Virus record (IMG/VR): IMGVR_UViG_3300031867_000270
Location: 1-35,643 of that record
Origin: a virus
Length of the DNA stretch: 35,643 bases
Direction: 5' to 3' (one strand)
Part shown: positions 1 to 35,643 of the stretch, piece by piece
Layout: each line of letters begins with the position of its first letter
How positions within the stretch are numbered: position 1 is the stretch's first letter
Position numbers and translations under genes: made by a program
Notes under the pieces: model-generated
Told to the model about the DNA's origin: nothing
The model's database searches: none
What the model saw: only the letters and a program-made list of their open reading frames with translations

Positions 1-127
1 AAATATAAATTATTCATACTGTCCGAAATGACGATAAACTACTAATTAAATAGTTAAATCATAGGCGTAGAAATACGTCTATTTTTTATGCAAATTGCCC
101 TTTCGTGGCTGGGCTTTAAATGGCACG
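1..127. repeat. Terminal direct repeat identical to 35517..35643 (overlap of a circular assembly)
   Basis: Bases 1-127 recur base for base as the last 127 bases. Gene order closes sensibly across the junction (head-morphogenesis gene then scaffold gene). Confidence 0.95.
63..87 (+). terminator. Intrinsic terminator-like hairpin between the head-morphogenesis gene and the scaffold gene
   Basis: AGGCGTA-GAAA-TACGTCT stem-loop (one G-U pair) followed by ATTTTTT. Confidence 0.55.
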
Positions 128-187
128 ATACACAGATGACAGAGTGAACTGTCGTTTAAATTAAATCAGTGTAAGAAAGGAATAAAC

Positions 188-784
188 ATGGAATTTTTAA
201 AAGAAGTTCTAGGAGAAGACTTATATTCTCAAGTTTCAGAAAAGATTACTACTTATAATTCTGACGAGAAAAATAAGGAAAATCAAATTAAAATTGGGAA
301 TTTAGCTTCAGGAAATTATGTTGGAAAAGAAAAATTCGACGCAAAAGAGACAGAAATTACAGGACTTAAAGAGCAATTAGAAGATGCTAACAATGAAATT
401 CAATCTTATAAAGATATGGATATTGAGAGTATCAAACAAAGTGTCAGTGATTGGGAAAACAAATACAACACAGACACTCAAGAACTACAAAACAAATTAG
501 CAAAGAAAGATTATGAGTACAAAGTAAAAGAAAAGGTTTCAGGACTTAAATTTACAAGTGAAAGTGCAAAAAAATCTTTTATAGCTGATTTGATGGCAAA
601 AGAATTAAAACTAGAGAACGATAACATTCTTGGTTTTGATGATTTTGTAAAAGAATTTAAAGAAACAGACCCTAATGCTTTTGAAAGTGAGAATCCACTA
701 CCACAGTTTAGCAATGGAAGTAATTCTGGACAAGTTAATTTAGGTGATGACTCAGATATCAGAAAAGCTATGGGACTTAAATAA
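188..784 (+). CDS. Capsid scaffolding protein (DUF4355-like)
   Basis: ATG preceded by AAAGGAA. Acidic coiled-coil protein directly upstream of the capsid gene. The N-terminus MEFLKEVLGEDLY..KITTYN is typical of Firmicute phage scaffolds. Confidence 0.75.
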   Translation: MEFLKEVLGEDLYSQVSEKITTYNSDEKNKENQIKIGNLASGNYVGKEKFDAKETEITGLKEQLEDANNEIQSYKDMDIESIKQSVSDWENKYNTDTQELQNKLAKKDYEYKVKEKVSGLKFTSESAKKSFIADLMAKELKLENDNILGFDDFVKEFKETDPNAFESENPLPQFSNGSNSGQVNLGDDSDIRKAMGLK

Positions 785-801
785 GAAAGGAAGAATGAAA
801 A

Positions 802-1677
802 ATGAATAATATTGAATTATCAACAAAATATTTACCTTTATTAGATGAGGTATATAAAAACGAAGTAAAAACATCTGTATTAGATGGAGATGAAGCAACA
901 ATACAAAAAGGACAAAATGGAGAAATAAAAGTAGCTAAATTAGATATGGATGCTTTAGGAGATTTCTCAAGAAGTTCAGGATATACAGAAGGAAGTACAA
1001 CATTAAAATGGGAAACTATTAAATACGACAAAGAACGTTCTGAAAAATTAAAAGTAGATAGATTAGACAACGAAGAATCTTTAGGGGTTATGGTTGCTAA
1101 ATTATCAAGCGAATTTATAAGAACAAAAGTAGCACCAGAAACAGATGCTGCAAGAATTGCTAAAATAGCAAGTGTAACAGGTATTTCAAAGAAAGAAGAG
1201 ACAATAACAACTGGAGACGATATGTATAAAGCATTAAGAGCTGCTACAAATAAAATGGATGAAGACGAAGTTTCTACAGAAAATAGAATACTATTTATTA
1301 CTCCAACAAACAAAGCTTTAATAGATGATTTAGAAACATATAAATCTAAATCAGTAATGAGTAGATTTGCACAAGTTATAGAAGTACCTCAAACAAGAAT
1401 GTATACAGCTGTAACATTAAATGACGGAAAAACTATAGCTCAAGGGGAAGAAAAAGCTAAATTTGGTTATACAAAAGCTACAGGAGCATCTGACATTAAC
1501 TTCTTAGTAGTTGAAAAGTCTGCTGCAGTTACAGCTATGGACCAATATATAAAATATTTTTCTCCAGATGAAGACCAAGATGGAGATTCTCATGTATTTC
1601 CATATAGAAACTATAACTTATATGGACATGTATATGAAAACAAATTAGCTGGTGTTTATTGTTCATATAAAGGATAG
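802..1677 (+). CDS. Major capsid protein
   Basis: 291 aa, immediately after the scaffold gene, RBS AAGGAAG, with a position and size typical of a major capsid protein. Confidence 0.75.
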   Translation: MNNIELSTKYLPLLDEVYKNEVKTSVLDGDEATIQKGQNGEIKVAKLDMDALGDFSRSSGYTEGSTTLKWETIKYDKERSEKLKVDRLDNEESLGVMVAKLSSEFIRTKVAPETDAARIAKIASVTGISKKEETITTGDDMYKALRAATNKMDEDEVSTENRILFITPTNKALIDDLETYKSKSVMSRFAQVIEVPQTRMYTAVTLNDGKTIAQGEEKAKFGYTKATGASDINFLVVEKSAAVTAMDQYIKYFSPDEDQDGDSHVFPYRNYNLYGHVYENKLAGVYCSYKG

Positions 1678-1689
1678 GAGGGAAATAAT

Positions 1690-1785
1690 ATGAGTACAAT
1701 AATTGGTTTTATTCCAGAAAAAGGAAATAAAAAGGATGTTAAAAAAGATACATCAAAAGAAGATAAAAAGGATGTTAAAAAATAA
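1690..1785 (+). CDS. Small Lys-rich peptide (31 aa), hypothetical
   Basis: ATG 7 nt after GGAGGGA; MSTIIGFIPEKGNKKDVKKDTSKEDKKDVKK; contains a 20-bp internal direct repeat. Confidence 0.4.
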   Translation: MSTIIGFIPEKGNKKDVKKDTSKEDKKDVKK

Positions 1786-1799
1786 AAGGAGTTGAGGGC

Positions 1800-2189
1800 A
1801 TGAAACAATATACCAATTATGAATTTTATATAGATACATATATGGGCAACATGTCCGAAGAAGATTTTGATAGATTAATAGTAGGAGCAAGTTACGAAGT
1901 GTGCAAAAACATCTTTGATAAAGATTATACAGGCTATGAAGATGAAGTACAATTAGCAACTTGCTCTGTTGCTGATATATTATATGAAATCGAAAAACTA
2001 GAAAATAAGAAAAATACAACAATATCAGGTAAAACATTTAAAAGTGAAAGTGTTGGAGATTATTCAAGAACATTTGATACTGCTAATGTAAGCGATATTG
2101 AAGTTGACATATCTAACCAAAAAGAAAAAATAAAAGAAGAAATAAGAAGATATTTATTAATGACAGGCTTATTATATAGAGGTGTTTAA
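1800..2189 (+). CDS. Head-tail connector/adaptor protein (gp6-like)
   Basis: Position after the capsid gene, RBS AGGAG, 129 aa. Confidence 0.5.
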   Translation: MKQYTNYEFYIDTYMGNMSEEDFDRLIVGASYEVCKNIFDKDYTGYEDEVQLATCSVADILYEIEKLENKKNTTISGKTFKSESVGDYSRTFDTANVSDIEVDISNQKEKIKEEIRRYLLMTGLLYRGV

Positions 2190-2190
2190 G

Positions 2191-2571
2191 ATGTTTGATA
2201 AAGATATAACTGTAATAAATAGATATATTGATGGACAGAAAAAATCTCAATATAAAGTAAGTTATGTTAAAGGTTTTTGGAGTTCTAATGACGGAATATC
2301 AATAAATGGAACTGATTTAATTAAAACGGATGGATTATCTGCAAGGATATTGATGAGTGAAGAAGGTTATCAAAAACCAGAAGATTTTAAAGAAAATCAA
2401 GAAGGGTGGACTTTAAAAAATGACGATTATCTTGTAAAAGGAAAAGTAGAGAATTTTACTACTATAACAAAACTATTAGATGATTATTCAAAAGTAATGA
2501 AGATAACTAATATAGCACAAAAAGACTATGGTTCAGAAGATATGTGGCATTGGTCTATAACAGGAGCTTAA
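2191..2571 (+). CDS. Head-closure / neck protein, hypothetical
   Basis: ATG 2191 lies 6 nt after GAGGTG (the track ORF opens with GTG 2182). Placement in the connector module. Confidence 0.5.
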   Translation: MFDKDITVINRYIDGQKKSQYKVSYVKGFWSSNDGISINGTDLIKTDGLSARILMSEEGYQKPEDFKENQEGWTLKNDDYLVKGKVENFTTITKLLDDYSKVMKITNIAQKDYGSEDMWHWSITGA

Positions 2572-2572
2572 T

Positions 2573-3025
2573 ATGAAAGTCAATTATGAAATAGCTTTTA
2601 GCAATATTCAAAAGCAACAGATAATAGATAAATATGGTCTTGAAGGTGGTGGAAGAACACAAAAAGTTATTGATAGTAGCTTTATGGGATATATGGATAA
2701 GTATATGCCAATGGATAGCGGACAAATGATAACAAGTATGTATAACTCTACTAAAGTTGGAAGTGGTGAAATAAATATAAATTCTCCATACGCTCATTAT
2801 CAATACGAAGGAGAATTGTATGTAGACCCTAAATATAATAAAGGTGCATTTCATGACCCTATAAGTGGTAGATATTGGAGCAGACCAAATATAAAGAAAG
2901 TTCCTAGTGGTGAGAAATTAAATTATCACGGAGGCTCTTTAAGAGGAGACCATTTTATTGAAAGAATGTTAGCAGACCACTTTAATGATATTTTAAATTC
3001 TGGTCAGAAGGAGATAGAAAGGTAA
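2573..3025 (+). CDS. Minor capsid / head-tail joining protein
   Basis: Tightly packed in the connector module; 150 aa. Confidence 0.5.
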   Translation: MKVNYEIAFSNIQKQQIIDKYGLEGGGRTQKVIDSSFMGYMDKYMPMDSGQMITSMYNSTKVGSGEININSPYAHYQYEGELYVDPKYNKGAFHDPISGRYWSRPNIKKVPSGEKLNYHGGSLRGDHFIERMLADHFNDILNSGQKEIER

Positions 3026-3432
3026 TGATTGATAAATTAAGAGAATACATAGCAGAGTGCCCATATTTACAAGAATTTGAAGAATTAAATGTAGAATATT
3101 TAGCTGATAAGGTTAATACATATTCGATTAATGAAAATGCAGGATACAATCCTATATTAAATCAGTTTTTAATTGGTTCAGAAAGACAGTTTTTGTTCAC
3201 ATTTGATAGTAAATTACATTGGAATGAAGATATTCAAAACAATATAGATAATTCAAAATTCTTTGAAAATTTCAGAAATTGGTTAGAAGAAAATAATAAT
3301 AATAAAATATTTCCAGATATACCTGGAATTTATAACATTGGAGCGACAACAAATGGCTATATATTTGCAACAAATGCAAATGAAGCTATTTACCGTATCC
3401 AATGTTTTTTAAATTATTTTAAAGAAAATTAA
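3025..3432 (+). CDS. Tail completion / neck protein, hypothetical
   Basis: ATGA-type start-stop overlap with the previous gene; position before the major tail protein. Confidence 0.45.
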   Translation: MIDKLREYIAECPYLQEFEELNVEYLADKVNTYSINENAGYNPILNQFLIGSERQFLFTFDSKLHWNEDIQNNIDNSKFFENFRNWLEENNNNKIFPDIPGIYNIGATTNGYIFATNANEAIYRIQCFLNYFKEN

Positions 3433-3452
3433 TAAAGAAAGAAGGAAATAAT

Positions 3453-3953
3453 ATGTCTGATATAAGAAAAATAGATAGAACAGAATGGGTAGACTTTTTA
3501 AATGTAAGTAATACAAGCACACCAGATTGGGCAATAATTGGAATTGGTATCACAGATAAATCAACAGACTACAATGCAGAAGTTTCAGAAGAAAAATGGA
3601 TAATCCATAAAAATGCAAATAAAACAGTTGATAGTTATGCATTACAATCTGGTGTAGAACAAACTGCTTATAAAGGTGACCCAGTATTTGAATTTGTAGA
3701 TAACATTAGATATAGATTATTAACTGGTTCAGATGCAGAAACAGATTTATTAGAAATAGATAAATATAGTGCATCTTCTAGTGATACACCTGAATACAGA
3801 GCTAGAAAATGGAGAGTTGCAATTGAAATAAGCTCTAATGCTGGAGATACAGCAAAAGTTAATTACAATATTCATTATATAGGAGACCCATCATTTGGAA
3901 AAGTAACATTTTCAGATGGTACACCAACATTTACAGAAGTTGCATCATTATAA
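3453..3953 (+). CDS. Major tail protein
   Basis: 166 aa, strong RBS GAAGGAA, last gene before the chaperone/tape-measure block. Confidence 0.6.
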   Translation: MSDIRKIDRTEWVDFLNVSNTSTPDWAIIGIGITDKSTDYNAEVSEEKWIIHKNANKTVDSYALQSGVEQTAYKGDPVFEFVDNIRYRLLTGSDAETDLLEIDKYSASSSDTPEYRARKWRVAIEISSNAGDTAKVNYNIHYIGDPSFGKVTFSDGTPTFTEVASL

Positions 3954-4004
3954 TAAAAGCCAGAAAAAGAAGATAATTATTTGGATTTAAAAAAATTCAA
4001 ACCA

Positions 4005-4184
4005 TTAATTACCTTCTTTTTCTTTCAATTCATTTACTATAGTACGAGTAGCCTCTACAACAAAGGCACTAAAAGTAGATTCTTTCCCTCGAATCAAATT
4101 TTCAATATCATCAATTAAATCATTAGGAAATCTAATAGAACGCTGAGTCGTAGATGGAATTACTGGTATTTTAAAATTACTCAT
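4005..4184 (-). CDS. Ribbon-helix-helix (Arc/CopG-like) DNA-binding protein
   Basis: ATG 4184 lies 8 nt after GGAG (the track ORF opens with GTG 4193). RSIRFPNDLIDDIENLI..FSAFVVEATRTIV fits a beta-strand/helix/helix RHH pattern. The gene is antisense to the tail operon. Confidence 0.65.
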   Translation of the reverse strand: MSNFKIPVIPSTTQRSIRFPNDLIDDIENLIRGKESTFSAFVVEATRTIVNELKEKEGN

Positions 4185-4231
4185 ATTAATCACTCCGTTA
4201 TTATTTATTAATTAATATTATAAATTACAAA

Positions 4232-4274
4232 TGGGTTACAGTATGTATTTTAATTAAATCCCAAGTGGGTTACA
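4232..4274. promoter_or_regulatory. Two direct 9-bp repeats TGGGTTACA upstream of the RHH gene (candidate RHH operator)
   Basis: Copies at 4232-4240 and 4266-4274, 34 bp apart, in the divergent intergenic region. Confidence 0.35.
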
Positions 4275-4364
4275 TTAAAAGAAAAATATATAAACTATTA
4301 TATATAAAGAATAGTGAAGAAAATGTCGAAAAAGAGAAAATTTTTTATATAAAGTTATTTTTGT

Positions 4365-4393
4365 TGACAAGTTTCGACAAATTTTTTATTTTT
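4365..4393 (+). promoter_or_regulatory. Moron promoter with the TTTCGACAAATT motif in its spacer
   Basis: TTGACA 4365-4370, then TATTTT about 16 nt downstream (weak -10; TATGTT at 4396-4401 is an alternative). The exact 12-mer is at 4372-4383. Confidence 0.5.
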
Positions 4394-4482
4394 TTTATGT
4401 TATTCTAAAAATACATACAAAAGACCACGATAGTGGTCGGAAAATATTATTTAATTTGTAAATAATAAAAGGAGGAATAGTA

Positions 4483-4986
4483 ATGAAAAAAGAATATGAA
4501 TTTTCGGATTTTAGTAATGGAGGGAAAACTAAAGTTATAATTGAAGATGGTAGATTAACTATTTCTAGGCCAGGAATCTTGTCAAAGTTCTCACATGGAT
4601 TTACAGGTGAAAAAACCATATTAATAAAAAATATTTCAGCTGTACAATTTAAGCCTGTTGGATTTGCTAGAGGATATTTGCAATTTGTGCTTGCAGGAAC
4701 TAGAGAAGCTAAAAGTGGAATAGTAATGGGAGCAAAAGATGAAAATATTATTTATTTTGCTTCTGGATTTAACAATGAAAAGATAAACAAAAAAGCAAGA
4801 GAGATAAAAGAATACATAGAGAACTATAATACAAAATTATCTCAAAATAATACTACGAATATATATAATAGTTCTGATAAATATGATAAATTGATAAAGA
4901 TAAAGAAATTGCTAGATAATGGTATTTTATCGAATGAAGAATATGAAAAAGAAAAAAAGAAAATATTACAAGAAGAGGTCCAATAG
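4483..4986 (+). CDS. PH-like (DUF4429-type) domain protein with C-terminal SHOCT domain
   Basis: RBS AAGGAGG. The N-terminal pattern GRLTI...GEKTILIKNISAVQF..GYLQFVLAG resembles bacterial PH/DUF4429. The C-terminus DKLIKIKKLLDNGILSNEEYEKEKKKIL matches the SHOCT signature. Confidence 0.6.
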   Translation: MKKEYEFSDFSNGGKTKVIIEDGRLTISRPGILSKFSHGFTGEKTILIKNISAVQFKPVGFARGYLQFVLAGTREAKSGIVMGAKDENIIYFASGFNNEKINKKAREIKEYIENYNTKLSQNNTTNIYNSSDKYDKLIKIKKLLDNGILSNEEYEKEKKKILQEEVQ

Positions 4987-5003
4987 GAACCTCTTTTATT
5001 TTG
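4974..5003 (+). terminator. Intrinsic terminator of the moron
   Basis: AGAGGTCC-AATA-GGAACCTCT (one bulge) followed by TTTTATTTT; overlaps the stop codon. Confidence 0.6.
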
Positions 5004-5020
5004 TATAAAGGAGAAATGAC

Positions 5021-5524
5021 ATGGATAATGCTATAAGATTAAAAAAAAGAAATGATATTTTTAGATTAGGTATCATAGATGAAAATGATAAAGTTGTAAT
5101 AGATGAGAATGGAAATGAGGTATATCTAGAATTTGATTTAGCGGATATTGAATTGCCGTTGAAATACAATAAATGTATAAATTTAATGAATCAAGCAAGA
5201 AAGAATTTAAAAGCACAATTAATTATAATAGATAAGAAACAAGACCATAAAGGAAAACAATTATTAAGTTCAAATGAAGAAGCAAAAACAAAAGCAGTAA
5301 AACAGTTTTATAAAGAAATGGAAGAAGCTATGGATTTATTTCTAGGTAAAGGTGGAACAAGAAAATACCTAAATGGAAGAAATCCATATTGGGAAATGTG
5401 GGATGATATAAGTGAAGCTTTAGAGCCACATTTAGAAAAGATGAAATTAACAGTCTCAGATATGACTGATAGAATAAAAGAAAAATACAAAGTTACAGAT
5501 AGTGATGTGTTGACAAATGACTAA
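5021..5524 (+). CDS. Tail assembly chaperone (Gp14-like)
   Basis: Position two genes upstream of the tape measure; 167 aa. Confidence 0.5.
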   Translation: MDNAIRLKKRNDIFRLGIIDENDKVVIDENGNEVYLEFDLADIELPLKYNKCINLMNQARKNLKAQLIIIDKKQDHKGKQLLSSNEEAKTKAVKQFYKEMEEAMDLFLGKGGTRKYLNGRNPYWEMWDDISEALEPHLEKMKLTVSDMTDRIKEKYKVTDSDVLTND

Positions 5525-6080
5525 TTATCCAGAATTTGCACAAGTGAATAATAATAAATATAAAATTAATACCGATTTCAAAGTAGCCTTAAAGTGCAAC
5601 GAAATAGCAGAAGATGATATACCAGATGAAGAAAGAGCTTTTGCAATTATTTATTTGCTATTTGGAGAAAAAGGACTTGATAATAGTGAAGATTGGAAAG
5701 AGTTATTGCAAATTGCACTTAAGTACTTAAATTGTGGGAAAGAAATAAAAGAAGAAAAAAGTGAAGAAGCAGATATGTCTATTAACCAAGATTGGGGATA
5801 TATACAAGCTTCTTTTTTTAGTGATTATAACATTGATTTATCAAAAGAGCAGATGCACTGGTGGCTATTTTATGATTTATTATGTGGATTAACTGAAAAA
5901 TGTGTTTTAAATAGAGTTAGATTTGTAAGAAATTTTGATATTAGTCAAATAAAAGATAACAAAGAAAGACAAAAATGGATAGAGCAAAAAGAACAAGTAG
6001 CTTTAAAAAAGAAAAAAGTAAAAACATTAGAAGAAGAAAGATTAGACGAACTCTTCGAAAAACAATTGAGAGGAGGTTAA
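5517..6080 (+). CDS. Tail assembly protein (phage Gp15-like)
   Basis: Overlaps the previous gene by 8 nt and lies directly upstream of the tape measure. The N-terminus NNNKYKINTDFKVALKC resembles A118-type Gp15. Confidence 0.5.
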   Translation: MTNYPEFAQVNNNKYKINTDFKVALKCNEIAEDDIPDEERAFAIIYLLFGEKGLDNSEDWKELLQIALKYLNCGKEIKEEKSEEADMSINQDWGYIQASFFSDYNIDLSKEQMHWWLFYDLLCGLTEKCVLNRVRFVRNFDISQIKDNKERQKWIEQKEQVALKKKKVKTLEEERLDELFEKQLRGG

Positions 6081-6084
6081 GATT

Positions 6085-8166
6085 TTGAGTGAATATAATG
6101 GATACCTAAAAATAAAAACCAAATTAGATAATAAAGAAATTGATAAAGATGTTGCAGAACTGGAAAATAAAATAAATAAGTTGCATATGGATAACGAAAT
6201 AAAGAATCAAGAATCCTCATCTTTGCAAGCAGAAATAAACAATTATGAACAATTAGCACAAAAAGCAGAAGAATATAGACAACAAATAAAAAGATTAAAA
6301 GCAGATAGACAAAATATGCTAGGTAATAATCCAAGTTTAGCAGTATCAAGTAGCCCTGAGTATGCTAAATTAAACAGTCAATTAGATGTGACAAAACAAA
6401 AATATGCTCAAATAACTAATGAAGTTGATAAGCAAGCTTCAAAAATAGATAAAGTATACATCAAATTAGCAAAAATCAAAGCAAAACAAAGTGAAAATAA
6501 TGCAAAAATATCTGAATATAAAAGAAAAATAGAATCAATAAATACAAGCCATATTCAAAATTCGCTTAATTCGGTTGGAGCAAATATCCAAAAACAAATA
6601 GGAAGCATTGGAAAAATGGCTTTAGCTGTAATAGGAGTAAGAACAGCATGGGGATTAGTAAGAAGTGCAATAAGTATGGTATCTCAATATAATAGTCAAG
6701 TTTCAGCAGATTTTGAATATATGAGATATTGTATAGCAAGTTTGTTAGCTCCTGCAGTTCAAGGATTAATAAAGTTATTATATACCGTATTGAGCTATGT
6801 TAATGCTATTGCAAATGCTTGGTTTGGAATTAATTTATTTGGGAATGCAAGTGTAAAGAACTTTAAAAAAATGCAAAGTAGTGCAGGTAGTACAGCAAAA
6901 TCTGCGAAGGAAATTAAAAAATCTTTACAAGGTTTTGATGAAATGAATATTTTACAAGATAACTCAGATAGTTCGTCAGGTGGAGGCGGAGGAGCTTCAA
7001 CACCAAGTATGGATTTAAGTGGAATACAAGGAGAAGTACCTAAATGGATGAAATGGATTATAGACAATAAAGATTTATTATTATCTATAATAGCTGGTAT
7101 ACTTGCTGGAATAATTGCTCTTAAACTAGGATTAGGCGGAATAAAAGCATTAGGTATAGGAATTTTAGTAGCAGGAGTTGTTTATGCTATACAGGCGTTA
7201 ATAGCCTACTTAAAAGACCCAAGTTGGATGAATTTCGGGAAAATTGTATCAGGAATAGGAGTCGCTCTACTTGGACTAGGTTTGATAATAGGCAATCTAC
7301 CACTTGCAGTAACTGGAGCAGTTGTTGCTATATTAGGGATAGTAATTGCAAATTGGGAGAAAATAAAAGCGTTTTTACAAGGCTGTATAGATTGGCTGAC
7401 AGGAAAAAGTGAATGGATACATAGTAAATTTGGAGATTTTATAGGAAGTTTATATGATGGATTTGTAAATATATTGCAAGGAGCTTTAGCTTATTTAGAT
7501 ACAGTTTTTACATCGATAAAAGGAATTTTTGATGGGTTAATTAAATTTATAAAAGGTGTATTTACAGGAGATTGGAAACTAGCGTTTGAAGGGCTAAAAG
7601 ATATAGTATTTAACATTTTTAATATAGTATGGGCGAGAATAAAAATGGCAATTAACACAATAACAAATTTAATAACAGCTACGTTAAATGCTTTAATATC
7701 AATATTTAGCAAAGTAGGTCAAACAATAATAAATCTATTTAATAATATTGCTACAAAAGTGCCAGAAACGATATCATCAAAATTTAAGTCAGTGATAAAT
7801 GCAGTATTAAGTGCAGTTCAAGCTATATTAAATACACCAATAAAAGCAATAAATGGATTGATTGGCGCAGTAAATCAATTACCTGGAGTAAATATAGGAA
7901 AACTTAATACATTTAGTTTTCCAAGATTGGCAAAAGGTGGAGTTATAACACAGCCTACACAAGCAATAATAGGTGAAGCAGGTAAAGAAGCGGTAGTCCC
8001 ATTAGAGAATAATTTGGAATGGTTAGATATATTGGCTGATAAATTAGCAAATAAAATTGGAGCTGGCGGAGGTTCATATATTATAAATATGGATAGTAGA
8101 GCAATTCAAAGAGGTATAGCAAAAAGACAAAATGAATTAGCATTTGCAACAAACGGAGGAAAATAA
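6085..8166 (+). CDS. Tail tape measure protein
   Basis: 693 aa, TTG start after GAGGAGG. Long coiled-coil N-terminus, Gly-rich and hydrophobic central segments, canonical position. Confidence 0.85.
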   Translation: MSEYNGYLKIKTKLDNKEIDKDVAELENKINKLHMDNEIKNQESSSLQAEINNYEQLAQKAEEYRQQIKRLKADRQNMLGNNPSLAVSSSPEYAKLNSQLDVTKQKYAQITNEVDKQASKIDKVYIKLAKIKAKQSENNAKISEYKRKIESINTSHIQNSLNSVGANIQKQIGSIGKMALAVIGVRTAWGLVRSAISMVSQYNSQVSADFEYMRYCIASLLAPAVQGLIKLLYTVLSYVNAIANAWFGINLFGNASVKNFKKMQSSAGSTAKSAKEIKKSLQGFDEMNILQDNSDSSSGGGGGASTPSMDLSGIQGEVPKWMKWIIDNKDLLLSIIAGILAGIIALKLGLGGIKALGIGILVAGVVYAIQALIAYLKDPSWMNFGKIVSGIGVALLGLGLIIGNLPLAVTGAVVAILGIVIANWEKIKAFLQGCIDWLTGKSEWIHSKFGDFIGSLYDGFVNILQGALAYLDTVFTSIKGIFDGLIKFIKGVFTGDWKLAFEGLKDIVFNIFNIVWARIKMAINTITNLITATLNALISIFSKVGQTIINLFNNIATKVPETISSKFKSVINAVLSAVQAILNTPIKAINGLIGAVNQLPGVNIGKLNTFSFPRLAKGGVITQPTQAIIGEAGKEAVVPLENNLEWLDILADKLANKIGAGGGSYIINMDSRAIQRGIAKRQNELAFATNGGK

Positions 8167-8167
8167 G

Positions 8168-8551
8168 ATGTTAATAGATAAAAATAGTTTAATAATAGAT
8201 AATGTAAAAATGGCACAATATTTAACAAAAGTAAAATTTGGGTATCATAAAATATGGGGAAAAGACACAGGAAGAAGTCTGTCTGGGGATAACTCAGGAA
8301 CTCTTAAAGGAATATACCCAAAAATAACAATGACATTTAGGAAGTTAAATGAAGGAGAGATAAGCACAGTCTTATCTCTTTTTAATAAGGCTGAAAACAA
8401 AGTTACATTTTATAATCCAGACTTAGGGAGAACAGTTTCAAATATGTCTTGCTATTCTAATGACCAAGAATACGAACAAGAAAATTTTGGGAAAATAGAA
8501 GGATATAGTTGTTCTGTAATTTCAAATAAAAAGAGGGAGTATTATCAATAA
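8168..8551 (+). CDS. Distal tail protein (Dit-like)
   Basis: First ATG of the track ORF (codon 9) follows GGAGGA; position directly after the tape measure. Confidence 0.55.
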   Translation: MLIDKNSLIIDNVKMAQYLTKVKFGYHKIWGKDTGRSLSGDNSGTLKGIYPKITMTFRKLNEGEISTVLSLFNKAENKVTFYNPDLGRTVSNMSCYSNDQEYEQENFGKIEGYSCSVISNKKREYYQ

Positions 8552-11076
8552 TGAAAAATGTTACAAATAGTTTTAAAAATGATATAAGAACTTATGGTAG
8601 ACAATTAGATTTTAAAATAAAGATAAATAATGTAGATGCTAACTTAGATGATTTTGGGTATATAAAACCATCATTTAATGCGGGGTTATTTAAAACAATA
8701 ATGCATTGTATAGAAGTTGATTCAAAAAACGAAATAGAAAAAAATAGCACAATAAATTTACAAGCAGGTGTCAAGTTAAATGAAAATAACTATGAATATA
8801 TAGATTACAATACATATTTTGTAAATAGCATTGAAAGACAAGAAGATACTTTATCGTATACAGTTAAAGCTTATGACAAAATGGTTGAATCTATGATAGA
8901 TTTTGATTTAATAATAAACGAAGAAATGACATTAAGAAATTATTTATTATTAATATGTCAACGATTAGGCTGGAATACTCAGAATATTCCAGCTACTTTT
9001 ATCAATTCTAGTAAAATGGTAAATCCAAATTTACATACGGGTATCCAATACACATTTAGAGATGCTTTAGATGAAATTGCTACATTATCTTGTAGCAATC
9101 TAGTGTTTTTAAATGATGAATTTTACTTATTGTATCCAAGAGTGACAAACGAAAATATAGATGAAAGTTATCTAAATGAAGATAATGTCACAATAGGAGA
9201 AAAGTACTTCATAAATTCATTAGTATTTAGTAGGGCAGAAGGAAGCGACAATATATATAGAAAAGATGATGAAAGTATTGAATTGAATGGTTTACACGAA
9301 TTTAAAATATCAGATAATCAACTATTAAGTACCAATGATAGGGATTTATATATAGATGAAATGTTCGATTATTTAAAGACAATAGAGTTTTATTTGTTTG
9401 ATATAGAAAGTAAAGGAATATTATTTTTCGAAGCATGCGATATGTTTAATCTTGTTTTAGGTGAAAATACATATCCTACATTACTTTTAAATGATGAAAT
9501 TACATTTGATGATGGATTAACAGAAGGAATGTATTTAGATGCCCCAGGAGAAACAGAAACAGAGTATAAATATGCCGATTCTACTGATAAAAGAATTAAT
9601 CAAACTTATATAATAGTTGATAAACAAAATCAACAAATACAGAGTCTAGTAACACAAATAGGAGATAGAAGTGAAAAGACAACTTCAATAACTCAAGATG
9701 TAGATAGAATTGAGTCATCTATACAAGATATTGAAGATGTAACAATAACAGGAGAAACAAATTATGCAAGTTTATCATTAGCAAACATAAATAGGTCTGA
9801 GCCTTTTTTAATACAAATACATCCTGTTCGTGAAGACAATAATATTTCATATTTATATCCAAGTAGTTATTTATATCCATATGATGAACTTTATTCGACA
9901 ACAAGGACTCTACGATTTATAAGAACTTACGAAGAAGATGGAATAACAAAAACACAAAATTATGATTATGAATTGCCATGTGACTTATTATACTACGAAG
10001 AAAATGACAAAAAGATATATGATGAATTTTATTTAAACTATGAAACTAAAGAATGTAAAGTAATAAAAAGATGTATTCAGGGTTCAGATAGATTAGTTCA
10101 ACCATTAGACATTGAAGAAACAATTACATATGATTATCCCACAATAGATTTATATGATGGCGATTACGAAATACAATTAGTAGGATATGACTATGGTTAT
10201 ATAAAAGCAACATTAATGGAAAAAAATAAATACACTACACAATTTACATCGAAAGTTGAAATGAACAGTTCTATATCACAAACTGCAGAAGAAATAAATT
10301 TAGAAGTAAGCAAGAAAGTGGGAAACGATGAAGTTATTTCAAGGATTAATCAAAGTGCTGAACAAATTTCTATTGATGCTAATAAAATTAACATCAACGG
10401 AACGGTATCAGCAAACGGAAATTTTATTGTTGATACAGATGGTAATATGATATGTAATAATGGAACTTTTAATGGTGGAGAAATAACATTACAAGATAAT
10501 GGTAGCACTGATGAAAGATATTCTGTGCTAAAAATAGAAGGAGATTATGGAGAAGAAACTTATATATCATCTTCTATATTAAATATAAAAGATGGAAATC
10601 AGAGTTCGTGGATTGATTCAAGAGGATTTAGTTCTTTAGATGAAGGAAATAATAATTTAATGGCATCAATTGGAACGGATGGAATTTATTATGCAAATAC
10701 AGGGACTGTCTTTTTTCAATTAGATACTAATTCATGTTATATTAGAAATTTAACGCAAGGTTCATTAGAAAAATTAAAAAAGAATATTAAACCAGTAGAT
10801 GATGATGTAATTAAAATATTAAAAGAGTCAGATATATATAAATTTGATTTTAAAGATGAAGAAAACAATCAAAGTAAACATTATGGATTTGTAATTGGAG
10901 AAAAATATAGAACGCCAAAAATTTTAATTAATGAAGATAAAGATAATAAACCAGTTGGAATTGATATGTATTCAATGACATCTATATTATGGAAAATAGC
11001 ACAAGAACAACAAAAACAGATAGAAAAACTTCAAGAAGAAGTAAATAAATTAAAAGGAAGTGATAATAATGATTAA
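8551..11076 (+). CDS. Tail-associated protein (Tal / minor structural) with C-terminal S74-type intramolecular chaperone domain
   Basis: 841 aa after Dit. The C-terminal GSLEKLKKNIKP...YKFDFKDE...HYGFVIGE...ILWKIAQEQQKQIEKL fits the auto-cleaving chaperone domain of tail spikes and fibres. Confidence 0.7.
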   Translation: MKNVTNSFKNDIRTYGRQLDFKIKINNVDANLDDFGYIKPSFNAGLFKTIMHCIEVDSKNEIEKNSTINLQAGVKLNENNYEYIDYNTYFVNSIERQEDTLSYTVKAYDKMVESMIDFDLIINEEMTLRNYLLLICQRLGWNTQNIPATFINSSKMVNPNLHTGIQYTFRDALDEIATLSCSNLVFLNDEFYLLYPRVTNENIDESYLNEDNVTIGEKYFINSLVFSRAEGSDNIYRKDDESIELNGLHEFKISDNQLLSTNDRDLYIDEMFDYLKTIEFYLFDIESKGILFFEACDMFNLVLGENTYPTLLLNDEITFDDGLTEGMYLDAPGETETEYKYADSTDKRINQTYIIVDKQNQQIQSLVTQIGDRSEKTTSITQDVDRIESSIQDIEDVTITGETNYASLSLANINRSEPFLIQIHPVREDNNISYLYPSSYLYPYDELYSTTRTLRFIRTYEEDGITKTQNYDYELPCDLLYYEENDKKIYDEFYLNYETKECKVIKRCIQGSDRLVQPLDIEETITYDYPTIDLYDGDYEIQLVGYDYGYIKATLMEKNKYTTQFTSKVEMNSSISQTAEEINLEVSKKVGNDEVISRINQSAEQISIDANKININGTVSANGNFIVDTDGNMICNNGTFNGGEITLQDNGSTDERYSVLKIEGDYGEETYISSSILNIKDGNQSSWIDSRGFSSLDEGNNNLMASIGTDGIYYANTGTVFFQLDTNSCYIRNLTQGSLEKLKKNIKPVDDDVIKILKESDIYKFDFKDEENNQSKHYGFVIGEKYRTPKILINEDKDNKPVGIDMYSMTSILWKIAQEQQKQIEKLQEEVNKLKGSDNND

Positions 11077-11596
11077 AATAAATTTTCAAGATTTACCAAA
11101 TAGAACAACGCCAATTAGAGCGACTAACCTTAATCAAATGCAAGATAATATTGAAGAAGCAATAGAAGAAGTTGAAGCTAATATTCCTAATACAAAAAAT
11201 GCACATACGTCAAGTACAACAGATACATACAATTGCAACTATATAAATAAATTAACTGATTATTCAACAGATGAAACAATAGTAGGAAAATGGATAGATG
11301 GAAAAAATTTATATAGAAAAGTAATGACCGTAGCAATACCTAATACTTCTGTTGACGGAACATTTGAAACAGCTGAATACACAGTCGATTCAAATGTTGA
11401 TACATTATTAATAAAAGAGGCATATAGAGAACACAACGAAGGAAAACATTCTCCACTACCTTATATAAGTGATGGAGGTTATTTTATAAAAATTTATAAT
11501 TCAAGAAATGATAAAAATAAAATTGTTATAGCTAACAGTTGGCATGGAAGCAGTGATGAAAATGCAATAGTTATAGTTGAATACACAAAGGCATAG
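11069..11596 (+). CDS. Tail fibre-associated protein, hypothetical
   Basis: ATG 11069 after AAAGGAAG. The N-terminal motif PNRTTPIRATNLNQMQDNIEE is common in Firmicute phage fibre proteins. Confidence 0.5.
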   Translation: MIKINFQDLPNRTTPIRATNLNQMQDNIEEAIEEVEANIPNTKNAHTSSTTDTYNCNYINKLTDYSTDETIVGKWIDGKNLYRKVMTVAIPNTSVDGTFETAEYTVDSNVDTLLIKEAYREHNEGKHSPLPYISDGGYFIKIYNSRNDKNKIVIANSWHGSSDENAIVIVEYTKA

Positions 11597-11608
11597 GAGG
11601 TGTAATTA

Positions 11609-14443
11609 TTGAAACTAAAAGTAAATAAAGATAAAGTCAAAATAATAGAAGGTAACAAAGTAGAAAGCGGAGAATACAACATAACAGAACTAGAATTTGA
11701 ATTTACAGAAGAATATGAAAGTTTGGTAAAAGTAGCAGTATTTACTAACTCATATGGAAGCTATAAAGTAGATATAGTTGATAACAAATGCAGTATAGCA
11801 AATGAAGTATTAGAAAAAGCAGATACTGTAAAAATAGGTGTCTATGCTTACAAATCAGAAAACGAAGAACTACAATTAAGATATAGCCCAACACCAACAT
11901 ATTTTAAAGTAAAAGAGGGGTCATATGTAAAGAATGCGAACAATTCAGAAGAACCAACACCAAGTGAAGTAGAAATATTAGAGGCGAGAATACAACAAAA
12001 TGCAGACAACATAGAAACTTTAGATGAAGTTATTAGCGGACTACACAATTACGACGACACAGAGATAAAAAATGATATATCTGTTTTAGAAGATAAAGTG
12101 GACAACCTACATAATTATGATGACACAGGAATTAAACAAGATATATCATCAATAGAGCGAAAGAATACAGAACAAGACACATCAATACAGAATTTACAAA
12201 ACAACAAAGCAGATAAAACAGAAATACCAACAAACCTATCAGACCTAAACGAAGATACAACACATAGAACAGTAACAGATGTAGAAAAAGAAAGCTGGAA
12301 TAATAAAAGTGAATTTAGTGGTTCATATAATGACTTAACAGACAAGCCATCAATTCCAACAAAAACAAGTGATATAACAAACGATAGTGGCTTTATAGAT
12401 AAAGACGTAAACAACTTAACAAATTACGAGCTAAAAACAAATACGGGTTCTAGCATAGCTTTATCAATAAATAGCAGTACATATGCAATGACATTGCAAT
12501 TAAAGAATAGTGCTAATCAAGTATTAAGTGAAGGCACAATAGACCTACCACTAGAAACAATGGTAGTAAATGCAAGTTATGATAATTCAACAAAAGAAGT
12601 AGTGCTAACATTACAAAGTGGAACTACAACAAGATTTAGTGTAGCAGATTTAGTAAGTGGATTAGTAAGTACAACAGATTTAAACACAGTATTAGCAAGT
12701 TATTACACTAAAACAGAAATAGATAATTTGCTAGGTGGAAAAGTAGACAAAGTAGCAGGAAAAGGACTAAGTACAGAAGATTACACAACAGAAGAAAAAA
12801 CAAAGCTAGCAGGGTTAGAAAACTACGATGACAGCGAATTAGTAGAGCAAATAGAAGCACTTGAAACAGAGCTAGAGCAAACACAAACAGAACTTGCTGA
12901 AACTAATTTAAAGCTAGACAGAACAAGAGCAAGTTTACCAACAGTAAGCGGAGAAGGAGAATATGTTACTTTAGACGGAACAAGTGAAGATGAATTTATA
13001 GAAGCTCCTTTGCCTATGGGAAAGACAGAACAAACAACATACAAGGGGATACAATTATTAAAGGAACAAGGATTTAGTACGCCAACAAGTGATTTTAATT
13101 TTTGGAACAATTCTATAACAAATCAAATTGAGCCAAAAGAAGATGGTTGGGGAAGAATTTATTTTGACAATAGTAGTGGAACAGGGAATGCATACCGTTA
13201 TACTTATATAAAACTTAAAGGTATTGATTTAGAGGAAGAAACTCAATATACAGCTATAGTAGAAATTAGAAATATAGCCTCTAATAATACAGTTAAAAGT
13301 ATTACATTTTGTCAAAATAGAACAGAAGAAGCATTCGCAACAGCTAAAAATGTTCCAATAAGTAAAGGAACAAATAAATTTTTAATGACAACTAAAAGTG
13401 ATTTTACGGGGGTGTATTTAGGCATAAGAATGTACACATATGTTGGTGCTGGAGATATATGTGATTATGAAATAAGAGTAAGTATTGTAAAAGGAGATTA
13501 TACATCTACTGATTATACTTACGAACCCTATGTAGGAGGAACAGCTTCACCTAACCCAGACTATCCACAAGAGATAAAGAATGTTAGTGGAGATGTTAAT
13601 GTAACAGTGGGGAATAAGAATTTATTTGATATAGATAATGCAAATTGGATATTATTTAGGTCTTATTATCCTGCTACTTATGACAGTAACAATGATGGCT
13701 GGTATAATCACGATTATATGTCGTTAGAATTTACTCCAGCAAAACAACAAACTATATCTTTTAAAATAAAAAAGAGAACAAAAGCGACAGGAGAATATCC
13801 ATATAGTGCAGCTTGGAATTTATCCAAAGATGGTAGTGTTGTTAAGTACAATACTGGAAGTAGTAGTTCAGAATATGTAGATGTAAATTATACAATGGAA
13901 GCAGGACATAAATATTCTTTAATGGTATATAATCCTGTATTTATAAACTATATCCAACTAGAACAAGGATCAACAGCCACTTCCTACGTCCCACACCAAC
14001 AACAAACCTTTACCTTCCCGTTATCTACAGGACAAAAGCTAATGGAGGGAGATTACTTAGCTGATGATGGAGTGCATCATGTGAGAAATCAGACTACTGA
14101 AAGTGGTACAACAATAACATTATCAGATGCTAAAAATAATGGTGTGTATGTATGTAATAAGAAAACAACAGGAAATCTAGTAGGACAAACACTAACATTT
14201 GATGAAGCTGTAACAGATGCAATAATAGAATACGAACTAGCAGAAGAAATAATCGAACCATATACAGAAGCACAACAAACAGCCTATAACAACATCAAAA
14301 AAGCACTTTCATATAGTGGACAAACAAACATATATAGTACAAATGAAGTTAGCCCTACATTTAAAGTAAAGGCGTATGCAGATGTATCAAGTGAAATAGA
14401 TAACTTAAAAACAGCTATTGTAGCGTTAGGGGGTGTTGTATAA
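11609..14443 (+). CDS. Tail fibre / receptor-binding protein
   Basis: 944 aa, TTG start after GGAGGTG. Repeated LHNYDDT(E/G)IK coiled-coil modules and a large C-terminal beta-rich domain. Confidence 0.7.
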   Translation: MKLKVNKDKVKIIEGNKVESGEYNITELEFEFTEEYESLVKVAVFTNSYGSYKVDIVDNKCSIANEVLEKADTVKIGVYAYKSENEELQLRYSPTPTYFKVKEGSYVKNANNSEEPTPSEVEILEARIQQNADNIETLDEVISGLHNYDDTEIKNDISVLEDKVDNLHNYDDTGIKQDISSIERKNTEQDTSIQNLQNNKADKTEIPTNLSDLNEDTTHRTVTDVEKESWNNKSEFSGSYNDLTDKPSIPTKTSDITNDSGFIDKDVNNLTNYELKTNTGSSIALSINSSTYAMTLQLKNSANQVLSEGTIDLPLETMVVNASYDNSTKEVVLTLQSGTTTRFSVADLVSGLVSTTDLNTVLASYYTKTEIDNLLGGKVDKVAGKGLSTEDYTTEEKTKLAGLENYDDSELVEQIEALETELEQTQTELAETNLKLDRTRASLPTVSGEGEYVTLDGTSEDEFIEAPLPMGKTEQTTYKGIQLLKEQGFSTPTSDFNFWNNSITNQIEPKEDGWGRIYFDNSSGTGNAYRYTYIKLKGIDLEEETQYTAIVEIRNIASNNTVKSITFCQNRTEEAFATAKNVPISKGTNKFLMTTKSDFTGVYLGIRMYTYVGAGDICDYEIRVSIVKGDYTSTDYTYEPYVGGTASPNPDYPQEIKNVSGDVNVTVGNKNLFDIDNANWILFRSYYPATYDSNNDGWYNHDYMSLEFTPAKQQTISFKIKKRTKATGEYPYSAAWNLSKDGSVVKYNTGSSSSEYVDVNYTMEAGHKYSLMVYNPVFINYIQLEQGSTATSYVPHQQQTFTFPLSTGQKLMEGDYLADDGVHHVRNQTTESGTTITLSDAKNNGVYVCNKKTTGNLVGQTLTFDEAVTDAIIEYELAEEIIEPYTEAQQTAYNNIKKALSYSGQTNIYSTNEVSPTFKVKAYADVSSEIDNLKTAIVALGGVV

Positions 14444-14682
14444 TGAACGAATTTTTAAGAAACTTTATAATGACAACAATCTTCAAAATGATAGACAATA
14501 ACATACCAGAATGGCAAGTAAGAGAATACGCATTAGGCTGGTATACAAAAGGAATATTAACAGAAGAAGATTTAAAATCAATAGATGAAAAATACAAAGA
14601 AGAGCCAGTAGAAGAAACTGAACAGCTTGATGAAGAAGTGAACAGCACTGAACAGACTAATGATGAAAGTGAGGAAAAATAA
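14443..14682 (+). CDS. XkdX-like small phage protein
   Basis: 79 aa. GWYTKGILTEEDLKSI resembles the XkdX family; sits between the fibre and lysis genes. Confidence 0.45.
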   Translation: MNEFLRNFIMTTIFKMIDNNIPEWQVREYALGWYTKGILTEEDLKSIDEKYKEEPVEETEQLDEEVNSTEQTNDESEEK

Positions 14683-15002
14683 TGGAACATATAACAATAG
14701 GTCAAATAACAAATGCAATAACATTAATAATGGTAATAGTAGGTGCATTTGCTACAATATATAAATTTGTGCACGATGCATTTTTCGACAAATTAAAATG
14801 TTTAGAAGGTAGGCTTGTGAAATTAGAAGAAGAAACAGAAAGACAAGGAAATGACATAAAGGATAGCAAAGAAGAAAGACTATTATTAATGCAAGGGTTA
14901 TTAGCATGTTTGAAAGGATTAAAAGAACAAGGTTGTAATGGACCTGTAACTCAAGGAATTATAGATATAGAAGAATACATTACACAGAAATCTCATAAAT
15001 AG
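14682..15002 (+). CDS. Holin-like protein (single N-terminal TM plus coiled coil, BhlA/UviB- or XhlA-like architecture)
   Basis: TM segment ITNAITLIMVIVGAFATIY followed by a charged coiled coil; immediately upstream of the lysin. Confidence 0.5.
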   Translation: MEHITIGQITNAITLIMVIVGAFATIYKFVHDAFFDKLKCLEGRLVKLEEETERQGNDIKDSKEERLLLMQGLLACLKGLKEQGCNGPVTQGIIDIEEYITQKSHK

Positions 15003-15013
15003 GAGGGGATATT

Positions 15014-16399
15014 ATGAAAAATAAACCTAATAAAATAGTCGGATTGATAATGTCAATCGTAGTAGCAACACTATCATTAGTTAGTGTTTTTTTATTGTAT
15101 AAAAATACAGGGAAAGTTGATACAAATAAAATAGAAAAAGCAGTTGAAACAATTGTTGAAGGCATAGAAACTTATCAAATGTCAGAAGCAGAAATAAACG
15201 AACTTCCTTCTACTAAAATAATAGAACAAACACAAGAGCAAGAAAATGCAATAGAACAAGAAGTAGAAGATGAAGGATTTGAATTACAAGGGAATATTGC
15301 ATATGAAGGCGATAGAGCAAGAAGTTGGGATGTTGAACTAGGCGATTATAAAGGCTTAACATACTACTCACAATTAGATAGCAGATGGGCAAGTCTACCA
15401 TACACAAGTACAGGGAACTCAAGTCAAACAATAGGTTCAAGTGGTTGTGCACCAACAACAGCTTCAATGGTAGTAACTGCAATAAAAGGAGCAATAACAC
15501 CAGATAAGATGAGCAACTTATTTGCTCAAAATGGATACAGAAGTGCAAACAATGGTACATACTTAAGTGCTTTCAGAGCAGTAGCAGATGAATTTGATAT
15601 AGGATATGAAGAAACATATTCATTAGACAGAGCAGTAGAGTTGTTAAGAAACAATCATTATGTTGCTTGTAGTTGTGCGAATGGACTATTCACAACAGGT
15701 GGACATCTAATTCTAATTGCAGGAATTGATGGAGATACATTAAAGATATATGACCCATATCTATATAGTGGTAAATTTGAAACATCTACAAGAAGAGGAA
15801 AAGTAACAGTAAATGGAAATACAGTATATTGCTCAATAAGTAATTTTAGAAGATATGCAAATGCTACAAGATTTTTCGCTTATGCACATAACGGAAATGT
15901 ACCAACAAATAATGATAAACCAGTTGTAACCAATACATACACAAGATATGTAAAATCAAATGGTGGACTTAATGTAAGAAATAGTGCTAATGGAACTAGA
16001 ATAGGTGGACTAGCAAATGGAACAAGAGTAACAGTTGATAAAACAAGTGGAAATTGGTCACATATAACAAGCCCTGTTAATGGTTGGGTAAGTTCAACAT
16101 ACTTAGTAAGTTCTATTACAACAAATGCTACAAACAATACACCTACATCAGGAAAGAAATATACAACAGGATCATATAGAGTTACAACTAATATAAATGT
16201 AAGATATGGACCTGGAACAAACTATAAAAGAAAAACATATAAACAATTATCTGCTAATGCAAGACAACAAAATAGACGTCTAGGCGGAGAATACAGCGGT
16301 TATAGAAAAGGTGTTGTATGTACTATTACAAAAGTAAGCGGAAGATGGGGACTTTCAAAAAGCGGATGGATTTGTTTAGATTTTTGCAAAAAAATATAA
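15014..16399 (+). CDS. Endolysin: N-terminal signal-anchor TM, C39-like/papain-like peptidase domain, two SH3b domains
   Basis: IVGLIMSIVVATLSLVSVFLLY is the TM segment. YYSQLDSRWASLPY...GSSGCAPTTASMV is the Cys-peptidase motif. Two SH3_3-like repeats (GLNVRNSANGTRIG...; NVRYGPGTNYKRK...). Confidence 0.75.
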   Translation: MKNKPNKIVGLIMSIVVATLSLVSVFLLYKNTGKVDTNKIEKAVETIVEGIETYQMSEAEINELPSTKIIEQTQEQENAIEQEVEDEGFELQGNIAYEGDRARSWDVELGDYKGLTYYSQLDSRWASLPYTSTGNSSQTIGSSGCAPTTASMVVTAIKGAITPDKMSNLFAQNGYRSANNGTYLSAFRAVADEFDIGYEETYSLDRAVELLRNNHYVACSCANGLFTTGGHLILIAGIDGDTLKIYDPYLYSGKFETSTRRGKVTVNGNTVYCSISNFRRYANATRFFAYAHNGNVPTNNDKPVVTNTYTRYVKSNGGLNVRNSANGTRIGGLANGTRVTVDKTSGNWSHITSPVNGWVSSTYLVSSITTNATNNTPTSGKKYTTGSYRVTTNINVRYGPGTNYKRKTYKQLSANARQQNRRLGGEYSGYRKGVVCTITKVSGRWGLSKSGWICLDFCKKI

Positions 16400-16410
16400 T
16401 AAATCGCAAA

Positions 16411-16445
16411 TTTCGACAAATTCTGCAAAAATAATGTGCTATAAT
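16411..16445 (+). promoter_or_regulatory. TTTCGACAAATT motif followed by an extended -10 (TGcTATAAT)
   Basis: 12-mer at 16411-16422; TG 16437-16438; TATAAT 16440-16445. Located 12 nt after the endolysin stop. Confidence 0.45.
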
Positions 16446-16495
16446 AAACATGGATTTTATAATTAGAAAGATTATATGAAAACACATCTTTCATT

Positions 16496-16532
16496 GAGGT
16501 AGGGTAGATTCAATCTATTCTACCTCTTTTTT
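16496..16532 (+). terminator. Strong intrinsic terminator (end of the late operon and/or of a short transcript)
   Basis: GAGGTAG...CTACCTC outer stem with an inner TAGAT-TCA-ATCTA stem, followed by TTTTTT. Confidence 0.8.
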
Positions 16533-16563
16533 GCTTTTTATAAAAAAATATGTTATAATAGTG

Positions 16564-16592
16564 TTGACATAAATTGAAATTAGTGTTAATAT
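16564..16592 (+). promoter_or_regulatory. Sigma-A-type promoter pointing into the 3' end of the minus-strand membrane-protein gene (antisense)
   Basis: TTGACA 16564-16569, 17-nt spacer, TAATAT 16587-16592. Confidence 0.5.
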
Positions 16593-16660
16593 TTTTATTA
16601 CAACTTTATTACATTTTTGTAATAAGGGTTGACTAAAAATAATATTAATATTATTATAAT

Positions 16661-16686
16661 AAAAAAGAATAAGAGCCGAAGCCCTT
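16661..16686 (-). terminator. Intrinsic terminator of the small membrane-protein gene
   Basis: On the minus strand: AAGGGC-UUCG-GCUCUU followed by ATTCTTTTTT; overlaps the stop codon. Confidence 0.65.
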
Positions 16687-16864
16687 ATTCATGATAAGTT
16701 GTTTTGTTGGAGTCCGTAGCCTGGACTTCAATTTTTTTATGATTATCTTGGTATTTTATATATGTATTATAACCCAGACTTGCTAAAAAACATAAAACAA
16801 TACCAACTATTAAAAAAATCAAAGCAATACCTAAGTATCGAACTGCTATCACTTCTGCAGTCAT
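16685..16864 (-). CDS. Small single-pass membrane protein (59 aa), hypothetical
   Basis: ATG 16864 lies 8 nt after AAGGAGG (the track ORF opens with GTG 16873). MTAEVIAVRYLGIALIFLIVGIVLCFLASLGY, then a polar tail. Confidence 0.65.
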   Translation of the reverse strand: MTAEVIAVRYLGIALIFLIVGIVLCFLASLGYNTYIKYQDNHKKIEVQATDSNKTTYHE

Positions 16865-16914
16865 ATACTGCACCTCCTTCTTTTGTATTTACATCCAACT
16901 GCCTTAAAGAAAGC

Positions 16915-16965
16915 TGGATGCATTATCTAATAGTTAAGATGATTAATTACTAATTAATGCATCCA
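16915..16965. repeat. Perfect 10-bp inverted repeat in the 5' leader of the membrane-protein gene
   Basis: TGGATGCATT 16915-16924 pairs with AATGCATCCA 16956-16965 (31-nt loop). Confidence 0.6.
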
Positions 16966-16993
16966 ACTTCGAAGGAGTAACAACTTAGCAAAT

Positions 16994-17022
16994 AATATAT
17001 CAAAAATAATACTCATTGTCAA
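16994..17022 (-). promoter_or_regulatory. Promoter of the membrane-protein gene
   Basis: Minus strand TTGACA (17022-17017), 17-nt spacer, TATATT (16999-16994). A degenerate motif copy, TTTCGACAGATTT, lies just upstream (17044-17032). Confidence 0.55.
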
Positions 17023-17089
17023 ATAACTTATAAATCTGTCGAAAACGCCAAAAACCAAGCCATATAACTTGTTTCGCCCAAAATAAAAA

Positions 17090-17126
17090 GCCCTTAAAAT
17101 CGATTCTCACGCGTCGATTTTTGGGC
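17090..17126 (-). terminator. Intrinsic terminator of the XRE/Spo0E-like gene
   Basis: GCCC-TT-AAAATCGA ... TCGATTTT-T-GGGC long stem; the minus strand is followed by TTTTTATTTT. Confidence 0.7.
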
Positions 17127-17461
17127 TATTTTTCTTGATTTCTGTACTCATCGCTAATATTCAAAACTAGGTCTAACAACTGACTAATTTCCATAGTTTC
17201 TTTTGCATTTATACCATATTTATCTATACATTCATGCATCTTATTTCTCAAATCTTCAATATCAAGTTTAGTATAAAATAAATCTTTAACATTCACGTTT
17301 AAAGCATCTGCTATTTTAATTAATGATTGTAGAGTAGGATTTATTCTTCTGTTATGTTCTAAATCATATAAATAAGCACGAGATATACCAGTCATTTCAC
17401 TTAAAGCTTTAATAGATAAATTTGCTTTTTCTCTAAATTCTTTTATTACAAAAATATACAT
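17126..17461 (-). CDS. SinR/XRE-family HTH regulator with C-terminal Spo0E-like motif (111 aa)
   Basis: ATG 17461 after AGAGGTG (the longer track ORF runs through the promoter). HTH: SIKALSEMTGISRAYLYDLEHNRRINPTLQSLIKIADALNVNV. C-terminus: IEDLRNKMHECIDKYGINAKETMEISQLLDLVLNI. Confidence 0.7.
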   Translation of the reverse strand: MYIFVIKEFREKANLSIKALSEMTGISRAYLYDLEHNRRINPTLQSLIKIADALNVNVKDLFYTKLDIEDLRNKMHECIDKYGINAKETMEISQLLDLVLNISDEYRNQEK

Positions 17462-17520
17462 AACCACACCTCTGAAATAGTATCTGTATATTTTATAATA
17501 AATATTCAAACTTGAACAGA

Positions 17521-17586
17521 TGACGCTGGTAGCGTCACTTTTGTCGAACGATTTTTCTTGCATTTCGACAAATTCCGTATTACAAT
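17521..17586. promoter_or_regulatory. Divergent control region: inverted repeats plus a TTGCAT-17-TACAAT promoter carrying the 12-mer
   Basis: TGACGCT-ggt-AGCGTCA at 17521-17537. TTTGTCGAA 17540-17548 pairs with TTCGACAAA 17564-17572. -35 at 17558-17563, -10 at 17581-17586. Confidence 0.55.
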
Positions 17587-17622
17587 TTTTATAAATCAAA
17601 GAGAGAATATTTGGAGGAAGAA

Positions 17623-17793
17623 ATGGAAGAATTATATGTAATAAGTAAAGAAGATTTTGAAAAGTTTTTTAAAAAAGAAAGTATTGTTGACAAGAAAAAA
17701 GTTTATGAAAAATATAAAAAACATACAAACAATAATTTGGAAAAATTATCACATTATTATCACACAAGTTTGAAATTATATAAAAATAATTAA
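17623..17793 (+). CDS. Hypothetical small protein (56 aa)
   Basis: ATG 17623 lies 5 nt after GGAGG. Lys-rich; its 3' end contains copy 1 of the 27-bp repeat. Confidence 0.4.
   Translation: MEELYVISKEDFEKFFKKESIVDKKKVYEKYKKHTNNNLEKLSHYYHTSLKLYKNN
17745..17771. repeat. 27-bp direct repeat, copy 1 (ATTATCACATTATTATCACACAAGTTT)
   Basis: Identical to 17949-17975; contains two ATTATCACA sub-repeats. Confidence 0.9.
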
Positions 17794-17905
17794 AAAAGAA
17801 AAGAATGAGAAACGTTGAAAATACTGTAAAACAGAAATGTGCAAGATTGAGCAAAAACAACAAAAACGTACCCCTCTCTCGCTACCAATATTTTTCAAAT
17901 GCCTA

Positions 17906-17944
17906 AAAATAGCAAGTTTCATACGATTTGAGACTTGCTATTTT
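17906..17944 (-). terminator. Hairpin downstream of int (terminator-like, inside the putative attP region)
   Basis: 12-bp perfect stem: AAAATAGCAAGT ... ACTTGCTATTTT. Confidence 0.55.
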
Positions 17945-17948
17945 AATT

Positions 17949-17975
17949 ATTATCACATTATTATCACACAAGTTT
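17949..17975. repeat. 27-bp direct repeat, copy 2, abutting the integrase stop codon
   Basis: Identical to 17745-17771. Confidence 0.9.
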
Positions 17976-19110
17976 AGAATAAAGAGTTTAATTTATCAAT
18001 TGCAATATCTTTTTGACTTTTTGAGCTATGCATGTAAATTTGTGTAATGCTAATTGCAGTATGTCCCATTAATTCAGCAACAGTTTGAATATCTATTCCA
18101 TTTTTTAATAACATAGAACCATATGTATGTCTTATTGCGTGAAATTTTCTATGAGGTAGATCACATGCTTTTAAAATTTTAGTCCATTCTGTAGAAACAT
18201 TTTTACCTTTAAGAGGATTATTATTTTCATCGTGGAATAATAGTCCATTTTTCTTTTTAACTTTTGCAAGTTCATCAACTAAATTACTAGGGAGTGGAAC
18301 AGTTCTGTATGAATTTTGAGTTTTAGGAACCTGAAAAACGGTTTCAATATGTTTATGAGTATCATCATCATATACATAAACTTCTTTTACACTTCTATCT
18401 ACAGTTGCTTCTTTTTTATCTAGATCAACGAATTTCCAATCAATAGCAAGTAGTTCTCCCATTCTAAAACCTGTAGCAATATCAAACAAAAATAGAAGAT
18501 AAAATTGAATATTATTTGTATCTAGTAAATATTTTTTTATAATAGATATTTCTTCTTCTGATAGAATTTCAACTTTTCTTCTCTTATTCTTTATAATATC
18601 TGATTTATTTCCTTTTATATTGACATTTAAGCAAGGATTTTTTAATATATATCCGTTTATAATACACCAATTAAAAAAGGTTTTTAGAGTTGAATTTAGA
18701 GTCTTTAATTGTGAATATGAATAATCTTTTTTATATAAATCATTATAATAGTTTTGCAACTGCATTAAATTGAAGCTATGTACTTTATTTCCAGCAATAG
18801 AAGAATCTCTAACATAATTTCTATATATACCCTCGTAACGCTGGAAAGTAGATGGTTTTATTTTAGAAGAATTGTGTAAATAATCAAATAACCAGGCATG
18901 CATTAAGTCATTAATAGTAATGTTTTCAAAATCATTAACTAAACCATATTTTAATTTATTGATATATTCATCAGCTTTTTCAATAGCTTCTCTTTCACAT
19001 TCTCCATAAAAAGTTTTTCTTATTCTAGTTCCATCAGCTTTAAAACCGACAGTTCTGGTAACACGAAAATATTTCTTTCCATTCATTTCAAAGTTGGTCT
19101 TTTTAGCCAT
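17974..19110 (-). CDS. int: Tyrosine integrase
   Basis: 378 aa. The C-terminal catalytic pattern HAIRHTYGSMLL...GHTAISITQIYMH gives the R-H-R-Y residues. N-terminal SAM-like domain. Confidence 0.92.
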   Translation of the reverse strand: MAKKTNFEMNGKKYFRVTRTVGFKADGTRIRKTFYGECEREAIEKADEYINKLKYGLVNDFENITINDLMHAWLFDYLHNSSKIKPSTFQRYEGIYRNYVRDSSIAGNKVHSFNLMQLQNYYNDLYKKDYSYSQLKTLNSTLKTFFNWCIINGYILKNPCLNVNIKGNKSDIIKNKRRKVEILSEEEISIIKKYLLDTNNIQFYLLFLFDIATGFRMGELLAIDWKFVDLDKKEATVDRSVKEVYVYDDDTHKHIETVFQVPKTQNSYRTVPLPSNLVDELAKVKKKNGLLFHDENNNPLKGKNVSTEWTKILKACDLPHRKFHAIRHTYGSMLLKNGIDIQTVAELMGHTAISITQIYMHSSKSQKDIAIDKLNSLF

Positions 19111-19128
19111 AACAACCTCCTATAAAAT

Positions 19129-19154
19129 AAGATAAGTATATTTCAACTTATCTT
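19129..19154 (-). terminator. Hairpin between the repressor gene and int
   Basis: AAGATAAGT-8 nt-ACTTATCTT, overlapping the repressor stop. Confidence 0.4.
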
Positions 19155-19795
19155 TAGTTTATTTCAAATTTTCCTATGTATTTACCTAATATCTTAATAG
19201 GTGTCTTTTTATCATATATTTGCCTTTTAAAACTCTCATCTGTACTCATAGGCTCTAGGAATACGAAATCTCCTTGTTTTGCAAATCTTTTTAATGTAGC
19301 ATCATAACCATTTACTAATACAACGGCTATATCTCCATCATCAACAATATCTTGCTTTCTAATAAGAGCATAAGCACCATTTCTAATTACTTTATTCATT
19401 GATTCGCCGTCTACTTTTAAGAAGAAACACTCTTCTGGATTTATAATTCCCATTAATGCAGGGTCAATAGGCAAGTATCCATTTAAACATTCTTCTGCCC
19501 AGTTAGGTTGCCCTGCTGATATTTTGCCGTATACAGGTGTCATAAATAACTTATTTGAAATGTTTTCATTCTTGTTATCTTTATCCTCAACTAAATCACT
19601 TTTTAATATATTAAAATAATTTGCTAATAATTCTATCTTATCTATTCTAGGATAATATAATGCATTACACCAACTTGAAACAGTAGAATAAGGTACATTT
19701 GTAATTTTAGCTATATCATTTCTAGTTTTGTTGTATTTTTCCATATAGTATTTTAAATTTTTAGAGAAAATTTCTTTATTTCCTAAATCACTCAT
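19154..19795 (-). CDS. CI-like repressor (XRE HTH plus LexA/S24 autopeptidase domain)
   Basis: ATG 19795 after GGAGGA. HTH: RNDIAKITNVPYSTVSSWCN. Ala-Gly site in KISAGQP. DGESM ... LKRF gives the Ser/Lys dyad. Confidence 0.88.
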   Translation of the reverse strand: MSDLGNKEIFSKNLKYYMEKYNKTRNDIAKITNVPYSTVSSWCNALYYPRIDKIELLANYFNILKSDLVEDKDNKNENISNKLFMTPVYGKISAGQPNWAEECLNGYLPIDPALMGIINPEECFFLKVDGESMNKVIRNGAYALIRKQDIVDDGDIAVVLVNGYDATLKRFAKQGDFVFLEPMSTDESFKRQIYDKKTPIKILGKYIGKFEIN

Positions 19796-19887
19796 TTTAT
19801 AAATCCTCCATGCACTAATATTAACACATTTTTTTAAAAAATGCAAAAAAAATTATAGAAAAACTAAAATTTTTTTGAAAAAAGTAT

Positions 19888-19915
19888 TGACATTATAGTT
19901 TAACTATAATATAAT
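19888..19915 (+). promoter_or_regulatory. Early rightward promoter with a 19-bp palindromic operator
   Basis: TTGACA 19888-19893, TATAAT 19910-19915. The palindrome ATTATAGTTTAACTATAAT at 19892-19910 fills the spacer. Confidence 0.7.
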
Positions 19916-19950
19916 GCAAACAGTTTAAAGAGAGAGGGGGAAATAAAAAA

Positions 19951-20148
19951 ATGCAAAAAGCAACGTTAAAGGCATTAAGAATTAATAAAGGATTAACATT
20001 AGAACAAGCTTCAAAAGAGCTAGATGTAAATATTACTACATTATCAAGTTATGAGAATGCAAAAACATTTCCTGATGTTCAAACGATAAATAAAATACTC
20101 GAATTGTATGAAACAACATATGATAATATTAATTTTTTATGCAATTAA
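19951..20148 (+). CDS. Cro-like XRE HTH protein
   Basis: 65 aa, divergent from the repressor gene. LTLEQASKELDVNITTLSSYENAK is the HTH. Confidence 0.75.
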   Translation: MQKATLKALRINKGLTLEQASKELDVNITTLSSYENAKTFPDVQTINKILELYETTYDNINFLCN

Positions 20149-20228
20149 ATTATAGTTTAACTATAATAGAAAAACTAAAAATTAAATTTTAAAAATAGTA
20201 TTGACAAATAAAATCTAACGATTTTATT
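20149..20228 (+). promoter_or_regulatory. Second copy of the 19-bp operator plus a duplicated promoter-like module and a second palindrome
   Basis: ATTATAGTTTAACTATAAT at 20149-20167. AGAAAAACTAAAA...GTATTGACA repeats the module at 19855-19893. AATAAAATC-taac-GATTTTATT at 20207-20228. Confidence 0.55.
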
Positions 20229-20279
20229 CAATAAAATTTTTAAGTATATGCTTATAACACCAAAGGAGGTGGAACGAAA

Positions 20280-20531
20280 ATGAATAGCAACGAAGAGTGG
20301 ATAAGCCTTAATGAATTTATGAGAAGAAGAAAAATAGGATACAACGTAGCAATGCAGATGATAACAAATAATGAAGTTGAGTATCAAAAGACAGATGGAG
20401 GCAGATACAAAATAAAAGTTGGTGGAGATTCAGTTAGCACTGAACTTTACAATAAATTACTAGAAAGAGCAACAAAGGCAGAAACAAAGTTAAAAATTCT
20501 AGAAGATATTATTTTAGAAGGGAGGAACTAA
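20280..20531 (+). CDS. Excisionase-family/MerR-like HTH protein (possible Xis)
   Basis: RBS AAGGAGGTGG. ISLNEFMRRRKIGYNVAMQMITNNEVEYQKTDGGRYKI resembles excisionase-type winged HTH. Confidence 0.45.
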   Translation: MNSNEEWISLNEFMRRRKIGYNVAMQMITNNEVEYQKTDGGRYKIKVGGDSVSTELYNKLLERATKAETKLKILEDIILEGRN

Positions 20532-20533
20532 AG

Positions 20534-20662
20534 ATGAGTAAAAGAGAAAAAGCAATATACAAAATAGCAGTAAAAGATACATTAGTAGTATCAAGTGGAA
20601 TAGTAACAGCAATAGCATTTGGCATGGCATTTATGATTAAAGCTGGAATATTTGTATTTTAA
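20534..20662 (+). CDS. Small membrane peptide (42 aa)
   Basis: ATG after GGGAGGAA; the C-terminal half is hydrophobic (VVSSGIVTAIAFGMAFMIKAGIFVF). Confidence 0.4.
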   Translation: MSKREKAIYKIAVKDTLVVSSGIVTAIAFGMAFMIKAGIFVF

Positions 20663-20675
20663 GGAGGACAAGCAC

Positions 20676-20894
20676 ATGAAAATTGAAGGCAGTGTTCAAG
20701 AAATAAAAGAATTATTTAAAAATTTTGAAATTAAAAAGACACCAGTTGCTGGAACAACTGATGTAATAAAGCTTGATGGTAAAAATATTTCAAACCAAAT
20801 GTTAAAAAAATCAATGTTATATCTTTACAAAGCATTAAAAGAAGAAGGCTTACAAAACACTGATGAATTTATTAATTTTTGGGAGAAATATTAA
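20676..20894 (+). CDS. Hypothetical protein (72 aa)
   Basis: ATG 20676 after AAGGAGGA (the track ORF opens upstream with TTG). Confidence 0.5.
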   Translation: MKIEGSVQEIKELFKNFEIKKTPVAGTTDVIKLDGKNISNQMLKKSMLYLYKALKEEGLQNTDEFINFWEKY

Positions 20895-21111
20895 AGTTAT
20901 CAAGTAACCAATTATGATAATCATGTAAGTTTTTAACAAATAATTTATTTGCACAAGATAATGATTTTTCATACAACTTATAATCTCGATTAGAAGGTTC
21001 AAAAGTAAAAAAATCCGAATTATACCAAGAGGAAATTTCTTTAGATGATTCTTTTATAACTAAATTGAGATTCTCTTCACAGTGTTGTGCAAAATTAGAA
21101 AAATCAGTCAT
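20872..21111 (-). CDS. Hypothetical protein (79 aa) antisense to the early operon
   Basis: ATG 21111 after GGAGGTG. Has its own extended -10 (TGtTATAAT on the minus strand, about 21135-21143). Its 3' end overlaps the convergent gene by 23 bp. Confidence 0.55.
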   Translation of the reverse strand: MTDFSNFAQHCEENLNLVIKESSKEISSWYNSDFFTFEPSNRDYKLYEKSLSCANKLFVKNLHDYHNWLLDNFNISPKN

Positions 21112-21163
21112 TAATATCACCTCCAATCGAGGTAATTATAACAAAAGAAAGGAGAAAAAGAAA

Positions 21164-21394
21164 ATGTTAGAAAAATTTCAATCAATGTTAAGAACATTAA
21201 AAAAGAAAGATACAAAAATGAAAATGTCATTAAATTCAGTACAAGCATTATTTAATATGCTAGACATGTGTAAAGAATTAAAGATGCACGCAATAACACC
21301 AACACAAGTAGAAAATATGCAAAGTGCAGAAATGCATATCAATTACATAATAAAAAAACTATATGTTCCTGACTACCAATCTGAAAACATATAG
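21164..21394 (+). CDS. Hypothetical protein (76 aa)
   Basis: ATG 21164 after AAAGGAGAA. Confidence 0.5.
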   Translation: MLEKFQSMLRTLKKKDTKMKMSLNSVQALFNMLDMCKELKMHAITPTQVENMQSAEMHINYIIKKLYVPDYQSENI

Positions 21395-21469
21395 TTCTAA
21401 AAAACATTTATATAAACATTCTCTTTAATTATATTAACACATTTTTAAAGAGAAATCAAGGAGGAAATT

Positions 21470-21691
21470 ATGGACGATTATGATAGACAAGGAGAATTGC
21501 AAGATTTAGTAGATGGATTAGATTCATTAATAGATAATTTAGATTCATACAAAACAGACTTTGAGGACGATTTACGAGAAACAATGATGAAAGCTCAAGG
21601 AATGTTAGACGAAGTAAATTACATAATATCACAAATGGAAGCTAAAGAAATGAGAGAACAAGAAAGAGAATATTGGGAAGGAGTAATTTAG
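21470..21691 (+). CDS. Small, highly acidic protein (73 aa)
   Basis: RBS AAGGAGGA. 22 Asp/Glu against 7 Lys/Arg by hand count. Directly upstream of the annealing-protein gene. Confidence 0.6.
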   Translation: MDDYDRQGELQDLVDGLDSLIDNLDSYKTDFEDDLRETMMKAQGMLDEVNYIISQMEAKEMREQEREYWEGVI

Positions 21692-22255
21692 ATGGAAATA
21701 ACATTTGAAGATATAAAAAAAGCAAATGAAAGTATATCAACAACAGATATTAAAGGAAAGGAATATGCAGAAGTTAATCAAAGAATAAAAGCTTTTAGAA
21801 TGGTTTATCCAATGGGAAGTATAGAAACAGAGTTGTTAAGTAATGAAAATGGAATATGCATATTTCAAGCAACAGTATCAGATAAAGAAGGAAATATATT
21901 AGGTATGGGAACAGCCTACGAAAAAGAAGGAAGTTCATTTATAAATAAAACAAGTTACATAGAGAATTGTGAAACATCAGCGATAGGAAGAGCATTAGGA
22001 ATGGCAGGATTTGGAATAGACACATCAATAGCAAGTGCAGAAGAAGTATCAAATGCAATTACACAACAAGATGATCTAAAACCAATAACAAAAACAAATT
22101 TAAATGTATTACAAGGATTAATAAAAGAATTATCAGAAGCTAAAGCATTTTATGAAAATATTTTAAAAAAATATAACATCACAGATTTGTCGCAATTAAC
22201 ATCAAAACAATATGGGGAGATATTAACAGAAATAAAGAAAATGAAAGGCGAATAA
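21692..22255 (+). CDS. Single-strand annealing protein (Rad52/Sak-like)
   Basis: The motif SYIENCETSAIGRALGMAGFGIDTSIASAEEV resembles Rad52-type phage recombinases; position in the recombination module. Confidence 0.5.
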   Translation: MEITFEDIKKANESISTTDIKGKEYAEVNQRIKAFRMVYPMGSIETELLSNENGICIFQATVSDKEGNILGMGTAYEKEGSSFINKTSYIENCETSAIGRALGMAGFGIDTSIASAEEVSNAITQQDDLKPITKTNLNVLQGLIKELSEAKAFYENILKKYNITDLSQLTSKQYGEILTEIKKMKGE

Positions 22256-22258
22256 CAA

Positions 22259-22591
22259 ATGGATTTATATGAACAAATAACAAAGTTTATTAACGAATTA
22301 GACATATCTGTTAGACAATTAAGAAAAAGCGGTTCAGATTTAGCTGAGGCAGAGCAGAAATACAAGATATGTTTAAGAGAAGAAGCATTGAAATTAAGAG
22401 CAGAAAAAAATATGCCAGTAACATTAATAAATCAAATTATATACGGAGTACCAGAAGTTGCAAAATTAAGATTTGATAGAGATGTAAAAGAGGCAGTATA
22501 CCAAGCAAATTTAGAAGCAATAAATAGTACAAAATTAAAGTTAAGGATATTAGAAAACCAATTAAATAGAGAATGGGGACAAGCCAAATGA
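22259..22591 (+). CDS. Hypothetical coiled-coil protein
   Basis: 110 aa, tightly packed after the annealing protein. Confidence 0.5.
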   Translation: MDLYEQITKFINELDISVRQLRKSGSDLAEAEQKYKICLREEALKLRAEKNMPVTLINQIIYGVPEVAKLRFDRDVKEAVYQANLEAINSTKLKLRILENQLNREWGQAK

Positions 22592-22869
22592 AATCAATAT
22601 TACAAGATAAAAAAGAAAGTTACATCAGTGGAGCGACTTATGGTTTAGAAGAACATCATATTTACTTTGGTTCAGGGAAAAGAAAAATATCAGAGCAAAA
22701 TGGATTCAAAGTATGGATAACATATGAAGAACATCGTGGTACATATGGTGTTCATGGAAAGAATGGACACAAATTAGATTTAAAACTTAAACAAGAGTGT
22801 CAAAAAGAATATGAAAAGACACATACAAGACAAGAATTTATAAATTTAATAGGAAAAAGTTACTTATAA
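22588..22869 (+). CDS. Hypothetical His-rich protein (possible nuclease-like)
   Basis: ATGA overlap with the previous stop supports ATG 22588. The motifs LEEHHIYFG..., EEHRGTYGVHGKNGH are conserved in many Firmicute phages. Confidence 0.45.
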   Translation: MKSILQDKKESYISGATYGLEEHHIYFGSGKRKISEQNGFKVWITYEEHRGTYGVHGKNGHKLDLKLKQECQKEYEKTHTRQEFINLIGKSYL

Positions 22870-22887
22870 ACAAAAGGAGAATCAGAA

Positions 22888-23622
22888 ATGAATTTTATAA
22901 AACAATTTAATACATTTTTTGAGAATTTACTAACAGAACCTTTAAGTTCTAATGCTGTTTATTTATATTTTACATTATTTTATATAAATAACAAATGTAA
23001 TTGGAAAAAAGAGTTTACTGTGGCAAATTCAACAATTATGGGATTAACAAGTTTTGATAAAAATAAACTGGTTAGAGCTAGAAACGAACTAAAGCAGAAA
23101 GGTTACATTAATTATAAAAATGGAAAGAATCAAATTCAATCAGGGACATATGAAATACTAGATTTTGATACGGCACTTGATACGGCGTATGATACACCGA
23201 ACGATACGGCAGATGATACGGCGGACGATACGGCAGTCGATACCAATAATAAACAAAACAAAACTAAACAAAAAAAGAAAAATATTAAAAAGAAATTTTT
23301 TGGTGAGTATCAAAATGTATTTTTTACTGACGAACAATATCAAAAACTTTTGGCTGAATTTCCTAGCGACTACAAACAACGAATACAAAAGTTAGATGAT
23401 TATATGCAATCGAAAGGCATTAAGTACAAAGACTGCTTAGCAACTATACGAAATTGGGCTAGAAAAGATGGATATGTAAAACTAACTAAGCCAAAAGAAG
23501 AGTATGTTGGAGATTATGTTGAAATAGATTATAGCCAATTAACAAACGAAGAATACGAAATGCTCATGAAAAAGAAAATAACTATTCAAGAGCTAATCGA
23601 GAAAGGAAAAATAAATGTATGA
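22888..23622 (+). CDS. Replisome organiser / replication initiator (phage_rep_org/DnaD-like)
   Basis: N-terminal LSSNAVYLYFTLFY...LVRARNELKQKGYI winged-helix pattern. C-terminal ...DCLATIRNWARKDGY. Sits upstream of the helicase. Confidence 0.7.
   Translation: MNFIKQFNTFFENLLTEPLSSNAVYLYFTLFYINNKCNWKKEFTVANSTIMGLTSFDKNKLVRARNELKQKGYINYKNGKNQIQSGTYEILDFDTALDTAYDTPNDTADDTADDTAVDTNNKQNKTKQKKKNIKKKFFGEYQNVFFTDEQYQKLLAEFPSDYKQRIQKLDDYMQSKGIKYKDCLATIRNWARKDGYVKLTKPKEEYVGDYVEIDYSQLTNEEYEMLMKKKITIQELIEKGKINV
23167..23250. repeat. Seven tandem 12-bp iterons (GATACGGCnnnn) inside the organiser gene, followed by an A/T-rich tract: putative origin
   Basis: Units start at 23167, 23179, 23191, 23203, 23215, 23227 and 23239. 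They encode the DT(A/P)xDT.. linker. Confidence 0.7.
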
Positions 23623-24850
23623 TGAAGAAATTGAAAAAGCAATGTTGTACTACATTATTTTCCAAAATGAAGAGTATTTGTTAGATGAAGAAGATTTTTC
23701 AGACAGTAGAAATAAAAAGTTGATAAAAGCTATAAACAATCTAAAAGCAAAAAAACAAGAAGTAAATATGCTAAGTGTAAAGGCAGAACTGGGGAAAGTA
23801 CAAGGAGATGTTCTAAGATATTTATCAACACTAGGAGAATACAGTTATGGAACAACAGCTGAAACACTTTACCGAAAGATTTTAGAGATGTCTAAAAAAA
23901 GAAAAATAATTAAACTTTTGCAAGATTCAATTTCAGAGGTAGAAGAAGTTGAGGATATAGATATTTTTGGAGAAAAGATAATAAAAGACATTAACAAAAT
24001 CAAGAGTAGAGATGAAAAAGAAAGAACCTTTGTTGAACAAGTTGTAGAAGCAGTTGAAACAATTGAGAAGAACACTTTATCAAAAACAGATTATTCTTTA
24101 TACACTGGAATTATGGATTTAGACAACATTACTTGCGGGTTGCACAACGAAGAATTAACAATCATAGGAGCTAGACCAGGGGTAGGAAAGACAACACTTG
24201 CATTGCAAATAGCAGAAAACATAGCTTCAAAAGGTGTTGAAACGGCAATAGTAAGTTTAGAGATGTCAGAGTATCAGATTATTCAAAAGTTAATAGCTAA
24301 ACGAACTAGGATAAATTCCTACAAAATGAGAATGGGAACGCTAGAAACAAATGACTTAGGAGAAGTAGGAAAAGCTGGAGCGGAAGTATCAACATTGCCA
24401 ATTCACTTAATAACAAATGCAAAGACATTGCAACACATAGAAAATATAGCTCGTAAATTAAAGAATAAAAGCAAATTGGGGCTTATGATAATAGATTACA
24501 TACAACTGATAAAAAATCAAGGGAGATTTAATTCTCGTGAGCAAGAAGTAGCAGATATAACAAGAACATTGAAGTTATTAAGTTTAGAATTAAAGATACC
24601 AATAGTAGGGTTATGTCAGCTAAACAGAAATGCAACAAAATCAGAGCCAATGTTAGCTGATTTAAGAGAAAGTGGAGCAATAGAACAAGATGCAGATAAT
24701 GTAATATTTTTATACCAAGAAAAAGAACAAGAGGGAAATATCGTAGACGTAACATTGAAAGTTGCAAAGCAAAGAGCAGGAGAAATAGGAAAGGTATATT
24801 TGAAATTTAACAAAGGGAATAGTGAATTTAAAGGAGTTATAAGATGCTAG
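23615..24850 (+). CDS. dnaB: Replicative DNA helicase (DnaB family)
   Basis: Walker A GARPGVGKTT, IIDYIQLI, and the LCQLNR / LRESGAIEQDAD motifs. Confidence 0.9.
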   Translation: MYDEEIEKAMLYYIIFQNEEYLLDEEDFSDSRNKKLIKAINNLKAKKQEVNMLSVKAELGKVQGDVLRYLSTLGEYSYGTTAETLYRKILEMSKKRKIIKLLQDSISEVEEVEDIDIFGEKIIKDINKIKSRDEKERTFVEQVVEAVETIEKNTLSKTDYSLYTGIMDLDNITCGLHNEELTIIGARPGVGKTTLALQIAENIASKGVETAIVSLEMSEYQIIQKLIAKRTRINSYKMRMGTLETNDLGEVGKAGAEVSTLPIHLITNAKTLQHIENIARKLKNKSKLGLMIIDYIQLIKNQGRFNSREQEVADITRTLKLLSLELKIPIVGLCQLNRNATKSEPMLADLRESGAIEQDADNVIFLYQEKEQEGNIVDVTLKVAKQRAGEIGKVYLKFNKGNSEFKGVIRC

Positions 24851-24948
24851 AAATAGATAAAAAACAATTATTAAGTTTTGATAATGCAAATAGAGTAAGA
24901 ATACTAAAGTACATAGCTTTAGGATTAATTAAATATAAAGGAGAGTGA
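24844..24948 (+). CDS. Possible small ORF (34 aa)
   Basis: ATG overlaps the helicase stop and fills the gap to the next gene; no clear RBS. Confidence 0.25.
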   Translation: MLEIDKKQLLSFDNANRVRILKYIALGLIKYKGE

Positions 24949-24954
24949 GTACAA

Positions 24955-25263
24955 ATGAGTTTGTTAACGATAAAAACAAGAAGAGAAAGTAATGAAAAGA
25001 CAAATAAAGATAGACCCATATTATATACAAGAGTACTAGCAATATTAAGTACAGGTTTAACACTAACAGCAAATGAAATAGCAAAAAGAATAAATAAGAA
25101 TTGGAAAAGACAAGACATACAGCCAAGGCTTAATGAATTAAGAGATAAATACAACTTAATAGAGGAAAATGGAAAGAAATATGACAATGAAACTAATAGG
25201 AATGTAACAGCATATAGATTAATCAAAGAAAATGAAGTAAAGGAGGGAGCAAATGAAATATAA
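24955..25263 (+). CDS. Hypothetical winged-helix-like protein
   Basis: RBS AAAGGAGAG. ILSTGLTLTANEIAKRIN...IQPRLNELRDK is HTH-like. Confidence 0.5.
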   Translation: MSLLTIKTRRESNEKTNKDRPILYTRVLAILSTGLTLTANEIAKRINKNWKRQDIQPRLNELRDKYNLIEENGKKYDNETNRNVTAYRLIKENEVKEGANEI

Positions 25264-25381
25264 AGACTTAAAAGAGCCTTGCAAAAGTTGCCTTCGGATG
25301 CATCCGACTTTGAAAATCCTAACTTCGAAGGAGATAAAAAATGTAAATGGCAACCAAAAGAAGAAGGCATTGAACAAATAA
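25253..25381 (+). CDS. Possible small ORF (42 aa)
   Basis: ATG 25253 after AAGGAGGGAG; overlaps the previous stop. Confidence 0.35.
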   Translation: MKYKDLKEPCKSCLRMHPTLKILTSKEIKNVNGNQKKKALNK

Positions 25382-25403
25382 AACTAAATTTAGGAGATAA
25401 AAG

Positions 25404-25784
25404 ATGAAATATAGTTTTGAAATAAATAGACGATTACCAAGTTTTAATGAATATACAAAAGCTTGTAGAAGTAATAAATATGCAGGAGCAGAAATGAAAA
25501 AGCAAATAGAACTTGAAATATGGGCATACATAACAAACAAGTTAAAAGGAGTAAAGATAGACAAGCCAATATTTATAACATTTACGTGGGTAGAAGAAAA
25601 CAAAAAACGAGATCTCGATAATATCTGTTTCGCCAAGAAATTTATATTAGATGCACTACAAAAGGCAGGAGTAATAGAAAACGATAATAGTAAACATGTT
25701 ACGGGATTTACAGATAAATTTGAATATGCGGATAGAAGTAAAGTAATAGTTGAATTGGAGGAAATACCAGATGAACAGAAGTAA
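25404..25784 (+). CDS. rusA: RusA-family Holliday junction resolvase
   Basis: SFNEYTKACRSNKYAGAEMKK...KKRDLDNICFAKKFILDALQKAGVIENDN matches the RusA signature. Confidence 0.85.
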   Translation: MKYSFEINRRLPSFNEYTKACRSNKYAGAEMKKQIELEIWAYITNKLKGVKIDKPIFITFTWVEENKKRDLDNICFAKKFILDALQKAGVIENDNSKHVTGFTDKFEYADRSKVIVELEEIPDEQK

Positions 25785-25935
25785 TGCAAAAATAATCATA
25801 ATACTAGAAACAATCCTAATGCTAATAATGTCAATAAGTTTAGGTTATGCAATAGGACAAACAAAACGAGAAGTATACCAAAAAGAAAATGAATTACAGG
25901 AGTTAAAAAAAGGAATTGAGCAGATTAAAAAATAA
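25771..25935 (+). CDS. Small membrane protein (54 aa)
   Basis: ATG 25771 after GGAGGAA; TM segment IIIILETILMLIMSISLGYAI. Confidence 0.5.
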   Translation: MNRSNAKIIIILETILMLIMSISLGYAIGQTKREVYQKENELQELKKGIEQIKK

Positions 25936-25969
25936 CGATGAATATTTAATATCAAGGGAGGATAGAAAT

Positions 25970-26335
25970 ATGGCATTTGATTTAAACGACGAAGAATTAA
26001 AAGCAACAAGAGAAATGAATAAAACAGCATGGGAAAGTGAAATAGATAAATGGAGTAAAGAATATCTAATAGAAAGATATAAAGATTTAGTTGAAATAGA
26101 AAAAGAACATAAAAAAGAAAATGGAGAATTGAGGGAAAAGGTAAAAGAATTAGAAAACGCAGATTTAACAACAGTATATATGAATGGCTTTTATGATGGA
26201 GAAAAGAAGTGGAAAGATAAAATAAAAGAAAAAATAGAATTTTATAAAAGATATGGGAAAATTAAAAATTCTAATGAGTATGTAATGAGTGTAGAAATAG
26301 AAGTTTTAGAAGAACTATTAGAAGAAAGGAATTAA
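25970..26335 (+). CDS. Hypothetical coiled-coil protein
   Basis: ATG 25970 after AGGGAGGA. Confidence 0.5.
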   Translation: MAFDLNDEELKATREMNKTAWESEIDKWSKEYLIERYKDLVEIEKEHKKENGELREKVKELENADLTTVYMNGFYDGEKKWKDKIKEKIEFYKRYGKIKNSNEYVMSVEIEVLEELLEERN

Positions 26336-26341
26336 ATAGAT

Positions 26342-26782
26342 ATGAATAAAGAAGAAAAGTTTGTTATAAAAACATTAAAAGATAGTCAAAATACATATAT
26401 AGAGAACACAAAAGTTAAAAAAGTAGAATTAAGCACTGATGAAGCAAAAGTAGTTTTAAATCTAATAGAAAAACAACAAAAAGAATTAGAACCAATAAAG
26501 AAATTAAATATTCCAGTAGAAACATTAGTATCAGAATTTAATAGGTTAGAAGGTTTAGAAGATAACACAGAAATGTTAAAAAGTGAATTAGAAAAGAAAG
26601 ATAAGATAATAGATAAAATGGCAGAACTAATATACAAAAAAATAGATATGCTAGAGATGGGAGATATGGCAAAAGAAATAAATTATAGTTTGGAAGAATT
26701 ATATTCTGGGATAGAAGATGAGGAAGCAATAAAAATCATTAAAAACAGCTTTACAAATCTAGTAGAAAAGGAGAGTAAATAA
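26342..26782 (+). CDS. Hypothetical protein
   Basis: 146 aa ORF in the early-operon orientation. Confidence 0.5.
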   Translation: MNKEEKFVIKTLKDSQNTYIENTKVKKVELSTDEAKVVLNLIEKQQKELEPIKKLNIPVETLVSEFNRLEGLEDNTEMLKSELEKKDKIIDKMAELIYKKIDMLEMGDMAKEINYSLEELYSGIEDEEAIKIIKNSFTNLVEKESK

Positions 26783-26783
26783 T

Positions 26784-26879
26784 ATGTATATATTAGATAT
26801 AGGTTTATCAATACTTATGGGAAGTATAGGAATAGCAATAATAGTAGCAGTATATATGAGTTTTAAAGATAAGGAGTAA
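26784..26879 (+). CDS. Mini membrane peptide (31 aa)
   Basis: ATG 26784 after AAGGAGAG; the sequence YILDIGLSILMGSIGIAIIVAVYM. Confidence 0.35.
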   Translation: MYILDIGLSILMGSIGIAIIVAVYMSFKDKE

Positions 26880-26883
26880 TTAT

Positions 26884-27222
26884 ATGGAATTACCAGTAAT
26901 ATATGAAGACTTTAACCCAAGTATAGAGGTTAAAGGAATGATAATTATATTTAAAGAAAAGGAGTTGGGCATGAGAATAGAAACAAAATACAATATAGAA
27001 GATAGAGTATGGGTAGTATATGAGTGTCAAAAAGAAGTAAGTGTATATGATACTGTAATAGAAGAAGTTTGTTACAACGGGATAGAATCATATTATTTTG
27101 GAAAAGAAGGAGTAGATATATACGAGAAAAATATGGTTGCTTATGATGATAAAAAAGGACTAGCTGAATTAATAGAAAGAATAATGAATGAAATACATAC
27201 AAGAGAGGAGTTAGAGAGATGA
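26884..27222 (+). CDS. Hypothetical protein
   Basis: ORF with AAGGAG upstream; an internal ATG (MRIETKY) with its own RBS is an alternative start. Confidence 0.5.
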   Translation: MELPVIYEDFNPSIEVKGMIIIFKEKELGMRIETKYNIEDRVWVVYECQKEVSVYDTVIEEVCYNGIESYYFGKEGVDIYEKNMVAYDDKKGLAELIERIMNEIHTREELER

Positions 27223-27473
27223 CAGCAGATGAAATGTTTGAAGAATTAGGATTTGATTACTTTGATAATTATAATCACGATTATATATACGGTGGAAGAC
27301 TTCTAAAAAGAGAAAAGTATAAAGAACAGTTAGAACAAAGAATTGTAATTGACTGTGATACTCAAACTGTCGAAATAGACCATGGAACACCTGATATATT
27401 TCCTATAATAAATAAAAAAATAGATGAATTAGGAATGAAAGAAATTAGAAAAGAAGAAAATGAAAGGAGCTGA
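27219..27473 (+). CDS. Hypothetical protein
   Basis: ATGA start-stop overlap with the previous gene. Confidence 0.5.
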   Translation: MTADEMFEELGFDYFDNYNHDYIYGGRLLKREKYKEQLEQRIVIDCDTQTVEIDHGTPDIFPIINKKIDELGMKEIRKEENERS

Positions 27474-27481
27474 AAGGTTAG

Positions 27482-27850
27482 ATGAATAAAACAATAAAAG
27501 TAATAGATTTATTAAATAAAATAGCTAATGGAGAAGAAGTACCAAAACATATTATTGTTAATATAAATGATGAATATTTTTTAAACAAAGATGCATCGAG
27601 TATAGAAGAATTATATAGAACTGATGCAGGAACAAATTGGACAAGCTATGCTGATGTACAATTAGGCTATTTTGTTGAAATAATAGAAGATAAAGAAGAT
27701 ATAAACATACAAGATATAGAAGAGATGCCTGAATATATACATATAGGAGATGGAAGAGCAGATACAGATGTAAAAGATGAAGTGAATATAAAAATAAATG
27801 AAATAATAAGAGCAGTTAAGCAATTAGATAAAACAAAGGAGGATAAATAA
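27482..27850 (+). CDS. Hypothetical protein
   Basis: 122 aa ORF, packed in the operon. Confidence 0.5.
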   Translation: MNKTIKVIDLLNKIANGEEVPKHIIVNINDEYFLNKDASSIEELYRTDAGTNWTSYADVQLGYFVEIIEDKEDINIQDIEEMPEYIHIGDGRADTDVKDEVNIKINEIIRAVKQLDKTKEDK

Positions 27851-27949
27851 ATGGGAAACTTTATACTAGGATTTATGATAGGAGGCTTTTTAAGTTTATT
27901 AGTATTATCTTTGGTTATAACAGGGAAAGAAAGTGAGGAGGATAAATAA
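27851..27949 (+). CDS. Mini membrane peptide (32 aa)
   Basis: ATG directly after the previous stop, with AAGGAGGA upstream; the sequence GNFILGFMIGGFLSLLVLSLVI. Confidence 0.35.
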   Translation: MGNFILGFMIGGFLSLLVLSLVITGKESEEDK

Positions 27950-27950
27950 A

Positions 27951-28268
27951 ATGAATTTAGAAAGAATTAAAAAAGATATTGACCATCAAACAAGGAATGG
28001 AAGAAAAAATATATACATAAAAGTAGATGACTTAAATGAGTTAGTACAAGGGGCTAAACAAGAAGTCAGAGGAGAAGAAAGAATTTATATAGGTATAGAG
28101 GCAATGAAGAAAATAGTAGAAGCTTATGAAAATAACAGAACTCAAGAAGAAAAAGAAAAGGACGAGTTCTTCAAAAGAATACATGTAGATATGCCAAAGC
28201 ATGAATTAATACCAATAAGTGAAAATGGAGCTTTATTTCATCCATTAAAAGAAGATAGAGAAAGGTAG
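27951..28268 (+). CDS. Hypothetical protein
   Basis: ATG 27951 after GAGGAGGA (the track ORF opens with GTG 27933). Confidence 0.5.
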   Translation: MNLERIKKDIDHQTRNGRKNIYIKVDDLNELVQGAKQEVRGEERIYIGIEAMKKIVEAYENNRTQEEKEKDEFFKRIHVDMPKHELIPISENGALFHPLKEDRER

Positions 28269-28275
28269 TGATAAT

Positions 28276-28464
28276 ATGCCTCTAATAGACAGAAGAGAAA
28301 AATTAGAAAAAGCATTATCAGAATGGATAAAAATGACAGAAGATGTAGAAATTCAAGTTAACAATGTAATTGATGGAAAGAAACATAAAAAAGAATTAAA
28401 TGCATTAATGAGTAATTGCAAACTTAAATTTAGAAGGCTAGAAGATGTTTTGAAAATTTACTAG
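28276..28464 (+). CDS. Hypothetical protein
   Basis: 62 aa ORF in the operon. Confidence 0.45.
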   Translation: MPLIDRREKLEKALSEWIKMTEDVEIQVNNVIDGKKHKKELNALMSNCKLKFRRLEDVLKIY

Positions 28465-28475
28465 GAGGAATACAA

Positions 28476-28661
28476 ATGAAGATATATGGAATATATGATC
28501 TAATTCAAAATGAATTATGTTTAAGAATAGGGACTTTAAATGAAGTAGTAAGATTTTTAGATTTTACACCAAGAGAAATAGGGAGAGCAATAAAAACTAA
28601 CAGTACAGTAAGAAACAGGTATAAAGTATATTATTTGTTTGAGGAGGTACAAAAGAGTTGA
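28476..28661 (+). CDS. Hypothetical protein
   Basis: RBS AGGAGGAA; 61 aa. Confidence 0.45.
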   Translation: MKIYGIYDLIQNELCLRIGTLNEVVRFLDFTPREIGRAIKTNSTVRNRYKVYYLFEEVQKS

Positions 28662-29209
28662 GATATATAAAAGAAGAATTAGAAGGTTTATTAAGAAAAC
28701 ACAAAGAACATGAAGCTCAATTGACAGAATTAGAGTTGAAATTAGAAGAATACAAAGAGCGATTAGAATATGCAGGTACAGTTTATCAAGATACAGAAGA
28801 AGAAACGATAGAAAACTTACAATTACACGGAAAAGGTTTCGATGAAGTATCGAGTAATACCAACAAAGTATCGGATAAAGTATCAAGTACAGCAATGATA
28901 TATAAAAGAGAAATGAACCATATAAACAATGAAGATAGAACACATCTTGAAAGTAAAATAAGAGAGTTTGAAAAAGAAAAAGATACATTAAATAAAAAAG
29001 TTGTTAGAGTAAAGAACTTATTAGACAGAGTAACAATAGATGAACGATATGTAATTAATTTATTTTATTTAGAAGAATCTAAATGGGATTACATAGAAAA
29101 GAAGTATTTTGAAGAATTTGAAAGACATAAGTCAATAAAACAGCTACAAACATACAGAGACAACGCATTAGATAAAATGCTAAACATAATTAATATTGGT
29201 TTACAATAA
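28658..29209 (+). CDS. Late-gene transcriptional activator (ArpU/RinA-like, sigma-70 region-4-like C-terminus)
   Basis: C-terminal DERYVINLFYLEESKWDYIEKKY...SIKQLQTYRDNALDKML resembles sigma region 4. Last early gene before the packaging module. TTG start. Confidence 0.55.
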   Translation: MRYIKEELEGLLRKHKEHEAQLTELELKLEEYKERLEYAGTVYQDTEEETIENLQLHGKGFDEVSSNTNKVSDKVSSTAMIYKREMNHINNEDRTHLESKIREFEKEKDTLNKKVVRVKNLLDRVTIDERYVINLFYLEESKWDYIEKKYFEEFERHKSIKQLQTYRDNALDKMLNIINIGLQ

Positions 29210-29214
29210 AACTT

Positions 29215-29278
29215 CGCGAAAACTTCGCAAAAATTACGCGAAAACTTCCTTTAAATTTCATTTTGAAGGTAGTATAAT
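29215..29278 (+). promoter_or_regulatory. Candidate late promoter: two 12-bp direct repeats CGCGAAAACTTC, then TATAAT
   Basis: Repeats at 29215-29226 and 29237-29248 (22-bp period). TATAAT at 29273-29278 with no good -35, so likely activator-dependent. Confidence 0.5.
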
Positions 29279-29824
29279 TATAATAGAAAAATTATAAAAA
29301 GTCGCAGATGTAGAGAATACATTTCATAGACCGAGCGACACATCTTTCTAATTAAAATGGTAAAGAAGAGCTGATGTTTTAAATGTTGGCTCTTTTATTA
29401 TGCTTATTACAACTGATACTAGGTAAAGTTGATAATAATAAATAGTGATTCATATGGATTACTCCTTTTTATCGTTGTATTTTAAGTATTTTTTTGCGAG
29501 GAACATCACCTCCTTTCGAAGAATTATAGAGAAATGGAAGACATAGAACTTTCCTAGTGAGTTCTAATATATTTTGTATACAGCAATATAACATAGGAAC
29601 TGCAGAGAGGCGAAAGTAGTAATATTAAATTAATATGTTTAGGTTTTAACGCAGGTGATACTACGGTTTTATGGGCAACTATTAAAGAACTTAGCCCCAA
29701 GGTAGAGCATAGCTACCATATATTACGAAGGTATAAGCCTCTTTATACTAGTTTGCGATGTCTTATAACTATATTGTTGTATAGAGACTATATAGAGTTA
29801 TATATTAAAACAAAGGAAAAGCCT
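29279..29824 (+). other. Long non-coding, hairpin-rich region (late-operon leader or candidate structured RNA)
   Basis: No ORF of 60 aa or more on either strand. Several stem-loops. Local G+C is about 39% at 29641-29760 by hand count, in an AT-rich genome. Confidence 0.5.
29379..29453 (-). CDS. Possible 24-aa peptide (MNHYLLLSTLPSISCNKHNKRANI)
   Basis: ATG 29453 lies 8 nt after AAGGAG on the minus strand and ends inside the 29366-29396 hairpin; otherwise unsupported. Confidence 0.25.
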   Translation of the reverse strand: MNHYLLLSTLPSISCNKHNKRANI

Positions 29825-29980
29825 ATGAATATAAAAGAATACCAAGAAAGAATATGTAAATATTGTATAGTAGAAAACTGTACACAGAAAATAGAGGAAA
29901 CAAAATTAGATGATGTACTGTGTATGAAATGTTTAGAATATAACAAAGGAGAAAGCCATGAGAAAAAGTTATACAGCTGA
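29825..29980 (+). CDS. Small Cys-rich (CxxC...CxxC) protein, 51 aa
   Basis: ATG 29825 (the track ORF opens upstream with TTG). ICKYCIVENC...CMKC suggests a zinc ribbon. Confidence 0.45.
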   Translation: MNIKEYQERICKYCIVENCTQKIEETKLDDVLCMKCLEYNKGESHEKKLYS

Positions 29981-30098
29981 TTATATAATGAGAGACTACA
30001 AGAGAGAGCAATATTATAAAAAGAAGCTTGAGGAAAAGAAGAAGGAATTAAAAAATATAAAAGGAGGAAAAGAAGATGATAAAAGTAGAAGTTATTGA
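29958..30098 (+). CDS. Possible small basic protein (46 aa)
   Basis: ATG 6 nt after AAAGGAG; overlaps both neighbours. Confidence 0.35.
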   Translation: MRKSYTADYIMRDYKREQYYKKKLEEKKKELKNIKGGKEDDKSRSY

Positions 30099-30351
30099 AG
30101 AATTTACATTAGGTAGATTTAATGAATTAAAAAACATAGTAAGAGCAAGAAGAGAAGAAACAGGAAGATTATTTATAGGAGATACTTTTGAGTGCAAAAA
30201 AGAATTAGTAGATTATTTATTAGGGAAAAACGCATTAGGAAGAGCATTTGTAAAAGTAATAGAAGTTACACAAATTGAAAAAGATAACAATGCAGAGGAA
30301 ATAGAAATAAAGTCAGTTAGAAAAACAACTACTAAAAAGAAAGAAGTATAG
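30076..30351 (+). CDS. Hypothetical protein
   Basis: Strong RBS AAGGAGGAA; 91 aa. Confidence 0.55.
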   Translation: MIKVEVIEEFTLGRFNELKNIVRARREETGRLFIGDTFECKKELVDYLLGKNALGRAFVKVIEVTQIEKDNNAEEIEIKSVRKTTTKKKEV

Positions 30352-30354
30352 TAT

Positions 30355-30642
30355 ATGAATGTAAATCAAAGTATAAATAAACTATTATTTGCATTACAAC
30401 AAAAAGGGCAATTGTACAAAGTAAATAGTTTTCAATTTTATTCAGATAAAGCAAATAAATATTGTACTAAATATCAAATAATGAAAAAAGAGATAATTGA
30501 AGATATAACTACATTATATGTTGATGGAGAAAAATACAACAAAGAAATTGAAAAAAGTGAAAAATATAATGTTGATTATGAATGCTACAACAAAATAGAT
30601 ATATTAAAATACTTTATGAAGGAGTATAAAGGAATGGGATAA
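30355..30642 (+). CDS. Hypothetical protein
   Basis: 95 aa, packed upstream of terS. Confidence 0.5.
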   Translation: MNVNQSINKLLFALQQKGQLYKVNSFQFYSDKANKYCTKYQIMKKEIIEDITTLYVDGEKYNKEIEKSEKYNVDYECYNKIDILKYFMKEYKGMG

Positions 30643-30643
30643 C

Positions 30644-31066
30644 ATGGCGAAGATAGATGATAGAAAGAAAAAAGAAATAATTGCATACTATGCAGAATCT
30701 CAAAATTATAGAGAAACAGCAAGAAGATTTAGTATTTCCCCCAATACGGTTAAAAGTTTAGTAAATAAAAATGAACAAATTGCACAAATCTGCACACAAA
30801 AAAGTATAGAAAATACAAAATCAGTTTTGCAAGAAATGGAAGAAAGAAAACAAACCAAAATAAAGTTACTAGATAAAATATTAGAAGCAATGGATAAAAA
30901 ATTAGACGATATTGATATGTTTACAAATATAAAAGATTTAGCTACTGCATATGGAATAATTATGGACAAGGAAATAAAACTTAAAGAAATAGATAACAAA
31001 AACAAAGACAGTCAAGATGTGCTGGATAGGTTAGATAAGTTATTAGAGGAGCAGAGAAATGCTTAA
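30644..31066 (+). CDS. terS: Terminase small subunit
   Basis: 140 aa with an N-terminal HTH (YRETARRFSISPNTVKSLV); overlaps the terL start. Confidence 0.7.
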   Translation: MAKIDDRKKKEIIAYYAESQNYRETARRFSISPNTVKSLVNKNEQIAQICTQKSIENTKSVLQEMEERKQTKIKLLDKILEAMDKKLDDIDMFTNIKDLATAYGIIMDKEIKLKEIDNKNKDSQDVLDRLDKLLEEQRNA

Positions 31067-32357
31067 ATGGACTGATAAACAAAGGGAATATTTGCAAAAA
31101 GCCACGCATAGATGGAACTTTAAAATTGGAGCGGTAAGAAGTGGAAAAACATTTCAAGATAAAGAAGATATTATAGCAAGAAGAATAAGACAAAGAAAAG
31201 GATTAGATGGTTTAGTAGTGCTTATTGGGGTAACAGAGGCGACAATTGAGAGAAATGTTTTAAGACCTATGCGAGATAAATTTGGTTCAGAGTTGGTTGG
31301 GAATATATCAAAAAATAAAGTTTGGCTATTTGGAGAAGAATGCTATGCTTTAGGAGCAGAGAAAATAACACAAGTCTCCAAAATACAAGGAGCTAGCTTT
31401 AAATATGTATATGGTGATGAAGTAGCGAAATGGAAAAAGGAAGTATTTGATATGGTAAAATCAAGGCTAGACCAAGATTATAGCTTGTTTGATGGAACTT
31501 GTAACCCAGAACAAAAAAATCATTGGTTAAAAGAGTTTTTAGATAGCGATGCAGATATATATATACAACATTACACAATAGATGATAATACATTTTTAAG
31601 TAAAACATTTATAGAAAATTTAAAAAAAGAATATAAAGGAACAGTACTTTATAATAGATACATATTAGGATTATGGTGTAATGCAGAAGGACTTATATAT
31701 AGAACATTTGCCGATAATCCTAAAAAATACATATGGACTAAAAAGAAAAAAGACAATAATGGAAATGAAACAGAAAAATATGATTTACCACCAGGGTATA
31801 CAATAATAGGAATTGATTATGGAGGCACAAAATCGGGGCAAGCATTTGTAGCTACAAGAATAAGCTATGATTTTACAAAGGTAATAGCTTTAGCAACCGA
31901 AAGACACTTTGGAGATATAGACCCAGATAAGTTAGAAGAATTGGAATTGAATTTCATATTAAAAGTAATGTATAAATATGACTTAACAGTTGATGATATA
32001 TTCCCAGATAATGAGGAAACAGTTCTAATAAGAGGACTAAGAAATGCATGTGAAAGAAAAGGAATATATGCTACAGTAAGAGGTAGTAAAAAAGTTCCTG
32101 TAAATAATAGAATAGATTGTGAACGTACCATAATTGCTTATGGTATTTTTTATTACATAAAAGAGGAATGTGAAACATTAGTTGAAGCACTAGAAAGTGC
32201 TTTATGGAGTGATAAACCAGGAAAAGACAATAAAGATGAAAGACTAGACGACTTTACAACGGATATAGATTCATTAGATGCATTTGAATACACATTCGAA
32301 AGATATATACCACAAATAACAGATGTTGTAGAAATGAGGAGAAAAAATAATGTTTGA
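31059..32357 (+). CDS. terL: Terminase large subunit (PBSX/Terminase_3-like)
   Basis: Walker A GAVRSGKT, Walker B-like YVYGDE, C-terminal nuclease region; 432 aa. Confidence 0.9.
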   Translation: MLKWTDKQREYLQKATHRWNFKIGAVRSGKTFQDKEDIIARRIRQRKGLDGLVVLIGVTEATIERNVLRPMRDKFGSELVGNISKNKVWLFGEECYALGAEKITQVSKIQGASFKYVYGDEVAKWKKEVFDMVKSRLDQDYSLFDGTCNPEQKNHWLKEFLDSDADIYIQHYTIDDNTFLSKTFIENLKKEYKGTVLYNRYILGLWCNAEGLIYRTFADNPKKYIWTKKKKDNNGNETEKYDLPPGYTIIGIDYGGTKSGQAFVATRISYDFTKVIALATERHFGDIDPDKLEELELNFILKVMYKYDLTVDDIFPDNEETVLIRGLRNACERKGIYATVRGSKKVPVNNRIDCERTIIAYGIFYYIKEECETLVEALESALWSDKPGKDNKDERLDDFTTDIDSLDAFEYTFERYIPQITDVVEMRRKNNV

Positions 32358-33747
32358 AAAAGTAATAACATGGATTAAGGGAGCGATAAGTAAAATGTTT
32401 AAAACAAATGATATTGCAAAAGATTTTAATATAGATATATCAGGTAGTGAAGAGGTTAATGAATTAATAGAACTATGTACAAATATATTTAATAATAATG
32501 CACCATGGTTAAATAAGGAAACTAAATCACTAAATGTTGCTAAAACAATTTGTGAAAAAGTTGCCAAAGCAGTAACTATAGAGTTTAAATCACAAGTAGA
32601 AGATGAAGGAATAAATAAGATATATCAAAGATTTTTAAATAATTTACGAACTAACGTAGAATATACTTTAGCAAAAGGAGATATGTTCTTCAAACCATTT
32701 TATTCAAACGGAAAAATAAAAATAAGTTGTATACATGGAGATAAGTTTATTCCTATAAAATTTGATAGCACTGGCGAATTGCTTGGTGCTATTTTAATTG
32801 ACCAAAAAGTAAAAGGAAATGATGTTTATACTAGATTAGAATACAATGATTTGAATGATACAACTTTGACGATTAGAAATATAGCATATAAAGGACAGAA
32901 AAACGCGTCAACATTAGGAACAAAAATACATCTATCGCAAGTATTAGAATGGAAAGACATTGAAGAAGAAACGCAAATAGAAAATGTGAACAAACTAATT
33001 GGAGGATATTTTAAAATACCTATTGCGAATCCAGTAGACAATACAACTCAAAGAGGAACACCTATATTTGCAAATGCTATAGGTATTCTAAAAGAAGTTG
33101 ATAAACAATTTAGTAGAACATTATGGGAATATGAAGGTTCGGAACTTGCTCTTGATATAGATGCTACTGCCTTTAAAAAGGATTCTAATGGAAATTATAT
33201 TTTACCAAAAGGTAAGAAAAGATTATTCAGAATGATGGATTTAGGAAATGAAAAACAATGGAATATCTTTAGTCCTACTATAAGAGATACAGCACTATTC
33301 AATGGATTAAATGAATGGTTGAGACAATGTGAAAGTCAATGTGGACTATCTTTTGGAATAATATCTAAATCAACGGAAACAGAAAAAACAGCTACTGAAA
33401 TAAAAGCTAGTAAGCAAGATTATTATGTTACAGTTTCAGATATTCAGAACTCATTACAAAATGCACTAGAAGATTTAATTTATGGAATAGATGTATTGAT
33501 GACATTATATAAAATACCGCATAAAACAAATCCTGAAATAAGTTTTGATTGGGATGACAGCATATTAGTAGATAGTGAAAAGAAACAAGCTCAAGCATTA
33601 GTAGAAAGAAATGCAGGAATAATTGATGACATAGAATATTTTGTACAAACAAGAGATTATTCAGAAGAAGAAGCAATGGAATATTATAACAAAATGCAAG
33701 AAAGAAAAGTAGAAGAACCAATAGAAAACGATATAGATGAGGAATAA
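32350..33747 (+). CDS. Portal protein (SPP1 gp6-like)
   Basis: 465 aa, directly after terL with overlap, acidic C-terminus. Confidence 0.85.
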   Translation: MFEKVITWIKGAISKMFKTNDIAKDFNIDISGSEEVNELIELCTNIFNNNAPWLNKETKSLNVAKTICEKVAKAVTIEFKSQVEDEGINKIYQRFLNNLRTNVEYTLAKGDMFFKPFYSNGKIKISCIHGDKFIPIKFDSTGELLGAILIDQKVKGNDVYTRLEYNDLNDTTLTIRNIAYKGQKNASTLGTKIHLSQVLEWKDIEEETQIENVNKLIGGYFKIPIANPVDNTTQRGTPIFANAIGILKEVDKQFSRTLWEYEGSELALDIDATAFKKDSNGNYILPKGKKRLFRMMDLGNEKQWNIFSPTIRDTALFNGLNEWLRQCESQCGLSFGIISKSTETEKTATEIKASKQDYYVTVSDIQNSLQNALEDLIYGIDVLMTLYKIPHKTNPEISFDWDDSILVDSEKKQAQALVERNAGIIDDIEYFVQTRDYSEEEAMEYYNKMQERKVEEPIENDIDEE

Positions 33748-33750
33748 TAA

Positions 33751-35409
33751 ATGATTGAGGATAAAATACAAAGTGCAATAAAACCTATTATATCAATGTA
33801 TAGTCAGATAGAATTAGATATAATAGAAAAAATTGCAGAACATTTTAAAGTAAATGAGGAATTTATCAATTCAGACTATTGGTACTTTGAAAAACTAAAA
33901 GAATTAGGTGGACTTAATAATGAAACTATAAAATTATTAGAAGAAAGAACAGGATATACAAAGAAAGAATTATTGAAAGCGATGAAAGATATAGGAATCA
34001 ATTCTATACCAACAGAGCAATTAAATATAGCAACACAAAAAGGAGCTTTGTTAAATCCAGAAAAAATAATAAATAGTGTTAATATACAAAATATAATTAA
34101 ATACAGTTATGATGAAATAGAAAAAGAGTTTTTACAATTTAATAAGACTATAGAAGAACAAGTAAGAAAAACTTATACTGCTATAGCTACACAAACATAC
34201 ATAAAAGTAAATAGTGGAATGTATAGCTATCAAGAGGCTATCTTAGAGAGTTTAGATGAATTAGGGAATAAAGGAATATCAGTATTAGAATATCAAACAA
34301 ATACAGGTAAAAGAAATTATGATGTAGTAGGAACAGTAAGAAGGGATTTACTTATAGCAACAAGAGGACTAGCAGGAAAAGTAAATGAAGAAGTAATAAA
34401 AGAAAGTGGTTGGCATATAGTAAGAGTTTCGCATCACTTTGGAGCAAGAACAGGAGATAGAGGAGAAAACTTTACTAATCATGCATGGTGGCAAGAAAAA
34501 CAATATTTCTGTTGGAACTATGATGGATTAGCTACCAAAGAAGAAAAGAAATTACCTGATTTTATGGAACATTGTAATTACGGAGATGTTCAAGGAATAG
34601 TTGGAATTAACTGTAAACACTTCTTTACTGTTTGGTATGGTTCATTAGAAAAAGATAAATTAGATTTTACATATAATGAAAATAAAGAACAATATGAAAA
34701 TACACAGCAACAAAGATATTTAGAGAATGGTGTTAGAAAATGGAAAAGAAAGCAAGTTGCAGCAAAAGCATCAGAAGACAAAGGAGGCTATAATAAAGCA
34801 AGTAAGAAAGCTAAAGAATGGCAAGATAGATTAAATATATTTACAGAAGAAAAGAGTTTAAATAGAGATTATACTAGAGAACATATAAAAGATTACAAAA
34901 ATGTAACAGATAATGATACAAAGTATACAGATATAACTTACAAGACACTAAAAAATGGAAAACAAGAGTATAAATTAACAGAACAACAGTATTTTATAGA
35001 TAAAAGTGGTGTGAAGCATAATATAGATGGAAGGAATGTAAAAATAAAAGCAAACGAAAAAGAAAGACAAGTTGCTAATTTAATGGGAAAAACTTATGGA
35101 GGGGAAATAAAATTAATTCCAGTAGTCTTGAACCCTCAAGGAATAAAAACACCAGATTATATGGTAAATGATAAAAAATTTGACTTGAAAGAAATATTTG
35201 GAAATACTAAAAATACTTTGTATAATGCCATCAATAAAAAGAAAGAACAATCTTCAAATTTTATTTTTGATATATCTAGCACAAAAATGAAAACAATAGA
35301 TGCTATTAAGCAAATACAAGGAATTTATAAATCAAAACATAAAGATTGGATAAATGAAATAGTTTTAATTAAAGATAATAAAGTATTAAAAATTTATAAA
35401 AGAAAATAA
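33751..35409 (+). CDS. Head morphogenesis / minor capsid protein (SPP1 gp7 / MuF-like) with C-terminal PD-(D/E)xK toxin-like extension
   Basis: Position after the portal gene. The core has ...GARTGDRGENFTNHAWWQ...GINCKHFF. The extra roughly 130 aa C-terminal domain has E...KTPDY-x7-DLKE. Confidence 0.7.
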   Translation: MIEDKIQSAIKPIISMYSQIELDIIEKIAEHFKVNEEFINSDYWYFEKLKELGGLNNETIKLLEERTGYTKKELLKAMKDIGINSIPTEQLNIATQKGALLNPEKIINSVNIQNIIKYSYDEIEKEFLQFNKTIEEQVRKTYTAIATQTYIKVNSGMYSYQEAILESLDELGNKGISVLEYQTNTGKRNYDVVGTVRRDLLIATRGLAGKVNEEVIKESGWHIVRVSHHFGARTGDRGENFTNHAWWQEKQYFCWNYDGLATKEEKKLPDFMEHCNYGDVQGIVGINCKHFFTVWYGSLEKDKLDFTYNENKEQYENTQQQRYLENGVRKWKRKQVAAKASEDKGGYNKASKKAKEWQDRLNIFTEEKSLNRDYTREHIKDYKNVTDNDTKYTDITYKTLKNGKQEYKLTEQQYFIDKSGVKHNIDGRNVKIKANEKERQVANLMGKTYGGEIKLIPVVLNPQGIKTPDYMVNDKKFDLKEIFGNTKNTLYNAINKKKEQSSNFIFDISSTKMKTIDAIKQIQGIYKSKHKDWINEIVLIKDNKVLKIYKRK

Positions 35410-35516
35410 AAAAAAATGAGGTTGGTGCAACACATGGGTGTCACATAACCTCTAATAAATATTTATTAACTTAATTATACACTATATTAAGTTAATAATC
35501 AATAGTTTATGCAAAA

Positions 35517-35643
35517 AAATATAAATTATTCATACTGTCCGAAATGACGATAAACTACTAATTAAATAGTTAAATCATAGGCGTAGAAATACGTCTATTT
35601 TTTATGCAAATTGCCCTTTCGTGGCTGGGCTTTAAATGGCACG
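35517..35643. repeat. Second copy of the 127-bp terminal repeat
   Basis: Identical to 1..127. Confidence 0.95.

Follow-up and report, generated by a model that had tools for sequence, protein, structure and literature searches.

What a pair of divergent genes is doing inside the tail module of a temperate phage is the question raised by a 1.07-kb insert that separates the major tail gene (end 3953) from the tail assembly chaperone gene (start 5021) in the 35,643-nt stretch of viral DNA analysed here (the window). The sequence indicates that the source phage is a temperate, low-GC Clostridia siphophage; megablast and blastn searches of the DNA against isolated phages returned 0 matches, relatives being recovered at the protein level only, and the window sequence was seen only in a bovine gut DNA metagenome and in no RNA run. 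The left flank is the plus-strand major tail protein gene (3453–3953; phrog_3099 at 3.9e-40 and, weakly, phrog_820 ‘major tail protein’), which is syntenic with gp12 of phiCD38-2, while the right flank consists of the chaperone gene (5021–5524, plus strand, assigned by synteny) and a Gp15-family gene (5517–6080, plus strand; Pfam Phage_Gp15 at 5.9e-28, and synteny). A first reading of the DNA, hereafter the original prediction, had described the insert as an island in which a ribbon-helix-helix (RHH) regulator and a PH-like/SHOCT protein diverge from one control region, and all the sequence features that it listed were found where it had placed them, the control region measuring 298 bp (4185–4482) instead of 290 bp.

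The island had been interpreted as a self-contained variable insert, or moron, rather than as a conserved tail component, and synteny bears this out: both L007, in which about 100 bp separate the tail and chaperone genes, and phiCD38-2 lack an insert, and other relatives carry different cargo, so that homologous phages do not always possess both island genes. At the same tail/chaperone junction, L002, L003, L004 and L006 hold unrelated cargo, and L005, L008, L010 and L011 hold PH/SHOCT genes with other co-cargo. The junction cargoes of related prophages include Ltp-type superinfection-exclusion lipoproteins, DUF4352, Zn-ribbon/DUF3862 and other PH/SHOCT proteins, and whereas in L004 Ltp (PF07553, 139–146 bits) fills this very slot, in L040 it belongs to the same RHH cassette. 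By sequence identity, the cargo does not follow its flanks: the L010 PH/SHOCT protein shares 74% identity between flanks of 31–43%, and the L005 one 48% between flanks of 46–82%. Comparison with relatives shows the junction to be a recombination hot spot for a mobile accessory cassette. Morons are extra transcription units between conserved late genes, defined in lambdoid phages such as HK97. The island resembles them in that its presence varies at one site between two essential late genes, that it carries its own promoter and terminator signals and that its cargo is not needed for virion formation. Unlike morons, it showed no compositional anomaly against its flanks in a base composition test (GC 0.21–0.29 versus 0.23–0.32), it has its own divergent regulator, and its promoters are predicted to answer to a developmental regulator of the host.

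The evidence for such dependence begins with a repeated motif. The original prediction placed a shared motif in a TTGACA promoter of the control region, and the 12-mer TTTCGACAAATT is present in the spacer of that promoter (4372–4383, plus strand), with other exact copies at 14783, 16411 and 17563, making four in the window, and a one-mismatch copy at 17033. Because TTTCGACAAATT recurs at the attP-proximal loci, the link proposed between those loci and the island is real; the shared element, however, is most likely a host Spo0A box and not the phage operator that had been suggested. Its core (4373–4379) is a perfect Spo0A box facing the cargo, according to the consensus taken from PMC3485338 and PMC2731898. 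TGTCGAA occurs nine times in the 35.6-kb window against 1.29 expected, a count that none of 100 shuffles reached, and six of the nine copies lie in intergenic control regions of accessory genes. Besides the box at 4373, these copies comprise a second perfect box in the island (4324–4330, minus strand, reading TGTCGAA on the plus strand), which lies inverted in the −35 region of the predicted RHH promoter and was missed in the original prediction. Remote boxes that appear to belong to the same regulatory set are found directly after the lysin gene, where the box is followed after 21 nt by TGcTATAAT (16412–16445, plus strand), and at 17037, 17542 and 17564 in the control regions of attP-proximal accessory genes (17037–17570).

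The tail-to-cargo spacers of L002 to L006 and L008 each contain a perfect box, which is the sole box in 10–12 kb except for one extra copy in L003, and cargo-less L007 has no box; L010 and L011, which carry PH/SHOCT cargo, contain no perfect box. Across relatives only the 7-bp core TTCGACA is invariant and the flanking bases differ, and L003 and L051 have tandem boxes separated by 3 bp. In C. difficile, whose Spo0A binds the TGTCGAA core, there are 102 perfect boxes genome-wide (PMC3485338). That the host of the window phage has Spo0A is assumed on the ground that the relatives sit in Clostridia MAGs. Streptococcus phage PH10, whose host has no Spo0A, carries an inverted TGTCGAA pair, which lies within coding sequence and hence argues neither way on the Spo0A reading.

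The position of the boxes relative to the −10 elements suggests how they may act. The predicted RHH promoter has a perfect TATAAT −10 (4297–4302, minus strand) 21 nt downstream of the minus-oriented TTCGACA, and the −10 hexamer lies exactly 21 nt after the box in 7 of 7 non-identical cassettes, and likewise in L051, although the seven RHH-side promoters are homologous and do not represent seven independent events. On the cargo side, the extended −10-like element TGtTATTCT (4398–4406, plus strand), exactly 21 nt past the Spo0A box, may provide an alternative, Spo0A-type promoter, and L002 carries a like element, TATGTTATTaT. At 14 other intergenic boxes, a −10 was found at 21 nt in five cases, at 22 nt in one and at 23 nt in three, most other spacings accounting for 0–2 of 14, and box-bearing promoters typically lack a properly spaced (17-nt) −35. 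In IMG/VR, among the matches listed for TTTCGACA-N21-TATAAT, 23 of 80 had a Shine–Dalgarno (SD) sequence and an open reading frame within 60 nt, and among those 23 of the listed matches were three small proteins with a sub-threshold Spo0E-like hit as the sole Pfam match. Spo0A-activated σA promoters such as spoIIG and spoIIE have spacers of 21–22 bp. The window promoters resemble them in the 0A box over −35, the over-long distance to −10 and the often extended −10; unlike them, they drive phage accessory genes and are predicted from sequence. The Spo0A-activated spoIIG and spoIIE promoters of Bacillus subtilis are cited in PMC12090719 and in the reference list of PMC7643835. Given the conserved 7-bp core, its placement 21 nt before −10 and the missing spaced −35, we interpret the cassette as a unit of lysogenic conversion gated by Spo0A. 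Together with its place at a tail hot spot and a host-protecting action at the membrane, this makes up the explanation that we favour as a whole, at somewhat better than even confidence.

The same boxes could also be true Spo0A sites that act negatively, as in phi29, in which case the cassette would be expressed by σA in growing lysogens and switched off at sporulation commitment. On the cargo side, TTGACA (4364–4369), 17 nt and TATTTT (4387–4392) make up a canonical σA-like candidate promoter (4364–4392, plus strand) with 10 of 12 matches, in an AT-rich region whose promoter-like matches do not rise above shuffles, −10-like hexamers being frequent in such DNA; the box at 4373–4379 falls within its spacer and would therefore predict repression, not activation. 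In L036, L040 and L032 a box is located past the likely cargo promoter and before the SD sequence, the cargo-side box of L036 and L040 having no −10 at 21 nt, and it is through boxes of this kind that promoters of phi29 and Nf are repressed by Spo0A (PMC2731898). Most box-bearing promoters, however, offer no −35 at 17 nt and have the box in the −35 place, 21–23 nt from −10, as seen in the clean case at 16412 (TTCGACA, 21 nt, TGcTATAAT) and in all RHH-side promoters, and the rules of promoter recognition suggest that promoters so built should be weak without an activator. We consider repression unlikely, although it is the strongest of the competing explanations.

Alternatively, the motif may belong to the phage itself, TTTCGACAAATT being the operator through which an XRE-family protein (17126–17464) co-regulates all accessory loci. 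Four exact 12-mers in one genome exceed the length of a 7-bp core, the divergent control region of the XRE gene contains the inverted pair TTTGTCGAA-N15-TTCGACAAA, the island has an inverted pair of its own at 4324 and 4373, and the XRE protein resembles control proteins and phage repressors. What is conserved across relatives, by contrast, is the 7-bp core alone and not its flanks, and this core is kept in many phages while the IMG/VR contigs encode no close relative of the XRE protein. Moreover, head-to-tail tandem boxes and a fixed 21 nt to −10 fit a −35-region activator rather than a palindromic repressor operator, and the core equals the experimentally defined Spo0A box. An XRE operator thus seems to us improbable.

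The cassette also has a probable regulator of its own, the product of the minus-strand gene (4005–4184). This gene encodes a 59-aa YlcI/YnfO-family protein, a putative RHH-like DNA-binding regulator, and starts at an ATG that GGAG precedes by 8 nt; the start chosen by the ORF lister, a GTG at 4193, lies within the SD sequence, and homologs begin MSNFKIP. The RHH assignment held in part: the protein scores 39.3 bits against NCBIfam YlcI_YnfO_N (NF041551, cut-off 30) and matches phrog_949, and its family profile weakly matches the solved CopG-type RHH structure 9kkd_A (E 0.036), but Pfam returned no family match, RHH families included. The AF2 monomer shows an extended N-terminus and helices 21–31 and 38–58 (pLDDT 72). 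Like YlcI/YnfO of the E. coli prophages DLP12 and Qin (NF041551), it is a small prophage protein scoring above the curated cut-off; unlike the E. coli proteins, the clostridial members form a tight subfamily (about 57–61 aa) that is usually divergent from a cargo. The two direct repeats reported at 4232 and 4266 are copies of TGGGTTACA (4232–4240 and 4266–4274, plus strand), the first near the RHH start and a candidate RHH operator half, the second 34 bp from it; similarity between the two stretches continues over 23 nt (83% identity), and TGGGTTACA has only one more exact copy in the window, at 31500. Other short repeats, 22–23 nt apart, stand at the equivalent position in the RHH leaders of relatives, and the 59-aa protein probably binds the two TGGGTTACA repeats in its own leader and limits its own synthesis.

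The RHH protein has 290 homologs (46–91% identity), and those at 51–85% identity lie divergent from a variable cargo, facing Zn-ribbon, DUF3862/BLIP, bPH_2, bPH_3+SHOCT, TM2 or PASTA+Ltp proteins; these cassettes are found next to the lysin gene or within the tail module of other phages. The RHH gene was also found in co-directional arrangement in another phage region. The two island genes do not, therefore, form the dedicated pair that had been supposed, since the RHH gene accompanies many cargoes and PH/SHOCT genes also occur without it. Its usual position divergent from a swappable cargo suggests a cassette regulator rather than a fixed PH/SHOCT partner.

The promoters and terminators that the original prediction ascribed to the island are likewise predicted from sequence here, and hairpins stand at both of its edges. 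On the left, a long AT-rich inverted repeat (3962–4023; arms 3962–3979 and 4006–4023, 18 nt, 94% complementary) lies between the tail-gene stop and the RHH gene 3′ end and overlaps the last RHH codons. This 62-nt hairpin, with folding energies of −19.9 kcal/mol on the plus and −26.2 kcal/mol on the minus strand (z −5.8 and −6.5), is predicted to be terminator- or attenuator-like on both strands. It had escaped the original prediction, and an Rfam search of the island and the attP-proximal region found nothing real, two microRNA models matching far below threshold at the long hairpin. On the right, an intrinsic terminator (4971–5005, plus strand) directly before the chaperone SD sequence consists of a stem-loop at 4971–4997 (−13.2 kcal/mol, z −3.7, one bulge), whose loop contains the cargo stop codon, and the U-tract UUAUUUUG. 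The terminator claimed for the island is thus present but not dedicated to it, because an equivalent hairpin and T-run precede the chaperone gene in all eight cargo-bearing relatives; cargo-less L007 has the T-run only. The perfect hairpin reported in the cargo 5′ leader is also present, as the 6-bp/GATA palindrome GACCACGATAGTGGTC (4423–4438), which would form an mRNA stem-loop (−10.3 kcal/mol, z −4.9) and, read on the minus strand, has a U-run behind it. The palindrome occurs once in the window, was not found in relatives and fits no operator consensus that we know of; it may stabilise the 5′ end as a stem-loop, be bound by a protein or terminate an antisense RNA made from the minus strand.

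The cargo gene (4483–4986, plus strand; AGGAGG 7 nt upstream of the start) encodes a 167-aa protein with a PH-like DUF4429 domain, a long helix, a low-complexity linker and a SHOCT helical hairpin. Both domains named in the original prediction exceed the Pfam gathering score (DUF4429, 30.1 bits, cut-off 25; SHOCT, 29.5 bits, cut-off 27), and the protein matches phrog_2700. The AF2 model contains seven strands and a helix at 98–126 (pLDDT 81), arranged as a PH-type β-sandwich with a capping C-terminal helix; its best matches in the PDB are mostly PH-type folds (probability up to 1.0, E about 1e-2), and those in BFVD are phage ‘bacterial PH’/SHOCT proteins. Neither the 167-aa sequence nor the model revealed a transmembrane (TM) segment, signal peptide, hydrophobic segment or lipobox, which sets the cargo apart from known superinfection-exclusion proteins; N-terminal TM segments or Zn-ribbons occur in some homologs. 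Bacterial PH-domain/SHOCT proteins have been described (PMC3581485, PMC11237479), and SHOCT is predicted to anchor domains at the inner membrane leaflet (PMC11237479). We predict that the cargo is a cytoplasmic protein, combining a PH fold with SHOCT, that is directed to the membrane.

The family comprises 5,879 related cluster representatives, whose long members add only extra PH repeats, Zn-ribbons or TM segments, and no domain fusion informative on the role of the cargo was found among them. The cargo matched neither Ltp nor other superinfection-exclusion (Sie) domains in Pfam, PADLOC defence models matched neither the RHH nor the PH/SHOCT protein, and a literature search found DUF4429 mentioned in no paper and no paper tying SHOCT to superinfection exclusion. 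SHOCT genes have been reported within lysogeny modules (PMC5431838, PMC6256464). In L017 to L019, in R. gnavus phage phiRg519T2 and in Streptococcus phage PH10, more distant homologs of the cargo are placed between the integrase and repressor genes; other homologs occur in chromosomal islands without tail genes. The paper on phiRg519T2 was found to contain no expression values for gp22. The integrase-proximal DUF4429 genes of PH10 and phiRg519T2 share with the window gene the domain pair, of which the PH10 homolog has only the DUF4429 part, after which its record is named, and a prophage accessory position, and differ in that the window copy sits in the tail module with a separate control region. 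A protective role expressed in the lysogen fits this context, in which Ltp proteins use the same slot and cassette and homologs lie between integrase and repressor; it is the neighbouring and interchangeable cargoes that indicate protection, and superinfection exclusion or defence is our best guess at the role of the cargo.

The location of the gene invites a different assignment, namely a late accessory factor of tail assembly or of the virion. The closest homologs (71–79% identity) all lie at the same tail position or between chaperone and Gp15, a protein of similar structure from an Anoxybacillus phage bears the annotation putative tape measure protein, and in L011 the gene is tightly packed between its neighbours. 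Yet the gene is absent from L002, L003, L004, L006 and L007, the tail modules of which are intact; relatives without it hold unrelated membrane/surface proteins in the slot, homologs reside in lysogeny modules and in chromosomal islands that have no tail genes, and the gene has promoter and terminator signals of its own. As close relatives build intact tail modules without a PH/SHOCT gene, we rejected the tail-component reading and think an accessory tail function very unlikely. Least credible is a toxin–antitoxin or abortive-infection pair of RHH antitoxin and PH/SHOCT effector, which draws on the frequency of RHH antitoxins and on two adjacent genes sharing one control region and which we rejected because the genes are divergent, forming neither an operon nor a conserved pair, and the partners vary (RHH genes face many unrelated cargoes and can be co-directional in another phage region, and PH/SHOCT homologs occur without RHH), with no enzymatic or pore-forming domain and no PADLOC match.

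Taking these observations together, we propose that the hairpin terminators at 3962–4023 and 4971–5005 would bracket the Spo0A-gated cassette as an autonomous transcription unit, in which the 298-bp control region would drive two divergent genes, through box 4324–4330 and TATAAT 4297–4302 (minus strand) on the RHH side and through box 4373–4379 and TGtTATTCT 4398–4406 on the cargo side. In the silent prophage, phosphorylated Spo0A, the master regulator of stationary phase and sporulation, would bind the boxes and turn the cassette on, and since the same boxes stand at the attP-proximal accessory genes, the accessory loci may belong to a single regulon dependent on Spo0A. At the TGGGTTACA repeats, the RHH protein would probably restrain its own synthesis and, possibly, the cassette as well. 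The cargo, in the least certain step, would be expressed from the prophage and protect the host at the membrane, for example by excluding superinfection or by interfering with incoming phage. When the phage grows lytically, transcripts reading through from the tail operon would also cover the cargo gene and would be antisense to the RHH gene, and the terminator before the chaperone gene would serve as an attenuator, as it would in the relatives.

Known systems offer partial parallels. The Ltp protein of Streptococcus thermophilus phage TP-J34 has been proven to act in superinfection exclusion (PMC3952083), Ltp proteins occupy the same slot (L004) or cassette (L040), and the expected logic, a prophage protein protecting the lysogen, is the same; the window cargo, by contrast, has no Ltp domain, lipobox or TM segment, is predicted to be cytoplasmic and sits in the tail module, whereas TP-J34 Ltp sits in the lysogeny module. 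The boxes of phi29, Nf and SPO1 likewise place perfect TGTCGAA at promoters, sometimes in tandem 3 bp apart, and so couple transcription of the phage to sporulation of the host, tandem boxes with this spacing being reported in Nf and phi29 (PMC2731898) and Spo0A boxes being noted in SPO1 (PMC12991052). Unlike phi29 and Nf, which are virulent and in which Spo0A represses early promoters and replication (PMC2731898), the window phage is temperate, and its boxes avoid the lysis–lysogeny switch and stand at accessory promoters with activator-type geometry.

More tentatively, and at well below even confidence, we speculate that temperate phages of Clostridia carry portable cassettes, marked by a Spo0A box 21 nt from −10 and in many cases by a YlcI/YnfO-type RHH protein, whose swap-in protection genes (Ltp, TM2, DUF4352, PH/SHOCT) are deployed at stationary phase or sporulation, the PH/SHOCT proteins possibly representing a new cytoplasmic, membrane-proximal anti-phage class that guards the sporulating cell and its entrapped prophage. 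To our knowledge, the link between phages and sporulation through Spo0A has so far been documented only in virulent Bacillus phages, by repression. If the proposal is true, prophages of gut Clostridia would couple lysogenic-conversion genes to the sporulation master switch of their host, and TTCGACA, 21 nt and −10, often with a divergent gene for an RHH protein of about 60 aa, would become a search rule for lysogen-expressed genes in uncultured Firmicutes phages. It would also give a first functional handle on two very large role-less families, DUF4429/SHOCT (>5,800 cluster representatives) and YlcI/YnfO, and the interchangeable cargo at one tail slot would provide a ready list of candidate superinfection-exclusion proteins.

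The 35.6-kb window looks like the complete genome of a temperate siphophage of low GC content, in which head and tail genes (1 to ~14.4 kb) are followed by lysis genes, a minus-strand tyrosine integrase (17974-19110), a minus-strand LexA-like CI repressor (19154-19846), replication genes, and then terminase and portal genes. A bovine gut metagenome is the sole exact occurrence of the sequence, and a DNA-level search of isolated phages gave no match. Protein comparison relates it to prophages of uncultured Clostridia MAGs and, more remotely, to the C. difficile phiCD38-2 group.

Between the tail gene, which ends at 3953, and the chaperone gene, which starts at 5021, all the features listed in the original prediction were present, including a minus-strand 59-aa ORF (4005-4184), a plus-strand 167-aa ORF (4483-4986), TGGGTTACA repeats at 4232 and 4266, TTGACA at 4364, the motif TTTCGACAAATT at 4372, the palindrome GACCACGATAGTGGTC (4423-4438), and a terminator hairpin ending the cargo gene (4971-5005). 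We additionally found a 62-nt hairpin (3962-4023) in the interval from the stop codon of the tail gene to the 3′ end of the RHH gene, and an inverted second copy of the motif core at 4324-4330. The observation was thereby confirmed, while its interpretation was supported in part. The DUF4429 and SHOCT assignments of the 167-aa protein both exceeded Pfam thresholds; the 59-aa protein had no Pfam match but passed the NCBIfam YlcI/YnfO model, and its predicted structure appears compatible with an RHH fold. On the minus strand of 4408-4585, a promoter-like TTGACA-16-AATAGT (4585 to 4558) precedes the palindrome (4438 to 4423) and a U-run, and could produce a ~130-nt antisense RNA over the cargo SD and start codon, for which the evidence is weak because promoter-like hits did not exceed those in shuffles.

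The motif that the island shares with the attP-proximal accessory loci reads AATTTGTCGAAA as the reverse complement of TTTCGACAAATT and includes TGTCGAA, which experiments have defined as the 0A box of Spo0A in Bacillus and C. difficile (PMC3485338, PMC2731898), so that we infer a Spo0A box bound by the host sporulation master regulator. TGTCGAA is enriched in the window, occurring nine times against 1.29 expected and a maximum of five among 100 shuffles. Six of the nine copies lie in accessory-gene control regions, with boxes in the island (4324 and 4373), just after the lysin gene (16412) and near attP (17037, 17542 and 17564); none of the nine falls in the CI/Cro region. Among related prophages and viral contigs, L002-L006 and L008 carry a perfect box in the tail gene-cargo spacer, the only box in 10-12 kb apart from one extra in L003, and the cargo-less L007 (Faecalibacillus) has no box; L010 and L011 have no perfect one. 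Only the 7-bp core is invariant across the compared sites. L003 and L051 (bajarodcaudo virus 4, PQ006095) carry tandem boxes separated by 3 bp, an arrangement described for phi29 and Nf; in L051, where the RHH cassette lies inside the tail module, the perfect pair (3738-3754) sits just 3′ of the RHH gene.

Elsewhere in the window, an exact copy of the 12-mer (14783-14794) lies inside a coding ORF of the lysis region (14682-15002), where a −10 at 21 nt was sought and absent. At 17126-17793, an XRE-family regulator (start probably 17464), for which no close relative was found in IMG/VR, diverges from a 60-aa ORF (17611-17793) across a control region holding the inverted pair of perfect boxes at 17542 and 17564. 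On the minus strand of 16685-17044, a single-TM protein of 62 (or 59) aa is preceded by a structured leader of ~110 nt and a TTGACA-17-TATATT promoter; immediately upstream lies a copy of the 12-mer with one mismatch, whose 0A core is perfect. Candidate roles for the protein are small membrane toxin, holin-like protein and exclusion protein.

Anchoring sites on TTCGACA and seeking a −10 hexamer downstream revealed a fixed geometry: the −10 lies exactly 21 nt after the box in all seven non-identical RHH-side promoters, which share ancestry, and six of the seven have a perfect TATAAT; L051 repeats the spacing, with TTCGACA, 21 nt, TATACT. At 14 other intergenic boxes, in AT-rich DNA where chance −10 hexamers are plentiful, a −10 was found at 21, 22 and 23 nt in five, one and three cases, and at most other spacings in 0-2 of 14. 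The predicted RHH-side promoter of the window comprises TTCGACA (4330 to 4324, minus strand), 21 nt, and TATAAT (4302 to 4297), and the predicted cargo-side promoter comprises TTCGACA (4373-4379, plus strand), 21 nt, and TATTCT (4401-4406) preceded by TGT. The post-lysin site reads TTCGACA, 21 nt, TGcTATAAT; within 16412-16535, this candidate promoter directly follows the lysin stop, with a hairpin and T-run ~80 nt on, and could give the same control to a small RNA, with no match in Rfam, or to a 9-codon ORF (16450-16479).

A hexamer 21 nt from a −10 is unable to act as a normal −35, and Spo0A-activated sigma-A promoters such as spoIIG and spoIIE have over-long spacing with the 0A box over the −35, a spacing that the predicted island promoters resemble. 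The cargo promoter can also be read as a canonical TTGACA-17-TATTTT whose spacer contains the box, a layout that would mean repression. We infer both Spo0A binding and the direction of control, which we read as activation. In IMG/VR, 23 of 80 among the matches listed for TTTCGACA-N21-TATAAT have an SD and ORF within 60 nt, a sample that is suggestive only. Three of these ORFs, again among the matches listed, encode proteins of ~48 aa with Spo0E-like as their single Pfam hit, below threshold in the two scanned (E 0.002-0.006). Such proteins, in the contigs L073, L099 and L114, begin 16-17 nt past the element and may be phage-encoded, Spo0A~P phosphatase-like and driven by a Spo0A-type promoter.

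To define the insertion site, we compared the tail gene/chaperone gene junction among relatives. The extra gene is absent from L007 and phiCD38-2, and the junction is filled by a Zn-ribbon membrane protein in L002, a Zn-ribbon/DUF3862-BLIP protein in L003, a PASTA protein with two Ltp domains in L004, a DUF4352 protein in L006, and a 3.4-kb array including a 48%-identical PH/SHOCT gene in L005. The nearest PH/SHOCT homologs (79, 74 and 71% identity) reside in the same tail module of L008, L010 and L011, each with different co-cargo, and the L010 island has the chaperone gene on one side and the Gp15 gene on the other. Similarity of cargo is not matched to similarity of flanks among these relatives, indicating that cargo has moved between phages. 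Sequence comparison thus establishes an insert at a hot spot for modular cargo, and the island is a moron or lysogenic-conversion cassette of a known kind. The L010 island (4437-8052) holds PH/SHOCT, two HTH and Bro-N/ANT antirepressor-like genes, and by splitting the chaperone from the Gp15-family gene it indicates that their translational coupling is not obligatory in that lineage. The terminator had been considered dedicated to the insert; the hairpin stands, but a hairpin and T-run lie just 5′ of the chaperone SD in 8 of 8 cargo-bearing relatives, with only a T-run in cargo-less L007, suggesting that in this lineage it doubles as an attenuator separating expression of the abundant tail-tube protein from that of the low-copy chaperones.

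The RHH family comprised 290 detected homologs, mostly of 57-62 aa and 59-91% identical among the matches listed, and in prophages and viral contigs the gene usually diverges from a variable cargo gene. Its cargo is Zn-ribbon/tRNA_anti-like in L023/L031 (in another phage, between chaperone and tape-measure genes), Zn-ribbon/DUF3862 plus bPH_2 in L025, bPH_3+SHOCT in L026, TM2 in L036, and PASTA+Ltp plus Zn-ribbon/TM2 in L040, and further cassettes carry other cargo; in L025 and L026 the cassette adjoins a lysin 46% identical to that of the window. The nearest homologs (91% identity) are co-directional and lie elsewhere in the genome of another phage, showing that the family also exists outside the divergent layout. 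These homologs, in L052 (3211-4572) and L054, have no divergent cassette, overlap a Cys-rich repeat protein of 268 aa at its end and are followed by a multi-TM protein of 121 aa, with HNH and SAM-synthetase genes nearby. PH/SHOCT genes also occur in other loci without this RHH gene, and with such variable partners the two genes form a modular combination rather than a fixed pair. The RHH protein is the predicted cassette regulator. The RHH leader contains both TGGGTTACA copies, in the stretch from the predicted promoter to the SD; their distance of 34 nt exceeds by one helical turn that of the other short repeats, spaced by 22-23 nt, which relatives have in the equivalent place. The protein probably autoregulates through TGGGTTACA as a candidate operator; the cargo promoter lies >100 bp from the repeats.

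The cargo model (pLDDT 81) predicts a PH-type sandwich of seven strands followed by a long helix, then a disordered linker rich in Asn and a helical hairpin corresponding to SHOCT, and its best structure matches are mostly PH-type domains, along with phage 'bacterial PH'/SHOCT proteins. The family has 5,879 cluster representatives, whose longer members are extended only by PH repeats, Zn-ribbons or N-terminal TM segments; the cargo itself has no catalytic domain and no PADLOC hit. Prophage-expressed exclusion genes classically lie between repressor and integrase. More distant cargo homologs occupy this position in an uncultured prophage (L017-L019), R. gnavus phage phiRg519T2, Streptococcus phage PH10 and many Javan prophages, and SHOCT genes have been reported there in L. 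garvieae and Oenococcus phages. Ltp, for which exclusion activity has been proven (PMC3952083), is an alternative cargo in both the tail-module slot and the RHH cassette. SHOCT is predicted to anchor domains at the membrane's inner leaflet (PMC11237479), and a role in oligomerisation was tested and not supported (PMC3581485). In a bacterial chromosome (L015, 4612-6489), a 59%-identical PH/SHOCT gene lies beside secA with a T5orf172/MUG113-domain gene and a 216-aa unknown gene, and may mark a small defence-like island.

Taking these observations together, we propose that in a lysogen, where the late operon would be silent, rising Spo0A~P would bind the two back-to-back boxes and activate both the RHH and cargo genes, after which the RHH protein would occupy the repeats and cap its own expression. 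The PH/SHOCT protein, in its putative role, would go to the inner membrane face and protect the cell, most likely against superinfecting phage. During lytic growth, read-through from the tail genes would also express the cargo and oppose RHH transcription, and the terminator at 4971-5005 would reduce transcription entering the chaperone genes. The hypothesis is sharp and cheap to test. This regulatory design, a portable RHH regulator with Spo0A-box promoters, appears not to have been described before, and it appears common to several accessory loci and many related phages.

Follow-up and report, generated by a model that had tools for sequence, protein, structure and literature searches.

A prophage protein family of gut Clostridia that joins a SinR-like DNA-binding domain to a Spo0E-like hairpin and probably wires the phage into the host's decision to form spores

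Many gut Clostridia depend on sporulation for survival and for passage from host to host, and prophage interference with it has been little studied so far, the phage genes concerned being of the Rap, Spo0E-like, AbrB and sigma-factor types. The question raised by the locus described here is whether a temperate phage may be tied to this process by a single small gene, whose product had been read, in a first-pass annotation, as a DNA-binding domain fused to a Spo0E-like phosphatase domain. The window, i.e. the whole stretch of 35,643 nucleotides that was analysed (IMG/VR record IMGVR_UViG_3300031867_000270), is the complete genome, circularly permuted, of a siphovirus-like temperate phage whose G+C content is about 28%. 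The genes needed to place the locus are the following:

802-1677: major head protein (tail genes are also present)
15014-16399: endolysin
16685-16873, minus strand: neighbouring cargo gene, coding for a small hydrophobic protein, with its own promoter at 16994-17022
17126-17461, minus strand: HTH-Spo0E-like fusion gene, 111 aa, stop codon at 17126-17128
17623-17793, plus strand: divergent ORF, 56 aa, with a GGAGGA ribosome-binding site
17974-19110, minus strand: tyrosine integrase
19154-19846, minus strand: CI-like HTH+S24 repressor
19951-20148: Cro-like gene, facing the CI-like repressor

The fusion gene is located between the endolysin and the integrase, in an accessory region of 1.6 kb, and the role of a CI-type lysogeny repressor does not apply to it, a separate CI/Cro switch being found across the integrase. 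Within the same region, the leader of the neighbouring cargo gene forms a hairpin which sequesters the ribosome-binding site of that gene. Database searches of the surroundings returned little: the 56-aa divergent ORF had no match in Pfam or PADLOC, PADLOC gave generic HTH matches only, an Rfam search of 16300-18100 gave none, and no related phage came up when 14000-21000 was compared with phage records by megablast.

The limits of the gene were established by comparison with its relatives. The mechanically called ORF, 17126-17599 on the minus strand, opens 46 codons earlier, at TTG 17599; the first-pass annotation had preferred ATG 17461, preceded by AGAGGTG, and this start (17459-17461, minus strand) is confirmed by all 30 of the 30 aligned relatives, whose sequences open with M-x-[IV]-F at this same ATG, by the conserved ribosome-binding site, and by independent gene calls on two public contigs, which yield the same 111-aa product. 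The terminator attributed to the gene was also recovered, as a hairpin followed by a U run. The elements of the gene and of its product are:

17467-17473, minus strand: ribosome-binding site AGAGGTG, of which AGAGGT is kept in relatives
17267-17461, minus strand: XRE/Cro-C1 HTH domain, residues 1-65, CylR2/SinR-like by profile and model
17129-17266, minus strand: Spo0E-like two-helix hairpin, residues 66-111, assigned by PF09388, model and PDB fold match
17171-17185, minus strand: SQLLD codons, residues 93-97, the Spo0E signature, read from sequence and alignment
17080-17131, minus strand: terminator-like hairpin and U run just 3' of the stop codon (-17.3 kcal/mol, z -2.0)

Pfam assigns both HTH_3 and SpoOE-like to the fusion protein, each above threshold. 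The HTH_3 match spans residues 6-60 (E 2.9e-15), in agreement with the earlier description of residues 1-65 as a SinR-style HTH. The closest domain by sequence is the DNA-binding domain of SinR (E 1e-7, about 35% identity), the closest by fold is CylR2 (TM 0.92 normalised to CylR2, 35% identity), and SinR, DdrO and C-proteins are also found among the fold matches. In the model, this domain consists of five helices, with a short strand at each end (residues 2-4 and 62-64). Models are overall of moderate confidence (pLDDT 76-78, with a mean of 76 for the whole protein). When the whole model is used in the fold search, the HTH dominates the matches, and the whole-protein sequence search against the PDB returned HTH proteins only; a PDB relative of Spo0E surfaced only when the C-terminal domain was used as the sole query.

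The C-terminal half had been proposed to follow the Spo0E signature, and three lines of evidence agree with this. By profile, the match to PF09388 (SpoOE-like) covers residues 66-101, with an E-value of 1e-9 and a score of 38.6 bits, the curated cut-off being 23, and the C-terminal 48 aa alone reach 42 bits. By fold, a hairpin of two helices (68-82 and 87-109) is predicted in the whole protein as well as in the domain alone, and the comparison with Spo0E structures suggested by the first-pass annotation gives as best PDB match 2c0s, the NMR structure of a Spo0E-like aspartyl-phosphate phosphatase of B. anthracis (TM 0.83, rmsd 0.9 A over 44 columns, 27% identity), with an E-value that is weak (0.17) because the hairpin domain is so short. 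The same entry is also the top sequence and profile match of the C-terminal domain, the profile E-value being weak (0.039). By motif, SQLLD fits the SQELD/SxxxD signature of helix 2 (10.1101/2023.03.28.534590) and stands in register with SQELD of 2c0s, and S93, Q94 and D97 are invariant, as are E91, L98 and I102, among 31 aligned sequences of 45-96% identity; in two wider relatives, SK replaces SQ.

A profile of the C-terminal domain retrieved 127 proteins at E <= 0.001 from 1.84 billion cluster representatives. They comprise fused proteins of 105-118 aa, matched at residues 63-108, and many proteins of 40-70 aa, matched near the N-terminus; the small ones that were checked are canonical Spo0E-like proteins, carrying ISQELDLLI and similar sequences and scoring 39-56 bits against PF09388. 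Profile, modelled fold and motif all place the C-terminal domain within the Spo0E-like family, as a true member. The fusion protein departs from the size norm of that family (stand-alone proteins of about 40-100 aa), having 111 aa and an N-terminal HTH. NCBIfam has no match in the C-terminal half, and NCBIfam and PHROGs supply no useful name.

The best surviving alternative to an action on Spo0A is that the protein is a plain SinR-like regulator, whose hairpin only oligomerises, or binds a small antagonist as SinR binds SinI; there would be no action on Spo0A, and the resemblance to Spo0E would be a relic. The N-terminal identity to SinR favours it, and so do the best NCBIfam match, which is SlrR over residues 5-100 (sub-threshold, at 39.9 bits against a cut-off of 250), the structure of SinR (1b0n), in which an HTH and a helical hairpin are laid out in the same way, and the predicted cognate operator described below, which would make the protein a working regulator; moreover, some Spo0E-like hairpins dimerise. 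We nevertheless consider this reading unlikely. The SinI/SinR hook has no Pfam match in the fusion protein at E-values up to 10, whereas SpoOE-like is above threshold, so that the outcome which the first-pass annotation had named as fatal to its own proposal, a C-terminal half consisting merely of a SinR-type hook, is not what was found. True SinR homologues of Bacillales align over residues 6-71 only, and their C-termini differ. The invariant set extends beyond hydrophobic packing positions to the polar, surface-type S93, Q94 and D97. The N-terminal domain is CylR2-like, and CylR2 dimerises without an extra domain. Finally, the same hairpin occurs as a gene of its own: in one relative (L119), the same cargo slot is occupied by a Spo0E-like gene of 50 aa that stands alone, is preceded by a ribosome-binding site of its own and starts with GTG; its product and the fused C-terminal domains are nearly identical. 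The Spo0E-like domain is therefore an independent module, which presumably works in the absence of an HTH.

The fusion proteins form a conserved family, of about 104-118 aa, carried by about 80 prophage loci in uncultured gut Clostridia; the hosts are known from metagenome-assembled genomes alone. A word-indexed protein search produced 66 clusters at 90% identity, all of 103-112 aa and all containing HTH_3 and PF09388. The sole name attached to one of these clusters is "helix-turn-helix domain protein [Caudoviricetes sp.]". Near-full-length relatives were found in 27 genome contigs of uncultured gut Clostridia, such as Clostridium sp. CAG:452, and in 51 IMG/VR viral contigs. The fusion is absent from all of the 50,697 deposited phage records, the search of which did return an annotated 43-aa Spo0E in C. 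perfringens phage phiCp-D.

Several other candidates were inspected and rejected as members. Three of them had looked like full-length matches: an ORF of Jeotgalibacillus (L043) is SinR-like with a different C-terminus, while gp44 of C. difficile phage phiMMP02 and the match in the faecal contig MT837341 end differently and lack SQxxD; the other matches in Bacillales genomes are HTH-only alignments (residues 6-71). A small ORF beside the gene in L008, considered as possibly Spo0E-like, contains SQLLD and reaches only 14 bits with PF09388.

Gene order is constant throughout the family: host genes are followed by a small divergent ORF, the fusion gene, variable cargo, and then endolysin and holin. 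In circular assemblies, an integrase or serine recombinase takes the place of the upstream host genes. Almost every relative has the small divergent ORF, which belongs to several unrelated sequence families; the cargo between the fusion gene and the lysis genes includes PIN or other toxin-antitoxin pairs, an M78 peptidase and others. The fusion gene is thus the last or next-to-last gene of the prophage end beside the lysis genes, a typical site of lysogeny-expressed cargo, and the cargo-slot location first suggested for the single phage holds in about 80 related loci.

The intergenic region upstream of the gene contains a palindrome, two candidate promoters pointing in opposite directions, and copies of the sequence TGTCGAA. 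These features, and two further copies of the same sequence in the accessory region, are:

17490-17495, minus strand: candidate -10 TAAAAT of the fusion gene's own promoter, read from sequence; TAAAAT/TACAAT is kept in relatives
17521-17537, no strand assigned: perfect 17-bp palindrome TGACGCT-N3-AGCGTCA, the sole copy in the window
17542-17548, plus strand: perfect Spo0A box TGTCGAA, 4 nt from the palindrome
17558-17586, plus strand: candidate divergent promoter TTGCAT-17 nt-TACAAT, facing the 56-aa ORF
17564-17570, minus strand: perfect Spo0A box, part of ATTTCGACAAATTC, occupying the first 7 nt of the divergent-promoter spacer
17037-17043, plus strand: third Spo0A box, also perfect, immediately ahead of the next gene's promoter
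16412-16418, minus strand: fourth such box in the accessory region, likewise perfect, in the second exact copy of ATTTCGACAAATTC

The palindrome stands between the proximal Spo0A box and the candidate -10 of the gene, and most relatives have a palindrome there too (-72 to -80 relative to the ATG). Its arms co-vary while the 3-nt centre is free, the centres of the half-sites being 10 bp apart. About 7 classes of half-site can be distinguished, and each pairs with a single recognition-helix class: TGACGCT with RAYLYD or RAYLFD, TGTCGCT with RSYISE or RTYLVE, GTTCGCT with SYLSE, TGTTGCT with NRSYLTQ, TGGAACT with RTYIRN or RTYIRE, TGGCTCT with TRSYLRD, and the imperfect class GTCCTCT with RTYLSN, a co-variation which is inflated by shared ancestry. 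Since the half-site changes together with the recognition helix, the palindrome at 17521-17537 is likely the operator of the HTH domain; symmetry, 10-bp spacing and co-variation, taken together, predict an operator for a dimeric HTH. A function of the palindrome as terminator was rejected, because it is not entered by any gene and lacks a downstream T run on the gene strand.

The candidate promoter of the fusion gene has no good -35 ahead of TAAAAT. The candidate divergent promoter has counterparts in relatives which are near-consensus, mostly TTGACT-16/17-TATAAT.

The first-pass annotation had considered the TTTCGACAAATT sites of this region as binding sites of the fusion protein itself. These sites contain TGTCGAA, the 7-bp core of the Spo0A box, which is bound by Spo0A of both B. 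subtilis and C. difficile (PMC3485338). In the window, 9 perfect copies of TGTCGAA are present against 1.29 expected, and none of 100 shuffles reached 9; four of the nine (at 16412, 17037, 17542 and 17564) fall within a 1.2-kb stretch of the accessory region, and two of these sit within the copies of ATTTCGACAAATTC, an exact 14-nt repeat. Among the 73 loci with enough upstream sequence, 68 carry one or more perfect boxes in the 250 nt ahead of the start codon; boxes are absent upstream in a few sublineages (L005, L025, L028 and L029). In 69 non-redundant loci, the density of boxes is 11.6 per kb between -200 and -50 and 0.19 per kb in the remainder of these loci, a difference of about 60-fold, and composition-matched heptamers fall far short of this, shifted versions of the box excepted. 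Across the family the box is flanked as TT-TGTCGAA, and this sequence does not change between loci that differ in recognition helix and palindrome. Because the boxes do not change while the recognition helix does, the TTTCGACAAATT sites are more likely host Spo0A sites than sites of the fusion protein. Their proposed assignment to the fusion protein is thus the less likely one, and the link to the sporulation pathway, which had been proposed on the strength of the Spo0E-like domain, is strengthened.

Position suggests what the boxes may do. Between the -35 and the -10 of the divergent promoter a box is found in 52 of 65 non-redundant loci, an arrangement which predicts repression by Spo0A~P. 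Upstream of the fusion gene, the boxes stand at roughly 60 and 85 nt from its likely (predicted) transcription start; we would guess, from this position, that Spo0A may activate the weak promoter of the gene.

The closeness of box and palindrome, 4-6 nt in the window and in many relatives, and the control of two divergent promoters by one intergenic region, also agree with a second alternative, in which the protein would be a non-enzymatic, Spo0A-sensing co-regulator. Its Spo0E-like domain would bind Spo0A or Spo0A~P at the adjacent box, so that the proteins are recruited to, or stabilised on, a composite site, or Spo0A is blocked, and the expression of the divergent cargo would be set without net dephosphorylation; the Spo0E of C. 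difficile, which binds Spo0A and a DNA-binding regulator, offers a parallel. Against it, other sublineages have about 40 nt between the palindrome and the nearest box, and close contact is hence not universal; the catalytic-type Asp is invariant; and the stand-alone form in L119 has no DNA anchor. We regard this alternative as decidedly unlikely. A third possibility, that the TGTCGAA motifs are not Spo0A sites but targets of the HTH itself or of some other conserved factor, in a module unrelated to sporulation, is very improbable: some half-sites (TGTCGCT) have five bases in common with the box, boxes form part of longer repeats, ATTTCGACAAATTC being one, and tblastn with B. subtilis Spo0A, an approximate query, found no match in the fetched host flanks, which at 10 kb or less each are too short for this to be informative, but the 7-mer with its TT flank is invariant despite the varied helices and palindromes, which makes a conserved host factor likelier than a variable HTH, the motif is the experimentally defined Spo0A core, the adjoining gene bears a Spo0E-like domain, and spoVA genes are present in at least one host flank (SpoVAD and SpoVAC in L010, the sole flank with sporulation genes).

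Taken together, the data indicate that the phage is probably wired into the host's decision to form spores. The reading that we favour, if by little more than an even chance, is that of a self-regulated, Spo0A-responsive prophage module, whose predicted product lowers Spo0A~P. When Spo0A~P rises in a lysogen, it would bind the boxes, shutting the divergent promoter and probably helping the weak promoter of the fusion gene. The fusion protein would bind its operator as a dimer and thereby regulate its own synthesis, while its Spo0E-like hairpin would dock on the receiver domain of Spo0A and remove the phosphate. With less Spo0A~P, sporulation would be delayed or blocked and the control of phage promoters by Spo0A relieved. 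The net result would be a negative feedback, keeping Spo0A~P low in lysogens, or during lytic growth of cells entering stationary phase, and also setting which cargo promoter is active.

A more specific version, which we put forward tentatively and as the less probable course, is that the fusion protein is a DNA-tethered Spo0A~P phosphatase within a self-limiting, Spo0A-gated two-way switch. The HTH would anchor the protein at the operator, few bases from the boxes, and phosphate might be removed from Spo0A bound alongside, or from the free pool; the switch would then select which prophage cargo genes are on in growing and in sporulating cells. If this were true, gut prophages would tune host sporulation and hence transmission.

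The favoured reading of a Spo0A-responsive module, if correct, would give a phage-borne feedback loop on the master regulator of sporulation in abundant uncultured gut bacteria, and the first known example of a Spo0E-type domain within a transcription factor. The family also offers a compact and testable case, in which a candidate phosphatase-HTH protein, a predicted operator, and boxes in or beside two divergent promoters are contained in about 0.5 kb.

The first-pass annotation knew of no characterised example of the fusion, and no description of an HTH-Spo0E fusion was found in the literature; the architecture, the operator and the wiring through Spo0A boxes appear to be undescribed, while databases already tag both domains automatically. 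The relation to known systems can be followed domain by domain. Like Spo0E, YnzD and YisI of B. subtilis, BA1655 of B. anthracis (2c0s) and the Spo0E of C. difficile, the fusion protein has a PF09388 domain folded, in the model, as a two-helix hairpin, with a signature of the SQxLDxLIN type on helix 2 and Spo0A~P as presumed target. Those proteins are chromosomal and stand-alone, of about 45-85 aa, whereas the fusion is phage-borne, and has an N-terminal HTH and a predicted cognate operator. A survey of Spo0E orthologues retained proteins of 40-100 aa only (10.1101/2023.03.28.534590), and would therefore have missed the fusion, with its 111 aa; length filters of this kind in catalogues of Spo0E orthologues miss fused forms. 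The same work reports that C. difficile Spo0E binds Spo0A and also the HTH regulator RstA (10.1101/2023.03.28.534590). Given this action via RstA, the target of the phage protein may go beyond Spo0A.

On the side of the N-terminal domain, the resemblance is to SinR and SlrR of Bacillus and to CylR2 of Enterococcus; SinR is also of about 110 aa, with an HTH followed by a helical hairpin. Unlike SinR and SlrR, the C-terminal hairpin of the phage protein is Spo0E-like and is not a SinI/SinR hook.

Phages with stand-alone Spo0E-like genes are the nearest in content, their genes being phage-encoded and of the same family. Such genes have been noted in Brevibacillus phages (PMC4909266), annotated in phiCp-D, and found beside phage quorum-sensing receptors as well as among bulk HMM matches in the gut phage database (PMC10075063, 10.1101/2021.07.15.452460); they have been proposed to manipulate host sporulation (PMC4909266, PMC10075063, 10.1101/2021.07.15.452460). 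They have no DNA-binding domain, and any regulation proposed for them resides in a separate, neighbouring RRNPP receptor gene. Here, a single polypeptide contains both regulator and Spo0E-like domain, and Spo0A boxes serve as the control sites. Coupling of an HTH regulator to a Spo0E-like effector is also known from the Alo quorum-sensing receptors of Paenibacillus, which control an adjacent downstream spo0E-like gene (PMC7425212). Alo systems, however, consist of two separate genes and depend on peptide signalling, whereas the phage described here has no evident peptide or receptor gene.

A precedent for the boxes is given by the phages phi29 and Nf, whose promoters carry Spo0A boxes, expression following the sporulation state of the host (PMC2731898). 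Phage phi29 only listens to Spo0A, whereas the phage described here also carries a candidate enzyme, predicted to act back on Spo0A~P.

In the phage of the related locus L110 (4404-5969) the fusion protein is 87% identical to that of the window and the control region is identical, while a large serine recombinase replaces the tyrosine integrase and a PemK-like gene is added; the integration module has thus been swapped around a conserved accessory module. In another related locus, L119, the slot of the fusion gene holds a shorter gene:

L119 153-305, stand-alone Spo0E-like gene, 50 aa, occupying the prophage slot of the fusion gene

The encoded protein is nearly identical to the C-terminal domains of the fusion proteins, and its gene is adjoined by a PIN-domain toxin-antitoxin pair. 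Gain or loss of a domain within the family is shown by this locus. The hosts of the related loci are all labelled as Clostridia, except for the prophage-bearing contig L006 (CAVFGN010000020.1), assigned to Alistipes finegoldii; this contig bears the same low-GC phage as the Clostridia-labelled ones, and its label is probably a binning error.

Small divergent ORFs, coding for 39-57 aa, were found in nearly all loci (L001-L104; 17623-17793 in the window); their distance upstream of the fusion gene in L001-L104 is about 170-260 nt. Many share the first residues, MEKLIVE..., beyond which their sequences belong to four or more unrelated families, and no known domain was detected in those of the window and of L001-L104. 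They resemble a conserved 5' end to which interchangeable cargo is attached. A leader palindrome, AGAAACGCGTTTCT, located between the divergent promoter and the ribosome-binding site of the small ORF, is conserved in six loci (L009, L011, L014, L017, L057 and L089) and absent from the window and L110.

Behind the integrase, a repeat is found:

17745-17776 and 17949-17980, 32-nt direct repeat, copies 94% identical, ATTATCACATTATTATCACACAAGTTT...

Its copies bracket a hairpin with a 16-bp stem (17906-17944), immediately past the integrase stop codon. Repeat and hairpin may represent integrase arm sites or the attP region; tRNA genes, searched for across the window, were not present.

Spo0A boxes also occur elsewhere in the window. 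An exact 14-nt repeat corresponding to an extended box, ATTTCGACAAATTC, is located directly past the endolysin stop codon (16410-16423) and again in the divergent promoter (17562-17575). The tail module is interrupted by a 530-bp gap (3953-4483), containing:

4010-4186, reverse strand, ribbon-helix-helix-like ORF, 59 aa, phrog_949

Within the gap, upstream of the tail genes that follow, two perfect boxes, at 4324 (+) and 4373 (-), flank a TTGACA (position 4365). This arrangement suggests that late genes are likewise under Spo0A control.

The region 16640-17043, beside the fusion gene, produced no match in Rfam, Pfam or PADLOC, and contains the following features or lies close to them:

16685-16873, - strand, hydrophobic ORF, 59-62 aa, adjoining the fusion gene
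16564 and 16629, + strand, promoters convergent on the hydrophobic ORF
16706-16732, + strand, terminator within the hydrophobic ORF

The promoter of the ORF (17022->16994) is strong and has a Spo0A box immediately upstream. The 5' leader of the ORF forms a hairpin (-37.8 kcal/mol, z -5.2) that pairs with the ribosome-binding site, and the convergent promoters and terminator would produce a short antisense RNA across the 3' end of the ORF. The hydrophobic ORF looks like a type I toxin.

Follow-up and report, generated by a model that had tools for sequence, protein, structure and literature searches.

Whether a cell sporulates is decided by Spo0A, and for many gut Firmicutes this decision also governs how they persist and pass between hosts. 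In Bacillus subtilis, spoIIE and spoIIG are transcribed from Spo0A-activated sigma-A promoters whose -35-like elements lie 21 and 22 bp from the -10 element and are overlapped by 0A boxes; the boxes of these spoII promoters are weak. The only phages for which direct use of such boxes is established are, to our knowledge, those of the virulent phi29 family of Bacillus, whose lytic programme is silenced in this way. The consensus 0A box, TGTCGAA with A/T flanks, is the binding site of Spo0A (PMC2731898, PMC3485338). The C. difficile protein recognises the same core as that of B. subtilis, and the genome of C. difficile 630 contains 102 perfect 0A boxes (PMC3485338). Spo0A sites with '0A boxes separated by 3 bp' have been reported, and phi29 carries six consensus boxes through which Spo0A represses its promoters (PMC2731898). 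Apart from binding sites, phages also carry spo0E genes, and catalogues of gut phages are reported to contain them commonly (Bernard et al., bioRxiv 10.1101/2021.07.15.452460).

Here we analyse the window, a stretch of 35,643 nucleotides (positions 1 to 35,643 of IMG/VR record IMGVR_UViG_3300031867_000270) that holds a temperate siphovirus-like genome with an integrase, a CI-like S24 repressor and Cro. A previous sequence-only reading of this DNA had singled out a repeated 12-mer as the candidate operator of a phage repressor. From comparison with related prophages and with known regulatory sites, we consider it likely that the 12-mer is an extended 0A box, the site through which a host Spo0A-family response regulator wires accessory genes of the phage. 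Related prophage loci and phage stretches are referred to by L numbers.

A repeated 12-mer with the core of a 0A box

The 12-mer TTTCGACAAATT is present in four exact copies, all on the + strand, at 4372-4383, 14783-14794, 16411-16422 and 17563-17574, and a word count with shuffled controls confirmed these positions as first read. A first-order model predicts 0.013 copies, close to the ~0.02 that had been estimated by hand. No copy appeared in 100 dinucleotide-preserving shuffles of the window, and among its 34,518 12-mers the word ranks first by over-representation. Both degenerate copies described earlier exist: AAATCTGTCGAAA lies at 17032-17044 as given, and AAATGTCGAAAAA is at 4321-4333 instead of 4322-4334. 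In addition, TTTGTCGAA (17540-17548) and 17564-17572 are exact reverse complements of each other and form the 9-bp inverted repeat already seen in that reading.

Exact and degenerate copies alike share the 7-mer TTCGACA, whose reverse complement TGTCGAA is the exact consensus of the 0A box. It occurs nine times in the window against 1.29 expected, with a maximum of five in 100 shuffles. A chance origin of the boxes was considered and rejected. Under a third-order Markov model the 7-mer ranks just 22nd, because the boxes themselves contribute many of the rare TCGA and CGAC words; the 12-mer and dinucleotide-shuffle tests are the appropriate ones here. All nine copies match the full core, and seven have a T upstream of TTCGACA and/or A/T-rich sequence downstream. 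As known for 0A boxes, the core in its A/T flanks is located mostly at promoters, in either orientation and at positions that fit activation or repression. Direct repeats with 3-bp spacing are found in related phages, and the window has one degenerate partner of this kind. We know of no other regulator with a TTCGACA site.

Of the nine copies, the six at 4324, 4373, 16412, 17037, 17542 and 17564 are intergenic, and the three at 9894, 14784 and 27368 lie within open reading frames. The 14784 box has perfect extended flanks, although it is part of a lysis-cassette ORF. The two others, at 9894-9900 (+) inside an 841-aa tail gene and at 27368-27374 (-) inside an 84-aa ORF (27219-27473), have poor flanks and are probably chance copies, about the ~1.3 that are expected. 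The window and 31 related prophage loci together hold 115 boxes, of which 82 fall between genes, although intergenic DNA makes up only 21% of the sequence. Within the window the boxes are placed in the accessory region between endolysin and integrase and around an insertion in the structural module that carries the RHH-like and DUF4429/SHOCT genes. The earlier proposal of a coordinated, non-random set of regulatory sites is supported in this sense, with enrichment in accessory-gene promoters at the lysogeny end of the phage. The motif is also distinct, as proposed, from the CI/Cro operators, a palindrome ATTATAGTTTAACTATAAT found at ~19893 and ~20148; the CI/Cro switch of the window is free of boxes, even for the relaxed form TGNCGAA. 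A near-identity search of GenBank phages with positions 14000-20500 returned a single 43-bp chance match.

Promoter geometry of the boxes

In three cases the motif had been read as filling the spacer of a sigma-A-type promoter, and hence as a repressor site. This applies to the box at 17564 only. The boxes at 4373 and 16412 do not occupy a 17-bp spacer; there the -10 hexamer follows 21 nt downstream. Together with the box at 4324 (-) these make up three sites with activator-type geometry, in which TTCGACA is followed after 21 nt by TATAAT (4324, -), TGtTATTCT (4373, +) or TGcTATAAT (16412, +).

The first of them, at 4324-4330 (-), is exactly 21 nt upstream of a TATAAT at 4302-4297 (-), and the two elements are predicted to form an activator-dependent promoter of the RHH-like gene at 4005-4193 (-). 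On the + strand, the first exact 12-mer has its box at 4373-4379 and its -10 hexamer at 4401-4406, in the promoter of a DUF4429/SHOCT moron (4483-4986). A degenerate second box, GTTGACA (5 of 7 positions), lies 10 bp upstream at 4363-4369 (+) and is the sole direct-repeat partner in the window. IMG/VR contains one DUF4429/SHOCT homologue (L086), which has a differing context and no box, so the 4324 and 4373 sites are specific to this phage.

The RHH-like protein itself had been put forward as a binder of the 12-mer. A box in the promoter of its own gene would agree with this idea, as would the short repeats that RHH proteins target. However, its homologue is encoded in none of 385 loci (3.8 Mb), many of which have boxes and box-N21 promoters, and its only match is to a PHROG family of unknown function. 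We assign this candidate next to no probability.

The third exact 12-mer (16411-16422) is located directly past the endolysin stop codon. Its box at 16412-16418 precedes the -10 hexamer at 16440-16445, and the promoter is predicted to produce a non-coding transcript of ~85 nt (terminator at 16496-16526, fold z-score -4.4). Comparable short transcripts behind box-N21-TATAAT promoters are present in L002, L014, L016, L019, L021, L081 and L083. Searching the short transcripts against Rfam gave no family match; the one hit was a tmRNA in L008, which means that one TTCGACA of that locus is part of a tmRNA 5' end.

The second exact copy, at 14783-14794 (+), differs from the others. It is found inside the 106-aa ORF 14682-15002 (phrog_1009) of the lysis cassette, with no -10 hexamer at 21 nt, and not in a promoter. 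Nor is this copy conserved in relatives: the endolysin of L001 is 67% identical, yet the region is free of boxes. The copy may be an intragenic candidate site or may be without a role.

Three further boxes surround the gene of an XRE/Spo0E-like protein. One of them, at 17037-17043 (-), lies 14 nt upstream of TTGACA-17-TATATT (17022-16994, -), a strong promoter with 11 of 12 matches that serves the gene of a 59-aa membrane protein (16685-16864, -). The box of the fourth exact 12-mer (17563-17574, +), at 17564-17570, falls within the 17-bp spacer between TTGCAT (17558-63) and TACAAT (17581-86). This promoter reads as it had been described, TTGCAT-17-TACAAT at 17558-17586, and belongs to a 56-aa gene (17623-17793). 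Relatives keep the spacer-filling box next to a -35 that is TTGACT or TTGACA, and its position suggests repression of this divergent promoter. The inverted partner of 17564-17570, a box at 17542-17548 (+), is 9 nt upstream of the -35 of the same divergent + strand promoter and ~60 nt upstream of the promoter of the XRE/Spo0E-like gene. Its position is kept in relatives, with the orientation reversed in some.

The spacing of 21 nt recurs beyond the window. With every box of the window and the 31 loci read as TTCGACA, 13 boxes have a -10 hexamer (at least 5 of 6 matches) at offset 21, 11 of them perfect, against 0-6 at each other offset from 0 to 43. Similarly, we scanned IMG/VR for TTCGACAA-Nx-TGnTATAAT and de-replicated the hits into distinct clusters. 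Spacings of 19, 20, 21, 22 and 23 nt were represented by 27, 23, 63, 69 and 10 clusters overall, by 8, 9, 50, 36 and 4 clusters on contigs with GC < 0.33, and by 2, 4, 30, 8 and 0 clusters in which a second box-like 7-mer lies 10 bp upstream. Many giant-virus MAG contigs are among the members of the 22-nt class. Across IMG/VR, more than 60 distinct lineages of phages show the box-N21/22-(-10) architecture. A second box in direct repeat was seen 10 times at -10 and 19 times at +10, and at most three times at any other offset; two perfect boxes with a 3-bp gap occur in L196, L190, L200 and L217, and three in L209. These direct repeats at +/-10 bp, with their 3-bp spacer, match the arrangement reported for Spo0A sites (PMC2731898).

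So sharp an optimum in the distance to the -10 hexamer, and the resemblance of TCGACA to TTGACA, would also be compatible with TTCGACA being the -35 element of an alternative sigma factor with a 21-22 nt spacer. We judge this very improbable, since the box is also found reversed, in 17-bp spacers, upstream of complete -35/-10 promoters and in tandems of two or three, and since the -10 element is the standard sigma-A hexamer, often with an upstream TG.

The XRE/Spo0E-like regulator and its putative operator

The gene at 17126-17461 (-) encodes a protein of 111 aa that combines a SinR-like HTH (residues 1-65) with a Spo0E-like two-helix domain (66-105). The protein matches HTH_3 and PF09388, the latter with E = 1e-9 and 38.6 bits (cutoff 23), and in a profile comparison the HTH comes closest to SinR (E = 2e-13). 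The PF09388 match is accompanied by the SQELD-type signature, including the aspartate, that characterises Spo0E-like phosphatases: across 19 homologues S93-Q94-x-x-D97 does not vary. The Spo0E-like structure 2C0S is matched weakly. In an AlphaFold model (pLDDT 79) the HTH leads into two long helices, and the model can be aligned from end to end with SinR in 1B0N. Homologues with 45-96% identity come from MAGs of uncultured gut 'Clostridium sp.' and Clostridia with 26-32% GC, where the gene is always found at the prophage end, with the lysis cassette on one side and host DNA on the other.

The sequence-only reading had favoured this protein as well, which in that case would use the 12-mer as its operator, autoregulating and co-repressing all cargo promoters. 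Autoregulation is usual for XRE regulators, 29 of 31 loci have one or more exact boxes in the 400 bp upstream of the homologous gene, and the gene is the only protein-coding one common to the box-bearing loci L001-L031. These observations have to be set against those on a second element, the perfect palindrome TGACGCTggtAGCGTCA at 17521-17537, which adjoins the boxes and occurs once in the window. In about 30 related prophages, with at least seven specificity groups, changes in its half-site go together with changes in the recognition helix of the HTH, and TTCGACA remains invariant. The half-site TGACGCT goes with the helix SRAYL(Y/F)DLE (window, L008, L015, L019, L081, L083, L093, L105), GTTCGCT with SKSYL (L001, L004, L011), TGGAACT with SRTYIR (L007, L013, L027), GTTTCCT with SxSYLSKLE (L017, L022, L023, L025), and TGTCGCT with SRSY(I/L)SELE and ARTYLVELE (L003, L099, L102, L014, L016, L021). 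We infer that the palindrome at 17521-17537 is the operator of the XRE/Spo0E-like protein itself and serves its autoregulation. The box, being identical across the helix groups, points to a binder that is conserved across these hosts and is not the XRE/Spo0E-like HTH.

The arrangement of the boxes leads to the same view. The layout kept in relatives consists of a box, the -35 of the divergent promoter, the stretch aaaaatcg-TTCGACAaaa, a palindrome of 15-25 bp, and the promoter and gene; the first box reads TGTCGAA in some loci and TTCGACA in others. Box pairs vary from locus to locus in number, orientation and spacing (22-35 bp), which fits independent boxes and not the operator of a dimeric HTH protein, and tandem copies that recur every 10 bp are characteristic of response-regulator sites and not of those of XRE dimers. 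In a search of the window the palindrome was absent from the other three 12-mer sites, and as a single copy it cannot account for them. Among 117 IMG/VR stretches with a box-N21-(-10) promoter, an XRE/Spo0E-like gene is present in 7 and absent nearby in 110, in stretches that span 1.6-15 kb and are not whole phages. The operator of a phage repressor would be expected to covary and co-occur with its cognate regulator gene; the box is invariant, the RHH gene is missing from relatives, and most IMG/VR box promoters have no XRE/Spo0E-like gene nearby. The claim that a phage-encoded repressor binds the 12-mer is therefore not borne out: the core is the exact consensus 0A box of the host regulator Spo0A, and it stays the same while the phage HTH varies. 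Use of the 12-mer by the XRE/Spo0E-like protein is, in our estimate, improbable.

Genes behind box promoters and a Spo0A homologue in a host

The 0A-box reading is further informed by the genes that box promoters serve in relatives and in IMG/VR. Stand-alone Spo0E-like genes of 46-48 aa are found behind such promoters in L004, L008, L093, L199, L242, L249, L252, L255 and L297, and the products from L004 and L252 pass the Pfam cutoff of PF09388. In L253 and L269 the promoter is followed by a 153-aa stand-alone receiver domain. Other genes at this position belong to several families of 47-72-aa proteins or are membrane and zinc-ribbon morons, and further products are short non-coding transcripts with a terminator at their end. 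The repeated pairing with Spo0E-like and receiver-domain genes points to a functional tie of the box to the Spo0A phosphorylation pathway.

Sampling of host flanks revealed, at a distance of 2.5 kb from the related prophage L105, a host gene whose product combines REC and Spo0A_C domains. In NCBIfam this protein is matched best by Spo0A, along its entire length (E = 1e-30) and with 106 bits against the 200-bit cutoff of the Spo0A equivalog. The protein belongs to a family of at least 564 related clusters and shares 24% identity with B. subtilis Spo0A. In its recognition helix it has STIGRSIQTAIEHAW, where a solved structure of the Spo0A C-domain has SRVERAIRHAIEVAW. Aligning nSTIGRSIQTAIEHAW of the homologue with aSRVERAIRHAIEVAW of the solved domain shows changes from Glu to Gly/Ser and from Arg to Gln, with one arginine invariant; the changes presumably affect two of the three base-contacting residues of Spo0A. 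The lineage has, by its sequence, a Spo0A-family regulator whose helix does not vary. This agrees with a site that does not vary either and makes the protein a candidate binder.

Unlike spo0A of B. subtilis and C. difficile, this divergent gene is not preceded by autoregulatory boxes. A perfect box within 350 bp upstream was found for just 2 of 56 orthologous spo0A-like genes, and no enrichment of 0A-like 7-mers was seen in the upstream regions (n = 56). Autoregulatory boxes do not define a 0A box, but their absence weakens the link to this particular homologue. In 575 kb of host DNA around the spo0A-like gene the box density is about that expected by chance, 0.42 per 10 kb. One notable host box is situated upstream of pta-ackA in L188. 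A tblastn search of the first-fetched loci with the B. subtilis Spo0A sequence retrieved unrelated receiver domains only.

It could be that another conserved DNA-binding protein of the Clostridia host recognises TTCGACA and that the identity with the 0A box is coincidental. The altered recognition helix of the homologue lends weight to this view, as do the spo0A-like genes without perfect upstream boxes (54 of 56) and the fact that no canonical Spo0A was found in the sampled host DNA. The same sample leaves room for a second, canonical Spo0A in the lineage beside the divergent homologue. A coincidence would nevertheless have to extend to the exact 7-bp consensus, the A/T flanks and the tandem geometry with its 3-bp spacer, to an activator geometry of 21-22 nt that suits Spo0A-dependent promoters, and to the repeated tie to Spo0E-like and receiver-domain genes. 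We regard it as unlikely.

Proposed circuit and its implications

If Spo0A is the binder, the following picture would emerge. In this temperate phage of uncultured low-GC gut Clostridia, some seven of the boxes would be functional and would lie in accessory-gene promoters, and the genes concerned would answer to the host's level of Spo0A~P, that is, to entry into stationary phase or sporulation. At 4324 (-), 4373 (+) and 16412 (+), where the box replaces the -35 element 21 nt upstream of the -10 and two of the three have an upstream TG, Spo0A~P would activate sigma-A RNA polymerase as it does for B. subtilis spoIIE and spoIIG. The divergent promoter 17558-17586, with one box in the spacer and one just upstream of the -35, would be repressed. 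The 17037 box takes what would be a class-I-type position, ~53 nt upstream of the start of the strong promoter. The XRE/Spo0E-like gene would be autoregulated separately, by its own product at the palindrome. The Spo0E-like domain with its SQxxD signature might dephosphorylate Spo0A~P, a negative feedback on the host, or might act as an interaction module of the SinR/SinI type. The SinR-like/Spo0E-like regulator probably feeds back on Spo0A~P.

A wider and more tentative reading is that prophages of a widespread, uncultured lineage of gut Clostridia possess a compact two-way interface with Spo0A. Promoters with perfect boxes, of activator type (box-N21/22-TGnTATAAT) and of repressor type, would read the host signal, and the SinR-like/Spo0E proteins, the small Spo0E-like proteins and the receiver domain, acting as a decoy, would write back, so that the prophages would set the host's sporulation decision and with it gut-to-gut transmission. 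The host Spo0A concerned in such an interface would be a divergent, uncharacterised branch of the family.

Should the Spo0A reading be correct, temperate phages of uncultured gut Clostridia would put the host signal used by phi29 to another use, switching accessory genes on and off by it, and this switching would be coupled to phage-borne modulators of Spo0A~P, the Spo0E-like proteins and the receiver domain. The box-N21/22-(-10) architecture would then serve as a sequence-level predictor of which prophage genes come on as stationary phase or sporulation begins. The results also indicate a testable feedback loop between phage and host, and they flag a large divergent Spo0A subfamily whose DNA specificity might be read from prophage sites.

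Comparison with described systems

The boxes of the window resemble the spoIIE and spoIIG promoters in that the box overlaps a -35-like TCGACA at 21 nt (in IMG/VR also 22 nt) from a sigma-A -10 and in that tandem boxes occur upstream. They differ in belonging to phage promoters of a distant Clostridia lineage and in being perfect matches to the consensus.

A second parallel is the SinR/SinI pair of B. subtilis (PMC3163267; PDB 1B0N). The 111-aa protein has the same length and the same plan of an HTH with a two-helix tail, and in L004, L008 and L093 an adjoining gene behind a Spo0A-box promoter encodes a small protein that has this tail, in parallel to the control of sinI by Spo0A. In contrast to SinR and SinI, the tail is Spo0E-like (PF09388, SQxxD) and not the SinR/SinI multimerisation domain. 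The window has no gene for a small partner, and any heterodimer is putative. The PF09388 match and the S-Q-x-x-D signature with its aspartate are shared with the Spo0E family of aspartyl-phosphate phosphatases, an activity that is predicted here. Compared with the phage-borne spo0E genes described so far (bioRxiv 10.1101/2021.07.15.452460), the Spo0E-like domain of the window is fused to an HTH, and the genes here are wired to 0A-type boxes, not to quorum-sensing receptors.

The closest described system is that of phi29 and its relatives (Meijer/Salas; PMC2731898). In both cases the phage genome is enriched in TGTCGAA, with six copies in phi29 and nine here at a similar density, the boxes lie at or between promoters including a divergent pair, imperfect partners are found 3 bp away, and a regulator of the host is used, which for our phage is the predicted reading. 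In contrast to the window phage, which is temperate, phi29 is virulent, and its boxes serve to trap the genome in the spore, by repression of the lytic promoters, early and late, and of the origins of replication. The boxes of the window are in accessory promoters, with none at CI/Cro and three of activator type, and the phage encodes a Spo0E-like domain. What would be new beyond the phi29 paradigm is the temperate phage, the Clostridial host, the activator-type promoters and the built-in feedback genes. Spo0A-box wiring of a prophage would be an extension of that paradigm and not a separate type of system.

Other repeated elements in the window

The Spo0A-type box is not the only motif that recurs in the phage genome. 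Two copies of the palindrome ATTATAGTTTAACTATAAT are present. That at about 19893-19911 shares sequence with the TTGACA promoter that separates CI (19154-19846, - strand) from Cro (19951-20148), and that at about 20148-20166 lies directly past the end of cro. These palindromes are probable CI/Cro operators and are unrelated to the repeated 12-mer that contains the box.

An exact 26-bp direct repeat, TTATCACATTATTATCACACAAGTTT, was found at 17746-17771 and 17950-17975, its copies 204 bp apart. They flank a terminator-like hairpin (17906-17944) on both sides, with the integrase gene directly downstream, and the 56-aa gene ends, at its 3' side, within sequence shared with the upstream copy. The repeat may represent attP or an arm site for the integrase. 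A second 12-mer, AGAAATGGAAGA, is over-represented in the window, with four copies on the + strand (5314, 17619, 29530 and 30832) versus 0.015 expected. The copy at 17619 covers a ribosome-binding site and start codon (ATG GAA GA, Met-Glu), and the word is probably a translation-start context common to its sites.

Prophage ends

Eight related prophages (L002, L004, L005, L006, L007, L008, L011 and L013) conserve a two-hairpin element that precedes the XRE/Spo0E-like gene by about 100-240 bp and reads gaatgtatac...gtatacattc, then gagatagtt...gctatctcttttttat. It lies downstream of a TTGACA promoter and adjoins the prophage end. The element may encode a small RNA or belong to the attachment site; an Rfam search of the scanned loci assigned it to no family. 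In L008, the prophage end is adjoined by a tmRNA gene (9167-9525), which is likely attB. The 5' end of this tmRNA contains TTCGACA, present there for structural reasons, and some box matches therefore have no regulatory link.

Box sites in other loci

Two further loci, L253 and L269, carry a phage-encoded stand-alone receiver domain of 153 aa (PF00072, 86.7 bits), whose gene has a box-N21-TGnTATAAT promoter in both (3540-3573 in L253). The protein may draw phosphate from the host sporulation kinases as a sink, or act as their decoy. On the host side, a box at position 3451 of L188 matches the extended consensus in full (TTCGACAAATT) and precedes a pta-ackA operon by about 100 bp, so that this operon or its box may be a chromosomal part of the regulon to which the phage boxes belong. 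When IMG/VR was scanned at the 22-nt spacing (loci L430-L542), many TTCGACAA-N18-TGnTATAAT matches came from contigs of giant-virus MAGs (GVMAG).

A divergent Spo0A subfamily

Low-GC gut metagenomes contain a large subfamily of divergent Spo0A proteins, about 262 aa long and with REC and Spo0A_C domains, represented by L105 3319-4107 (- strand), P0069-P0188 and loci L107-L189. Next after the divergent spo0A-like gene there is in every case a conserved gene, about 492 aa in length, that has no match in Pfam. Members of the subfamily score under the NCBIfam cutoff for Spo0A, and their recognition helix is altered: one R is kept, E is replaced by G or S, and a further R by Q.

Follow-up and report, generated by a model that had tools for sequence, protein, structure and literature searches.

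Why does a phage leave some 600 bp free of genes just where its late operon begins? The question is raised by positions 29210-29824 of the window, that is, of the whole 35,643-nt stretch analysed here (IMG/VR record IMGVR_UViG_3300031867_000270). The first-pass annotation had seen here the largest gap of the window, placed between a late activator and the first late genes, and had read it as a large ROOL/GOLLD-class ncRNA, a late-operon leader with terminators or a packaging region. The gap itself was confirmed, and the interpretation was partly supported. The longest stretch without an ORF of at least 60 aa on both strands is 29210-29752 (543 bp, against 234 bp for the runner-up), and inspection of 29210-29824 revealed no plausible ORF. 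The gap indeed begins after the regulator gene and ends at the first late ATG (Table 1). The phage is a temperate Clostridia-type siphophage, whose late operon of ~22 kb covers packaging, morphogenesis and lysis. Judged from its sequence anatomy, the gap is probably a composite, namely the late operon's control region with its transcribed 5' leader, made of separable modules. Among the three readings the leader with terminators was the best supported, with a core of promoter and terminator T1 in 47 of 50 loci.

Table 1. Predicted features of the gap and its borders (positions in the window)
Feature	Position	Strand	Description
Late regulator gene	28658-29209	+	183 aa; long coiled coil and C-terminal sigma-70 region-4-like HTH
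Four direct 11-bp repeats	29208-29251	+	AAAACTTCGCG, AAAACTTCGCA, AAAATTACGCG, AAAACTTCCTT; begin at regulator stop codon
Late promoter	29250-29284	+	weak -35 TTTAAA, 17-nt spacer, tandem TATAAT-TATAAT
Tandem -10 hexamers	29273-29278 and 29279-29284	+	
Leader stem (optional)	29301-29339	+	inner hairpin, 3' bulge: GUCGC[AGAUGUA-GAGAA-UACAUUU]CAUAGACCGA-GCGAC
T1, intrinsic terminator	29364-29402 (hairpin to 29396)	+	15-bp stem, then UUUUAUUAUG; ~110 nt 3' of -10
HpA	29404-29438	+	UUAUUA-CAACU / AGUUG-a-UAAUAA, 12-nt loop GAUACUAGGUAA
CU-rich stretch	29507-29517	+	CACCUCCUUUC; identical to 16S rRNA 3' end (anti-SD-like); HpA-HpB linker
HpB	29544-29566	+	UAGAACU-[UUCCUAGUG]-AGUUCUA
E3	29567-29810 (about)	+	long bulged helix, 41 bp; ends ~5 nt 5' of SD
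E3 outer arms	about 29567-29601 with 29757-29807	+	
E3 GCA with UGC	29602-29604 with 29754-29756	+	
E3 P2	29605-29611 with 29737-29743	+	GAGAGGC with GCCUCUU
E3 3' internal loop	29744-29753	+	UAUACUAGUU; conserved, 10 nt
Apical insert	29612-29736	+	in E3 P2 loop, the 'GC-enriched' part; holds portable ~98-nt module 29627-29723
SD and first late ORF	29813-29980	+	AAAGGAAAAG; ATG 29825, 51 aa, Cys-rich CxxC...CxxC
Downstream genes	TerS 30644-31066, TerL 31059-32357		small ORFs, TerS, TerL

The plus strand of the gap folded better than its shuffled versions (z = -2.98; one of 100 shuffles was equally good), and z = -1.68 was obtained for the minus strand. Three terminator-like hairpins with a T-run occur in the 2 kb around the gap versus 0.3 expected. 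The structured RNA that had been considered is present, in the form of two elements with covariation. The G+C of about 39%, reported as lying above the flanks, was confirmed: 29640-29759 reaches 0.383 versus 0.284 window-wide, but the enrichment is modest, G+C in the TerL gene rising to 0.35-0.37. It stems mostly from a 122-nt insert, which by itself did not fold better than its shuffles (z = +0.4). AT skew is negative over 29340-29580. Rarity of CTAG as a signal was dismissed, since 76 copies were counted against 83 expected.

The comparison set comprised about 60 related phages from metagenomes (L-numbered loci), with 50 loci used for the promoter and T1 counts. They were recovered via an alignment of the regulator and an 18-20-mer of HpB; a single regulator protein as query retrieved no related loci from viral or genome collections. 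GenBank phages and plasmids gave no match by blastn and tblastn, and the phage family was found solely in gut metagenomes and MAGs. The 615 bp as a whole lack conservation, which is confined to islands, modules of 35-210 nt parted by variable DNA and by differing genes or tRNAs. In all relatives the regulator, the repeats and the tandem -10 show 75-93% conservation, and the part downstream is mosaic. HpA and HpB are absent from L088 and L090-94, L086 and L089 hold HpA alone, and E3 is absent from L014, L024 and L028. Therefore, late transcription cannot strictly depend on HpA/HpB and E3. Insertions cluster at two hotspots, the junction behind T1 and that behind HpB, at which relatives carry morons or tRNAs; the cargo comprises Acb2-like anti-defence genes, toxin-like peptides and tRNAs. 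The morons begin ~10 nt or less from T1, without a promoter of their own. The window has no tRNA, and many relatives have tRNAs directly 3' of HpB. The relatives found by TerL (L005-L012) share the terminase genes and have unrelated upstream regions, the gap of L012 containing small genes and that of L005 being a different, highly structured sequence.

The control region starts at the end of the regulator gene. The regulator matched phrog_36 'transcriptional regulator' (E = 3e-6) and has 591 homologues. No Pfam or NCBIfam match was obtained, and by sequence it belongs to none of RinA, ArpU, Sigma70_r4, DUF1492 and LtrC. In its AF2 model (pLDDT 80.8), the last ~65 aa could be superposed on domains of sigma region 4 with an rmsd of 1.4-2.8 Å, at weak Foldseek E-values (0.2-4). 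The regulator is a candidate Ltr-type late activator. The 11-bp repeats behind it are helically phased, unique within the genome and kept in every examined relative with the regulator. Their position and form match those of the Ltr recognition repeats (PMC3753634), and by this analogy they are probably activator recognition sites. Four repeats followed by the tandem TATAATTATAAT make up module 1 (29208-29284), which is found in all examined relatives with the regulator. The promoter that had been proposed from TATAAT at 29273-29278 was recovered as TTTAAA-17-TATAAT at 29250-29278. Both -10 hexamers are intact in 48 of 50 loci; in L046 the first one has lost 5 nt, and in L052 the second one diverges. 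A TGn extended -10 precedes the first hexamer in many relatives. The promoter and its TSS are predicted from sequence, as are transcript termination by T1 and one common transcript for all modules.

The hairpin with a T-run noticed earlier at 29366-29396 proved to be terminator-like and to span 29364-29396. In 47 of 50 loci the tandem -10 is followed by a terminator-like hairpin, whose stem occurs in 12 or more different sequences and covaries. Another one, internal, was found at 35577-35598. The leader stem between promoter and T1 occurs only in the window, L013, L014/16, L045/46 and L084. It had been described as the pseudoknot-like order GTCGC/AGATGT...GCGAC/ACATCT, which was not upheld; relatives conserve instead a nested GUCGC/GCGAC stem around the hairpin AGAUGUA/UACAUUU, and the L014 version is UGCCAC/GUGGCA with AGGUA/UACCU. 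Inspection by eye showed covariation in each of the two helices (UGCCAC/GUGGCA, AGGUA/UACCU, AGAUACA/UGUAUCU). Pairing of ACAUC with the GAUGU of T1 as an antiterminator was considered and rejected; L014 does not conserve it.

Downstream of T1 stand the hairpins HpA and HpB. Their joint alignment was assembled by hand with the spacer removed, and hairpin pairs were curated manually, automated pairing being noisy. The HpA loop core UACUAGG (29417-29423), a box unique within the genome, pairs with the HpB loop, whose core CCUAGUG (29553-29559) is complementary. Both stems vary among relatives: cagu/acug, uauuaacu/aguuaaua, uauuaauu/aauuaaua, aucaau/auugau and, with G.U, uauuagca/uguuaaua were found for HpA, and AAGGC/GCCUU, AGAC/GUCU and CAGAAUA/UAUUCUG for HpB. 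Exact copies of the 18-20-mer of HpB were found in 7 viral contigs and in 8 from metagenomes. Four loop alleles exist, each with its matched partner (ACUAGG/CCUAGU, GCUAGG/CCUAGC, ACUAGA/UCUAGU and GCUAGA/UCUAGC). In 41 distinct sequences the kissing helix is 95.1% paired, and slid registers reach 33-53%. The pairs 21-59 (AU25/GC13/GU2) and 26-54 (GC31/AU10) covary, and the covariation score of the helix was reached by none of 500 shuffles, a significance that is overstated because the sequences are related. The loops are also complementary at three out-of-sample loci. Complementary and covarying loops of this kind indicate that the two hairpins make contact in the plus-strand RNA, as kissing loops or as a pseudoknot. 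The two sites are spaced 40 to 133 nt apart among loci. That HpA and HpB represent a new phage RNA recognition module, with CUAG-centred loops and at least four co-varying alleles, is an attractive idea that we hold to be quite doubtful.

Other roles of this segment were examined. The inverted repeat TAGAACT/AGTTCTA at 29544-29566 had been taken as a hairpin that might terminate; the hairpin is present and widely conserved, but its role as a terminator was ruled out because the U-tract is not conserved and is usually absent. HpB is a recognition hairpin and not a terminator. The HpA box as a promoter was likewise discarded, given its place in a hairpin loop above a covarying stem and the lack of a conserved usable -35. 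In the linker, a stretch like CUCCUUU recurs 15-45 nt 5' of HpB in most relatives. Its pairing with a downstream SD was rejected, the complementarity being inconsistent among loci, and minus-strand ORFs behind an SD matching this stretch were not conserved in the relatives inspected.

The last module, E3, occupies the space up to the first late gene, which in most relatives is a Cys-rich small ORF. The window sequence was aligned by a covariance model, as MAFFT misaligned E3 owing to the 122-nt insert. In relatives, 97.5% of the cells of the helix are paired and 12 of the 41 pairs have changed on both sides; the covariation was matched by none of 500 shuffles (again overstated for related sequences), and slid registers gave 31-50%. 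E3 scored 117-137 bits on the plus strand versus 27-30 bits on the minus strand, and G.U pairs, valid solely on the plus strand, are frequent. Model R1, a covariance model built from 9 relatives with the window excluded, found 29576-29784 on the plus strand of the window with 31.8 bits and E ~3e-5, a rough value at an effective sequence number of 1.08; the next best hit had 17.4 bits. The internal-loop sequence AGUUCUAGAG is invariant among compact versions of E3. The apical insert appears as a 122-nt insertion in the R1 alignment and is absent from L013 and L022. It is 89% identical to L056/57/60, where it alone fills an E3-like helix, with compensatory changes in two small hairpins. The GGTAG-7-CTACC stem reported within it found support in a compensatory change in L056 (GGGAG/CUCCU), and the GTATAA-6-TTATAC stem is at odds with the conserved P2 pairing of GCCUCUU.

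Searches against Rfam with the gathering score found nothing other than tRNAs in the window, L005 or 20 relatives, ROOL and GOLLD being among the families scanned. A sensitive scan of 29100-29950 (E <= 10) returned only noise at E > 2. EAR gave no match in the gap at E <= 10, provided that Rfam 15 includes it. By comparative sequence evidence, HpA-HpB and E3 are conserved RNA structures absent from Rfam.

For the understanding of how the locus may work, the functions of the RNA modules are those that we infer from their place and structure. The regulator would bind the repeats and turn on the promoter, as do the RinA, ArpU and LtrA activators. T1, located between the promoter and the late genes, would terminate the early transcript and attenuate late ones, so productive late transcription would need read-through. 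The internal terminator-like hairpin at 35577-35598 and the promoterless morons close to T1 also speak for such a need. The HpA.HpB contact and E3 would then work in cis on the read-through transcript. They may help RNA polymerase to ignore terminators along the ~22-kb operon in analogy to put, EAR and conAn2, a reading which we prefer among the functional ones and which we hold with somewhat more doubt than confidence. HpA and HpB lie 3' of T1, so they cannot account for the read-through of T1 itself.

The architecture was compared with known late-control systems. Ltr activators recognise direct repeats just 3' of their own gene, and a terminator is found in the ltr-terS gap (PMC3753634). The present locus resembles the Ltr systems (RinA, ArpU, LtrA/sigma70_r4, LtrB, LtrC; PMC3753634, PMC3152322) in that the activator gene is the last before the packaging module, with repeats from the stop codon on, a terminator in the activator-terS gap, a sigma region-4-like C-terminus and one dedicated late promoter. 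However, the repeats have 11 bp here and 7 nt in Ltr systems. Moreover, the terminator lies 3' of the promoter here and is followed by a 540-nt structured leader, undescribed for Ltr systems. In phage lambda (Q, pR', 6S RNA, tR'), a regulator gene is followed by a promoter with regulator sites, a short terminated RNA and the late genes. The same element order is found here, with an intrinsic terminator within ~200 nt of the promoter and 5' of the late genes, and therefore the late genes would depend on read-through. Unlike in lambda, the repeats lie 5' of the -35, like activator sites, and not between -35 and -10, and the second TATAAT adjoins the first rather than lying in the initially transcribed region. 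No Q protein was among the Foldseek PDB matches of the regulator, which were sigma region 4 domains instead, a weak negative as Q families are diverse.

With put (HK022, PMC9378689), EAR and conAn2, the leader would share structured cis-acting RNA, long mobile-element operons and poorly conserved sequence. The closest analogue is conAn2 of pLS20, a 260-600-bp intergenic region after the gene of a ~170-aa protein, in which dispensable ~20-bp inverted repeats flank a central region with a GC-rich patch and stem-loops (PMC8191782). That these repeats can be spared there is a point against the antitermination reading. In contrast to the antiterminator RNAs, HpA/HpB and E3 are optional among relatives. 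The ConAn1 domain PF17362 (pXO2-34) was found by Pfam neither in the regulator nor in the four small ORFs, and tblastn against plasmids gave no match.

The main alternative to antitermination is that HpA/HpB and E3 are signals of RNA processing or stability, which we regard as possible but on the whole unlikely. E3 would be an RNase III-type site (as T7 R1.1) or a 5'-terminal protective hairpin; once the tRNAs or leader RNA in front of it had been cut off, a stable 5' end of the late mRNA would come to lie just 5' of the SD, and HpA.HpB would cap the released leader fragment. T7 RNase III sites are long helices with an asymmetric internal loop, and 5' hairpins protect against RNase J1 in Firmicutes. 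The ~40-bp helix of E3 with its conserved 10-nt 3' internal loop and its end adjoining the SD agrees with this picture, as do the variable apical inserts, whose tolerance is expected if the helix alone matters. The tRNA genes lying between HpB and E3 in many relatives argue in the same direction, so the transcript must be processed there. However, a simple stabiliser needs neither conserved loops nor matched kissing loops in four alleles, and the invariance of the internal loop in compact E3 points to specific recognition. From the tRNA cassettes themselves, excision by RNases P and Z is expected, an arrangement that fits processing at least as well as antitermination.

It was also considered whether HpA, linker and HpB form a discrete trans-acting small RNA, pairing through the anti-SD-like stretch or the loops, whose alleles would be specificity determinants like those of P1/P7 c4 and P4 CI RNA immunity; we think this improbable. 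In P4 (CI RNA; seqA/seqB/seqC) and P1/P7 (c4-ant), immunity or antirepressor control is exerted by a processed small RNA acting on its targets, and YUNR-type loops are typical for antisense recognition. CUAG of the YUNR type is present in both loops, the unit has 100-170 nt with T1 on its 5' side and a tRNA or E3 on its 3' side, and the linker repeats the 16S 3' end. The likeness extends to complementary loop sequences within one leader transcript and to matched changes between related phages. The difference is that the partners here are two loops of one late-operon leader, separated by 40-133 nt and always in cis, with no sign of a processed RNA. In addition, no separate promoter is visible because the 5' stem of HpA abuts the U-tract of T1, HpB lacks a U-tract in most loci, and no second target complementary to the loops was found elsewhere in the genome.

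A single large ncRNA of the ROOL/GOLLD kind, possibly multimeric through kissing loops, is very unlikely. ROOL and GOLLD are single conserved RNAs, ~580 and 800+ nt in length, that contain pseudoknots and conserved multistem junctions (PMC5737381); their kissing loops, first inferred from covariation, turned out to be intermolecular (PMC12286853). They too are encoded by phages or prophages, with tRNA islands alongside (here in relatives; PMC5737381, PMC12286853) and covariation-supported kissing loops; the palindromic CUAG cores of the present loops could pair between molecules, and the whole region folds with z = -3.0. Against this reading, the gap has no Rfam match even at E <= 10 and contains an intrinsic terminator, and it consists of small, separable and optional modules, interrupted by genes and tRNAs, among which no multistem junctions are conserved in relatives.

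Still less probable is that the inverted repeats act as DNA, either as a pac or cos site or as ACTAGG...CCTAGT sites for a DNA-binding protein. Sites of the pac or cos type usually lie 5' of terS, as do these elements, and matched changes in box and loop could mirror two inverted copies of one protein half-site. The packaging region proposed earlier is nevertheless unlikely, as the elements go with the regulator and not with the terminase, of which at least five types are found beside them (Terminase_6N, Terminase_2, Terminase_3, TerL_ATPase, T7-like and GP3_package modules). A Logan assembly break at 29408-29415, which might suggest a DNA end, falls on the junction where morons insert and is thus explained by strain heterogeneity. 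Besides, the sites lie in hairpin loops at varying distance, and their stems covary with G.U pairs valid on the plus strand only. Finally, hidden small genes are hardly credible: a minus-strand 24-aa ORF (AAAGGAG-N7-ATG, ~29457-29383) has a good SD and ATG, ends inside T1 in type I toxin-antitoxin-like geometry within the segment of negative AT skew, and has at the equivalent place in L014 a minus-strand gene for a hydrophobic 59-aa peptide, but neither this nor other minus-strand ORFs are conserved in relatives, no convincing transmembrane segment was seen in the 24-aa peptide, what is conserved are RNA helices of the plus strand, and the type I reading was rejected as the only candidate peptide is the insert of L014.

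The composite leader thus bears on how phages of this type are annotated and controlled. A large non-coding gap of a phage need not be one giant RNA; it can be made up of small modules in a row. Two precise junctions of cargo acquisition are defined, which are useful for annotating and mining morons. On the doubtful reading of a new recognition module, if the HpA-HpB contact is intermolecular, or selectable between co-resident phages, the leader RNA could be joined into multimers, as by the kissing loops of ROOL and GOLLD, or late genes could come under allele-specific RNA-RNA control between related phages, a late-stage heteroimmunity. With E3, HpA/HpB could also add a fourth type to the RNA-only processive antiterminators put, EAR and conAn2. 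Late control in temperate phages of Gram-positive bacteria has been seen mainly as an activator binding repeats and a promoter firing. This phage family adds a long structured RNA leader between the late promoter and the genes, with two covariation-supported elements new to Rfam, and offers testable hypotheses on how terminators may be read through along the ~22-kb late operon of Clostridia phages.

Between the late regulator gene and the first late ORF lies an ORF-poor gap, which was examined in the context of the whole phage and its relatives. The window is the complete, circularly permuted genome of a temperate siphophage (~35.5 kb, low GC of 28%), and an ENA contig carrying the phage passes from the window end into the window start. 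The nearest terminase relatives lie in Clostridia MAGs. Nothing resembling the gap or the regulator was found among GenBank phages and plasmids. As the first-pass annotation had indicated, the gap contains the largest ORF-free stretch of the genome: 29210-29752, 543 bp without an ORF of at least 60 aa on either strand, with a runner-up of 234 bp. The promoter-like site, the terminator-like hairpin T1 and the hairpin HpB that it had pointed out were all found again. The proposed GC enrichment is real at its peak (G+C 0.383 at 29640-29759), but it is modest and comes mainly from one 122-nt insert, which is not unusually stable (z = +0.4). Against dinucleotide shuffles the + strand folds better (z = -2.98), the - strand less so (z = -1.68). 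There are no conserved small ORFs in the gap. The AT skew is negative over 29340-29580, opposite to all + strand genes. On the - strand, AAAGGAG-N7-ATG starts a 24-aa ORF ending inside T1, which is probably not a gene because it is not conserved in relatives.

Gene blocks of the phage and elements of the gap, in window coordinates
Feature	Position	Strand	Remark
Terminal duplication	1-190 and 35450-35643		
Hairpins of the same sequence	61-82 and 35577-35598		
Structural and lysis genes	188-16399		
Integrase and repressor	17974-19846	-	
Perfect TTGACA-17-TATAAT promoter	19887-19915		divergent region between repressor-like gene and early genes; probably the early lytic promoter
Early and replication genes	20280-29209		
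Late regulator gene	28658-29209		
Promoter-like site	29250-29278		
Bulged stem	29301-29339		
Terminator T1	29364-29396		
Hairpin HpA	29404-29438		
Box ATACTAGGTAA	29416-29426		within the HpA loop
Hairpin HpB	29544-29566		
Bulged helix E3	~29567-29810		
First post-leader gene	29825-29980		here and in counterparts nearly always a small Cys-rich protein (CxxC...CxxC, zinc-ribbon-like), no family assignment
Small ORFs			3' of gap, before TerS
TerS	30644-31066		
TerL	31059-32357		
SPP1-type portal			after TerL
Minor head protein, SPP1 gp7-like (Phage_min_cap2)	33751-35409		C-terminal CdiA_C toxin-like domain (precomputed Pfam matches)

The upstream regulator ORF (phrog_36) has 591 homologues. About 60 loci, each with the regulator or the conserved hairpin, were gathered through exact-protein look-ups, a regulator-alignment scan of viral contigs and DNA-pattern scans. 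By blastn, conservation across all loci is limited to the regulator, repeats and promoter plus the initial ~35 nt of the transcript; further downstream only short islands are shared and the intervening material differs. In every examined relative with the regulator, three to four direct 11-bp repeats (AAAACTTCGCn) run from the regulator stop codon and are followed by a poor -35; elsewhere in the genome of this phage the repeats are absent. Downstream of it lies a tandem TATAATTATAAT, in many cases with a TGn extended -10 ahead of it. Of 50 loci, 48 have the tandem intact; in L046 the first hexamer has lost 5 nt, and the second hexamer of L052 is divergent. For the regulator, AlphaFold (pLDDT 80.8) predicts a long coiled coil and a C-terminal three-helix domain, which superposes on sigma-70 region 4 with an rmsd of 1.4-2.8 A and weak Foldseek E-values. 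Ltr late activators of Gram-positive phages recognise direct repeats that sit between the activator gene and terS, right behind the former (PMC3753634). The regulator and repeat layout matches this paradigm. No Pfam or NCBIfam match places the regulator in any of the named Ltr families.

A terminator-like hairpin stands 3' of the tandem -10 in 47/50 loci, usually 33-118 nt away. The T1 stems comprise at least a dozen different sequences, with a conserved U-rich tail. The same layout is known from lambda pR'/tR', where the terminator lies close behind the promoter and before the late genes. The extra bulged stem between promoter and T1 occurs in a subset of loci only, and its covariation, judged by eye, fits a nested structure instead of the pseudoknot order suggested at first.

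The position directly after T1 is an insertion hotspot, where unrelated genes begin within ~10 nt in relatives, for example an Acb2/Tad1-like gene (L013) and a DUF6731 gene (L088). L014 carries a toxin-like - strand peptide at this position. Each of these inserts has another T1-like terminator behind it, followed by HpA. The L013 insert (1000-1194 of the closest relative, whose regulator is 96% identical) encodes 64 aa with the Acb2/Tad1 hairpin domain of an anti-CBASS/Thoeris sponge family, and no own promoter is visible. In L014 (3760-4260), a - strand gene for a 59-aa hydrophobic peptide, with a ~170-nt 5' UTR and a convergent + strand promoter, lies between T1 and HpA and looks like a type I toxin-antitoxin module; L044, L047, L093 and L094 seem to carry similar inserts. 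In a Logan assembly of the same phage (SRR9036512), two contigs end and start at 29408-29415 with an 8-nt overlap, exactly at the T1/HpA junction, which is likely better explained by strain heterogeneity at the hotspot than by a DNA end.

HpA and HpB appear to kiss. By inspection, the HpA stem varies in sequence among relatives and keeps its pairing, and HpB follows 40-133 nt 3' with a loop complementary to the box. Matched loop alleles are ACUAGG/CCUAGU, GCUAGG/CCUAGC, ACUAGA/UCUAGU and GCUAGA/UCUAGC, together with G.U intermediates and three exceptions. In a hand-assembled alignment of HpA and HpB with the spacer taken out (41 distinct sequences), pairing in the seven-pair helix between the loops is 95.1%. 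Pair 21-59 is AU in 25, GC in 13, GU in two and unpaired in one; pair 26-54 is GC in 31 and AU in 10, never unpaired. The covariation score was reached by 0/500 shuffles, a control whose significance is overstated by the phylogenetic relatedness of the loci, and slid registers are 33-53% paired. Three later-fetched loci fit the complementarity too. Covariation is seen in the HpB stem too (AGAAC/GUUCU, AAGGC/GCCUU, AGAC/GUCU, CAGAAUA/UAUUCUG). A terminator role for HpB, also suggested initially, does not hold generally because a U-tract rarely follows. Between HpA and HpB, a CU-rich stretch has the same sequence as the 16S 3' end, and the - strand ORFs that could use its complement lack conservation. 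In some relatives (L016, L018 at ~4060-4110, L086, L089), a ACTCATCTACCAAG...GTAGAAGGAGTTTCTGAAG element, a hairpin CUAC/GUAG and then an SD-like sequence, stands after HpB or directly after HpA. The position directly 3' of HpB is a second insertion hotspot, at which many relatives have tRNA genes, e.g. tRNA-Pro UGG (L013 1337-1567, L039, L044, L046, L049, L067 and others); L013 1337-1410 looks tRNA-like and has no ARAGORN call. The similarity of the tRNA-Pro acceptor stem CUAGGUA/UACCUAG to both kissing loops is probably coincidental.

The long bulged helix E3, located between HpB and the first late gene, is common to twelve distinct sequences. In nine compact versions, pairing across the 41-pair structure is 97.5%, both sides have changed in twelve pairs, 0/500 shuffles of these related sequences match and sliding the register leaves 31-50% paired. 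A covariance model made from these nine, with the window excluded, matches the window at 29576-29784 on the + strand (31.8 bits, with a rough E of ~3e-5; next best 17.4 bits), where a 122-nt insertion occupies the apical loop. It also matches L013, L082, L037, L087, L065 and L079. Model scores are 117-137 bits on the + strand and 27-30 on the - strand, and the many G.U pairs are valid on the + strand only. L056, L057 and L060 have a module that matches the apical insert at 89% identity, alone fills an E3-like helix and has two small hairpins with compensatory changes. Therefore, E3 is seen as a closing helix that is conserved while its interior can be swapped.

At the level of sequence comparison, the module anatomy and the + strand RNA-level pairing are established. 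We propose that the regulator would act through the repeats to activate the late promoter, that T1 would terminate early transcription and attenuate late transcripts, and that HpA.HpB and E3 may work in cis on read-through RNA. For HpA.HpB and E3, a role in terminator resistance (antitermination) is tentatively favoured. The operon is ~22 kb long and must get past T1-like terminators around inserted cargo genes (morons), a terminator-like hairpin lies inside it at 35577-35598, and in other mobile elements the RNA antiterminators put, EAR and conAn2 are similarly placed. On the other hand, the HpA/HpB and E3 modules are optional among relatives, HpA/HpB is located 3' of T1, and the inverted repeats of conAn2 are dispensable. 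The tRNA cassettes of relatives and the adjacency of E3 to the SD would fit a role in processing or stability, which is the main alternative and somewhat less favoured. A packaging site, as once considered, is improbable, since five or more terminase families occur together with the elements. The gap is not a single conserved 600-nt RNA, and the suggested ROOL/GOLLD membership is not supported, as no match to either or to any other Rfam family was obtained. An independent candidate large structured RNA is L005 3800-4470, an unrelated ~600-nt ORF-free region in a different phage (TerL 69% identical) that folds with z = -6.1 and has no Rfam match. Two copies of AGTTCCCACTT and a consensus promoter lie ahead of it, and a terminator-like hairpin ends it, before a Cys-rich ORF and TerS. 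The two RNA elements of the gap are absent from Rfam 15 and from the literature searched, and the evidence supports the gap itself as a late-operon leader, one of the initial readings and a known kind of control region.
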